A stretch of DNA of 64,000 nucleotides from Isurus oxyrinchus (taxonomy: Eukaryota). Each line of letters starts with the position of its first letter. Within the stretch, counting starts at the first letter, position 1. The stretch spans positions 163,184,001 to 163,248,000 of the forward strand of contig JANJGN010000009.1 of the NCBI GenBank assembly GCA_026770705.1, given 5' to 3'. A model generated the notes under the pieces. That model searched no databases, had not been told where the DNA came from, and saw only the letters and a list, made by a program, of their open reading frames with translations. A program made the position numbers and the translations under genes. This document shows positions 1-64,000 of this stretch, in pieces.

Positions 1-800
1 CAAGGGGCTGGAGTTGGTGCTGGCAATGGAGAGAGCAGACAGCAGCTCAGAAGCAATCAAGGGAGCACAAAATGGAGCCGTTCTTCACATTATGGGGAAG
101 GCACCGGTTAGAAATGGCACGCAAGCGCAGGGGTCCGCAGAAAGGAGGGAAACAGCTTCCATTAACAGACCAGCAAAAAGCAATGGCTTAACGGAGAAAA
201 CCACATTAGTAACAGCAGAACCTGAACCAGGCAGCCTACAAACAAACAACAATTTAAAGGAACTGAAGATTCTACTGCCATCACAATGGACTCATTATAC
301 GATGTTGTCAAGAGAGATTGAGGCAAAGTTTCAAACAAAAAGGTGGAAGTCAGGAGATTTTTATAATGGAGGAGCCAGAAAAAATTGAGTCAGATATTTA
401 TTTGCTACACAACTTATAAATGGGCAAAAGAGAGGCAGTTTACGCAACAGTAGAAGTCAACAGAAAACCCATTCGAGTGGAGGTGGGAATAAGCACATCC
501 ACGGCTGTAATAGGGGAACACATGTTTAAGTATCTGAATGGAGGAGGTCACTCACTGAATGTGGAAACCTCAGTTGCCAGACTATGCCAGAATGGTGCAT
601 TCATTTGGATACGCGGGGCACCCCTTTTGAAGAGGTAAGGTACTCCTTTGGATTTGGTCCTGGGGCACCATTGGCAGAGGTGGCCTTGGGTGGAGGTGAG
701 ATGGCCTTTGGAATTGTTAAAAGTAGGCATAAATGTGTATAAAATGTGCATAAACTCATTACTGTCAAGGTCATTGGAACCATCAACAGATCTGTTGAAA
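1..800 (+). mobile_element. Degraded Ty3/Gypsy-type gag-protease remnant
   Basis: ORF 420-638 (VEVNRKPIRVEVGISTSTAVIGE) resembles a decayed retropepsin region of the 'NGxPxxMEVDTGAxxSVI' type. The frames are broken. Confidence 0.5.
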
Positions 801-1444
801 TCAACTGTCAGAACAGTTGGAAGAACCTGTCAAAGGGGCTGTCAGAATGTCCAGAAGACCTGCCAAGATTGTCAAGAGGACGTTTTTAAAAGCAACTGTC
901 GAAGGGAGCTGTCAAGCTGTCAAGGCTTTTAAAAGATCAGCCCTTTAAATAAAAAAAATGTCTGGAGTGTTAAAAAAATATTTTTTGTCATGGGTACAGG
1001 GACACAAGTTAATTGGAGGATATGGGGGGATTATGGGGTGTGTGTATAGTGGCATGAGGTGGCATGAATGGGGCATGGTGTGTGTACGGAGGGGTGAGAG
1101 GGCGAGGGGTGAGGGCTGGAGGGAGTTTTCTTTCTCACTTTATTGTTTTGTTTTCAATTTTCCACACAGTGCCGGTGCACAGAGACAGGCCTTCCATTCA
1201 GCCCACCCCTAACCTGGCAGCCCCTGAACCTGTTCCGGGGATCTGGGCCTGACCACTAACCCAGCTCGCAACCACGGAATGAAATTCCCAACGTCCGGGC
1301 ATCCTCTTCCTGGGTCGGGTTTGTGGGTCGGGAAAACGTCGCAATTCTCTGCACCCGACCCGGAAGCAGAAATCAAGGCCGCAATTCCATGTTTCCACTA
1401 CACTTGGCGTGAAAATTGTTTCCTACTGTCACTTTGCACCCATT

Positions 1445-2800
1445 TGTCAATTCATTAAATCCTGAACGCCAGCGCATGTGCTGTTACTTCCACCAGTGAC
1501 ATCATTTAAATATGTATTTTATACTTGAACTGCTTTCTATTACGAGGGTGGTGCCTCTTTGACCATTAACAGAAATCCTCTTATTTCAGCTTTCATTCCT
1601 ATCATTTTAACACTTCAGCTGAAGTTGACAAAATAGAAAAGGTTTGCATTTCTGTTGTGCTTTTCCCGACCAACGTACATCTCCAAGTGCTTTCCAGCCA
1701 ATGAAGTACTTTTGAAGTGTATTCACTGTTGTAATGTAGGAAATGCAGCAGCCAATTTCTGCACAGAAAGCTCCCACAAACACCAATGCCAAACTGGCCA
1801 CATAACCTGCTTTTTTTATGCCGATTGAGGTTATGTCCCAGGACACCAGGGATAATTCCTCTGCTCTGCTTTGAAGAGTGCCGTGGGATCTCTTACATCC
1901 ACTTGAACAGGATGATAGGGCCTGTGGGTTTAATGTCTCATCCAAAATATCGCACCTATGACGGTGTAGCACTCGCTCAGTGCAGCTCTGGATTGTCAGC
2001 TTTGATTTTTGCCGTTATAGTGGGTGAACCTTGTGATTCAGAGAGGAGAGTAGCACCTAGTGAGCCACAACTTGCAGTTAAAGAGATCAATGCGTGACAA
2101 AGTAAATGTAATGTTGGTCCTATTCCAGCCTGACTGGAGTGTTGTTTCATTACTGTCTGGGAATTATAATATTAAAGTTATTGTTGAGCTGGCATCTAAA
2201 TTTTGCTTCCAAATATAACTTTTGAGCTTTTGGCTCTTGGTCATTAATCTATTAATGTTTAGAATTATAGCAGCGCTGTTTTAATAAGCATTCCCACAAT
2301 GTACTCTGGTAACTGAATAGTTAAAATGGAAAGTTTCTTGCATTGTTTCTTTGAAAATATTTTTGGTGTGAGGAAGCAAAGAACATTTACCATCCACTTT
2401 GACTGTGTGTGAAAATGCTTCAAACAAAGCAAGCAAGAGATGACTGGTGTAAAAGGAGGACAGGGGGTGTGAGGAGAGGGCAGTGGGAGTCACAGAGAGG
2501 GAGATTGTGACTGGGCTGCTTGTGTTAATACCAAAATGATTTAGCCGCGCAGTGTGGTTCCACCCAACATTTCAGCCTTTTAGCCTTTTCCTGACAGCCG
2601 AGTTTGCTGGAATCTATGCCTTCCGTATGGATTCACAGGCACGGCAGCTACATGTGTAGCAAGGGCCCCCTCTGCAGTTGCAGCATCATAAACTCAGCCT
2701 TTTAGATATTGCCCTCCTGTACTGGAATCACAAGCAGTTTCTCTGCATCTACCTGTATTATATCGAATGCCTGAATAATTTTAAATAGCTCAGTCACCTC
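1445..2800 (+). ncRNA. Putative long hairpin 1 of the unit RNA (shown for unit 1; repeated in each full unit)
   Basis: Colinear helices found by eye: 1527-1553/2707-2740, 1554-1593/2426-2459, 1603-1613/2407-2417 (10/11 paired), 1703-1717/2349-2363 (14/15), 1836-1845/2154-2162 and 1893-1898/2106-2111. G-U pairs favour the + strand. Confidence 0.65.
1640..2075 (-). mobile_element. Deu-domain SINE (SacSINE1/AmnSINE1-like), one per unit
   Basis: Reverse-strand Deu core (CCCAGGACACCAGGGATAATTCCTCTGCTC...GGTTTAATGTCTCATCC...GCACTCGCTCAGT) with a tRNA-like head remnant near 2025-2070. Recognised from memory of the consensus. Confidence 0.75.
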
Positions 2801-3300
2801 ATTCCAAGAGTTTTCCAAGCTCAAGGGAATACAAGTCACATTTACGCAATCAACCTTTTCAATTTAACTCTTTAAGCCCTGCAATCATTCTGGTGAATTG
2901 ACACTCTTCTCTTTCTAAAGGCAATATTTCTACCTGAGGCTCGATGTCCAAAGGTGGATACAGAATTCCAGAACAGATCCCTCCAAGACTCTGTACAACT
3001 GAAATATAATTTCCTCATTTTGGAATTTCAATCCCCTTAAAGTAAAAGCCAATGTTCCATGAACCTTTTAGATTATTTCCTGTACCTATGCAGTGGAGTT
3101 TAGCGATGGGTGTATATGGACAAACTAATCACTTTGCTCCTCCACAACATCTAGCCTCTCACCATGAAGAAATTATTCTGATGTGTCCTTCTCAGATCCA
3201 AAGTTGATGAACTCACCACTTCCCTACATTGACCTCCATCTGCCATAGATTTGTCCATTCACTTTGTCTATGTCCTTGTGTAACTTCCGGTTTCAATCCC
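2745..3300 (-). mobile_element. Old CR1 LINE ORF2 fragment (antisense), one per unit
   Basis: Reverse complement of the CR1 'WQMEFNV.KCE' and 'RMIPGLKGL...LGLYSLE' segments; see the paralogous ORFs 19775-19975 and 41577-41825. Confidence 0.8.
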
Positions 3301-3389
3301 AATTTACAATCTAGATCAGGAGGATGATCCTCTCTGTAATGTTATTGCCTTTGATGTGAAGATGATAATTCACTCAAGTGGCACCAGTT

Positions 3390-3960
3390 TTTTTTTATTA
3401 TTCATTCACGGAATGTGGGCTTCGCTGGCTGGGCCAGCATTTATTGCTCATCCCTAGTTGCCCTTGAGAAGGCGGTAGTGAGCTGCCTTCTTGCACCGCT
3501 GCAATCCATGTGGTGTAGGTACACCCACAGCGCTGTTAGGGAGGGAGTTCCAGGATTTTGACCCAGCGACAGTGAAGGAACGGCCGATATATTTCCAAGT
3601 CAGAATGGTGAGTGACTTGGAGGGGAACTTCCTGGTGGTGGTGTTCCCATCTATCTGCTGCCTTTGTGATTCTAGATGGTAGTGGTCGTGGGTTTGGAAG
3701 GTGCTGTTGAAGGAGCCTTGGTGAATTTCTGCAATGCATCTTGTACATGGTACACGCTGCTGCTACTGCGCATTGGAGTTGGAGGGAGTGAATATTTGTG
3801 GATGTGATGCCAATCCGTTGGGCTGCTTTGTCCTGGACTGTCAAGCTTCTTGTGTGAGCTGCACTTATCCAGGGAAGTGGGTAGTATTCCATCACACTCT
3901 TGATTTTTGCCTTGTAGATGGTGGACAGTCTTTGGGGAGTCAGGAGGTGGGTTACTCGTC
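3390..3960 (-). mobile_element. 3' end of a non-LTR retrotransposon (LINE), antisense, one per unit
   Basis: Minus-strand ORFs read STIYKAKIKSVMEYSPLAWMSAAP...QDKAAHLIG...IHSLHLRR.VAA...YKMHC...SWNSLP, a typical LINE ORF2 C-terminus. The A-rich tail is seen as a T-run at ~3388. Confidence 0.8.
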
Positions 3961-4059
3961 AATTCCTATGGCAACTCGAACTCCTCAATTAGAAATGAAA
4001 CACTTGTCATATGGAATTCTGCAACTGAGATTGAGGCTGTTTGGCCAGGGAGTGCTTCA

Positions 4060-4345
4060 CATAAACTCAGCTGACACCTCAACACCATACAAAGATCGTG
4101 CTCTATTGCCAGATGAAATGTTATCTGAGAGTCCAAACTGTTTGTTCAGGTACCAAATGTGGCCATGACGCTACTTGAGGAACAGCAGAGGAATTGGCTC
4201 AGTGTCCTGGCTGAAACAGGTTATCTCGTCATTTAGCTCCTTTGCTGTTTTTTCTGTGTCCATATTGTCTGTCATTTTTGCCTAAATAATAACAGTAACA
4301 CTTCAAAACTAACCTCTTGAGTGTAGCTTGAAATGTCTTTAAGAC
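4060..4345 (+). mobile_element. Highly decayed Deu-domain SINE (sense), one per unit
   Basis: Residual similarity to the Deu core: GCTGACAC...CAGATGAAATGTTA...CCATGACGCTACTTGAGGAACAGCAGAGGAATT...GTGTCCTGG...GGTTATCTCGTCATT...ACACTTCAAAA. Confidence 0.6.
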
Positions 4346-4499
4346 ACGAAAATCGTGAAACTATAGAAACCATCCTTGAAACCTCAAGTGAAACTTTCAT
4401 TTTGCTGTGGACTTATCCTAGACTGAAACTACTGATCGCTTCTCGTTAGATGCAGCTACAACAAGGATTAACTAACCCAATGCCATCTAGAATCTTGAC

Positions 4500-5455
4500 C
4501 TGGCAGATGGAGTTTAATGTGGGAAAATGTGGAATTGTCCATTTTGGCAGGAAGATTAAAAAAGAAGAAAATTATCTGAATGGTGAGAGATTACAGAGCT
4601 CTGAGATGCAGAGGGAGCTGGGTGTTTTAGCGCATGAATTCTAAAAGGTTAGTATGCAGCGACAGCAAGTAATTAGGAAAGTTAATAGAATGTTTACAAG
4701 AATGTTGACAGAGTTAGAAAAGTGTAGCTACAAGGAGAGATTGGATAGGTTGGGGTGATTTTCCTTAGAACAAACAAGGCTGAGAGGTGACTTGATTGAC
4801 AGAATTATGATGGGAATAGATAGAGTGGACAGGATAAAGTTGTTTCCCTTGGTGGAGAATTCTAGAACCAGAGAACATAGATTCAAGATAAGTGGCAGAA
4901 GGTGTAGGGGGGACATGAGGATGAACTTTTTTACGCAGAGGGTAGTGGGTGTCTGGAATTCGGTGCCCAAGTTGGTGGTAGAGGCAGAAATTTTAAACTC
5001 TTTTAAAAAGTACCTGGAACTGCACCTAAAGTGCTGTAAGCTGCAGGGCTATGGGCCGGGTGCAGGAAGGTGGGATTAGAAAAGGCACCTGTGTGTCCTC
5101 GGGCTGGCATGGACAAGATGCGCCGAATGGCCTCCTTCTGTGCTGTAACATTTCCATTGTTCTATGGTTCTAAAGTTATTGTTTATTTTGAGGGGAATTG
5201 AGTACAAAAGTAGGGAGGTTATGCTTCAGTTATACAGGCCGTTGGTGAGACCCACATTTGGAGTACTTTATACCGTATTGGTTTCCTTATTTAAGGAAGG
5301 ATGTAAATGCATTAGAAGCAGTTCACAGGTCTACTAGGCTAATACCTGGAATGGACAGGTTGTCTTATGAGGAAATGTTGGACAGGTTTGGCTTGTATCG
5401 ACTGGAATTTAGAAGAGTAAGAGGCGACTTGATTGAAACATGAGGGATATTGAAA
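4500..5455 (+). mobile_element. CR1 LINE ORF2 fragment with a nested CR1 3' end (~4690-5170), one per unit
   Basis: WQMEFNVGKC.IVHFGRK; LGLFSLEQRRLRGDLI...FFTQRVVGVWNSLP; a 3' UTR ending TTCTATGGTTCTA; then the host CR1 resumes (EYKSREVML.LY...LEFRRVRGDLIET). Confidence 0.9.
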
Positions 5456-5924
5456 GGGTGTCAATTCATTAAATCCTGAACGCCAGCGCATGTGCAGTTA
5501 CTTCCAGCAGTGACATTATTTAAATATGTATTTTATACTTGAACTGCTTTCTATTACGAGGGTGGTGCCTCTTTGACCATTAACAGAAATCCTCTTATTT
5601 CAGCTTTCTTTCCTATTATTTTAACACTTCAGATGAAGTTGACAAAATAGAAAAGGCTTGCATTTCTATCATGCTTTTCCCGACTAATGGACATCTCCAA
5701 GTGCTTTACAGCCAACAAAGTACTTTTGAAGTGTATTCACTGTTGTAATGTCGTAAATGCAGCAGCCAATTTCTGCACAGCCAGCTCCCACAAACACCAA
5801 TGCGACACTGGCCGCATAACCTGCTTTTTTTATGCCGATTGAGGATATGTCCCAGGACACCAGGGATAATTCCTCTGCTCTGCTTTGAAGAGTGCCCTGG
5901 GATCTCTTACACCCACTCGAACAG

Positions 5925-6062
5925 GACAGTTCTGCTGAAGGGTCATGAGGACTCGAAAGATCAACTCATTTCTTCTCCGCCGATGCTGCCAGATCTGCTG
6001 AGTTTTTCCAGGTAATTCCCTTTTTGTAATGGATTTCCAGCATCCACAGTTTTTTGTTTTTA
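5925..6062 (+). mobile_element. Short Penelope 3'/pseudo-LTR insertion in unit 2
   Basis: Absent from the other units. Contains CTGCTGAAGGGTCATGAGGACTCGAAA...GATGCTGCCAGATCTGCTGAG and is flanked by an imperfect duplication (ACTCGAACAGGA / ACTCAAACATGA). Confidence 0.85.
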
Positions 6063-9000
6063 ACTCAAACATGATGATAAAACCTGAGGGTTTAATGTCT
6101 CATCCAAAATATGGCACCTTTGACGGTGTAGCACTCGCTCAGTGCAGCCCTGGATTGTCAGCTTTGATTTTTGCCGTTATAGTGGGTGAACATTGTGAAT
6201 CAGAGAGGAGAGTAGCACCAATTGAGCCACAACTTGCAGTTAAAAAGATCAATGCGTGACAAAGTAAATGTAATGTTGGACCTACTCCAGCCTGACTGGA
6301 GTGTTGTTTCATTACTGTCTGGGAATTACAATATTAAAGATATTGTTCAGCTGGTGTCTAAATTTTGCTTCCAAATATAACTTTTGAGCTTTTGGCTCTT
6401 GGTCATTAATATATTAATGTTTAGAATTATAGCAGAGCTGTTTTAATAAGCATTCCCACAATGTACTCTGGTAACTGACTTGTTAAAATGTAAAGTTTCT
6501 AGCATTGATTTTTTAAAAATACTTTTGGTGTGAGGAAGCAAAGTACATTTACCATCCACTTTGACTGTGTGTGAAAATGCTTCAAACAAAGCAAGCAAGA
6601 GATGACTGGTGTAAAAGGAGGACAGAGGGTGTGAGGGGAGGGCAGTGGGAGTCATGGAGACGGAGATTGAGACTGGGCTGCTTGTGTTAATACCAGAATG
6701 ATTTAGCCCCACAGTGTGGTTCCACCCAACATTTCAGCCTTTTAGCCTTTTCCTGACAGCCGAGTTTGCTGGAATCCATGCCTTCCGTATGGAATCACAG
6801 GCACGGCAGCTACATGTGTAGCAAGGGCCCCCTCTGCAGTTGCAGCATCATAAACTCAGCCTTTTAGATCTTGCCCTCCTGTACTGGAATCACAAGCAGT
6901 TTCTCTGCGTCTACCTGTATTACATCGAATCGCTGAATAATTTTAAATAGCTCAGTCAACTCAGCCATTTACTTACTAAGCTCAAGGGAATACAAGCCAC
7001 ATTTATGCAATCAAGATTCTGAATTTAACCCTTTAAGCCCTGGAATCATTCTGATGAATTTTTACTCTTCTCCTTCCAAAGGCAACATTCCTACCTGAGG
7101 CTCGATGTCCAAACGTGGATACAGAATTCCAGAGCAGATCCCTCCAAGACTCTGTACAACTGAAATATCAATTCCTCATTCTGGAATTTCAATCCCCTTG
7201 AAGCAAAAGCCAATGTTCCATGAACCTTTTAGATTATTTCCTGTACCTGGGCAGTGGCGTTTAGCGATGGACAAACTAATCACTTTGCTCCTCCACAACA
7301 TCTAGCCTCTACCAGTAAGAAATCATTCTGACTTGTCCTTCTCAAAGTTGATGAACTCACCACTTCCCTACATTGAGCTCCATCTGCCATAGATTTGTCC
7401 ATTCATTTTGTCTATGTCCTTGTGTAACTTCCGGTTTCCATCCCAATTTACAATCTAGATCAGGAGGATGATCCTCTCTGTAATGTTATTGCCTTTGCTG
7501 TGAAGATGATAATTCACTCCAGCGGCACCAGTTTTTTTTTATTATTCATTCACGGGATGTGGGCTTCGTTGGCTGGGCCATCATTTTATTGCCCATCCCT
7601 AGCTACCCTTGAGAAGGTGGTGGTGAGCTGCCTTTTTGAACCGCTGCAGTCCCTGTGGTGTAGGTACACCCACAGTGCTGTTAGGAATGGAGTTCCAGGA
7701 TTTTGACCCAGCGACAGTGAAGGAACGGCCAATATATTTCCAAGTCAGGATGGTGAGTGACTTGGAGGGGAACCTCCAGGTGGTGGTGTTCCCACCTATC
7801 TGCTGCCCTTGTAATTCTAGATGGTAGTGGTCGTGGGTTTGAAATGTGCTGTTGAAGGAACCTTGGTGAATTCCTGCAGTGCATCTTGTAGATGGTACAT
7901 GCTGCTGCTACTGCGCATCGGAGGTGGAGGGAGTGAATATTTATGGATGTGATGCCAACTAAGTGGGCTGCTTTGTCCTGGACTGTCAAGCTTCTTGTGG
8001 GAGCTGCACTCATCCAGGCAAGTGGGCAGTGGTCCATCACTCTCTTGATTTTTGCCTTGAGGATGGTGGACAGGCTTTGGGGAGTCAGGAGGTGGGTTAC
8101 TCGTCAATTCCTACGGCAACTCCTACTCCTCAATTAGAAATGAAACACTTGTCATATGGAATTCTGCAACTGAGATTGAGACTGTTTGGCCAGGGAGTGC
8201 TTCACATAAACTCAGCTGACACCTCAACACCATACAGAGATCGTGCTCTATTGCCAGATGAAATGTTATCTGAGAGTCCAAACTGTTTGTTCAGGTACCA
8301 AATGTGGCCATGACGCTACTTGAGGAACAGCAGAGGAATTGGCTCAGTGTCCTGGCTGAAACAGGTTATCTCGTCATTTAGCTCCTTTGCTGTTTTTTCT
8401 GTGTCCATATTGTCTGTCATTTTTGCCTAAATGATAACAGTAACACTTCAAAACTAACCTCTTGAGTGTAGCTTGAAATGTCTTTAAGACAAGAAATGCG
8501 TGAAACTATAGAAACCTTCCTTGAAACCTAAAGTGAAACTTTCATTTAGCTGTGGACTTATTCTAGACTGAAACTACTGATCGCTTCTCAATCGATGCAG
8601 CTGCAACAAGGATTAACTAACCCAATGCCATCTAGAATCTTGACCTGGCAGATGGAGTATAATGTGGGAAAATGTGGAATTGCAGTGCTCTGAGATGCAG
8701 AGGGAGCTGGGTGTTTTAGCGCATGAATTCTAAAAGGTTAGTATGCAGCGACAGCAAGTAATTAGGAAAGCTAGTAGAATGTTTAAAGGAATGTTGCCAG
8801 GGTTAGAAAAGTGTAGCTACGAGGAGAGATCGGATAGGTTGGGGTTATTTTCCTTAGAACAAAGAAGGCTGAGAGGTGATTTGATTGACAAAATTATGAG
8901 GGGAATAGATTGAGTGGACAGGATAAAGTTGTTTCCCTTGGTGGAGAATTCTAGAGGCAGGGGGCATAGATTCAAGATAAGTGGCAGAAGGTGTAGGGGG

Positions 9001-12000
9001 GACATGAGGAAGAACTTTTTTAAGCAGAGGGTAGTGGGTGTCTGGAATTCGCTGCCCAAGTTGGTGGTAGAGGCAGAAACTTTAAACTCTTTTTAAAAAG
9101 TACCTGGATCTGCACCTAAAGTGCTGTAAGCTGCTGGGCTATGGGCCGGGTGCAGGAAGGTGGGATTAGAAAGGGCACCTGGGTATCCTCGGGCTGGCAT
9201 GGACAAGATGTGCCGAATGGCCTCCTTCTGTGCTGTAACCTTTCTAAGATTCTATGGTTCTAATGTTATTGTTTATTTTGAGGGAAATTGAGTACAAAAG
9301 TAGGGAGGTTATGCTTCAGTTATACAGGGCGTTGGTGAGACCCACATTTGGAGTACTTTATACCGTATTGGTTTCCTTATTTGGGGAGGGATGTAAATGC
9401 GTTGGAAGCAGTTCACAGGTCTACTAGGCTAATAGCTGGAATGGACAGGTTGTCTTGAGAGGAAATGTTGGACAGGTTTGGATTGTATCCACTGGAATTT
9501 AGATGTGTAAGAGGCGACTTGATTGAAACATGAGGGGTATTGAAAGGGTGTCAATTCATTAAATCCTGAACGTCAGCGCATGTGCAGTTACTTCCAGCAG
9601 TGACATCGTTTAAATATGTATTTTATACTTGAACTGCTTTCTATTACGAGGGTGATGCCTCTTTGACCATTAACAGAAATCCTCTTATTTCAGCTTTCTT
9701 TCCTATTATTTTAACACTTCAGCTGAAGTTGACAAAATAGAAAAGGCTTGCATTTCTATCATGCTTTTCCCAACTAATGGACATCTCCAAGTGCTTTCCA
9801 GCCAATGAAGTACTTTTGAAGTGTATTCACTGTTGTAATGTAGGAAATGCAGCAGCCAATTTCTGCACAGCCAGCTCCCACAAACACTAATGCGACACTG
9901 GCCACATAACCTGCTTTTTTTATGCTGATTGAGGATATGTCCCAGGACACCAGGGATAATTCCTCTGCTCTGCTTTGAAGAGTACCCTGGGATCTCTTAC
10001 ATCCACTCGAACAGGATGATGGGGCCTGAGGGTTTAATGTCTCATCCAAAATATCGCAGCTATGATGGTGTAGGACTCGCTCAGTGCAGCCCTGTTTTGT
10101 CAGCTTTGATTTTAGCTGTTATAGTGGGTGAACCTTGTGAATCAGAGAGGAGAGTAGCACCAATTGAGCCACAACTTGTAGTTAAAGAGATCAATGCGTG
10201 ACAAAGTAAATGTAATGTTGGTCCTATTCCAGCCTGACTGGAGTGTTGTTTCATTACTGTCTGGGAATTATAATATTAAAGTTATTGTTGAGCTGGTGTT
10301 TAAATTTTGCTTCCAAATATAACTTTTGACCTTTTGGCTCTTGGTCATTAATATATTAATGTTTAGAATTATAGCAGAGCTGTTTTAATAAGCATTCCCA
10401 CAATGTACTCTGGTAACTGAATTGTTAAAATGGAAAGTGGAAAATTGACTTTTTAAAAATACTTTTGGTGTGAGGAAGCAAAGTACATTTACCATCCACT
10501 TTGACTGTGTGTGAAAATGCTTCAAACAAAGCAAGCAAGAGATGACTGGTTTAAAAGGAGGACGGGGGTGTGAGGGGAGGGCAGTGGGAGTCATGGAGAG
10601 GGAGATTGAGACTGGGCTGCTTGTGTTAATACCAGAATGATTTAGCCCCACAGTGTGGTTCCACCCAACAGTTCAGCCTTTTAGCCTTTTCCTGACAGCC
10701 GAGTTTGCTGGAATCTATGCCTTCCGTATGGATTCACAGGCACGGCAGCTACATGTGTAGCAAGGGCCCCCTCTGCAGTTGCAGCATCATAAACTCAGCC
10801 TTTTAGATATTGCCCTCCTGTACTGGAATCACAAGCAGTTTCTCTGAATATACCTGTATTACATCGAATCGCTGAATCAACTCACCCATGAGCTTTCCAA
10901 GCTCAAGGGAAGACAAACCGCATTTACACAATCAAGCTTCAGAATTTAACCCTTTAAACCCTGGAATCATTCTGGTGAATTTTTACTCTTCTCCTTCCAA
11001 AGGCAACATTCCTACCTGAGGCTTGATGTCCAAAGCTGGATACAGAATTCCAGAGCAGATCCCTCCGAGACTCTGTACAACTGAAATATCATTTCCGCAT
11101 TCTGGAATTTCAATCCCCTTAAAGTAAAAGCCAATGTTCCATGAAACTTTTAGATTATTTCCTGTACCTGGGCAGTGGCGTTTAGCGATGGGTGTATATG
11201 GACAAACTAGTCACTTTGCTCCTCTACAACATCTAGCCTCTCACCATTCTGATGTGTCCTTCACAGATTCAAAGTTGATGAACTCACCACTTCCCTACAT
11301 TGAGCTCCATCTGCCATAGATTTCTCCATTCATTTTGTCGATGTCCTTGTGTAACTTCCGGTTTCCATCCCAATTTACAATCTAAATCAGGAGGATGATC
11401 CTCTCTGTAATTTATTGCCTTTGCTGTGAAGATGATAATTCACTCCCGCGGCACCAGTTTTTTTATATTATTCATTCACGGGAAGTGGGCTTCGCTGGCT
11501 GGGCCCAGCATTTATTGCCCATCCCTTGTTGCCCTTGAGAAGGTGGTGGTGAGCTGTCTCCGTGCACTGCTGCAGTCCATATGGTGTAGGTACACCCACA
11601 GTGCTATTAGGAAGGGAGTTCCAGGATTTTGACCCAGCGACAGTGAAGGAACGGTGATATATTTCCAAGTCAGGATGGTGAGTGACTTGGAGAGGAACCT
11701 CCAGGTGGTGGTGTTCCCATCTATCTGCTGCCCTTGTCTTCTAGATGGTAGTGGTCATGGGTTTGAAATGTGCTGTTGAAGGAGCCTTGGTGAATACCAA
11801 CTGTGCATCTTGTAGATGGTACACAATGCTGCTACTGCACATCAGAGGTGCAGGGAGTAAGTATTTGTGGATGTGATGTCAATCAAGTGGGCTGCTTTGT
11901 CCTGGACTGTCAAGCTTCTTGTGGGAGCTGTACTCATCCAGGCAAGTGGGTAGAATTCCAACACACTCTTGATTTTTGCCTTGTAGATGGTGGACAGGCT

Positions 12001-14200
12001 TTGGGGAGTCAGGAGGTGGGTTACTCGTCAATTCCTACGGCAACTCCTACTCCTCAATTAGAAATGAAACACTTGTCATATGGAATTCTGCAACCGAGAT
12101 TGAGGCTGTTTGGCCAGGGAGTGCTTCACATAAACTCAGCTGACACCTCAACACCATACAGAGATCGTGCTCTGTTGCCAGATGAAATGTTATCTGAGAG
12201 TCGAAACGGTTTGTTCAGGTACCAAATGTGGCCATGACGCTACTTGAGGAACAGCAGAGGAATTGGCTCAGTGTCCTGGCTGAAACAGGTTATCTCGTCA
12301 TTTAGCTCCTTTGCTGTTTTTTCTGTGTCCATATTGTCTGTTATTTTTGCCAAAATAATAACAGTAACACTTCAAAACTAGCCTCTTGGGTGTAGCTTGA
12401 AATGTCTTAAAGACAAGAAAAGCATGAAACTATAGAAACCATCCTTGAAAACTAAAGTGAAACTTTCATTTAGCTGTGGACTTATCCTAGACTGATACTA
12501 CTGATCGCTTCTCGATCGATGCAGCTACAACAAGGATTAACAAGCCCAATGCCATCTAGAATCTTGACCTGGCAGATGGAGTTTAATGTGGGAAAATGTG
12601 GAATTGTCCATTTTGGCAGGAAGATTAAAAAAGAAGAAAATTATCTGAATGGTGAGAGATTGCAGAGCTCTGAGATGCAGAGGGAGCTGGGTGTTTTAGC
12701 GCATGAATTCTAAAAGGTTAGTATGCAGCGACAGCAAGTAATTAGGAAAGCTAATAGAATGTTTACAAGAATGTAGCCAGGGTTAGACAAGTGTAGCTAC
12801 AAGGAGAGATTGGATAGGTTGGGGTTGTTTTCCTTGGAACAAAGAAGGCTGAGAGGTGACTTGATTGAGGTGTACAAAATTATGAGGGGAACAGATAGAG
12901 TGGACAGGATAAAGTTGTTTCCCTTGGTGCAGAATTGTAGAAACAGGGGGCATAGGTTCAAGAGAAGTGGCAGAAGGTGTAGGGGGGATATGGGTAAGAA
13001 CTTTTTTATGCAGAGGGTAGTGGGTATCTTGAATTCGCAGCCCAAGTTGGTGGTAGAGGCAGAAACTCTAAACTCTATTAAAAATTACCTGGATCTGCAC
13101 CTAAAGTGATGTAAGCTGCTGGGCTATGGGCTGGGTGCAGGAAGGTGGGATTAGAAAGGACACCTGGGTGTCATCGGGCTGGCATGGACAAGGTGGGCGA
13201 ATGGCCTCCTTCTGTGCTGTAACCTTTCTAAGATTCTATGGTTCTAAAGTTATTGTTTATTTTGAGGGAAATTGAGTACAAAAGTAGGGAGGTTATGCTT
13301 CAGTTATACAGGGCGTTGGTGAGACCCACATTTGGAGTACTTTGTACCGTATTGGGTTCCTTATTTAAGGAAGGATGTAAATGCCTTGGAAGCAGTTCAC
13401 AGGTCTACTAGGCTAATACCTGGAATGGACAGGTTGTCTTATGAGGAAATGTTGGACAAGTTTGGCTTGTATCCACTGGAATTTAGAAGAGTAAGAGGCG
13501 ACTTGATTGAAACATGAGGGACATTGAAAGGGTGACAATTCATTAAATCCTGAACGCCAGTGCATGTGCAGTTACTTCCAGCAGTGACATCGTTTAAATA
13601 TGTATTTTATACTTGAACTGCTTTCTATTACGAGGGTGGTGCCTCTTTGACCATTAACAGAAATCCTCTTATTTCAGCATTCTTTCCTATCATTTTAACA
13701 CTTCAGCTGAAGTTGACAAAATAGAAAAGGATTGCATTTCTATCATGCTTTTCCCGACTAATGGACATCTCCAAGTGCTTTACAGCCAACAAAGTACTTT
13801 TGAAGTGTATTCACTGTTGTAATGTAGGAAATGCAGCAGCCAATTTCTGCACAGCCAGCTCCCACAAACACCAATGCGACACTGGCCACACAACCTGCTT
13901 TTTTTATGCCGATTGAGGATATGTCCCAGGACACCAGGGATAATTCCTCTGCTCTGCTTTGAAGAGTGCCCTGGGATCTCTTACATCCACTCGAACAGGA
14001 TGATGGGGCCTGAGGGTTTAATGTCTCATCCAGAATATGAGACCTATGACGGTGCAGCACTCGCTCAGTGCAGCCCTGGATTGTCAGTTTTGATCTTTGC
14101 CGTTATAGTGGGTGAACCTTGTGAATCAGAGAGGAGAGTAGCACCAATTGAGACACAACTTGTAGTTAAAGAGCTCAATGCATGACAAATTAAATATAAT

Positions 14201-15027
14201 TGTAAAAAAAACTGCACACAAGCCAGGAGAGAAACAATTTCGTTGCTCCCAATGTGGTCTCCTCTACATTGGAGAGACCAAACGTAAACTGGGCGACCGC
14301 TTTGCAGAACACTTGCGGTCTGTCCGCAAGAATGACCCAAACCTCCCTGTTGCTTGCCATTTTAACACTCCACCCTGCTCTCTTGCCCACATGTCTATCC
14401 TTGGCTTGCTGCATTGTTCCAGTGAAGCCCAACGCAAACTGGAGGAACAACACCTCATCTTCCGACTAGGCACCTTACAGCCTTCCGGTCTGAATATTGA
14501 ATTCAACAACTTTAGGTCTTGAACTCCCTCCTCCATCCCCACCCCCTTTCTGTTTCTTCCCCCTTCCTTTTCTTTTTTCCAAAAATTTATATAGATTTTT
14601 CTTTTCCCACCTATTTCCATTATTTTTAAATCTTTTGTGCCCCCCACTACCACTAGAGCTGTACCTTGAGTGCCCTATCATCCATTCTTAATTAGCACAT
14701 TTCTTTAGGTAATATCACCAACTTCAACACCTCTGTGTTCTTTTGTTCTTTTGTCTGTGAAATCTTTTGATTACCTGCTCCTATCACTGCATGCTTGTTC
14801 CTACAACCACACCACCCACCTCAACTTCTCTTCCCAACAAACCCCCCCCCCACCCCGCTCCCACCCCTACCCCCACCCCCTGCACCCTAAACCTGCTTAT
14901 ATTTCACCCCTCCCCTTGGATTCACCTAGTTCTGTTGAAGGGTCATGAGGACTTGAAACGTCAACTTTTTTCTTCTCCGCCGATGCTGCCAGACCTGCTG
15001 AGTTTTTCCAGGTAATTCAGTTTTTGT
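14201..15027 (+). mobile_element. 5'-truncated Penelope-like element (GIY-YIG C-terminus plus pseudo-LTR) in unit 4
   Basis: CSQCGLLYIGETKRKLGDRFAEH...LEEQHLIFRLGTLQPSGLN; hammerhead-like motif at 14929-14966; flanked by a duplicated AAA(G/T)TAAAT(G/A)TAAT. Confidence 0.92.
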
Positions 15028-18000
15028 AAAGTAAATATAATTTGGGTCCTATTCCAGCCTGACTGGAGTGTTGTTTCATTACTGTCTGGGAATCACAATA
15101 TTAAAGTTATTGTTGAGCTGGTGTCTAAATTTTGCTTCCAAGTATAACTTTTGACCTTTGGCGCTTCGTCATTAATATATTAATGTTTAGAATTAGAGCA
15201 GAGCTGTTTTAATAAGCATTCCCACAATGTACTCTGGTAACTGAATTGTTAAAATGGAAAGTTTCTAGCATTGACTTTTTAAAAATACTTTTGGTGTGAG
15301 GAAGCAAAGTACATTTACCATCCACTTTGACTGTGTGTGAAAATGCTCCAAACAAAGCAAGCAAGAGATGACTGGTGTAAAAGGAGGACAGGGGGTGTGA
15401 GGGGAGGGCAGTGGGAGTCATGGAGAGGGAGATTGAGACTGGGTTGCTTGTGTTAATACCAAAATGATAGAGCCCCACAATGTGGTTCCACCCAACATTT
15501 CAGCCTTTTAGCCTTTTCCTGACAGCCGAGTTTGCTGGAATCTATGCCTTCCGTATGGATTCACAGGCACGGCAGCTACATGTGTAGCAAGGGCCCCCTC
15601 TGCAGTTGCAGCATCATAAACTCAGCCTTTTAGATATTGCCCTCCTGTACTGGAATCACAAGCAGTTTCTCTGCATCTGCCTGTATTACATCGAATCCCT
15701 GAATAATTTTAAATAGCTCAGTCAACTCACCCATGAACCTTCCAAGATCAAGGGAATACAAGCCACATTTAAACAATCAAGCTTCAGAATTTAACCCTTT
15801 AAACCCTGGAATCATTCTGGTGAATTGACACTCTTCTCCTTCCAAAGGCAACATTCCTACCTGAGGCTTGATGTCCAAAGCTGGATACAGAATTCCAGAG
15901 CAGATCCCTCCGAGACTCTGTACAACTGAAATATCATTTCCGCATTCTGGAATTTCAATCCCCTTAAAGTAAAAGCCAATGTTCCATGAACCTTTTAGAT
16001 TATTTCCTGTACCTGGGCAGTGGCATTGAGCGATGGGTGTATACGGACAAACTAGTCACTTTGCTCCTCCACAACATCTAGCCTCTCACCAGTAAGAAAT
16101 CATTCTGACTTGACCTTCTCAAAGTTGATGAACTCACCACTTCCCTACATTGAGCTCCATCTGCCATAGATTTGTCCATTCATTTTGTCTATGTCCTTGT
16201 GTAACTTCTGGTTTCCATCCAAATTTACAATCTAGATCAGGAGGATGATCCTCTCTGTAATGTTATTGCCTTTGCTGTGAAGATGATAATTCACTCAAGT
16301 GCCACCAGTTTTTTTTATTATTCATTCACGGGATGTGGGCTTCGTTGGCTGGACCATCATTTTATTGCCCATCCCTAGCTACCCTTGAGAAGGTGGTGGT
16401 GAGCTGCCTTCTTGAACCGCTGCAGTCCATGTGGTGTAGGTACATCCACAGTGCTGTTAGGAATGGAGTTCCAGGATTTTGACCCAGTGACAGTGAAGGA
16501 AAAGCGATATATTTCCAAGTCAGGATGGTGAGTGACTTGGAGGGGAACATTCAGGTGGTGGTGTTCCCACCTATCTGCTGCCCATGCCCTTTTAGATGGT
16601 AGTGGTAGTGGATTTGAAAGGTGCTGTTGAAGGAGCCTTGGTGAATTCCTGCAGTGCATCTTGTAGATGGTACATGCTGCTGCTACTGTGCGTCGGAAGT
16701 GGAGGGAGTTAATATTTGTGGATGTGATGCCAGTCAAGTGGGCTGCTTTGTCCTGGACTGTCAAGCTTCTTGTGGGAGCTGCACTGATCCAGGCAAGTGG
16801 GGAGTATTCCATCACACTCTTGATTTTTACCTTGTAGATGGTGGACAGGCTTTGGGGAGTCAGGAGGTGGGTTACTCGTCAATTCCTACAGCAACTCCTA
16901 CTCCTCAATTAGAAATGAAACACTTGTCATATGGAATTCTGCAACTGAGATTGAGGCTGTTTGGCCAGGGAGTGCTTCACATAAACTCAGCTGACACCTC
17001 AACACCATACAGAGATCGTGCTCTATTGCCAGATGAAATGTTATCTGAGAGTCCAAACTGTTTGTTCAGGTACCAAATGTGGCCATGACGCTACTTGAGG
17101 AACAGCAGAGGAATTGGCTCAGTGTCCTGGCTGAAACAGGTTATCTCGTCATTTAGCTCCTTTGCTGTTTTTTCTGTGTCCATATTGTCTGTCATTTTTG
17201 CCAAAATAATAACAATAACACTTCAAAACTAACCTCTTGGGTGGAGCTTGAAATGTCTTTAAGCCAAGAAAAGCGTGAAACTATAGAAACCTTCCTTGAA
17301 GCCTAAAGTGAAACTTTCATTTAGCTGTGGACTTATCCTAGACTGATACTACTGATCGCTTCTCGATCGATGCAGCTACAACAAGGATTAACTAACCCAA
17401 TGCCATCTAGAATCTTGACCTGGCAAATGGAGTTTAATGTGGGAAAATGTGGAATTGTCCATTTTGGCAGGAAGAATAAAAAAGAAGAAAATGATCTGAA
17501 TGGTGAGAGATTACAGAGCTCTGAGATGCAGAGGGAGCTGGGTGTTTTAGCGCATGAATTCTGAAAGGTTAGTATGCAGCGACAGCAAGTAATTAGAAAA
17601 GTTAATAGAATGTTTACAAGAATGTAGCCAGGGTTAGAAAAGTGTAGCTACAAGGAGAGATTGGATAGGTTGGGGTTATTTTCCTTAGAACAAAGAAAGC
17701 TGAGAGGTGATTTGATTGACAAAATTATGATGGGAATAGATTGAGTGGACAGGATAAAGTTGTTTCCTTGGTGGAGAATTCTAGAACCAGGAGACATAGA
17801 TTCAAGATAAGTGGCAGAAGCTGGAGGGGGGACAGGAGGAGCAACTTTTTTACGCAGAGAGTTGTGGGTGTCTGGAATTCGCTGCCCAAGTTGGTGGTAG
17901 AGGCAGAAACTCTAAACTCTTTTAAAAAACACCTGGATCTGCACCTAAAGTGCTGTAAACTGCAGGGCTATGGGCCGGTTGCAGGAAGGTGGGATTAGAA

Positions 18001-21000
18001 AAGGCAACTGGGTGTCCTCCGCCTGTCATGGACAAGATGTGCCGAATGGCCTCCTTCTGTGCTGTAACCTTTCTAAGGTTCTATGGTTCTGATGATTTTC
18101 TTTATTTTGAGGGAATTGAGTACAGGGAGGTTATGCTTCAGTTATACAGGCCGTTGGTGAGACCCACATTTGGAGTACATTGTACCGTATTGGTTTCCTT
18201 ATTTAAGGAAGGATGTAAATGCATTGGAAGCAATTCACTGGTCAACTAGGCTAATACCTGGAATGGACAGGTTGTCTTATGAGGAAATGTTGGAGAGGTT
18301 TGGCTTGTATCCACTGGAATTTAGAAGAGTAAGAGGCAACTTGATTGAAACATGAGGGATATTGAAAGGGTGTCAATTCATTAAATCCCGAACGCCAGCG
18401 CATGTGCAGTTTCTTCCAGCAGTGACAACGTTTAAATATGTATTTTATACTTGAACTGCTTTCTATTACGAGGGTGGTGCCTCTTTGACCATTAACAGAA
18501 ATCCTCTTATTTCAGCTTTCTTTCCTATCATTTTAACACTTCAGCTGAAGTTGACAAAATAGAAAAGGCTTGCATTTCTATGGTGCTTTTCCTGACTAAT
18601 GGACATCTGCAAGTGCTTTCCAGCCAATGAAGTACTTTTGAAGTGTATTCACTGTTGTAATGTAGAAAATGCAGCAGCCAATTTCTGCACAGCCAGCTCC
18701 CACAAACACCAATGTGACACTGGCCACATAACCTGCTTTTTTTATGCCAATTGAAGATATGTCCCAGGACACCAGGGATAATTCCTCTGCTCTGCTTTGA
18801 AGAGTACCCTGGGATCTCTTACATCCACTCGAACAGGATGATGGGGCCTGAGGGTTTAATGTCTCATCCAGAATATGGCACCTATGACGGTGTAGCACTC
18901 GCTCAGTGCAGCTCTGGATTGTCAGCTTTGATTTTTGCTGTTATAGTGGGCGAACATTGTGAATCAGAGAGGAGAGTAGCACCAATTGAGCCACAACTTG
19001 TAGTTAAAGAGATCAATGCGTGACAAAGTAAATGTAATGTTGGTCCTATTCCAGCCTGACTGGAGTGTTGTTTCATTACTGTCTGGGAATTATAATATTA
19101 AAGTTATTGTTGAGCTGGTGTCTAAATTTTGCTTCCAAATATAACTTTTGACCTTTTGACTCATGGTCATTAATCTATTAATGTTTAGAATTATAGCAGC
19201 GCTGTTTTAATAAGCATTCCCACAATGTACTCTGGTAATTGAATTGTTAAAATGGAAAGTTTCTTGCATTGATTTTTTAAAAATATTTTTGGTGTGAGGA
19301 AGCAAAGTACATTTACCATCCACTTTGACTGTGTGTGAAAATGCTCCAAACAAAGCAAGCAAGAGATGACTGGTGTAAAAGGAGGACAGGGGGTGTGAGG
19401 AGAGGGCAGTGGGAGTCATGGAGAGGGAGATTGAGACTGGGCTGCTTGTGTTAATACCAAAATGATTTAGCCCCACAGTGTGGTTCCACCCAACATTTCA
19501 GCCTTTTAGCCTTTTCCTGACAGCCGAGTTTGCTGGAATCTATGCCTTCCGTATGGATTCACAGGCACGGCAGCTACATGTGTAGCAAGGGCCCCCTCTG
19601 CAGTTGCAGCATCATAAACTCAGCCTTTTAGATATTGCCCTCCTGTACTGGAATCACAAGCAGTTTCTCTGCATCTGCCTGTATTACATCGAATCGCTGA
19701 ATAATTTTAAGTAGCTCAGTCAACTCACCCATGAACTTTCCAAGATCAAGGGAATACAAGCCACGTTTACGCAATCAAGCTTCAGAATTTAACCCTTTAA
19801 ACCCTGGAATCATGCTGGTGAATTGACACTCTTCTCCTTCCAAAGGCAACATTCCTGCCTGAGGCTCGATGTCCAAAGCTGGATACAGAATTCCAGAGCA
19901 GATCCCTCCGAGACTGTACAACTGAAATATCATTTCCGCATTCTGGAATTTCAATCCCCTTAAAGTAAAAGCCAATGTTCCATGAACCTTTTAGATTATT
20001 TCCTGTACCTGGGCAGTGGCATTGAACGATGGGTGTATATGGACAAACTAGTCACTTTGCTCCTCCACAACATCTAGCCTCTACCAGTAAGAAATCATTC
20101 TGACTTGTCCTTCTCAAAGTTGATGAACTCACCACTTCCCTACATTGAACTCCATCTGCCATAGATTTGTCCATTCATTTTGCCTATTTCTTTGTGTAAC
20201 TTCCGGTTTCCATCCAAATTTACAATCTAGATCAGGAGGATGATCCTCTCTGTAATGTTATTGCCTTTGCTGTGAAGATGATAATTCACTCCAGCGGCAC
20301 CAGTTTTTTTTATTATTCATTCACGGGATGTGGGCTTCGTTGGCTGGGCCATCATTTTATTGCCCATCCCTAGCTACCCTTGAGAAGGTGGTGGTGAGCT
20401 GCCTTCTTGAACCGCTGCAGTCCATGTGGTGTAGGTACATCCACAGTGCTGTTAGGAATGGAGTTCCAGGATTTTGACCCAGTGACAGTGAAGGAAAAGC
20501 GATATATTTCCAAGTCAGGATGGTGAGTGACTTGGAGGGGAACTTCCTGGTGGTGGTGTTCCCACCTATCTGCTGCCCATGCCTTTTTAGATGGTAGTGG
20601 TAGTGGATTTGAAAGGTGCTGTTGAAGGAGCCTTGGTGAATTCCTGCAGTGCATCTTGTAGATGGTACATGCTGCTGCTACTGTGCGTCGGAAGTGGAGA
20701 GAGTGAATATTTGTGGATGTGATGCCAATCAAGTGGGCTGCTTTGTCCTAGACTGTCAAGCTTCTCGTGTGAGCTGCACTGATCCAGGCAAGTGGGGAGT
20801 ATTCCATCACACTCTTGATTTTTGCCTTGTAGATGGTGGACAGGCTTTGGGGAGTCAGGAGGTGGGTTACTCGTCAATTCCTACAGCAACTCCTACTCCT
20901 CAATTAGAAATGAAACACTTGTCATATGGAATTCTGCAACTGAGATTGAGGCTGTTTGGCCAGGGAGTGCTTCACATAAACTCAGCTGACACCTCAACAC

Positions 21001-24000
21001 CATACAGAGATCGTGCTCTATTGCCAGATGAAATGTTATCTGAGAGTCCAAACTGTTTGTTCAGGTACCAAATGTGGCCATGACGCTACTTGAGGAACAG
21101 CAGAGGAATTGGCTCAGTGTCCTGGCTGAAACAGGTTATCTCGTCATTTAGCTCCTTTGCTGTTTTTTCTGTGTCCATATTGTCTGTCATTTTTGCCAAA
21201 ATAATAACAATAACACTTCAAAACTAGCCTCTTGGGTGGAGCTTGAAATGTCTTTAAGCCAAGAAAAGCATGAAACTATAGAAACATTCCTTGAAGCCTT
21301 AAGTGAAACTTTCATTTAGCTGTGGACTTATCCTAGACTGAAACTACTGATCGCTTCTCGATCGATGCAGCTACAACAAGGATTAACTAACCCAATGCCA
21401 TCTAGAATCTTGACCTGGCAGATGGAGTTTAATGTGGGAAAATGTGGAATTGTCCATTTTGGCAGGAAGAATAAAAAAGAAGAAAATGATCTAAATGGTG
21501 AGAGATTACAGAGCTCTGAGATGCAGAGGGAGCTGGGTGTTTTAGCGCATGAATTCTGAAAGGTTAGTATGCAGCGACAGCAAGTAATTAGAAAAGCTAA
21601 TAGAATGTTTACAAGAATGTAGCCAGGGTTAGAAAAGTGTAGCTATGAGGAGAGATTGGATAGGTTGGGGTTATTTTCCTTAGAACAAAGAAAGCTGAGA
21701 GGTGATTTGATTGACAAAATTATGATGGGAATAGATAGAGTGGACGGGATAAAGTTGTTTCCCTTGGTGGAGAATTCTAGAACCAGGAGACATAGATTCA
21801 AGATAAGTGGCAGAAGCTGTAGGGGGGACAGGAGGAGCAACTTTTTTACGCAGAGAGTGTGGGTGTCTGGAATTCGCTGCCCAAGTTGGTGGTAGAGGCA
21901 GAAACTCTGAACTCTTTTAAAAAGTACCTGGATCTGCCCCTAAAGTGCTGTAAGCTGCAGGGCTATGGGCCGGGTGCAGGAAGGTGGGATTAGAAAAGGC
22001 AACTGGGTGTCCTCGGGCTGTCATGGACAAGATGTGCCGAATGACCTCCTTCGGTGCTGTAACCTTTCTAAGGTTCTATGGTTCTGATGATTTTCTTTAT
22101 TTTGAGGGAATTGAGTACAGGGAGGTTATGCTTCAGTTATACAGGCCGTTGGTGAGACCCACATTTGGAGTACATTGTACCGTATTGGTTTCCTTATTTG
22201 GGGAAGGATGTAAATGCGTTGGAAGCAATTCACTGGTCAACTAGGCTAATACCTGGAATGGACAGGTTGTCTTATGATGAAATGTTGGACAGGTTTGGTT
22301 TGTATCCACTGGAATTTAGAAGAGTAAGAGGCGACTTGATTGAAACATGAGGGATATTGAAAGGATGTCAATTTATTAAATCCCGAACGCCAGCGCATGT
22401 GCAGTTACTTCCAGCAGTGACAACGTTTAAATATGTATTTTATACTTGAACTGCTTTCTATTACGAGGGTGGTGCCTCTTTGACCATTAACAGAAATCCT
22501 CTTATTTCAGCTTTCTTTCCTATCATTTTAACACTTCAGCTGAAGTTGACAAAATAGAAAAGGCTTGCATTTCTATTGTGCTTTTCCTGACTAATGGACA
22601 TCTGCAAGTGCTTTCCAGCCAATGAAGTACTTTTGAAGTGTATTCACTGTTGTAACGTAGGAAATGCAGCAGCCAATTTCTGCACAGCCAGCTCCCACAA
22701 ACACCAATGTGACACTGGTTACATAACCTGCTTTTTTTATGCCGATTGAGGATATGTCCCAGGACACCAGGGATAATTCCTCTGCTCTGCTTTGAAGAGT
22801 GCCCTGGGATCTCTTACATCCACTCGAACAGGATGATGGGGCCTGAGGGTTTAATGTCTCATCCAGAATATGGCACCTATGACGGTGTTGCACTCACTCA
22901 GTGCAGCCCTGGATTGTCAGCTTTGATTTTTGCCGTTATAGTGGGTGAACATTGTGAATCAGAGAGGAGAGTAGCACCAATTGAGCCACAACTTGTAGTT
23001 AAAGAGATCAATGCGTGACAAAGTAAATGTAATGTTGGTCCTATTCCAGCCTGACTGGAGTGTTGTTTCATTACTGTCTGGGAATTATAATATTAAAGTT
23101 ATTGTTGAGCTGGTGTCTAAATTTTGCTTCCAAATATAACTTTTGACCTTTTGGCTCTTGGTCATTAATCTATTAATGTTTAGAATTATAGCAGCGCTGT
23201 TTTAATAAGCATTCCCACAATGTACTCTGGTAACTGAATTGTTAAAATGGAAAGTTTCTTGCATTGATTTTTTAAAAATATTTTTGGTGTGAGGAAGCAA
23301 AGTACATTTACCATCCACTTTGACTGTGTGTGAAAATGCTCCAAACAAAGCAAGCAAGAGATGACTGGTGTAAAAGGAGGACAGGGGGTGTGAGGAGAGG
23401 GCAGTGGGAGTCATGGAGAGGGAGATTGAGACTGGGCTGCTTGTGTTAATACCAGAATGATTTAGCCCCACAGTGTGGTTCCACCCAACATTTCAGCCTT
23501 TTAGCTTTTTCCTGACAGCCGAGTTTGCTGGAATCTATGCCTTCCGTATGGATTCACAGGCACGGCAGCTACATGTGTAGCAAGGGCCCCCTCTGCAGTT
23601 GCAGCATCATAAACTCAGCCTTTTAGATATTGCCCTCCTGTACTGGAATCACAAGCAGTTTCTCTGCATCTGCCTGTATTACATCGAATCGCTGAATAAT
23701 TTTAAATAGCTCAGTCAACTCACCCATGAACTTTCCAAGATCAAGGGAATACAAGCCACGTTTACGCAATCAAGCTTCAGAATTTAACCCTTTAAACCCT
23801 GGAATCATGCTGGTGAATTGACACTCTTCTCCTTCCAAAGGCAACATTCCTACCTGAGGCTCGATGTCCAAAGCTAGATACAGAATTCCAGAGCAGATCC
23901 CTCCGAGACTGTACAACTGAAATATCATTTCCGCATTCTGGAATTTCAATCCCCTTAAAGTAAAAGCCAATGTTCCATGAACCTTTTAGATTATTTCCTG

Positions 24001-27000
24001 TACCTGGGCAGTGGCATTGAGCGATGGGTGTATATGAACAAACTAGTCACTTTGCTCCTCCACAACATCTAGCCTCTACCAGTAAGAAATCATTCTGACT
24101 TGTCCTTCTCAAAGTTGATGAACTCACCACTTCCCTACATTGAGCTCCATCTGCCATAGATTTGTCCATTCATTTTGTCTATGTCCTTGTGTAACATCCG
24201 GTTTCCATCCAAATTTACAATCTAGATCAGGAGGATGATCCTCTCTGTAATGTTATTGCCTTTGCTGTGAAGATGATAATTCACTCCAGCGGCACCAGTT
24301 TTTTTTATTATTCATTCACGGGATGTGGGCTTCGTTGGCTGGGCCATCATTTTATTGCCCATCCCTAGCTACCCTTGAGAAGGTGGTGGTGAGCTGCCTT
24401 CTTGAACCGCTGCAGTCCATGTGGTGTAGGTACATCCACAGTGCTGTTAGGAATGGAGTTCCAGGATTTTGACCCAGTGATAGTGAAGGAACGGCGATAT
24501 ATTTCCAAGTCAGGATGGTGAGTGACTTGGAGGGGAACATTCAGGTGGTGGTGTTCCCACCTCTCTGCTGCCCATGCCCTTTTAGATGGTAGTGGTAGTG
24601 GATTTGAAAGGTGCTGTTGAAGGAGCCTTGGTGAATTCCTGCAGTGCATCTTGTAGCTGGTACATGCTGCTGCTACTGTGCGTCGTAGGTGCAGGGAGTG
24701 AATATTTGTGGATGTGATGCCAATCAAGTGGGCTGCTTTGTCCTGGACTGTCAAGCTTCTCGTGGGAGCTGCACTCATCCAGGCAAGTGGGGAGTATTCC
24801 ATCACACTCTTGATTTTTGCTTTGTAGATGGTGGACAGGCTTTGGGGAGTCAGGAAGTGGGTTACTCGCCAATTCCTACGGCAACTCCTACTCCTCAATT
24901 AGAAATGAAACACTTGTCATATGGAATTTTGCAACTGAGATTGAGGCTGTTTGGCCAGGGAGTGCTTCACATAAACTCAGCTGACACCTCAACACCGTAC
25001 AGAGATCGTGCTCTATTACCAGATGAAATGTTATCTGAGAGTCCAAACTGTTTGTTCAGGTACCAAATGTGGCCATGACGCTACTTGAGCAACAGCAGAG
25101 GAATTGGCTCAGTGTCCTGGCTGAAACAGGTTATCTCGTCATTTAGCTCCTTTGCTGTTTTTTCTGTGTCCATATTGTCTGTCATTTTTGCCAAAATAAT
25201 AACAGTAACACTTCAAAACTAACCTCTTGAATGTAGCTTGAAATGTCTTTAAGCCAAGAAAAGCGTGAAACTATAGAAACATTCCTTGAAGCCTTAAGTG
25301 AAACTTTCATTTAGCTGTGGACTTATCCTAGACTGATACTACTGATCGCTTCTCGATAGATGCAGCTACAACAAGGATTAACTAACCCAATGCCATCTAG
25401 AATCTTGACCTGGCAAATGGAGTTTAATGTGGGAAAATGTGGAATTGTCCATTTTGGCAGGAAGATTAAAAAAGAAGAAAATGATCTGAATGGTGAGAGA
25501 TTACAGAGCTCTGAGATGCAGAGGGAGCTGGGTGTTTTAGCGCATGAATTCTAAAAGGTTAGTATGCAGCGACAGCAAGTAATTAGAAAAGCTAATAGAA
25601 TGTTTACAAGAATGTAGCCAGGGTTAGAAAAGTGTAGCTATGAGGAGAGATTGGATAGGTTGGGGTTATTTTCCTTAGAACAAAGAAAGCTGAAAGGTGA
25701 TTTGATTGACAAAATTATGATGGGAATAGATAGAGTGGACAGGATAAAGTTGTTTCCCTTGGTGGAGAATTCTAGAACCAGGAGACATAGATTCAAGATA
25801 AGTGGCAGAAGGTGTAGGGGGGACAGGAGGAGCAACTTTTTTACGCAGAGAGTGTGGGTGTCTGGAATTCGCTGCCCAAGTTGGTGGTAGAGGCAGAAAC
25901 TCTAAACTCTTTTAAAAAGCACCTGGATCTGCACCTAAAGTGCTGTAAGCTGCTGGGCTATGGGTCGGGTGCAGGAAGGTGGGATTAGAAAAGGCAACTG
26001 GGTGTCCTCGGGCTGGCATGGACAAGATGTGCTGAATGGCCTCCTTCTGTGCTGTAACCTTTCTAAGGTTCTATGGTTCTGATGATTTTCTTTATTTTGA
26101 GGGAATTGAGTACAGGGAGGTTATGCTTCAGTTATACAGGCCGTTGGTGAGACCCACATTTGGAGTACATTGTACCGTATTGGTTTCCTTATTTAAGGAA
26201 GGATGTAAATGCGTTGGAAGCAATTCACTGGTCAACTAGGCTAACACCTGGAATGGACCGGTTGTCTTATGAGGAAATGTTGGACAGGTTTGGCTTGTAT
26301 CCACTGGAATTTAGAAGAGTAAGAGGCAACTTGATTGAAACATGAGGGATATTGAAAGGGTGACAATTCATTAAATCCTGAACGCCAGCGCATGTACAGT
26401 TACTTCCAGCAGTGACATCATTTAAATATGTATTTGATACTTGAACTGCTTTCTATTACGAGGGTGGTGCCTCTTTGACCATTAACAGAAATCCTCTTAT
26501 TTCAGCTTTCTTTCCTATTATTTTAACACTTCAGCTGAAGTTGACAAAATAGAAAAGGCTTGCATTTCTGTTGTGCTTTTCCCGACTAATGGACATCTCC
26601 AAGTGCTTTACAGCCAACAAAGTACTTTTGAAGTGTATTCACTGTTGTAATGTAGGAAATGCAGCAGCCAATTTCTGCACAGCCAGCTCCCACAAACACC
26701 AATGCGACACTGGCCACATAACCTGCTTTTTTTATGCCGATTGAGGATATGTCCCAGGACACCAGGGATAATTCCTCTGCTCTGCTTTGAAGAGTGCCCT
26801 GGGATCTCTTACATCCACTCGAACAGGATGATGGGGCCTGAGGGTTTAATGTCTCATCCAGAATATGGCACCTATGACGGTGTAGCACTCGCTCAGTGCT
26901 GCTCTGGATTGTCAGCTTTGATTTTTGCTGTTTAGTGGGTGAACCTTGTGATTCAGAGAGGAGAGTAGCACCTAGTGAGCCACAACTTGTAGTTAAAGAG

Positions 27001-27027
27001 ATCAATGCATGACAAAGTAAATGTAAT

Positions 27028-27190
27028 AAAGACAAAACAAAACTGCGGATGCTGGAAATTCAAAACAAAAAAAGACAAAAACAAAAACAAAAACAAAAAT
27101 TCAAGTTCAAGTTCTGTTGAAGGGTCATGAGGACTCGAAACGTCAACTCTTTTCTTCTCCGCCGATGCTGCCAGACCTGCTGAGTTTTTT
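27028..27190. mobile_element. Short Penelope pseudo-LTR insertion with an inverted 5' piece, unit 7
   Basis: An inverted tail (AAAACTGCGGATGCTGGAA) is followed by the sense hammerhead segment. Perfect 15-bp TSD CAAAGTAAATGTAAT. Confidence 0.88.
27109..27149 (+). ncRNA. Minimal type I hammerhead-like motif of the Penelope pseudo-LTR (also ~5928, ~14929, ~40883, ~59839 on +; ~55492, ~61252 on -)
   Basis: AGTT-CTGTTGA-A-GGGTC-atgag-GACTC-GAAA-CG-TC-AACT: stem I AGTT/AACT, stem II, GAAA and a rudimentary palindromic stem III. Confidence 0.7.
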
Positions 27191-30100
27191 CAAAGTAAAT
27201 GTAATGTTGGTCCTATTCCAGCCTGACTGGAGTGTTGTTTCATTACTGTCTGGGAATTACAATATTAAAGTTATTGTTGAGCTGGTGTCTTAATTTGCTT
27301 CCAAATATAACTTTTGACCTTTTGGCTCTTGGTCATTAATCTATTAATGTTTAGAATTATAGCAGCGCTGTTTTAATAAGCATTCCCACAATGTACTCTG
27401 GTAACTGAATTGTTAAAATGGAAAGTTTCTTGCATTGATTTTTTAAAAATATTTTTGGTGTGAGGAAGCAAAGTACATTTACCATCCACTTTGACTGTGT
27501 GTGAAAATGCTTCAAACAAAACAAGCAAGAGATGACTGGTGTAAAAGGAGGACAAGAGGGTGTGAGGGGAGGGCAGTGGCAGTCATGGAGTGGGTGATTG
27601 AGACTGGGATGCTTGTGTTAATACCAGAATGATTTAGCCCCACAATGTGGTTCCACCCAACATTTCAGCCTTTTAGCCTTTTCCTGACAGCCGAGTTTGC
27701 TGGAATCTATGCCTTCCGTATGGATTCACAGGCACGGCAGCTACATGTGTAGCAAGGGCCCCCTCTGCAGTTGTAGCATCATAAACTCAGCCTTTTAGAT
27801 ATTGCCCTCCTGTACTGGAATCACAAGCAGTTTCTCTGCATCTACCTGTATTACATCGAATCCCTGAATAATTTTAAATAGCTCAGTCAACTCACCCATG
27901 AACTTTCCAAGCTCGAGGGAACGCAAGCCACATTTACACAATCAAGCTTCACAATTTAACCCTTTAAGCCCTGCAATCATGCTGGTGAATTGACACTCTT
28001 CTCCTTCCAAAGGCAACATTCCTACCTGAGGCTCGATGTCCAAAGCTGGATACAGTATTCCAGAACAGATCCCTCCGAGACTCTGTACAACTGAAATATC
28101 ATTTCCTCATTCTGGAATTTCAATCCCCTTAAAGTAAAAGATAATGTTCCATGAACCTTTTAGATTATTTCCTGTACCTGGGCAGTGGCATTGAGCGATG
28201 GGTGTATATGGACAAACTAGTCACTTTGCTCCTCCACAACATGTAGCCTCTCACCATGAAGTAATCATTCTGACTTGTCCTTCTCAAAGTTGATGAACTC
28301 ACCACTTCCCTACATTGAACTCCATCTGCCATAGATTTGTCCATTCATTTTGTCTATGTCCTTGTGTAACATCCGGTTTCCATCCCAATTTACAATCTAG
28401 ATCAGGAGGATGATCCTCTCTGTAATGTTATTGCCTTTGCTGTGAAGATGATAATTCACTCCCGCGGCACCAGTTTTTTTTTATTATTCATTCACGGGTT
28501 GTGGGCATCACTGGTTGGGCCAGCATTTATTGCCCATCCCTGGTTGCCCTTGAGTAGGCGGTGGTGAGCTGCCTTCTTGCACTGCTGCAGTCCATGTAGG
28601 TACACCCACAGTACTGTTAGGAAGGGAGTTCCAGGATTTTGACCCAGTGACAGTGAAGGAACAGCAATATAGTTCCAAGTCAGGATGGTGAGTGACTTGG
28701 AGGGGATCCTCCAGGTGATAGTGTTCCCATCTATCTGCTGCCCTTGTATTTCTAGATGGTAGTTGGCATGGGTTTGGAAGGTGCTGTTGAAGGAGCCTTG
28801 GTGAATTCCAACAGTGCACCTTGTAGACGGTAAACACTGCTGCTATTGTGCGTCGGAAGTGGAGGGAGTGAATATTTGTGGATGTGATGCCAGTCAAGTG
28901 GGCTGCTTTGTCCTGGACTGTCAAGCTTCTTGTGGGAGCTGCACTGATCTAGGAAAGTGGGTAGTATTCCATCACACTCTTGACTTTTGCCTTGAGGATG
29001 GTGGACAGGCTTTGGGGAGTCAGGAGGTGGGTTACACGTCAATTCTTATGGCAACTCTTACTCCTCAATTAGAAATGAAACAATTGTCATATGGAATTCT
29101 GCAACTGAGATTAAGGCTGTATGGCCAGGGAGTGCTTCACATAACCTCAGGTGACACCTCAACACCGTATAGAGATCGTGCTCCATTGCCAGAAGAAATG
29201 TTATCTGAGAGTGCAAACTGTTTGTTCAGGTACCAAATGTGGCCATGACGCTACTTGAGGAACAGCAGAGGAATTGGCTCAGTGTCCTGGCTGAAACAGG
29301 TTATCTCGTCATTTAGCTCCTTTGCTGTTTTTTCTGTGTCCATATTGTCTGTGATTTTTGCCAAAATAATAACAGTATCACTTCAAAACTAACTTCTTGA
29401 GTGTAGCTTGAAATGTCTTTAAGACAATAAAAATGTAAAACTATAGAAACCTTCCTTGAAGCCTAAAGTGAAACTTTCATTTAGCTGTGGACTTATCCTA
29501 GACTGAAACTACTGATCGCTTCTCGATAGATGCAGCTGCAACAAGGATTAACAAGCCAATGCCATCTAGAATCTTAACCTGGCAAATGGAGTTTCATGTG
29601 GGAAAATGTGGAATTGTCCATTTTGGCAGGAAGAATAAAAAAGAAGAAAATGATCTGAATGGTGAGAGATTACAGAGCTCTGAGATGCAGAGGGAGCTGG
29701 GTGTTTTAGCGCATGAATTCTAAAAGGTTAGTATGCAGCGACAGCAAGTAATTAGGAAAGTTAATAGAATGTTTACAAGAATGTAGCCAGGGTTAGAAAA
29801 GTGTAGCTACGAGGAGAGATTGGATAGGTTGGGGTTATTTTCCTTAGAACAAAGAAAGCTGAGAGGTGATTTGATTGACAAAATTACAATGGGAATAGAT
29901 AGAGTGGACAGGATAAAGTTGTTTCCCTTGGTGGAGAATTCTAGAACCAGGAGACATAGATTCAAGATAAGTGGCAGAAGCTGTAGGGGGGACAGGAGGA
30001 GCAACTTTTTTACGCAGAGAGTTGTGGGTGTCTGGAATTCGCTGCCCAAGTTGGTGGTAGAGGCAGAAACCCTAAACTCTTTTAAAAAGCATCTGGATCT

Positions 30101-30530
30101 GCACCTAAAGTGCTGTAAGCTGCTGGGCTATGGGCCGGGTGCAGGAAGGTGGGATTAGAAAATGCAACTGGGTGACCTTGGGCTGGCATGGACAAGATGT
30201 GCTGAATGGCCTCCTTCTGTGCTGTAACCTTTCTAAGGTCCTATGGTTCTAATGATTTTCTTTATTTTGAGGGAATTGAGTACAGGGAGGTTATGCTTCA
30301 GTTATACAGGCCGTTGGTGAGACCCACATTTGGAGTACATTGTACCGTATTGGTTTCCTTATTTAAGGAAGGATGTAAATGCGTTGGAAGCAGTTCACTG
30401 GTCAACTAGGCTAATACCTGGAATGGACAGGTTGTCTTATGAGGAAATGTTGGACAGGTTTGGCTTGTATCCACTGGAATTTAGAAGAGTAAGAGGCGAC
30501 TTGATTGAAACATGAGGGATATTGAAAGGG

Positions 30531-31559
30531 TGTCAATTCATTAAATCCCGAACGCCAGCGCATGTGCAGATACTTCCAGCAGTGACATCATTTAAATATG
30601 TATTTGATACTTGAACTGCTTTCTATTACGAGGGTGGTGCCTCTTTGACCATTAACAGAAATCCTCTTATTTCAGCTTTCTTTCCTATTATTTTAACACT
30701 TCAGCTGAAGTTGACAAAATAGAAAAGGCTTGCATTTCTATCATGCTTTTCCCGACTAATGGACATCTCCAAGTGCTTTACAGACAATGAAGTACTTTTG
30801 AAGTGTATTCACTGTTGTAATGTAGGAAATGCAGCAGCCAATTTCTGCACAGCCAGCTCCCACAAACACCAATGTGGCACTGGCCACATAACCTGCTTTT
30901 TTTATGCCGATTGAGGATATGTCCCAGGACACCAGGGATAATTCCTCTGCTCTGCTTTGAAGAGTGCCCTGGGATCTCTCACATCCACTCGAACAGGATG
31001 ATGGGGCCTGAGGGTTTAATGTCTCATCCAGAATATGACGGTGTAGTGCTTGTCTGGAATTCGCTGCCCAAGTTGATGGTAGAGGCAGAAACTTTAAACT
31101 CTTTTAAAAAGTACCTGGATCTGCACCTAAAGTGCTGTAAGCTGCAGGGCTATGGGCCGGGTGCAGGAAGGTGGGATTAGAAAAGGCACCTGGGTGTCCT
31201 CGGGCTGGCATGGACAAGATGCGCCGAATGGCCTCCTTCTGTGCTGTAACATTTCCATTGTTCTATGGTTCTAATGTTATTGTTTATTTTGAGGGGAATT
31301 GAGTACAAAAGTAGGGAGGTTATGCTTCAGTTATACAAGGCGTTGGTGAGACCAACATTTGGAGTACTTTGTACCGTATTGGTTTCCTTATTTAAGGAAG
31401 GATGTAAATGCGTTGGAAGCAGTTCACAGGTCTACTAGGCTAATACCTGGAATGGACAGGTTGTCTTATGAGGAAATGTTGGACAGGTTTGGCTTGTATC
31501 CACTGGAATTTAGAAGAGTAAGAGGCGACTTGATTGAAACATGAGGGATATTGAAAGGG
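30531..31559 (+). repeat. Internally deleted unit 8 (~3 kb missing)
   Basis: The SINE sequence (GACGGTGTAG) is joined directly to CR1 (TGTCTGGAATTCGCTGCCC) at ~31046-31051. Confidence 0.92.
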
Positions 31560-34500
31560 TGTCAATTCATTAAATCCGGAACGCCAGAACATGTGCAGTT
31601 ACTTCCAGCAGTGACATCATTTAAATATGTATTTTATACTTGAACTGCTTTCTATTACGAGGGTGGTGCCTCTTTGACCATTAACAGAAATCCTCTTATT
31701 TCAGCTTTCATTCCTAACATTTTAACATTTCAGCAGAAGTTGCCAAAATATAAAAGGCTTGCATTTCTATAGTGTTTTTCCCGACTAATGGACATCTCCA
31801 AGTGCTTTACAGCCAATGAAGTACATTTGAAGTGTATTCACTGTTGTAATGTCGTAAATGCAGCAGCCAATTTCTGCACAGCCAGCTCCCACAAACACCA
31901 ATGCGACACTTATGCCGATTGAGGTTATGTCCCAGGACACCAGGGATAATTCCTCTGCTCTGCTTTGAAGAGTACCCTGGGATCTCTTACATCCTTTCGA
32001 ACAGGATGATGGGGCCTGAGGGTTTAATGTCTCATCCAAAATGTGGCACCTATGACGGTGTAGCACTCGCTCAGTGCATCTCTGGATTGTCAGCTTTGAT
32101 TTTTGCCGTTATAGTGGGTGAACCTTGTGAATCAGAGAGGAGAGTAGCACCAATTGAGCCACAACTTGTAGTTAAAGAGATCAATGCGTGACAAAGTAAA
32201 TGTAATGTTGGTCCTACTCCAGCCTGACTGGAGTGTTGTTTCATTACTGTCTGGGAATTACAATATTAAAGTTATTGTTGAGCTGGTGTCTAAATTTTGC
32301 TTCCAAATATAACTTTTGACCTTTTGGCTCATGGTCATTAATATATTAATGTTTAGAATTATAGCAGAGCTGTTTTAATAAGCATTCCCTCAATGTACTC
32401 GGGTAACTGAACTGTTAAAATGGAAAGTTTCTAGCATTGATTTTTTAAAAATATTTTTGGTGTGAGGAAGCAAAGTACATTTACCATCCACTTTGACTGT
32501 GTGTGAAAGTGCTTCAAACAAAGCTAGCAAGAGATGACTGGTGTAAAAGGAGGACAGGGGGTGTGAGGGGAGGGCAGTGGGAGTCATGGAGAGGGAGATT
32601 GAGACTGGGTTGCTTGTGTTAATACCAAAATGTTTTAGCCCCACAGTGTGGTTCCACCCAACATTTCAGCCTTTTAGCCTTTTCCTGACAGCCGAGTTTG
32701 CTGGAATCTATGCCTTCCGTATGGATTCACAGACACGGCAGCTACATGTGTAGCAAGGGCCCCCTCTGCAGTTGCAGCATCATAAACTCAGCCTTTTAGA
32801 TATTGCCCTCCTGTACTGGAATCACAAGCAGTTTCTCTGCATCCACCTGTAATACACGCATCCCTGAATAATTTTAATTAGCTCAGTCACCTCACCCTTG
32901 AGCTTTCTAAGCTCAAGGGAATACAAGCCACGTTTACACAATCAAGCTTCTGAATTTAACCCTTTAAACCCTGGAATCATTCTGGTGAATTGACACTCTT
33001 CTCCTTCCAAAGGCAACATTCCTACCTGAGGCTCGATGTCCAAAGCTGGATACAGAATTCCAGAACAGATCCCTGGGAGACTCTGTACAACTGAAATATC
33101 AATTCCTCATTTTGGAATTTCAATCCCCTTAAAGTAATAGCCAATGTTCCATGAACCTTTTAGATTATTTCCTGTACCTATGCAGTGGAGTTTAGCGATG
33201 GGTGTATATGGACAAACTAGTCACTTTGCTCCTCTACAACATCTAGCCTCTCACCATTAAGAAATCATTCTGATGTGTCCTTCTTAGATTCAAAGTCGAT
33301 GAACTCACCACTTCCCTACATTGAACTCCATCTGCCATAGATTTGTTCATTCACTTTGTCTATGTCCTTGTGTAACTTCTGGTTTCAATCCCAATTTACA
33401 ATCTAGATCAGGAGGATGATCCTCTCTGTAATGTTATTGCCTTTGCTGTGAAGATGATAATTCACTCCAGAGGCACCAGTTTTTTTTTATTATTCATTCA
33501 CGAGATGTGGGCTTTGCTGGCTGGGCCATCATTTTATTGCCCATCCCTAGCTACCCTGGAGAAGGCGGTGGTGAGGTGCCTTCTTGCACCGCAGCAGTCC
33601 ATGTGGTGTAGGTACAACCAGAGTGCTGTTAGGAATGGAGTTCCAGGATTTTGACCCAGTGACAGTGAAAGAACAGCAATATAGTTCCAAGTCAGGATGG
33701 TGAGTGACTTGGAGGGGAACTTCCCACCTCTCTGCTGTCCTTGTCCTTCTATATGGTAGTGGTCATTGGTTTGAAAGGCGCTGTTGAAGGAGCCTTGGTG
33801 AATTTATGCAATGCATCTTGTAGATGGTACATGCTGCTGCTACTGCGCGTCGGAGGTGGTGGGAGTGATTATTTGTGGATGTGATGCCAATCAAGTGGGC
33901 TGCTTGTCCTGGACTGTCAAGCTTCTCGTGGGAGCTGCACTCATCCAGGCAAGTGGCGAGTATTCCATCACACTTGATTTTTGCCTTGTAGATGGTGGAC
34001 AGGCTTTGGGGAGTCAGGAGGTGGGTTACTCGTCAATTCCTACAGCAACTCCTACTCCTCAATTAGAAATGAAACACTTGTCATATGGAATTCTGCAACT
34101 GAGATTGAGGCTGTTTGGCCAGGGAGTGCTTCACATAAACTCAGCTGACACCTCAACACCGTACAGGGATCGTGCTCTATTGCCAGATAAAATGTTATCT
34201 GAGAGTGCAAACTGTTTGTTCAGGTACCAAATGTGGCCATGACGCTACTTGAGGAACAGCAGAGGAATTGGCTCAGTGTCCTGGCTGAAACAGGTTATCT
34301 CGTCATTTAGTTCCTTTGCTGTTTTTTCTGTGTCCATATTGTCTGTCATGTTTGCCAAAATAGTAACAGTAATATTTCAAAACTAACTTCTTGAGTGTAG
34401 CTTGAAATGTCTTTAAGACAAGAAAAACATGAAACAATAGAAATCTTCCTTGAAGCCTAAGGTGAAACTTTCATTTATCTGTGGACTTATCCTAGACTGA

Positions 34501-36198
34501 TACTACTGATCGCTTCTCGATCGATGCAGCTACAACAAGGATTAACTAACCCAATGCCATCTAGAATCTTGACCTGGCAAATGGAGTTTAATGTGGGAAA
34601 ATGTGGAATTGTCCATTTTGGCAGGAAGAATAAAAAAGAAGAAAATGATCTGAATGGTGAGAGATTACAGAGCTCTGAGATGCAGAGGGAGCTGGGTGTT
34701 TTAGCGCATGAATTCTAAAAGGTTATTATGCAGGGACAGCAAGTAATTAGGAAAGTTAATAGAATGTTTACAAGAATGTAGCCAGGGTTAGAAAAGTGTA
34801 GCTATGAGGAGAGATTGGATAGGTTGGGGTTATTTTCCTTAGAACAAAGATAGCTGAGAGGTGATTTGATTGACAAAATTACGATGGGAATAGATAGAGT
34901 GGACGGGATAAAGTTGTTTCCCTTGGTGGAGAATTCTAGAACCAGGGGAAATAGATTCAAGATAAGTGGCAGAAGGTGTAGGGGGAAATGAGGGAGAACT
35001 TTTTTACGCAGAGGGTAGTGGGTGTCTGCAACTCGCTGCCCAAGTTGGTGGTAGAGGCAGAAACTCTAAACTCTTTTAAAAATTACCTGGATCTGCCCCT
35101 AAAGTGCTGTAAGCTGCTGGGCTATGGGCCGGGTGCAGGAAGGTGGGATTAGAAAGGGCACCTGGGTTTCCTTGGGCTGGCATGGACAAGATGTGCCGAT
35201 TGGCCTCCTTCTGTGCTGTAACGTTTCTAAGGTTCTATGGTTCTAATTTTATTGTTTGTTTTGAGGGAACTGAGTACAAAAGTAGGGAGGTTATGCTTCA
35301 TTTCTACAGGGCATTTGTGAGACCCACATTTGGGGAACTTTGTACCATATTGGTTTCCTTATTTAAGGAAGGATGTAAATGCGTTGGAAGCAGTTCACAG
35401 GTCAACTAGGCTAATACCTGGAATGGACAGGTTGTCTTATGAGGAAATGTTGGACAGGTTTGGCTTGTATCGACTGGAATTTAGAAGAGTAAGAGGTGAC
35501 TTGATTGAAACATGAGGGATATTGAAAGGGTGTCAATTCATTAAATCCTGAACGCCAGCGCATGTGCAGTTACTTCCAGCAGTGACAGCATTTAAATATG
35601 TATTTTATACTTGAACTGCTTTCTATTACGAGGGTGGTGCCTCTTTGACCATTAACAGAAATCCTCTTATTTCAGCTTTCTTTCCTATTATTTTAACACT
35701 TCAGCTGAAGTTGACAAAATAGAAAAGGATTGCATTTCTATCATGCTTTTCCCAACTAATGGACATCTCCAAGTGCTTTACAGCCAACAAAGTACTTTTG
35801 AAGTGTATTCACTGTTGTAATGTAGGAAATGCAGCAGCCAATTTCTGCACAGCCAGCTCCCACAAACACCAATGTGACACTGGCCACATAACCTGCTTTT
35901 TTTATGCCGATTGAGGATATGTCCCAGGACACCAGGGATAATTCCTCTGCTCTGCTTTGAAGAGTACCCTGGGATCTCTTACATCCACTCGAACAGGATG
36001 ATGGGGCCTGAGGGTTTAATGTCTCATCCAGAATATGGCACCTATGACGGTGTAGCACTCGCTCAGTGCAGCCCCGGATTGTCAGCTTTGATTTTTGCCG
36101 TTATAGTGGGTGAATCTTGTGATTCAGAGAGGAGAGTAGCACCAATTGAGCCACAACTTGTAGTTAAAGAGATCAATGCCTGACAAAGTAAATGTAAT

Positions 36199-36229
36199 GC
36201 TGAGTTTTTCCAGGTAATTCTGTTTTTGT
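36199..36229 (+). mobile_element. 31-bp Penelope 3' remnant in unit 10
   Basis: GCTGAGTTTTTCCAGGTAATTCTGTTTTTGT lies between two copies of AAAGTAAAT(G/A)TAAT. Confidence 0.85.
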
Positions 36230-39200
36230 AAAGTAAATATAATTTTGGTCGTATCCCAGCCTGACTGGAGTGTTGTTTCATTACTGTCTGGGAATTACAA
36301 TAATAAAGTTATTGTTGAGCTGGTGTTTAAATTTTGCTTCCAAATATAACTTTTGACCTTTTGGCTCTTGGTCATTAATATATAAATGTTTAGAATTATA
36401 GCAGAGCTGTTTTAATAAGCATTCCCACAATGTACTCTGGTAACTGGATTGTAAAAATGGAAAGTTTCTAGCATTGATTTTTTTAAAATATTTTTGGTGT
36501 GAGGAAACAAAGTACATTTACCATCCACTTTGACTGTGTGTGAAAATGCTTCAGACAAAGCAAGCAAGAGATGACTGGTGTAAAAGGAGGACAGGGGGTG
36601 TGAGGGGAGGGCAGTGGGAGTCATGGAGACGGAGATTGAGACTGGGCTGCTTGTGTTAATACCAAAATGATTTAGCCCCACAGTATGGTTCCACCCAACA
36701 GTTCAGCCTTTTAGCCTTTTCCTGACAGCCGAGTTTGCTGGAATCTATGCCTTCCGTATGGATTCACAGGCACGGCAGCTACAGGTGTAGCAAGGGCCCC
36801 TCTGCAGTTGCAGCATCATAAACTCAGCCTTTTAGATATTGCCCTCCTGTACTGGAATCACAAGCAGTTTCTCTGCATCTGCCTGTATTACATCGAATCG
36901 CTGAATAATTTTAAATAGCTCAGTCAACTCACCCATGAACTTTCTAAGCTCAAGGGAATACAAGCCACATTTACGCAATCAAGCTTCTGAATTTAACCCT
37001 TTAAGCCCTGGAATCATTCTGGTGAATTGACACTCTTCTCCTTCCAAAGGCAACATTCCTACCTGAGGCTCGATGTCCAAAGCTGGATACAGAATTCCAG
37101 AGCAGATCCCTCCTAGACTCTGTACACCTGAAATATCATTTCCTCATTTTGCAATTTCAATCCCCTTAAAGTAAAAGCCAATGTTCCATGAACCTTTTAG
37201 ATTATTTCCTGTACCTATGCAGTGGAGTTTAGCGATGGGTGTATATGGACAAACTAGTCACTTTGCTCCTCCACAACATCTAGCCTCTCACCATGAAGAA
37301 ATTATTCTGATGTGTCCTTCTCAGATCCAAAGTTGATGAACTCACCACTTCCCTACATTGAGCTCCATCTGCTATAGATTTGTCCATTCATTTTGTCTAT
37401 GTCCTTGTGTAACTTCCGGTTTCCATCCCAATTTACAATCTAGATCAGAAGGATGATCCTCTCTGTAATGTTATTGCCTTTGCTGTGAAGATGATAATTC
37501 ACTCCAGTGGCACCAGTTTTTTTTTATTATTCATTCACGGAATGTGGGCTTCGTTGGCTGGACCCAGCATTTATTGCCCATCCCAAGTTGCCCTTGAGAA
37601 GGTGGTTGTGAGCTGTCTCCGTGCACTGCTGCAGTCCCTGTGGTATAAGTACAACCACAGTGCTATTAGGAAGGGAGTTCCAGGATTTTGACCCAGTGAC
37701 AGTGATGGAACGGCGATATATTTCCAAGTCAGGATGGTGAGTGACTTGGAGGGGAACCTCCAGGTGGTGGTGTTCCCATCTATCTGCCTTTATAATTCTA
37801 GATGGTAGTGGTTGTGGGTTTGGAAGGTGCTGTCGAAGGAACCTTGGTGAATTCCTGCAGTGCATCTTGTAGATGGTGCACGCTGCTGCTACTGCGCGTC
37901 GGAGGTGGAGGGAGTGAATATTTGTGGATGTGATGCCAATCAATTGGGCTGCTTTGTCCTGGACTGTCAAGCTTCTTATGGGAGCTGCACTCATCCAGGC
38001 AAGTGGGGAGTATTCCATCACACTCTTGATTTTTGCCTTGTAGATGGTGGACAAGATTTGGGGAGTCAGGAGGTGGGTTACTCGTCAATTCCTACAGCAA
38101 CTCCTACTCCTCAATTAGAAATGAAACACATGTCATATGGAATTCTGCAACTGAGATTGAGGCTGTTTGGCCAGGGAGTGCTTCACATGACCTCAGCTGA
38201 CTCCTCAACACCATACAGAGATCGTGCTCTATTGCCAGATGAAATGTTATCTGAGAGTCCAAACTGTTTGTTCAGGTACCAAATGTGGCCATGACGCTAC
38301 TTGAGGAACAGCAGAGGAATTGGCTCAGTGTCCTGGCTGAAACAGGTTATCTCGTCATTTAGCTCCTTTGCTGTTTTTTCTGTGTCCATATTGTCTGTCA
38401 TTTTTTCGAAAACAATAACAATAAAAACTAAGTTCTTGAATGTAGCTTGAAATGTCTTTAAGACAAGAAAAGTGTGAAACTATAGAAACCTTCCTTGAAA
38501 CCTTAAATGAAACTTTCATTTAGCTGTGGACTTATCCTAGACTGATACTACTGATCGCTTCTGATAGACACAGCTGCAACGAGGATTAACAAGCCCAATG
38601 CCATCTAGAATCTTAACCTGGCAGATGGCGTTTAATGTGGGAAAACGTGGAATTGTCCATTTTGGCAGGAAGAATAAAAAAGAAGAAAATTATCTGAATG
38701 GTGAGAGATTGCGGAGTTCTGAAATTCAGAGCGAGTTGGGTGTTTTAGCGCCTGAATTCTAAAAGGTTAGTGTGCAGCGACAGCAAGTAATTAGGAAAGC
38801 TAATAGAATGTTTACAAGAATGTAGCCAGGGTTTGAAAAGTGTAGCTACAAGGAGAGATTGGATCGGTTGGGGTTATTTTCCTTAGAACAAAGAAGGTGG
38901 GGAGGTGACTTGATTGAGGTGTACAAAATTATGTGGGGAATCGATAGAGTGGACAGGATAAAGTTGTTTCCCTTGGTGGAGAATTCTAGAACCAGGGAGC
39001 TTAGGTTCAAGATAAGTAGCAGAAGGTGTAGGGGGGACATGAGGAAGAACTTAGTTACGCAGAGGGTAGTGGGTGTCTGGAATTCACTGCCCAAGTTGGT
39101 GGTAGAGGCACCTAATGTGCTGTAAGCTGCAGGGCTATGGGCCGGGTGCAGGAAGGTGGGATTAGAAAGGGCACCTGGGTGTCCTCGGGCTGGCATGGAG

Positions 39201-40186
39201 AAGGTTCCTTCTGTGCTGTAACCTTTCTAAGGTTCTATGGTTCTAATGTTATTGTTTATTTTGAGGGGAATTGATTACAAAAGTAGGGAGGTTATGCTTC
39301 AGTTATACAGGGCGTTGATGAGACCCACATTTGGAGTACTTTGTACTGTATTGGTTTCCTTATTTAAGGAAGGATGTAAATGCCTTGGAAGCAGTTCACA
39401 GGTCAACTAGGCTAACACCTGGAATGGACAGGTTGTCTTATGAGGAAATGTTGGACAGGTTTGGCTTTTAGAAGAGTAAGAGGCGACTTGATTGAAACAT
39501 GAGGGATATTGAAAGGGTGTCAATTCATTAAATCCGGAACGCCAGCGCATGTGCAGTTACTTCCAGCAGTGACAACGTTTAAATATGCATTTTATATTTG
39601 AACTGCTTTCTATTACGAGGGTGGTGCCTCTTTGACCATTAACAGAAATCCTCTTATTTCAGCTTTCTTTCCTATCATTTTAACACTTCAACTGAAGTTG
39701 ACAAAATAGAAAAGGCTTGCATTTCTATCATGCTTTTCCCGACTAATGGACATCTCCAAGTGCTTTCTAGCCAATGAAGTACTTTTGAAGTGTATTCACT
39801 GTTGTAATGTAGGAAATGCAGCAGCCAATTTCTGCACAGCCAGCTCCCACAAACACCAATGTGGCACTGGCCACATAACCTGCTTTTTTTATGCCGATTG
39901 AGGATATGTCCCAGGACACCAGGGATAATTCCTCTGCTCTGCTTTGAAGAGTGCCCTGGGATCTCTTACATCCACTCGAACAGGATGATGGGGCCTGAGG
40001 GTTTAATGTCTCATCCAGAATATGGCACCTATGACGGTGTAGCACTCGCTCAGTGCAGCCCCGGATTGTCAGCTTTGAGTTTTGCCGTTATGGGTGGGTG
40101 AACCTTGTGAATCAGAGAGGAGAGTAGCACCAATTGAGCCACAACTTGTAGTTAAAGAGATCAATGCGTGACAAAGTAAATGTAAT

Positions 40187-40981
40187 TGTAAAAAAAACTG
40201 CACACAAGCCAGGAGAGAAACGATTTCATTGCTCCCAATGTGGTCTCCTCTACTTTGGAGAGACCAAACGTAAACTGGGCGAACGCTTTGCAGAACACCT
40301 GCAGTCTGTCCGCAAGAATGACCCAAACCTCCCTGTCGCTTGCCATTTTAACACTCCACCCTGCTCTCTTGCCCACATGTCTGTCCTTGGCTTACTGCAT
40401 TGTTCCAGTGAAGCCCAACGCAAACTGGAGGAACAACACCTCATCTTCCGACTAGGCACCTTACAGCCTTCCGGTCTGAATATTGAATTCAACAACTTTA
40501 GGTCTTGAACTCCCTCCTCCATCCCCACCCCCTTTCTGTTTCTTCCATCTTCCTTTTCTTTTTTCTAATAATTTATATAGATTTTTTTTTCCCACCTATT
40601 TCCATTATTTTTAAATCTTTTATGCCCCCCACCCCCACTAGAGCTGTACCTTGAGTGCCCTACCATCCATTCTTAATTAGCACATTCGTTTAGATATATT
40701 TCACCAACTTCAACACCTATGTGTTCTTTTGTTTTGTTGTCTGTGACATCTTTTGATGATCTGCTTCTATCACAGCTTGTTTGTCCCTACAACCACACAC
40801 CCCCCTCCACTTCTCTCCCCAACCACCCCGCCCCCCCACCTTAAACCAGCTTATACTTCAACCCTCTCCTTGGATTCACTTAGTTCTGTTGAAGGGTCAT
40901 GATGACTCGAAACGTCAACTCTTTTCTTCTCCGCCAATGCTGCCAGACTTGCTGAGTTTTTCCAGGTAATTCTGTTTTTGT
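40187..40981 (+). mobile_element. 5'-truncated Penelope-like element in unit 11 (same insertion as in unit 4)
   Basis: Same site and same 5' junction (TGTAAAAAAAACTGCACACAAGCCAGGAGAGAAAC) as at 14201; GIY-YIG C-terminal ORF 40164-40508. Confidence 0.92.
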
Positions 40982-43900
40982 CAAGTAAATATAATTTTGG
41001 TCCTATTCCAGCCTGACTGGAGTACTGTTTCATTACTGTCTGGGAATTACAATATTAAAGTTATTGTTGAGCTGGTGTCTAAATTTTGCTTCCAAATATA
41101 ACTTTTGACCTTTTGGCTCTTGGTCATTAATATATTAATGTTTAGAATTATAGCAGAGCTGTTTTAATAAGCATTCCCACAATGTACTCTGGTAACTGAA
41201 TTGTTAAAATGGAAAGTTTCTAGCATTGATTTTTTAAAAATACTTTTGGTGTGAGGAAGCAAAGTACATTTACCATCCACTTTGACTGTGTGTGAAAATG
41301 CTTCAAACAAAGCAAGCAAGAGATGACTGGTGTAAAAGGAGGACAGGGGGTGTGAGGGGAGGGCAGTGGGAGTCATGGAGAGGGAGATTGAGACTGGGCT
41401 GCTTGTGTTAATACCAAAATGATTTAGCCTCATTGTGAGGTTCCACCCAACAGTTCAGCCTTTTCCTGACAGCCGAGTTTGCTGGAATCTATGCCTTCCG
41501 TATGGATTCACAGGCACGGCAGCTACATGTGTAGCAAGGGCCCCCTCTGCAGTTGCAGCATCATAAACTCAGCCTTTTAGATATTGCCCTCCTGTACTAG
41601 AATCACAAGCAGTTTCTCTGCATCTACCTGTATTACATCGAATCCCTGAATAATTTTAAATAGCTCAGTCAACTCACCCATGAACTTTCCAATCTCAAGG
41701 GAATACAAGCCACGTTTATGCAATGAACCTACAGAATTTAACCCTTTAAGCCCTGGAATCATTCTGGTGAATTGACACTCTTCTCCTTCCAAAGGCAACA
41801 TTCCTACCTGAGGCTCGATGTCCAAAGCTGGATACAGAATTCCAGAGCAGATCCCTCCGAGACTCTGTACAACTGAAATATCATTTCCTCATTCTGGAAT
41901 TTCAATCCCCTTAAAGTAAAAGCCAATGTTCCATGAACCTTTTAGATTATTTCCAGTACCTGTGCAGTGGTGTTTAGCAATGGGTGTATATGGACAAACT
42001 AGACACTTTGCTCCTTCACAACATCTAGCCTCTCACCATTAAGAAATCATTCTGATGTGTCCTTCTTAGATTCAAAGTTGATGAACTCACCACTTCCCTA
42101 CATTGAGCTCCATCTGCCATAGATTTGTCCATTCACTTTGTCTATGTCCTTGTGTAACTTCCGGTTTCCATCCCAATTTACAATCTAGATCAGGAGGATG
42201 ATCCTCTCTGTAATGTTATTGCCTTTGCTGTGAAGATGATAATTCACTCCAGTGGCACCAGGTTTTTTTTTATTCATTCACGGGATGTGGGCTTCGTTGG
42301 CTGGACCCAGCATTTATTGCCCATCCCAAGTTGCCCTTGAGAAGGCGGTGGTGAGCTGCCTTCTTGCACCACTGCAGTCTCTGTGGTGTAAGTACACCCA
42401 CAGTGCTGTTCGGGAGTGAGTTCCAGGATTTTGACCCAGTGGCAGTGAAGGAACGGCCGATATATTTCCAAGTCAGGATGGTGAGTGACTTGGAGGGGAA
42501 CATTCAGGTGGTGGTGTTCCCACCTATCCGCTGCCCTTGTCCTTTTAGATGGTAGTGGTAGTAGGTTTGAAAGGTGCTGTTGACGTAGCCTTGGTGAATT
42601 CCTGCAGTGCATCTTGTAGATGGTACATGCTGCTGCTACTGTGCGTCGTAGGTGGAGGGAGTGAATATTTGTGGATGTGATGCCAATCAGGTCGGCTGCT
42701 TTGTCCTGTACTGTCGAGCTTCTTGTGGGAGCTGCACTCATCCAGTCAATTGGGAAGTATTCCATCACACTCTTCACCTTTGCCTTGTAGATGGTGGACA
42801 GGCTTTGGGGAGTCAGGAGGTGGGTTACTCGTCAATTCCTACGGCAACTCCTACTCCTCAATTAGAAATGAAACACTTGTCATATGGAATTCTGCAACTG
42901 AGATTGAGGCTGTTTGGCCAGGGAGTGCTTCACATGACCACAGGTGACACCTCAACACCATACAGAGATCGTGCTCTATTGCCAGATGAAATGTTATCTG
43001 AGAGTCCAATCTGTTTGTTCAGGTACCAAATGTGGCCATGACGCTACTTGAGGAACAGCAGAGGAATTGGCTCAGTGTCTTGGCCGAAACAGGTTATCTC
43101 GTCATTTAGCTCCTTTGCTGTTTTTTCTGTGTCCATATTGTCTGTCATTTTTGCCAAAATAATAACAGTAAATTTCAAAACTAACTTCTTGAGTGTAGCT
43201 TGAAATGTCTTTAAGACACGAAAAGCGTGAAACTATAGAAATCTTCCTTGAAGCCTAAAGTGAAACTTTCATTTAGCTGTGGACTTATCCTAGACTGAAA
43301 CTACTGATCGCTTCTCGATCGATGCAGCTGCAACAAGGATTAACAAGCCCAATGCCATCTAGAATCTTGACCTGGCAGATGGAGTTTAATGTGGGAAAAT
43401 GTGGAATTGTCCATTTTGGCAGGAAGAATAAAAAAGAAGAAAATGATCTGAATGGTGAGAGATTACAGAGCTCTGAGATGCAGAGGGAGCTGGGTGTTTT
43501 AGCGCATGAATTCTGAAAGGTTAGTATGCAGCGACAGCAAGTAATTAGGAAAGTTAATAGAATGTTTACAAGAATGTAGCCAGGGTTAGAAAAGTGTAGC
43601 TACAAGGAGAGATTGGATAGGTTGGGGTTGTTTTCCTTAGAACAAAGAAGGCTGAGAGGTGACTTGATTGAGGTGTACAAAATTATGTGGGGAATCGATA
43701 GAGTGGACAGGATAAAATTGTTTCCCTTGGTGGAGAATTCTAGAACCAGGGGACATAGATTCAAGATAAGTGGCAGAAGGTGTAGGGGGAAATGAGGGAG
43801 AACTTTTTTACGCAGAGGGTAGTGGGTGTCTGGAATTCGCTGCCCAAGTTGGTGGTAGTGGCAGAAACTCTAAACTCTTTTAAAAATTACCTGGATCTGC

Positions 43901-44334
43901 ACCTAATATGCTGTAAGCTGCAGGGCTATGGGCCGGGTGCAGGAAGGTGGGATTAGAAAGGGCACCTGGGTGTCCTCGGGCTGGCATGGACAAGATGTGC
44001 CGAATGGCCTCCTTCTGTGCTGTAACCTTTCTAAGATTCTATGGTTCTAATGTTATTGTTTATTTTGAGGGGAATTGAGTACAAAAGTAGGGAGGTTATG
44101 CTTCAGTTATACAGGGCGTTGGTGAGACCCACATTTGGAGTACTTTGTACCGTATTGGTTTCCTTATTTAAGGAAGGATGTAAATTCGTTGGAAGCAGTT
44201 CACAGGTCAACTAGGCTAATACCTGGAATGGACAGGTTGTCTTATGAGGAAATGTTGGACAGGTTTGGCTTGTATCCACTGGAATTTAGAAGAGTAAGAG
44301 GCGACTTGATTGAAACATGTGGGCTATTGAAAGG

Positions 44335-44680
44335 ATAAATGTTTAAATGATGTTAACCTCTTTTGGGGGAACCTGGAACCAGGGGTCAAAGCTTAAAAAT
44401 AAGGGGTCACCCATTTAATACAGAGATGAGGAGAAATTTGTTGTTTCAGTGGGTCGTGAGTCTTTGGAACCCTTCCTCGCAAGGTAGTTGAATCAGAGTC
44501 TTTGAGTATTTTTAAGTCAGAACTAGATAGATTCTTGAGAAGCAAGAGGGTAAGGTTATCAAGGGTAAGTGGGAATGTGGATTTGAGGTTACAATCATGA
44601 TCTTATTGAATGGCGGAGCAGACTGTAGGGGCTGAGTGCCCTACTCCTGCTCCTAACTGATACGTTCGTATGTATGTACG
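44335..44680 (+). mobile_element. Continuation and 3' end of the CR1 truncated at every unit junction
   Basis: CR1 3' motifs (ACCAGGGGTCA...AAAAATAAGGGG...GAATGGCGGAGCAG...CCTACTCCTGCTCCTA) and a GTAT-type tail. Confidence 0.8.
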
Positions 44681-44884
44681 TACAAATGGCAAAGAAATCT
44701 ACTTGATTTTACTCCCTGATATCAGTAATACTTCAAATCTAAATCATATTGGCTGTAAAACACTTTGTTTCATCCTAACAGCAGGAATGGATTTATATAA
44801 ATGCCAGCTCTTCCTTACAATATCTGTGATCAATGTCTTTGAAAGAATTGGTGGAGAAATTCAGATGATGGTCATAATTCTCAC

Positions 44885-44975
44885 CTTAGCTTTCCTTGTG
44901 CACCATGTAACTGAAATGGCACAATTCACCAGGAGAGTAAAAAGCGACCAGCGTATCACATCCCAGATAATGTAC
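44885..44975 (-). CDS. Transmembrane exon of a CD300/pIgR-like receptor
   Basis: Acceptor ttcttccctgttgctcag and donor AAG|gtgaga. Encodes YIIWDVIRWSLFTLLVNCAISVTWCTRKAK (phase 2 to 0), a hydrophobic stretch with Asp and Arg at its N-terminal side. Confidence 0.75.
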
Positions 44976-45190
44976 CTGAGCAACAGGGAAGAAACGCAAA
45001 ATCATTTGAAACATTAATCCACTCTTTACGCTCTAATCTTTGTATATTGTAGCAATGCAACGTCGCAGAAACAAGGGACTTCAACTAGAAAAATAAACTA
45101 GGATTGACTACTGGAGCAAAATCAACTTTGTGATCATCAGAAAAAGATCAAATGAAGTGAAGTTCATTATCTTGTCCAAAAATGTAGAGC

Positions 45191-46561
45191 TGTAACGTTA
45201 GGCACAATATTATAAGAGAGGATTTTATAAAGCGACTGGCCATCCAACGGAAGGGATGTAATGCCAAATTTTGAGGTGCAGGAGCTCTAAAAAAAAGTGT
45301 TGGCCATATCATTTCTAAATTGATATTACCATTGTTTTCCTAAATATTAATCATTTGAGTCCCCAAATGTCAGTAAAACTATGCCTTTTAAGCAAAACAT
45401 ATTAGTGCCAGTAGGCATTTTATTTTGAACCGTGTAGTATTTTGAATCATGAAGCTTTACCATAGCTAGAATTTCATTAGGAAATAAAGATAGTTTAAGT
45501 AAGTTATATTGGTATTTGTAGATGTTAGGAATGAGTTTTAGCTTTAAAGTTTTGTTTGGTTTTGGAAGCTTTTTGAGTTCTGTTGGTTTTCAAAGTAGCT
45601 GTTAGGGGAGATTGGAGCAAAAGGGGACAGATAGCAAGTCCCAAGCTAAAGAAAAGACTCCAAAATCCAGGGAACAGGAGAAAGTCCCAAGCAGACCTTC
45701 TGGCCAAAGGAAAGACAGGAACCTGGAAAAGGTCCTGTTAATTGAAGTTAAGAGTGAGGGAAAGAGAAAGGCTCTAAGCTTCAAGTTTAAAGCCTCAAGC
45801 TGCAGAAAGCAGATTAAAGTGAGAACAGCTTGCAAGAGGCAAGAAGGTCCAAAGAGATGGGTGAAGGTCTGCAACTCTTTGCTGTGGGTATGTGATGCAG
45901 TGATACTGTTGACAGCTGAGTTGGTGAGAGAGAGAGTGCATGGAATACAGCTTGAATGCATGTGGTGACCCAAGGGAAAGGAACATCAGAAGGAGAGTTC
46001 GATACCCTGCAGGTGAACCCTTGCAGAAGGTGTCAGCAAGAAAGCGTTGGTTTGGGAGAAGATTCCAAAGCCAGTGCTTGGAAAGTGGCAATTGGAAACC
46101 CTCGTGTGAAAGACGGAGTTCAGTGAGACCTGTTGGCTCACAGTGTGACAAGCATCTGGGGGGAGTTGAGGAGAGATCCATAGCAACTGGTTGATGTGGC
46201 ATGTGTCACTTGGTTTCAGAGTGTGGTGTGACTGACCACAGGGTGCCTATTGGTTTACATGGACTGTGTACTTACTGTGAACATTGAAGTATAAGATAGC
46301 TTTTGTAACTTGTGTTATCCTTACAAATCTGTATATATCTGTAAAGTATAGTTGTGAGTGAAGGAGTATTGTAATATAATTAATCTTTTCTTGTTTAATA
46401 AATGTTTCATCCTTTTGTTAAAAGTTCATTAGCTGACTCCAGTGAGACAGTAGCCACTCTCCACGTATCTAAACAAACAAATTAAAAGATAGGATCTATC
46501 AAGCTGGGTTCCACTCTGGGATCAGGCTTTTCCAGGGGTAACCTGAGCTGGGATCATAGCA
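45191..46561 (+). mobile_element. Probable solo LTR (Gypsy/ERV-like)
   Basis: Begins TGTAAC, has AATAAA at ~46397 and ends ...CTGGGATCATAGCA; no credible coding content. No TSD was identified and the left boundary is uncertain. Confidence 0.5.
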
Positions 46562-46649
46562 CAATAGTTTAATTATTTAATTCAATGCCTATTAAAAACA
46601 TGAATTACAGAAATATTTACTTACTTCTGACTCGGGGATGGTATATAGA

Positions 46650-46890
46650 GGGACCACTGCTTTTCCTGATCTATATTAATATCTAGACCTGGATGTACAG
46701 GGCACAATTTCAAAATTCGAGGCATTCAAAAAGGAATGTTAGACTGTTATTTGAAAAGGAACAATGTGCAGAGTTACAGGGAGAAAGGAGGAGAACGGCA
46801 CTAAACAAATTGCTCATTGAGAGAGCCAGTGTAGACATGATGGGCTGAATGGCCCCTTTCTAGTTTGTAACAATCCTGTACATTCTGTGA
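46650..46890 (+). mobile_element. CR1 fragments
   Basis: GGGACCACTGCTTTTCCTGATCTATATTAAT (GPLLFLIYIN) and the 3' UTR motif GATGGGCTGAATGGCC. Confidence 0.7.
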
Positions 46891-47091
46891 AATTCTTGGT
46901 CAGAAATTTGGACAGGTCACGAATTGGGTTTGGGTAACATGAGTCGGATTTCCCGACCTCTGCCCTCTACCTGTAAGACTCTGCATTACTGTGGAGCCTT
47001 GGGATATCGGAGCTGTTATGTTTCCTCCCAGATAAAACATTGAGCAGACATTTCAGTTGAGAGTAATATAGAAAATCATCGAGAAATGTAC

Positions 47092-47406
47092 CGTAAGATA
47101 TTTGTAGCTCTACAGTAAACTTTGGATCAAAGCCAGTTTCTTCAATACTGCAGCTGTACCATTCTGTATCTCCTGAGCGAAGATCCTCCATAGTAACAAT
47201 AAATATTCCCCGTGACTTGTTATCTGTGATCGACATCCTTCCTTGCCATCCATGTTGCTGATTTGTTTCAGCTAAAATTGAACACAGGGGAGTCGTGCTG
47301 TGACACCAATATTTCTCATTTGAATGGTATGCTGCCTCACAATGACAATCTATTATGATCGCTTTTCCCAAAGTTCCTGTTACTTTCTTTGCTGCCCACA
47401 ATGCAC
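47092..47406 (-). CDS. Ig V-set exon, CD300/pIgR/CMRF35-like
   Basis: 315-nt phase 1-1 exon (tttcag|GT GCA TTG TGG...TAC G|gtacat) encoding ALWAAKKVTGTLGKAIIIDCHC...NEKYWCH...C...GRMSITDNKSRGIFIVTMEDLRSGDTEWYSC. KYWC, the extra Cys pair and DxxWYxC are CD300/pIgR hallmarks. Confidence 0.9.
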
Positions 47407-49349
47407 CTGAAATTGAGGAAACAACAATTCATCAATGGAAATAACAGCTTAATACAAACAGATACATTTTAGTGAGAGTTACCACTATGTGAAGCGGAAA
47501 CTCTCCACTATATCCATCGATACAATTTAACTACTTTTAATTTGTGATGGAAGAAAACATCAATATGGTGACTTATCACAGCCTCAGGATGTGACAGGGC
47601 TCTTCATAGCTAATGATTTACTTTGAAGTAAAGGACAGAATATTTGTTAATCTGACCCATTGGGAAAGGATCAATCAGAAATTTGGGGTAACCCACAGTT
47701 CAGAATTTCCCGACACTCTGTGGAGCCTGTCTCTGATATCAGTGACTGCTTCCTCACACTGAGGCACAGCTGATTGACAGGGCATGTACATTCACACAAG
47801 GAATCCAGAGTCAATCAGGAGGATGCAGGGTGATCGGAGAGGGGTTGAGCAAGCAGACAGAGGGGGAAGTCACCAGAGGCAGGTCGACTAAAGATAGCTA
47901 TGCTTGGGGAAGGTAGGGCCTGAAGTGGACAAGGGCATTGGTGGGTGATCAGGGCCTGGTTCAGGGTAGGGGTGGGGCCAGGTTCTTCATGATGGGAAGG
48001 TTGTGGGTGGGGGTGGGAGTAGGGTAGGCCTGATCATGAAGGCTGCTCAGGCAGATACCTGATTCTGAGAGATAGGTGTGAAAGCATTTACCTCCTGTGT
48101 TCATCAGGCCCTCGTCTCATGAGGTTACCAGGTGACCCGATGCTGGGGTAACCCAACCAGCAGCTATTACCAAGTTCAAAAGCTGCAGGACAGCGAGGTT
48201 TGCGTCCAGGCTCAATAATACATTTCAAGTTCCGACCCGCCTCTTTGGATAGGATTGGTTGTCCACTCAGTTAAAGTCAGAAATAGACAGTTTATAGGCA
48301 GGTTTGGTCTGGGAAACAGCTTTCTGACACTTTAACTCACCATACCTTTCCAAACATGAACACAGTTATCAGACAAATTTCAGCTCATTGTCGTTATTGC
48401 AATTGTGTCAATGGTGGCTTAGTGTTGGCACACTCTGAATCTCCAAATCAAGTATTGTTGTATGAGGTTCCACCAGTGACAATGTTCCTCCATGGTCTAT
48501 ATACTCTTCCAATATGTAACCTCTTTCTTCTCATTCCTTAACTCTAACCAGGCAGATTTTGCTTTTTCATTCACAATCCATTTTAGCCTTAAACATATAA
48601 CACAGTGGCTAGGGGGAGGGAGTGCCTTGTGGCACAACAGATTTCATCCCAGCTTCTCAGCTGGAAGCTCCAGGTTCAAATCCCACTCTAAGACTCGCTG
48701 GCCACAGAAGATGAATTCATAACGTGGCCAAACAAGCTGACTGTCAACCTGCAAATCCTTCCAACATGTCTACAGTAGGCAATAAGCATGGGAGAGACTC
48801 CTGATCAGCCATGTCTGATGTGGAGAGGTGACCTTGAAGCTATAGCCTCTGGCTTCAGGCTAGCAACCTGTTCCGGTAAAAAAAAACAGCTACAGAAAAC
48901 AGATGTAAGCATTTGCTTTGTCTGCCTCATGCATCTCTAGATGTGTGAGTTCTAAGTTTTATTATGTTGCAATAGAATTTTAATCAATATTGCCAGTCCT
49001 CCATTCATGACAAACCTATGTTATAACTAACAATATTAAACTGCCAGTACCACTTTACTGTGAGCCACAACTCTCTCAATTAATCAAACCTCCTCATAAA
49101 AATGTTGTGCCTCTAGTTTATCAATATTGTACAAAATACTTTATGTACTTCTGTACATTTGACTGCAGTGTGCTTCTGTCTGTTTGGCAATCTTCCTCTT
49201 TCTGATCTGATTTCCTTTATTTCCCCTTTAATGTGTCTCTTGCCCTTTTTCTTCTCTCTACCTCTTCACCTCGTTTTCAACCTCCCTCTTATCATTTCAG
49301 TGTAAAATCTTTTCCCACAGCATGACTTATCCTTTTAGTGAGGCCATTG

Positions 49350-51130
49350 GTCTAATTACAGAATTGTTATGGTGTAGAAGGAGGCCATTCAGCCCATAGT
49401 GTCTGCACTGGGCTTACACTGCATTTTAACTTAATGCCAATCTCCTGCCTTTTCCCCGTAATCCTGCACGTTGTTTCTATTTAAATAATCATCCAATGCC
49501 CCCTTGAATGCCTCAGTCAAACCTGCCTCCACCACACTTCCAGGCCGTGCATTCCAAACCCTAACTACTCGCTGTGTGAAAACGTTTTTTCTCAACTTGT
49601 ATTTGCTTCTTTTGCAAATCACTTTAAAACTGTGTCCCCTGGTTCTCGATCCGTTTACAAGTGGGAACAGTTTCTCCCTATCTAATCTGTTCAGACCCGT
49701 CATGATTTTGAAAACTTCTATCAAGTCTCCTCTCAGCCTTCTCCTCTCCAAGGAAAACAGTCCCAACTTCTCCAATCTTACCTCATAACTGAAGTGTCTC
49801 ATCCTTGGAACCATTCTTGCAAACCTCTTTTACACTGTCTCCAGTGCGTTCACATCCTTCCTATAGTGTGGCACCCAGAACTGTACACAATGCTCCAGCT
49901 GAGTTCTAACCAGTGTCTTATATAAATTCATCAAAACCTCCCTGCTTTTTTACTCTATGTCCCTATTAATGACGCCTAGAATACTGTATGCTTTAGAAAC
50001 AGCTCTTTCTACCTGTCCTGCCACCTTTAATGACTTGTGTATATATACACCCAGGTCGCTCTGCTCCTGCACACCCTTTAGAATAGTATCCTTTATTTTA
50101 TACTGTCTCTCCATGTTCTTTGTACCAAAGTGTATCACCTCACACTTCTCCGTATTGAACTTCATCTGCCCCCTATCTGTCCGTTCCACCAATGTGTCAA
50201 TGTCCTTTTGAAGTTCTACACTGTCCTCCTCACAGTTTACAATTCTCCCAAGTTTTGTGTCATTCACAAACTTTGAAGTTGTCCCCTGCGCACCAAGATC
50301 TATCAGGAAAAGCAAGGGTCCCAATATTGACCCCTGAAGAACTTCACTACAAATCTTCTTCCAGCTCGAAAAAAACCCATTAACTATTACTCTCTGTTTC
50401 CTATCCCTCAGCCAATTTTGTATCCATATTGCTACTGTCCCTTTTATTCCAAGACCTATAACATTCCCCACAAGTCTGTTGTGTGACACTGTATCGAACG
50501 CCTTTTAGAAGTCCATATACATCACATCTCTCTCTTACCCTCGTCAACCATCTGTTACCTCTTCAAAAAACTCCAGCAAGTTAGTTAGACATGATTTTCC
50601 TTTAACAAATCCGTGCTGACTCTTCCGAATCAGTCCACATTTTTCCATGTGACTATTAATTCTATCCCGAATAATTGTTTCTAGAAGTTTCCCTACCACC
50701 GAAGTTAAACTGATTGGTCTGTAATTGCAGGGCAGATTTTTACAACCTTTTTTGAACAAGGGCGTAACGTTTGCAATTCTCTTGTCCTCCGGCACCTCCC
50801 CCGAATCCAAGGAACATCGAAAGATTATGGCCAGTGCCTCTATAATTTCCACTCTCACTTCCTTCACTATTCTTGGGTGCATCTCAACTGGTCCCAGTGC
50901 CTTATCAACTTTAAGCACTGACAGCTTATCCAATAGCTCCTCCTTATCAATTTTAAACCCTTCTTGTGATCATGTCACCATGGCCTGGACAGCATCTACC
51001 TCATAGGTAAAGACAGATGCAAAGTATTCATTTAACATCTCAGCTATACCTCTTGCCTCTATGTGTAAATCCCCTTTTTGGTTCCTAATTGGCCCTACTC
51101 CTCCTCTTACTACCCTTTTACTATTGATAA
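49350..51130 (-). mobile_element. CR1 LINE ORF2 (RT) and 3' UTR, fragmented
   Basis: ORFs 50544-50933 (NYRPISLTSVVGKLLE...SQHGF), 49950-50489 (QGSILGPLLF...NDTKL) and 49431-49814 (LEKLGLFSLERRRLRGDL). Confidence 0.95.
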
Positions 51131-51529
51131 CTGTTGAAGTCCTCCTACCCCCAACAAGCAGCTCTTTTTCCAGAACTGCAGAAATCTCTCCAGCCAGGAT
51201 CACTTCCCTGATCTTTCTGTTCTTATCCTGACTCCCTTGTGACACTGGGGATAATCCTATGTTTACTACCCTTGAGGACCTATTCATTGATCAATCTCCA
51301 AGTTCCTGAATCTTCCCTTGATGAACCTTATTTCCCTCCCTTTCTATGTTCTTGATTGCATCAACCATCTTCCTTTCTCTCTCCAAATCCTCCTGCAGTA
51401 CAGGTTGCAGCCAACAAATTTGCAAAGATGGAAATTATTTTGACTGTTCCCTTGATGATGAATGAATTGGAGTAGAATCTCAAATTCAAGTTGTTGTTGA
51501 TGTTGGAAAAACTTGCATTGGTACAGCAC

Positions 51530-51900
51530 CATTTCTGTTCCCATGTCACCTCAAAGTGCTTTCCAACCAATTGTTTATTTGCAATGTTATCACAGTTGCA
51601 ATATAAGAAATGTTTTAATGCAATGTAAAAAATACACACAGACCAATCTCACACAAATAGCAATGTGATATGAGCAGATAGTATGATTTTATCAATTATT
51701 AGTTGAGGGCACCAAGGTTGGCTGGGGCAGCTGGGAGAATTTTTGCTTTGAGAACTTTTATATCTACCTTGTGGACATGCGGGGGCTAGATTTAAGAGCT
51801 CATCTGAAAGATAACAGCTGCAACAGTGCAGCACTTTCTCAAACCGCACTGATGTATCAGCCTAGATTTTATGCCTCTGGTTGGGGTGAAGCCACAATCT
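51530..51900 (-). mobile_element. Decayed Deu-domain SINE
   Basis: CAAAGTGCTTTCCAACCAAT...CACACAAATAGCAATGTGAT...CTCATCTGAAAGA...CAGTGCAGCACT resembles the SINE in the array. Confidence 0.6.
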
Positions 51901-52454
51901 CTTTGATCAGCTGTACTTTAAAATAGCAAAAACAATTGCCTTTCTGTTTGAAAGATTATCACCAGTGGAGTCTTCAGTGTATATTGGACATCAGACCACA
52001 TTAAAAAAAACATTTTAAGTATTAAAACAAATTTTAATTTTGATATGCTAACTGTGTAGCTTTTGAAAAAAGACAAACTGGTTGCATTATTTCCTATTCA
52101 CAATTAATAATGCAGCTTAGTATATACCCAGAAGGGAAAAACAGTAAAAACTGGGAAATAAGAATACCGGTCCAAACTGGTCTTGTATACTTTAAAATGG
52201 TACACCAGTAAAACTGGGTACTGCTCTGAACTATTTTTTTCCTTCTGGGTGTTGGTAAATATTCACCAGTCGCACAATAATATAGTTAAAAAGAAATTCA
52301 ATACTTCATACAAATTTTTTATTCATTCACCCTTGGCTGAGTACTTTGTACCCTTGCATGTCTCCAATTACTTCGACACCTCTGATGTACAAATTGTACA
52401 CTACACTTAAACTGACGCTGATTATCTGAGCAACCATCTCTAGCTGTTACTCAT

Positions 52455-52491
52455 CAGACAGGGAACAAATAAAAAGCGTCAGAGTCCTCAT
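52455..52491 (-). pseudogene. Signal-peptide exon of the CD300/pIgR-like gene with a mutated donor
   Basis: accATG start, then MRTLTLFICSLS plus G (phase 1), followed by ATGAGT instead of GTGAGT. It would join in frame to GALWA of the V exon. Confidence 0.7.
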
Positions 52492-53414
52492 GGTTTTCCC
52501 CTCAACATTCTGATCGGCGTTTGTCATCAGTCATTCAATTTCAGGACCCACATCAAAATAAGTGCCTAATATGGTAAATGATGCAAGAAACTTAAATGAG
52601 GAGGAAGAAACCAGATCATGAAACCACAGTGTGCCAGCTGATGAAATCTGACCCCTAAGAGCTTGAACTATTGTCAGATAAGTTTAACAAACTGAACTCA
52701 ACTAATTTTCTTTGAAAGATAGAAAATTCTGAAAGCAAATGTTACTCGGAGTTGATAAAGGTGACAGAAGCAAAGTTTTAAAAATTCCATAAACTCTCTG
52801 TGACCAAAGTGTTTTTTTTTCTGTATAAAAGTTAGTTGTACAATTAAATATTCATATTTATTACTATTTTGGTTTTATTTGCTAATCTTGTTGGTACTGA
52901 GCAACAATTCTGTCGGGATGAGGAGATCTGAACCCCTGGCTATACAGGTAGAAGGTCTCCCTCTGCTTCATTTACCAGATCCACAGACAAGTTATGAGGA
53001 GATTTCAGGCAGAAATGGACCTTAATTGACGACTCTGGGTAAAAGCAAATTGTGTCTGAGGAACTGGGAGGGAGATTCAATTCTGAGGTGAGGTTACCTC
53101 TGCTAAGTATTCCACCCCTCCCTCTTCCGCCCCCCCCTCCCTGATGGGGCCATGTATTTCCAATGTTGTCGTTGGTGGTGAGGGAGCCTGGTGAATGACA
53201 CTTTGTTTAAACATTAAGAACATCAAGTTGGCTAACACCCAGGCATCAGCCCTGTGTAACTCCACCCTGCTGCTGAAGGCAATTCCCCCATCTCATGGGT
53301 GATGAGGGCAACTCGGAGATTTGGGAGGAGAGCCAATAGGGCATTACCAACTGAACCAACGAGAACCACCACAGTTGTCCACACTAATGGCCCCGAAATG
53401 CTGGTGGAGCACTT

Positions 53415-54115
53415 GGGGCTGAATGTTGCGGTCAATGAGCGGAGACGCGGGGCCTGTTCGCTGACACATAAAATGACGCGGGATGATATCGGGCGTGTGT
53501 CCCAACATCACCCCGCGTCATTTAGATTTTCAGTTCGGCGGGTGCACAGCCGAATCGGCTGCACACCCACCTAACTGTCAAAGGCCTATTAAGGCCATTA
53601 AAAAAGTAATTAAAATGATTAATGGACCTACCCGTCCAACCTTAAGGTTGGGGGGCAGGCAAAGAGCCCAGGCGGCCTTCAGAAAAACATGAAGCCTCAT
53701 CCACGGGCGGGATGAGGTTTCATGAGGGTGTTAAAATTTTAATAAGATGTTGAAATAAAAGAAATTGAGAGGTCCCAGCTCATGTGACAGTGCCATGTGA
53801 GGGGACATGCCAGGAACATTGTTTCTACCGTTCAAAAAATTTTCCATAACCTCCACCGATCTCCCTGAGTTGGCTCGTTGCCTCAGGGAGATGTCTGCAC
53901 TCTCCCGGGTGCATGCGTGAAAGAGCACACAGACCTGCTCAGGGAATCCTCCCCGCGCCCGCACAGGGAGTGCACAGCACGTCCGAGCAGACGTCACGCT
54001 GGGTGGGCCCTAACTGGCCGGCCCACGTAATATGGCGGCACGCCCCGGCCGTGGGGCACCGATCGGGAACCCGCCCACCCACGCCTGCTCCCGATGGAGG
54101 GGGGGTGGGGAACAT
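53415..54115. repeat. GC-rich interspersed repeat (probable non-autonomous element)
   Basis: Abrupt CpG-rich block (GGGGCTGAAT...CCCGCC) with no credible ORF; similar in style to 880-1385. Family not identified. Confidence 0.4.
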
Positions 54116-55404
54116 GCTGCCCTTGGAAACGTTTGGGGATCCATAGCCCTTGGCTCTGTCAACAAGCGCCTAAACTCTCTGCAGTCAGGTCAACAGAGTT
54201 TGAACGTCGGGAATAGGGTTTGGAATTCATATCTGAACCCTTTGTATGTTTATTGACCGTGAATGACTGGAATCTCTCCGTTGCCCCTCCATCATTCCCG
54301 CTTAAAGTGAGTCTGTTGGTGTCTTTCATTGTCCCAGTTCCTAAAAGGAGCTGAGAAGTTTGGATTCTGGTTTAAATCACCCCTAACATGCTCCCTTTCT
54401 GTGTATGGAGCTGTGCTAAGATCACATCATATTTAATATTGATTCCAGGTAGTCACTGGGATTGGAGGCTTTAATTCTGCTTTTTCATTTTAATCAGGAA
54501 GTTGAACAGATGTGTAAAAGAGATGTTCATCACCCTATGACTGTGGTTCCAGATGTTCTGTGTCAAAGCTTTTACAGGGGGGTTGAACATTTCTGGTGTG
54601 ACATTGAGAAAGACAATATAGATGGATAAATCTGAGCAACAGTTTGCTTTCCTTGTTCACCAGATCCATGGATGTAGATCACCAACTGAAGGGGAATTTT
54701 TTTTTCGAATTGGTTCTCGATCCCTGTCCAGTTCAGAGTAGGGAACACTCGGGGACTCTGTTGAAGTAAATAACCCAGAGACTGAAACTATGCTCAGTGT
54801 GAGATCATTATAGCAACAGTTCCTAGTGAACCGGGTGACAACATCATTCTGGGACCAATCTCTGACATTAAGTGGCAGCTTTAATCCAATAAGCCTTTTA
54901 ATGGCCAACTCCTTGAAACCTTCTCTCAGACCCCCAGGTTGAGACCCCCTGAGCTAGAAGGCAAATACATTAGTTACCCATTGATTATGGCAGAAAAAGT
55001 TAATTCATTCAGGTTTAAGTGAATTTTTAATGGGGTGATCAGACATAATTACTGGCTGCCAAACAACCTTATCTGTCCTGAAAATTAAATGTTACAAGTG
55101 TGGAGTCTCATTCTTTCAGGATTGAATTAGTCTTGCAGAGTTTTTATTTTTGAAAATTGAAACTTAATATTTTTTAGCTTTACTATCTTTTTCATCGCAC
55201 TTTTAACGCCAAATTACTTCCCCGATCTTTATTTTGCTTTCTGTACATGATTCAAACATAATTTTCAATTCTTGACTCATAATTCCTGGTTTAGATTTTG
55301 CGTGTCTCAGTGAGGAGTCCTTAATCTCATTGGTTACCTGGCCATTCCTTCTTCTGCTAACGCAGGCTGTGAACCCCCTGCGGAGATTAACACACGGGAG
55401 CAGA

Positions 55405-56183
55405 CAAAAACAAAAAACTGCGGATGCAGAACAAAAACACAATTACCTGGAAAAACTCAGCAGGTCTGGCAGCATCGGCGGAGAAGAAAAGAGTTGACGT
55501 TTCAAGTCCTCATGACCCTTCAACAGAACTGAGTGAATCTAAGGAGAGGGGTGGAATATAAGCTGGTTTAAGGTGGGGGGGGGTGGTTTGGGTGGGAGAG
55601 AAGTGGGGGGGTGATGGTGTGGTTGTAGGGACAAGCAAGCAGTGATAGGAGCAGATCATCAAAAGATGTCACAACAAAAGAACAGAAGAACACAGAGGCG
55701 TTGAAGGTGGTGATATTATCTAAACGAATGTGCTAATTAAGAATGGATGGTAGGGCACTCAAGGTACAGCTCTAGTGGGGGTGGGGTGGAAAGGCTCGCA
55801 GGGCATAAAAGATTTTTAAAAAATGGAAATAGGTGGGAAAAGAAAAATCTATATAAATTATTGGAAAAAATAAAAGGAGGGGGGAAGAAACAGAAAGGGG
55901 GTGGGGATGGGGGAGGGAGTTCAAGATCTAAAGTTGTTGAACTCAATATTCAGTCCGGAAGGCTGTAAAGTGCCTAGTTGGAAGATGAGGTGTTGTTCCT
56001 CCAGTTTGCGTTGGGCTTCACTGGAACAATGCAGCAAGCCAAGGACAGACATGTGGGCAAGAGAGCAGGGTGGAGTGTTAAAATGGCAAGTGACAGGGAG
56101 GTTTGGGTCATTCTTGCGGACAGACCGCAGGTGTTCTGCAAAGCGATCACCCAGTTTACGTTTGGTCTCCCAATGTAGAGGAG
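55405..56183 (-). mobile_element. 5'-truncated Penelope-like element
   Basis: GIY-YIG C-terminal ORF 55921-56187; hammerhead-like motif at ~55492-55530; TSD ACA(C/T)GGGAGCAGA at 55392-55404 and 56184-56196. Confidence 0.92.
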
Positions 56184-57855
56184 ACATGGGAGCAGATGTC
56201 TAGTGGCAAGGTGCCTCTGCTCAAAATCTCTTGAAAACTCTGTGGGAAGCTGTCAGTGCAGTTAACAGCGAATGCTGTTCCCTCACTGCAGATAACAAAA
56301 CCCGAGCCATTGTAGGAGATTTTAAAAATGGATGAGGAACTTGTGGGATTAAGGGTACAAAGTGAAGATGTGTGATGCAGCAAAACTGGTCTGTCAAAGT
56401 GCCAGAAGTGTGCTGAAAGATTCTACGCCTCGATGATTCTCTGTTGGGGGTGATTCAGGTGCAAGATACGGGGCTATGAAATTTGTTGGTTTCTCATTCG
56501 TTTTTTGTCTGATTGATGGCAGTTGTCTCCTTAGATCCAAGGGCTGGTCACTGGTTGATGCTACTAGTTCACCTTAATTACTCAGCTGTCTTGTTGTTCA
56601 ATTAAACCAATATGTAGGCCTTAACCTAGAAAAACGATATGCAGCATAGAGCTAACAGTTTCCAACCTTCTATGGGCTTATGCGGCAAATCACCTCCTGA
56701 GTGGCCAATCAGGTGAAGCAATAGTTCAGAATTTGAATTACTTGTTCATTGAGGATGCTTTGGGGAAAAGGGCATTCTTCTGTCCTTGCTAGGCTCAGTA
56801 AGGGAATGGAGGCTGCACAGGTCCAAGCAACCTTGGTCACTGTTTATATCTTCCACCTCACAGCTTTTCCTGCCAATGGAACCAAGCATTAACTTGCACA
56901 ATTTCCGCCCGTCTATCACACATCAGTACATTGACTCAATGGAGTTCCTTTTGACTGATGTGAAGATTGAGCTGTAGTGAACGAATAGACACACATGTGA
57001 GCAGAGAATAATGTTCTCACCTTTGAGGGCCTGTACACACAATGAGAAGCAAACAGCCTTGACTGCTCTTACTGTTTGATATTGGAGAATGTTATTTACC
57101 CATGTGCTGTGGAAGACTTTTGTAACATTTCTTGTGCAATAGTTGCCCACAGTTCCGTTGAGTCCTGAGATATCTAGCACTTTGCACCTGGAAGGTATAT
57201 AAATGTTGACAGCTGTGGTAACTGTAACTTTACTTAATAACACATGTTGAGTGCTTCTTCAGTTCTTTTGTAAGCATGTCAGCTTTAGACTCTCCTTCTG
57301 TAGTTTATATGGCCATATATGCCTTCCTCTGGGATATGACCCTGTTAAACCCGTTCACCGTTTCTTTCATCTGCATCACCAGGTAACCAATAAATAGAGC
57401 AGACACCATGATGCTTGCCTATAAAAAGGTTGTAATATTGTAGGTCTTTTGCCCTATTTGCAAACATAAACTTTCCTTTAGTAGCTAAAACCTCCTGTCA
57501 TTGACAATCATGGTTTGCTTTCAGACATCAACCCTGAGAATAGCAGCACATTTTTCTTGCAGTGTTAAACTGTGATGACTATCGCAAGCTGCAACAAATT
57601 TGAACTCATGTTATTTTCAGAGCCCAATTTTATTTACATTGCTCATCAGCCATTACATTATTTGAAAAGTTTGTGGAATGCAGCTAAAAACTGATATCAC
57701 CAGTAAAGGTGGGATGAGGCACTTCAGTGGACATTAATTACCCATTAAGGACCTCAATATCAGGGCAGGGAGGCCAAACCTGAACCTTCCCCTCTCTGGA
57801 CAAAATTGGAAAGTTGGCACCCTCCTACCCAATTAAAGGCCTCTCCCCACACTTC

Positions 57856-58175
57856 CATAGAGCCATAGAAAAGTTACAGCACAGAAGGAGGCCATTCGGC
57901 CCATCTTGTCCATGCCAGCCCGAGGATACCCAGGTGCCCTTTCTAATACCACCTTCCTGCACCCGGCCCATAGCCCTGAAGCTTACAGTACTTTAGGTGC
58001 AGATCCAGGTACTTTTTAAAAGAGTTTAAAGTTTCTGCCTCTACCACCAACTTGGGCAGCGAATTCCAGACACCCACTACCCTCTGCGTAAAAAAGTTCA
58101 TGTCTCCCCTACACCTTCTGCCACTTATCTTGAATCTATGTCCCCTGGTTCTAGAATTCTCCACCAAGGGAAACT
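57856..58175 (-). mobile_element. CR1 3' end (same subfamily as the nested CR1 in the array)
   Basis: ORF 57943-58167 VENSRTRGHRFKISGRRCRGDMNFFTQRVVGVWNSLP plus 3' UTR. Confidence 0.92.
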
Positions 58176-58659
58176 CACCTCAGGGGAGGGCATTAAATTT
58201 TGCCCAGGATGTGGGGCAAACAGAAGCATTATTCCCAAGATGTAGGGAAGGAAGGAAATATTTAAGGCATCAGATTCATTGAGACTGGGAATGATGCATT
58301 ATTTTATATGTCAGTTCTGAACAGAGTTCTGGAAATGGCAACACATTGAGGCAAAGCTCGTGATAAAGTGGAGCAGTGCTGAGATCACGCTCCTCCCTCC
58401 CCCAACACTCATTGCATAGGTGCTGGGAAAAGGTGTCAGCTGTGTACCTCTTGAAGACGGGTTAACACTATCTCCTCACAAGGAACTAATGTTTCCCTGC
58501 ATCTGTGAAGATGAACGGTTAACTTCAGAAACATTTTGATGGCTACTTTAGTGCTTCATCTGGTTGGACTGTTCAGAAGGTGAACGGTCACACTGCCCTT
58601 GTAAGTGTGGAAACACTGTTTTTGAAAGTGGCATCAACAGAACATCTTTGTTGAAGTCA

Positions 58660-59942
58660 TCATCTGTTCTGATGATGCCACTTTCAAAAACAGTTCCTCT
58701 GACATGTCCTCCTTCTTCCTTAAGCGCGGTTTTCCACCCATGGTAGTTGACAGGGCCCTCAACCGTGTCCGGCCCATCTCCCGCGCATCCGCCTACACAC
58801 CTTCTTCTCCCTCCCTGAAACATGATAGGGTCCCCCTTGTCCTCACTTATCACCCCACCAGCCTCCGCATTCAAAGGATCATCCTCCGCCATCTCCGCCA
58901 ACTCCAGCATGATGCCACCACCAAACACATCTTCCCTTCACCCCCCCCCCCCCCCCCCCCCCTCCCCGGTGGCATTTCGCAGGGATTGTTCCCTCCGGGA
59001 CACCCTGGACCACTCTTCCATCACCCCCTCCCACAGCACCTTCCCATGCAACCGCAGAAGGTGTAACACCTGCCACTTTACCTCCCCCCTCCTCACCATC
59101 CAAGGGCCCAAACACTCCTTTCAAGTGAAGCAGCATTTCACTTGCACTTCCCTCAATTTAGTCTACTGCATTCGTTGCTCCCAATGTGGTTTCCTTTACA
59201 TTGGAGAGACCAAACGCAGACTGGGTGACTGCTTTGTGGAATACCTTCGGTCTGTCTGCAAGCATGACCCAGTCCTCCCTGTCGCTTGCCTTTTCAACAC
59301 ACCACCCTGCTCTCTTGCCCACATGTCTGTCTTTGGCTTGCTGCATTGTTCCAGTGAAGCCCAATGCAAACTGGAGGAACAGCACCTCATCTTCCGACAA
59401 GGCACTTTACAGCCTTCCGGACTGAATATTGAGTTTAACAACTTTAGATCACGAACTCTTTCCTCCATCCCCACCCTCTTTCCTATCTCCCCCTTTTCCA
59501 ATAATTTATATAGATTTTTTTTTCCCACCTATTTCCATTATTTTTAAATGTATTTCCATCCATTATTTTATCTCTACTTTTTAGCCTTTTTCGATCCCTT
59601 CCCTTCCCCCCACCCCACCCCCACTAGGGCTATCTGTACCTTGCTTGTCCTGCTTTCTTACCCTTAATGTCACCATTAGCACATTCCTTAGATAATATCA
59701 CCACCGTCAACACCTCTTTGTCCTTTTGTCTGTGACATCTTTTGGCTATCTCCACCTATCACTGGCCTCTATTCAGCTCTACCTGTCCCACCCCCCACTT
59801 AAACCAACTTATATTTCACCCCTTTTCTATTTTTCCTTAGTTCTGTTGAAGAGTCATACGGACTCGAAACGTTAACTGTGTTCCTCTCCGCAGATGCTGC
59901 CAGACCTGCTGAGTTTTTCCAGGTATTTTTGTTTTTGTTTTG
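58660..59942 (+). mobile_element. 5'-truncated, frameshifted Penelope-like element
   Basis: CNRRRCNTC...LVYCIRCSQCGFLYIGET...LEEQHLIFR; hammerhead-like motif at ~59839-59877; GTTTTT-type tail. Confidence 0.92.
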
Positions 59943-59944
59943 AG

Positions 59945-60912
59945 CATCAGAGGTTCTGTATAAGCAGATAAAATGCAGAACATTGAAGTGGGGAGGGATC
60001 TGGGTGTCTCGTATGTGAATGAGGAAAGGTTGCTATGTAAATGCAGCAAATGATTAGGGAGGCAAATGGAATGTTGTCATTTATTACATGGTGAAGGGGA
60101 TGAAAGTAGGAATGTGTTGCAATCTTTTAAAGGGCATTGGTAGGTCTAGAATATTGTGTACAGTTTTGTTCTCCTTATTTAAGCAAGGATATAAATGTGT
60201 TAGAAGCAGTTCAGAGAAGGTTCACTTGACTTGGATGGGGGTGGGTTATCTTACAAAGAAAGATTGAACAGGCTTGGCTTGCAGCCATTGAAGTTTAAAA
60301 AATTGAGATGTGATCTTAATGAAATCAATAACCCTTTAGTCACAGGACTGTGAATCTTTGGGACTCTCTACCCCACAGGGCTGAGATGATCCATCATTGA
60401 GTATGTTTAAAGGTGAGATTGAAAAATTTGTAAATACCTATAATGTAAAGGGATATGGGGAGAGTGTGGAGAAAAGGCATTGAAGTGAATGATCAGACAT
60501 GATTGTGTTGAATGATGGAGGAGGCTCGATGGGCTGAATGGCCTACTCCTGTTCCTATGAAACATCTAAGATCCTGAGGGGAATTGACAGGGTGGATCCC
60601 AATAGGATGTTTCTCCTTGTGGGAGAGACTAGAACTAGTTTAAAAATAATGGGTCCCCCATTTAAGACAGAGATGAGAAGAAATTTTTCTCTCAGAAGCT
60701 TGTGAATCTTTGGATTCCCCAGAGTGTGGTGGAGGCAGTGTTAATAAATATTTTTAAGGCAGAGGTAGATAGATTCTTGACAGAGTCAAAGTCTATTGGG
60801 GTAAGTGGGATGTTGAGTTGAGGCCACAACAGATCAGCCGTGATCTTATTGAATGGCAGATCAGGCTTGACAGACCTAACAGCCAACTCCTGCTCTTAAT
60901 TCGTATGTTCGT
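59945..60912 (+). mobile_element. Decayed and nested CR1 fragments
   Basis: Motifs GAGGGATCTGGGTGTC, GAAGCAGTTCAGAGAAGGTTCAC and two CR1 3' UTRs (GATGGGCTGAATGGCCTACTCCTG; CTCCTGCTCTTAATTCGTATGTTCGT). Confidence 0.8.
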
Positions 60913-61190
60913 TTGTAGTGACTTTGCTTGGTAAAAAGCTCTTTTAACGAAGTTCATCATATATCTGATCAGCTGATAAATTGAAAGGTTAATATTCCAC
61001 ATCGTACACAACACATTGTCGTGACACCTGTCATACACGGATTCGCTTCAGTCATGAGCATGTTCTCATTGATGATTCCCAATATAAAATGTGCTCAATG
61101 TTAAAACTCTCATCCTCGTATCCAGATTTTTCCATGGTCTCACCCCTCCCTATCTGTGTATCTCTTTCTGCAAATCTTGTGTTGCTCCAA

Positions 61191-63294
61191 AACAAAAACA
61201 GAATTACCTGGAAAAACTCAGCAGGTCTGGCAGCATCGGCGGAGAAGAAAAGAGTTGACGTTTCGAGTCCTCATGACCCTTCGACAGAACTTGATTTCGA
61301 ATCCAAGAAAGAGTTGAAATATAAGCTGGTTTAAGATGTGTGTGTGGAGGGGCGGAGAGAGAGAGAGAGACAGAGGTGCTTGTGTGGACAAACAAGCAGT
61401 GATAGAAGCAGATCATCAAAAGATGTCAGTGACAATGGTACAAAAGAACACATAGGTGTTAAAATTAAAGTTGGTGATATTATCTAAACGAATGTGCTAA
61501 TTAAGAATGGATGGTAGGGCACTCAAGGTACAGCTCTAGTGGGGGTGGGGGGAGCATAAAAGATTTTAAAATATTTAAAAATAATGGAAATAGGTGGGAA
61601 AAGAAAAATCTATAAAATTTATAGGGAAAAAAAAAGGGGAAAAAAAGGGGGAAACAGAAAGGGGGTGGGGATGGGGGAGGGAGCTCACGACCTAAAGTTA
61701 TTGAATTCAATATTCAGACCGGAAGGCTGTAAGGTGCCTAGTCGGAAGATGAGGTGTTGTTCCTCCAGTTTGCGTTGGGCTTCACTGGAACAATGCAGTA
61801 AGCCAAGGACAGACATGTGGGCAAGAGAGCAGGGTGGAGTGTTAAAATGGCAAGCGACAGGGAGGTTTGGGTCATTCTTGCGGACAGACCGCAGGTGTTC
61901 TGCAAAGCGGTCGCCCAGTTTACGTTTGGTCTCTCCAATGTAGAGGAGACCACATTGGGAGCAACGAATGCAGTAGACTAAGTTGGGGGAAATGCAAGTG
62001 AAATGCTGCTTCACTTGAAAGGAGTGTTTGGGCCCTTGGACGGTGAGGAGAGAGGAAGTGAAGGGGCAGGTGTTACATCTTTTGCGTGGGCATGGGGTGG
62101 TGCCATAGGAGGGGGTTGAGGAGTAGGGGGTGATGGAGGAGTGGACCAGGGTGTCCCGGAGGGAGCGATCCCTACGGAATGCCGATAAGGGGGTTGAAGG
62201 AAAGATGTGTTTGGTGGTGGCATCATGCTGGAGTTGGCGGAAATGGCGGAGGATGATCCTTTGAATGCGGAGGCTGGTGGGGTGATAAGTGAGGACAAGG
62301 GGGACCCTATCATGTTTCTGGGAGGGAGGAGAAGGCGTGAGGGCGGATGCGCGGGAGATGGGCCGGACACGGTTGAGGGCCCTGTCAACGACCGTCGGTG
62401 GAAAACCTCGGTTAAGGAAGAAGGAGGACATGTCAGAGGAACCGTTTTTGAAGGTAGCATCATCGGAACAGATGCGACGAAGGCGAAGGAACTGGGAGAA
62501 TGGGATGGAGTCCTTACAGGAAGCGGGGTGTGAGGAGCTGTAGTCGAGGTAGCTGTGGGAGTCAGTGGGTTTGTAATGGATATTGGTGGACAGTCTATCA
62601 CCAGAGATTGAGACAGAGAGGTCAAGGAAGGGAAGGGAAGTGTCAGAGATGGACCATGTGAAAATGATGGAGGGGTGGAGATTGGAAGCAAAATTAATAA
62701 ATTTTTCCAAGTCCCGACGAGAGCATGAAGCGGCACCGAAGTAATCATCGATGTACCGGAGAAAAAGTTGTGGAAGGGGGCCGGAGTAGGACTGCAACAA
62801 GGAATGTTTCACATATCCCATAAAGAGACAGGCATAGCTGGGGCCCATGCGGGTACCCATAGCCACACCTTTTATTTGGAGAAAGTGAGAGGAGTTGAAG
62901 GAGAAATTGTTCAACGTGAGAACAAGTTCAGCCAGACGGAGGAGAGTAGTGGTGGATGGGGATTGTTCGGGCCTCTGTTCGAGGAAGAAACTAAGGGCCC
63001 TCAGACCATCGTGGTGGGGGATGGAGGTGTAGAGGGATTGGACGTCCATGGTGAAGAGGAAGCGGTTGGGGCCAGGGAACTGGAAATTGTTGATGTGACG
63101 TAAGGTGTCAGAGGAATCACAGATGTAGGTGGGAAGGGACTGGACAAGGGGAGAGAGAAGGGAGTCAAGATAACGAGAAATGAGTTCTGTGGGGCAGGAG
63201 CAAGCTGAGACGATCGGTCTACCGGGACAGTTCTGTTTGTGGATTTTGGGTAGGAGATAGAAGCGGGCCGTCCGAGGTTGGGCGACTATCAGAG
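61191..63294 (-). mobile_element. Young 5'-truncated Penelope-like retroelement
   Basis: Perfect 14-bp TSD TTGTGTTGCTCCAA (61177-61190 and 63295-63308); pseudo-LTR with a hammerhead-like motif at ~61252-61291. Confidence 0.96.
61685..63292 (-). CDS. Penelope RT plus GIY-YIG endonuclease ORF (N-terminally truncated, uninterrupted)
   Basis: Frame is open from FYLLPKIHK...GRPIVS through DVQSLYT, GVAMGTRMGPSYACLF, RYIDD and FLDL to LVYCIRCSQCGLLYIGET. Confidence 0.95.
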   Translation of the reverse strand: MIVAQPRTARFYLLPKIHKQNCPGRPIVSACSCPTELISRYLDSLLSPLVQSLPTYICDSSDTLRHINNFQFPGPNRFLFTMDVQSLYTSIPHHDGLRALSFFLEQRPEQSPSTTTLLRLAELVLTLNNFSFNSSHFLQIKGVAMGTRMGPSYACLFMGYVKHSLLQSYSGPLPQLFLRYIDDYFGAASCSRRDLEKFINFASNLHPSIIFTWSISDTSLPFLDLSVSISGDRLSTNIHYKPTDSHSYLDYSSSHPASCKDSIPFSQFLRLRRICSDDATFKNGSSDMSSFFLNRGFPPTVVDRALNRVRPISRASALTPSPPSQKHDRVPLVLTYHPTSLRIQRIILRHFRQLQHDATTKHIFPSTPLSAFRRDRSLRDTLVHSSITPYSSTPSYGTTPCPRKRCNTCPFTSSLLTVQGPKHSFQVKQHFTCISPNLVYCIRCSQCGLLYIGETKRKLGDRFAEHLRSVRKNDPNLPVACHFNTPPCSLAHMSVLGLLHCSSEAQRKLEEQHLIFRLGTLQPSGLNIEFNNFRS

Positions 63295-64000
63295 TTGTGT
63301 TGCTCCAACTCTGGCTCGTTGAATATTCCCACTTCCTTCACCTCACCATTAACAGTAATGTCTTCAGTTGTCAAGCTCCTAAACTCAAGCAGATTCTCCT
63401 TAAAACTTTCTTGTCTCTTTGCCTCAACAACAACTTTAGTCTGATTACATTACTGTGCAATGCCTCAGGAGGTTGGACTAAGTGAAAGGATCTTTAAGAA
63501 TACAAGTTATTGCTGCTGTTGTTGGTCCCACTAATGAGCTAACAATTAAAAGATGAACGTATTTCTCAACCAGCTGCTGTTGTCAATAAGAGTTCTATCC
63601 CTTTAGTTTTATTCAGAGTGAAGTTTTTATCCACGAGTAACAGATTGCCCTCCGAGCCCTGAATTTTCTGACTGGTTTTAATGGTTGAGAAATTTTTATT
63701 GTGTGTAGAATTCCGAGTGACTGCTCCATTCTAAATGAACACAAATTTACATTTAGCAGAATTACATTAACTCTGCAAGTTCTTTAATGGATGATAAGAA
63801 ATGTAAGTAAAGAGATGGACAGTGGAAAAAATGTGTCTTCATGTTAGTTGCAATTTGCAATGTTGAAACCACAAGAAAAATGTGTTGCTGTCCTCAGGGT
63901 GGACGTGTGACTCACACCCTGTGAATATACAATGGCAGCAGGTGCTAGTTACCAAATGAAGGGTTGTGTTTGCAAGTGCGAGAAGAACTGCATCGGTACA

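What the first reader, a model, noticed from the sequence alone, without database searches (positions are those of the whole stretch)
2575..2745. Near-invariant branched domain extruded from hairpin 1
This ~170-nt stretch, with no TE origin that I recognise, is nearly identical in all 10 full units. It has a 10-bp hairpin GAATCTATGC-cttcc-GTATGGATTC (2610-2634; two G-U pairs on +; unit 2 converts one U-G to C-G but gains a mismatch). The hairpin can be extended by GTTTG/CAGGC and GCCG/CGGC to ~22 bp. It also has GCTAC-atgt-GTAGC, CTGCA-gt-TGCAG and possible GAGTTT/AAACTC closure. An ACA lies 15 nt after the upper stem (H/ACA-like spacing), but I see no H box. Candidates are a pre-miRNA-like hairpin, a protein-binding or processing signal, or an unknown ribozyme.
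Basis: partly seen in the sequence, partly recalled or inferred. Interest (0 to 1): 0.78.

Follow-up and report, generated by a model that had tools for sequence, protein, structure and literature searches.

The report
Conserved transposon end in intron array
This stretch is the worn end of an old jumping gene, copied ten times inside an intron of a shark immune-receptor gene and kept about four times more uniform than the DNA around it, likely because it became part of a predicted, still untested, repeated non-coding RNA unit whose better microRNA candidate is a second conserved hairpin 1.4 kb away.

Summary
The conservation is real; the reading is mostly not. 2575-2745 has 8 changes across 10 units where 32 are expected, none shared between units. 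It does have a mobile-element origin: 2575-2699 is the right end of an old dispersed repeat, and 2700-2745 is the DNA it landed in (empty sites in two paralogues). The GAGTTT/AAACTC 'closure' is that element's decayed inverted repeat and does not form here. The 19-bp hairpin folds but is ordinary, and the whole domain folds no better than shuffles. No Rfam, H/ACA, hammerhead-core, rRNA-guide or coding signal. New context: the array fills an intron of a minus-strand pIgR/CD300-like gene, so the hairpin lies antisense. Each unit has a second conserved island (4138-4272) with a rare 16-pair stack. Simulations reject neutral drift and symmetric conversion; they fit purifying selection best, but a one-donor conversion sweep is not excluded. 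Best guess (0.3): a C19MC-like repeated non-coding unit on the + strand, with this island as an acceptor-led module and island 2 as the pri-miRNA. Expression is not shown.

The parts
2575..2745 (.). Island 1, low-diversity stretch (unit 1). Other copies start at 6737, 10676, 15503, 19501, 23496, 27668, 32669, 36706 and about 41454
1457..2699 (+). Old non-autonomous dispersed repeat, class not determined; left edge approximate; interrupted by a younger insert at about 1616-2063 (SINE label recalled, from no call)
   Evidence: 62-64% to L001, L069, L070 over 2064-2699, plus L001 and L069 matches in 1504-1615; family ends
2596..2699 (+). Right terminus of the element, bounded by its decayed 11-15-nt inverted repeat (2596-2606 and 2689-2699)
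   Evidence: closure probability 0.0 in the window copy
2597..2645 (+). 19-bp predicted hairpin with the 10-bp upper stem 2610-2634
2647..2660 (+). 5-bp predicted hairpin GCTAC/GTAGC
2575..2598 (+). Pyrimidine tract and AG: splice-acceptor-like site, 9.1 bits, rank 5 of 282 + strand AGs of the unit, intact in 10 of 10 units
   Evidence: matrix recalled
2700..2745 (.). Target DNA right of the insertion, start of an old remnant (CR1-like label recalled) that runs on to 3389
   Evidence: empty sites in L047 and L049
4138..4272 (+). Island 2: second low-diversity stretch; predicted long hairpin, 16 stacked pairs 4177-4192/4238-4253
   Evidence: 5 events against 26.6 expected; folds; ten copies
2572..2689 (-). 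Imperfect C-box-like heptamer (2689-2683) and D-box-like tetramer (2575-2572); rival reading
1445..44334 (.). Tandem array of ten ~4-kb units plus one partial unit (30531-31601) that lacks both islands
47087..47407 (-). Ig V-set exon of the pIgR/CD300-like host gene; next exon found (C2-type Ig) is at L011 2359-2024, left of the window

Best explanation
2575-2745 is the decayed right end of an old dispersed mobile element plus 46 nt of the DNA it inserted into, held nearly unchanged in ten tandem copies inside an intron of a minus-strand immune-receptor gene, likely by purifying selection as a fixed module of a predicted + strand non-coding transcript whose likely product comes from the long hairpin at 4138-4272. 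Shown: the element origin, the empty sites, the low diversity, the second island, the position between two exons of the receptor gene. Inferred: (1) selection rather than a conversion sweep; (2) a + strand, antisense transcript through the array; (3) island 1 would act as an acceptor-led repeated exon or processing module, with local hairpins inherited and re-registered from the element; (4) island 2 would be cut by Microprocessor, so that ten units would give a tenfold dose, as in C19MC.
For: Diversity pattern: 8 and 5 events in the two islands, all single-unit, while 280 of 745 variable columns of the unit are shared. Neutral, symmetric hot-spot and identity-dependent conversion models gave this pattern in 0 of 300-400 runs each; selection gave it in 27-30% and a one-donor sweep in 4-17%. 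5 of 5 island CpGs are intact in all units against 8 of 38 elsewhere (P 0.0013). Strand: the two best-folding of 65 + strand windows of the unit are the two islands (z -2.1 and -1.6; ranks 2 and 7 of 130 over both strands). Island 2 has a 38-pair stem walk with 16 stacked pairs; 7 of 1500 random flank windows reach 16. 6 of 7 differences from paralogue L049 in its 5' arm keep or gain a + strand pair. In island 1, 3 of 4 stem changes keep pairing on +. The left edge of island 1 is a pyrimidine tract and AG scoring like the real V-exon acceptor (9.1 against 8.9 bits), intact in 10 of 10 units, including the unit with the 8-nt deletion. Architecture precedent: C19MC (PMC2691840, passages).
Against: No promoter or transcript is shown. 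Island 1 has no usable donor near its right edge (-0.8 to -4.6 bits) and no AATAAA/ATTAAA nearby, so 'exon' is incomplete. 3 of the 10 strongest + strand acceptors are intact in all units, so survival is not special. Non-coding exon bodies are not expected to lose three quarters of their mutations (general knowledge). The island 1 fold is ordinary; 16 of 27 dispersed copies fold the same stretch more stably. Over 2633-2700 the window copy is as diverged as other copies (0.776 mean identity, mid-rank of 26), so there was no constraint before amplification. Island 2 has a 45-nt branched loop, z is only -1.6, and 1 of its 2 stem changes breaks a pair. Island edges and strand ranks were read after seeing the data. 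The array is a recombination patchwork, and the simulations are simple.
Confidence: 0.3

Rival explanations
1. No function. One copy's sequence recently swept through all ten units by one-directional gene conversion at two fixed spots, for example by erosion of a recombination hot spot, leaving young, near-identical tracts.
For: Linkage between informative sites falls to background by about 400 nt. The older paralogues L047/L049 share a ~1-kb tract at 92-99% inside 73-88% flanks, on the homologue of the DNA between the islands. Sweep models reproduce the island in 4-17% of runs. A/T-to-G/C excess against outgroups: 15 to 5 in island 2, pooled 20/6 against 62/56 in flanks, P 0.028. No constraint before amplification.
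Against: Needs two sweeps of similar age with sharp edges (1-3 events per 25 nt inside, 3-14 just outside). Symmetric conversion is rejected. The G/C excess is absent against L070 (12/12), and the pooled count mixes polarised and unpolarised sites. Does not explain the long hairpin in island 2.
Confidence: 0.25
2. The islands are DNA elements: transposon-derived intronic enhancers or silencers of the receptor gene, multiplied ten times.
For: Intronic position in an immune-receptor gene; sharp edges; CpGs kept; constraint independent of frame and spread over paired and unpaired bases. ETS-like, E-box and half-CRE words can be read in the sequence (motifs recalled, not tested against chance).
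Against: Ten redundant copies should weaken selection per copy; no motif test or chromatin data; does not explain the + strand folding.
Confidence: 0.2
3. Each island holds an orphan box C/D RNA on the minus (host) strand, giving a SNORD115/116-like array or sno-lncRNAs.
For: The only 2 C/D-like box pairs on the minus strand of unit 1 lie one in each island; 6% of 2000 random windows hold such a pair. This is the transcribed strand of the host. No variant hits a box.
Against: Both C boxes have a mismatch; terminal stems are weak or absent by eye; conservation runs 40-56 nt 5' of the C boxes; guides pair 8-10 nt with this genome's 18S/28S, like other CTGA sites (7-11); Rfam gives chance hits only; the scan rule was set after seeing the boxes; animals mostly follow one snoRNA per intron (PMC11028025, passages).
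Confidence: 0.07
4. Assembly polishing erased copy differences in two read-length stretches.
For: Island lengths (171 and 135 nt) are close to short-read length; how the assembly was made is not known.
Against: Single-unit variants remain inside both islands; copies differ by about 5%, enough for unique mapping.
Confidence: 0.07
5. The 2597-2645 hairpin is itself a small-RNA precursor or part of a ribozyme.
For: The 61-nt stretch folds at -23 kcal/mol, z -2.7 (window chosen afterwards); random divergence from L001 or L070 reaches this in 0.1-1.4% of trials.
Against: 19 pairs and no basal stem; no Rfam match; no CTGANGA or GAAAY core in 2501-2800 on either strand; L070 folds the same stretch at -23.3 in another register, so the tendency is inherited.
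Confidence: 0.05
6. The islands are protein-coding exons, of the host (minus) or of a short + strand ORF.
For: Acceptor-like sites exist; one + frame has 3 synonymous and 2 non-synonymous changes.
Against: That frame has a frameshift in unit 9; the other three island 1 frames tested have 0 synonymous and 4-6 non-synonymous changes; no convincing match of unit 1 to 37 host homologues; no Pfam match; no codon periodicity against L049.
Confidence: 0.04

Closest known systems
C19MC primate microRNA cluster (PMC2691840; abstract and passages read)
   Same: Young lineage-specific tandem units rich in mobile-element pieces; each unit would hold one hairpin and one repeated acceptor-led segment.
   Different: C19MC units are 400-700 nt with a 123-nt exon that has both splice sites and shown expression. 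Here units are 4 kb, lie antisense in an intron of a coding gene, have no donor, and expression is not shown.
Helentron-associated HINE / DINE-1 elements (PMC4067079; passages read)
   Same: Non-coding repeat with fixed ends, an inverted repeat near one end, a palindrome near the other, insertion into a T run with no clear target duplication at this site.
   Different: No 12-15-nt subterminal inverted repeats joining the two ends were seen; the inverted repeat spans 105-125 nt at one end instead of 3-22 nt; many right flanks do not start with TT.
DIRS-type elements with an internal complementary region (PMC8969392; passages read)
   Same: An internal stretch complementary to the 3' terminus; no long target duplication seen.
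   Different: No inverted terminal repeats and no coding partner found; complementarity to the 5' end is only partial, by eye.
SNORD115/SNORD116 arrays and sno-lncRNAs (PMC11028025; passages read)
   Same: Tandem intronic units with short islands, conversion between copies, box-like motifs on the host strand.
   Different: Imperfect C boxes, weak terminal stems, no flanking exons shown.
Interlocus gene conversion in segmental duplications (PMC3790853, PMC3924837; passages read)
   Same: Patchwork ancestry and local identity tracts among tandem copies.
   Different: Symmetric conversion predicts shared variants; the islands have none in 13 events.

Membership tests
Canonical pri-/pre-miRNA (island 1) | Unbranched stem of about 33-35 pairs with basal stem (recalled) | tested here: not met
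   19 pairs, unpaired flanks
Canonical pri-/pre-miRNA (island 2) | Long stem with basal segment and simple apical loop | tested here: inconclusive
   38-pair walk with 16 stacked pairs on +, but a 45-nt structured loop
Canonical pri-/pre-miRNA (both islands) | 20-24-nt reads from both arms with 2-nt overhangs | not testable with these tools
   only assembled contigs were offered
Known Rfam family | Score above gathering cut-off | tested here: not met
   0 in the window; best E 0.8-6.6 near the islands
H/ACA snoRNA | Hairpin - ANANNA - hairpin - ACA | tested here: not met
   no ANANNA on + in 2560-2760; on - only at 2744 and 2720, before any hairpin
Box C/D snoRNA | C box RUGAUGA and D box CUGA at the ends | tested here: inconclusive
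   one-mismatch C and exact D on minus in both islands
Box C/D snoRNA | Guide of 10 or more nt to rRNA | tested here: not met
   8-10 nt, within the 7-11 range of all 16 CTGA sites; snRNAs not tested
Hammerhead ribozyme | CUGANGA and GAAA core | tested here: not met
Other self-cleaving ribozymes | Self-cleavage | not testable with these tools
   no Rfam match; needs an assay
Interspersed mobile element | Dispersed copies with a shared sharp end | tested here: met
   33 matches outside the array; homology stops at the same base
Interspersed mobile element | Empty site in a paralogue | tested here: met
   L047 and L049 match both flanks and lack the insert; left junction approximate
Helentron/HINE | Subterminal inverted repeats at both ends | tested here: not met
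   left and right ends compared by eye
Helentron/HINE | Insertion in TT without target change | tested here: inconclusive
   T run at this site; right flanks elsewhere start mostly with T or A
DIRS | Inverted terminal repeats plus internal complementary region, tyrosine-recombinase partner | tested here: inconclusive
   internal complement of the 3' end present, no terminal repeats, partner not sought
C19MC-like cluster | Repeated exon with acceptor and donor | tested here: not met
   acceptor 9.1 bits, no donor above 0 bits near 2745 in 9 of 10 units
C19MC-like cluster | Pol II host transcript processed by Drosha | not testable with these tools
   needs stranded reads
Protein-coding exon | Synonymous excess, intact frame, homologue | tested here: not met

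The most novel reading that the evidence does not exclude
A young shark microRNA cluster assembled from transposon junctions: an insertion created a long hairpin (island 2), a transposon end supplied a conserved acceptor-led module (island 1), and the 4-kb unit was amplified tenfold antisense inside an inhibitory immune-receptor gene. It would be a C19MC-like invention outside mammals, caught early.
Probability: 0.2. Interest if true: 0.72.

Novelty: new member of a known kind. Interest (0 to 1): 0.42.

Why it matters
If selection is the cause, this is a dated case of non-coding function arising from neutral transposon debris and being amplified: the same bases diverged freely before the array formed and nearly stopped afterwards. 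It names two precise, testable targets in a poorly studied shark pIgR/CD300-like cluster. If a conversion sweep is the cause, it is a clean warning that short near-invariant islands in tandem arrays need not mean function. The branched domain as first described is not a new RNA class.

Tried and rejected
RNA evidence. No listed holder was on record as RNA. Contigs of three guessed-RNA runs (X2, X3, X15) left 2075-2822 uncovered; a wider lay had shown depth 1-3 in bin 2496-2769 and 0-11 in bin 4140-4413, swamped by common repeats. Contigs show presence only, so neither counts for or against expression. One DNA run (X6, about half read) gave a single contig over 2300-2749 at depth 751 that follows the array majority except at 2319, 2347 and 2681; it collapses copies and may be the same species, so it gives no cross-species test. 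No other shark genome could be searched. tRNA scan empty. Pfam on 147 frames (the 140 longest of 824 non-repeat ORFs, one further unit ORF and 6 island frames) gave mobile-element domains and three weak hits, nothing in the islands; the host gene was found by self-comparison instead. RNAalifold on 23 element ends gave no consensus fold; a named structure paired 78% of cells, with 10 two-sided changes against 5.0 in shuffles, a weak signal because rows are related. Island 1 with island 2 pairing: not unusual on + (15% of controls), borderline on - (5%). No long complement of either island in about 245 kb of searched flanking DNA. Linkage across the islands is no lower than elsewhere. L043 did not align in island 2, so it could not polarise changes there (its island 2 counts are not used). 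Bacterial promoter scan irrelevant. Pol III and vault/Y RNA likeness (A-box-like start, T run at 2700-2703) was considered by eye and dropped: no B box, and the T run is target DNA. A resemblance of the element end to a CR1 ORF1 finger and to a CTCF motif is recalled and was not tested. Paper searches found nothing on this locus or repeat (listings only); the library lacks most subscription papers, and Repbase, Dfam, miRBase and MirGeneDB were not available.

Full report
Setting. The window is G000:C9:163184001-163248000 of a 4.98-Gb genome. Bases 1445-44334 are ten ~4-kb units, 91-94% identical to unit 1, plus one partial unit. Self-comparison of the neighbourhood showed an older multi-copy duplicon. 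One of its best-kept pieces, 47407-47087 on the minus strand, is an Ig V-set exon (Pfam PF07686, E 7.6e-10; closest solved relatives pIgR and CD300). All 37 longer homologues returned are from sharks and rays, the closest at 81% (P0009). P0009 maps in order, on the minus strand, to the V exon, a C2-type exon (L011), stalk and transmembrane exons (L012) and cytoplasmic exons (L053), at 71-90%. No other V or C exon was found between the first two. The array therefore lies in a ~65-kb intron of this gene; the splice itself is inferred from homology.

The observation. 8 of 171 columns vary in 2575-2745; pi is 0.0095 against 0.055. Expected events are 32.5; scan-corrected P is 0.0002 with even rates and 0.002-0.045 with regional variation. 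A second island, 4138-4272, has 5 events against 26.6. All 13 island events are confined to one unit, while 280 of 745 variable columns in the unit are shared. 5 of 5 island CpGs survive in all units against 8 of 38 elsewhere.

Origin. The stretch is not TE-free. Searches found 9 dispersed matches among 19 and 33 outside the array among 40 scored of 56 candidates (lower bounds). Copies stop at the same base, window 2699, with unrelated DNA beyond. Three copies match the window for 470-630 nt at 62-64%. Another subfamily has a defined left end and lengths of about 510-890 nt (8 credible right ends among 22 loci; one further match looked spurious). Paralogues L047 and L049 match both flanks and lack the insert, which sits in a T run. 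So 2575-2699 is element and 2700-2745 is target DNA. The family end carries an inverted repeat about 105-125 nt long in span and an inner 8-bp hairpin (68-89% of cells paired in 23 copies). In the window copy both helices are decayed. The class is unresolved: some HINE-like and DIRS-like traits, neither family's defining ends.

Structure. The 10-bp stem, its extension to 19 pairs and GCTAC/GTAGC are predicted with probability 0.63-1.0; CTGCA/TGCAG and the GAGTTT/AAACTC closure are not. The domain folds within shuffle range on both strands. 16 of 27 dispersed copies fold the homologous stretch more stably, and L070 has an equally stable hairpin at the same place in another register. Among units, 0 of 29 pairs covary; 3 of 4 stem changes keep pairing, too few to weigh. 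No Rfam family, H box or hammerhead core.

Why so uniform? Not old constraint: over 2633-2700 the window copy is as diverged as its relatives, and island 2 differs by 28% from L049, more than the 16-21% beside it. Not protein. Conversion is active (linkage decays by about 400 nt; a ~1-kb tract between L047 and L049), but uniform conversion gave such a dip in at most 1 of 150 runs per setting. Symmetric hot spots and identity-dependent conversion never gave a dip without shared variants (0 of 300-400 runs each). With scan-defined edges, selection reproduced the pattern in 27-30% of runs and a one-donor sweep in 4-17%. These are simple models, and the uniform ones under-produce the real regional variance. 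I put constraint of some kind near 0.65, a sweep near 0.25 and artefact near 0.07. A G/C excess against outgroups (20/6 against 62/56, P 0.028, mixed counts; absent against L070) fits biased conversion or structure gain.

What is constrained? Three hints point to RNA on the + strand. The two islands are the best-folding of 65 + strand windows. Island 2 has 16 stacked pairs in a 38-pair stem, reached by 7 of 1500 control windows, and 6 of 7 differences from L049 keep or gain a + strand pair. Island 1 begins with a strong acceptor-like site kept in 10 of 10 units (matrix recalled). This resembles C19MC, where a repeated exon precedes each intronic pre-miRNA (PMC2691840, passages). Against it: no donor or polyadenylation word for island 1, a large loop in island 2, modest z-scores, and no transcript shown. 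One hint points to the minus strand: the only two C/D-like box pairs of the unit fall in the two islands, but boxes are imperfect and there is no rRNA guide. An enhancer reading is untested.

Verdict. Observation partly confirmed. The proposed branched RNA domain is a decayed transposon end, not a new fold. The surviving puzzle is a pair of sharply bounded, recently frozen islands in each unit of an intronic array. Most likely single mechanism: a repeated + strand non-coding unit with island 2 as pri-miRNA and island 1 as a helper module (0.3). Novelty: new member of a known kind. Interest 0.42.

Sources. Papers seen as passages only: PMC4067079, PMC8969392, PMC3924837, PMC3790853, PMC11028025, PMC2691840; no supplements read. 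Other papers: search listings only. The labels SINE, CR1-like, ETS, E-box, CRE, the splice matrices, and the miRNA and snoRNA rules are recalled.

Noticed in passing
window 4138-4272 (+), and the same place in all ten units: Second low-diversity island with a 16-pair stacked stem; best pri-miRNA candidate of the unit. It straddles the edge of an insert (about 4234-4385) that L047/L049 lack.
   Followed up: partly
window 47087-47407 (-); L011, L012, L053; L013-L015, L041, L042, L046, L049-L051, L055: Cluster of pIgR/CD300-like genes with V and C2 Ig exons, transmembrane and tyrosine-motif tails. The window's gene seems to lack the middle C-V-V domains of its closest homologue P0009.
   Followed up: partly
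L047 ~650-1650 against L049 5867-6866: About 1 kb at 92-99% identity inside 73-88% flanks: a conversion tract between paralogous introns 25 kb apart.
   Followed up: partly
L016-L040, L101-L122: Unclassified 0.5-1.1-kb non-coding repeat family with fixed ends and a 105-125-nt inverted-repeat-closed right end; worth classifying.
   Followed up: partly
window 2689-2572 and 4232-4146 (-): The only two C/D-like box pairs on the minus strand of unit 1 fall one in each island.
   Followed up: partly
window 3390-3984: High-copy repeat insert with 183 events against 130 expected; possibly conversion from dispersed copies.
   Followed up: no
L042 2668-4970 and L050 174-1363: Long stretches open in several frames with no Pfam match, probably low-complexity tandem repeats.
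   Followed up: no
L044 2156-2491 (+): SCAN domain match (E 6e-9) near a reverse transcriptase piece, probably a retrotransposon remnant.
   Followed up: no
window 30531-31601: Partial eleventh unit with an internal deletion that removes both islands.
   Followed up: no
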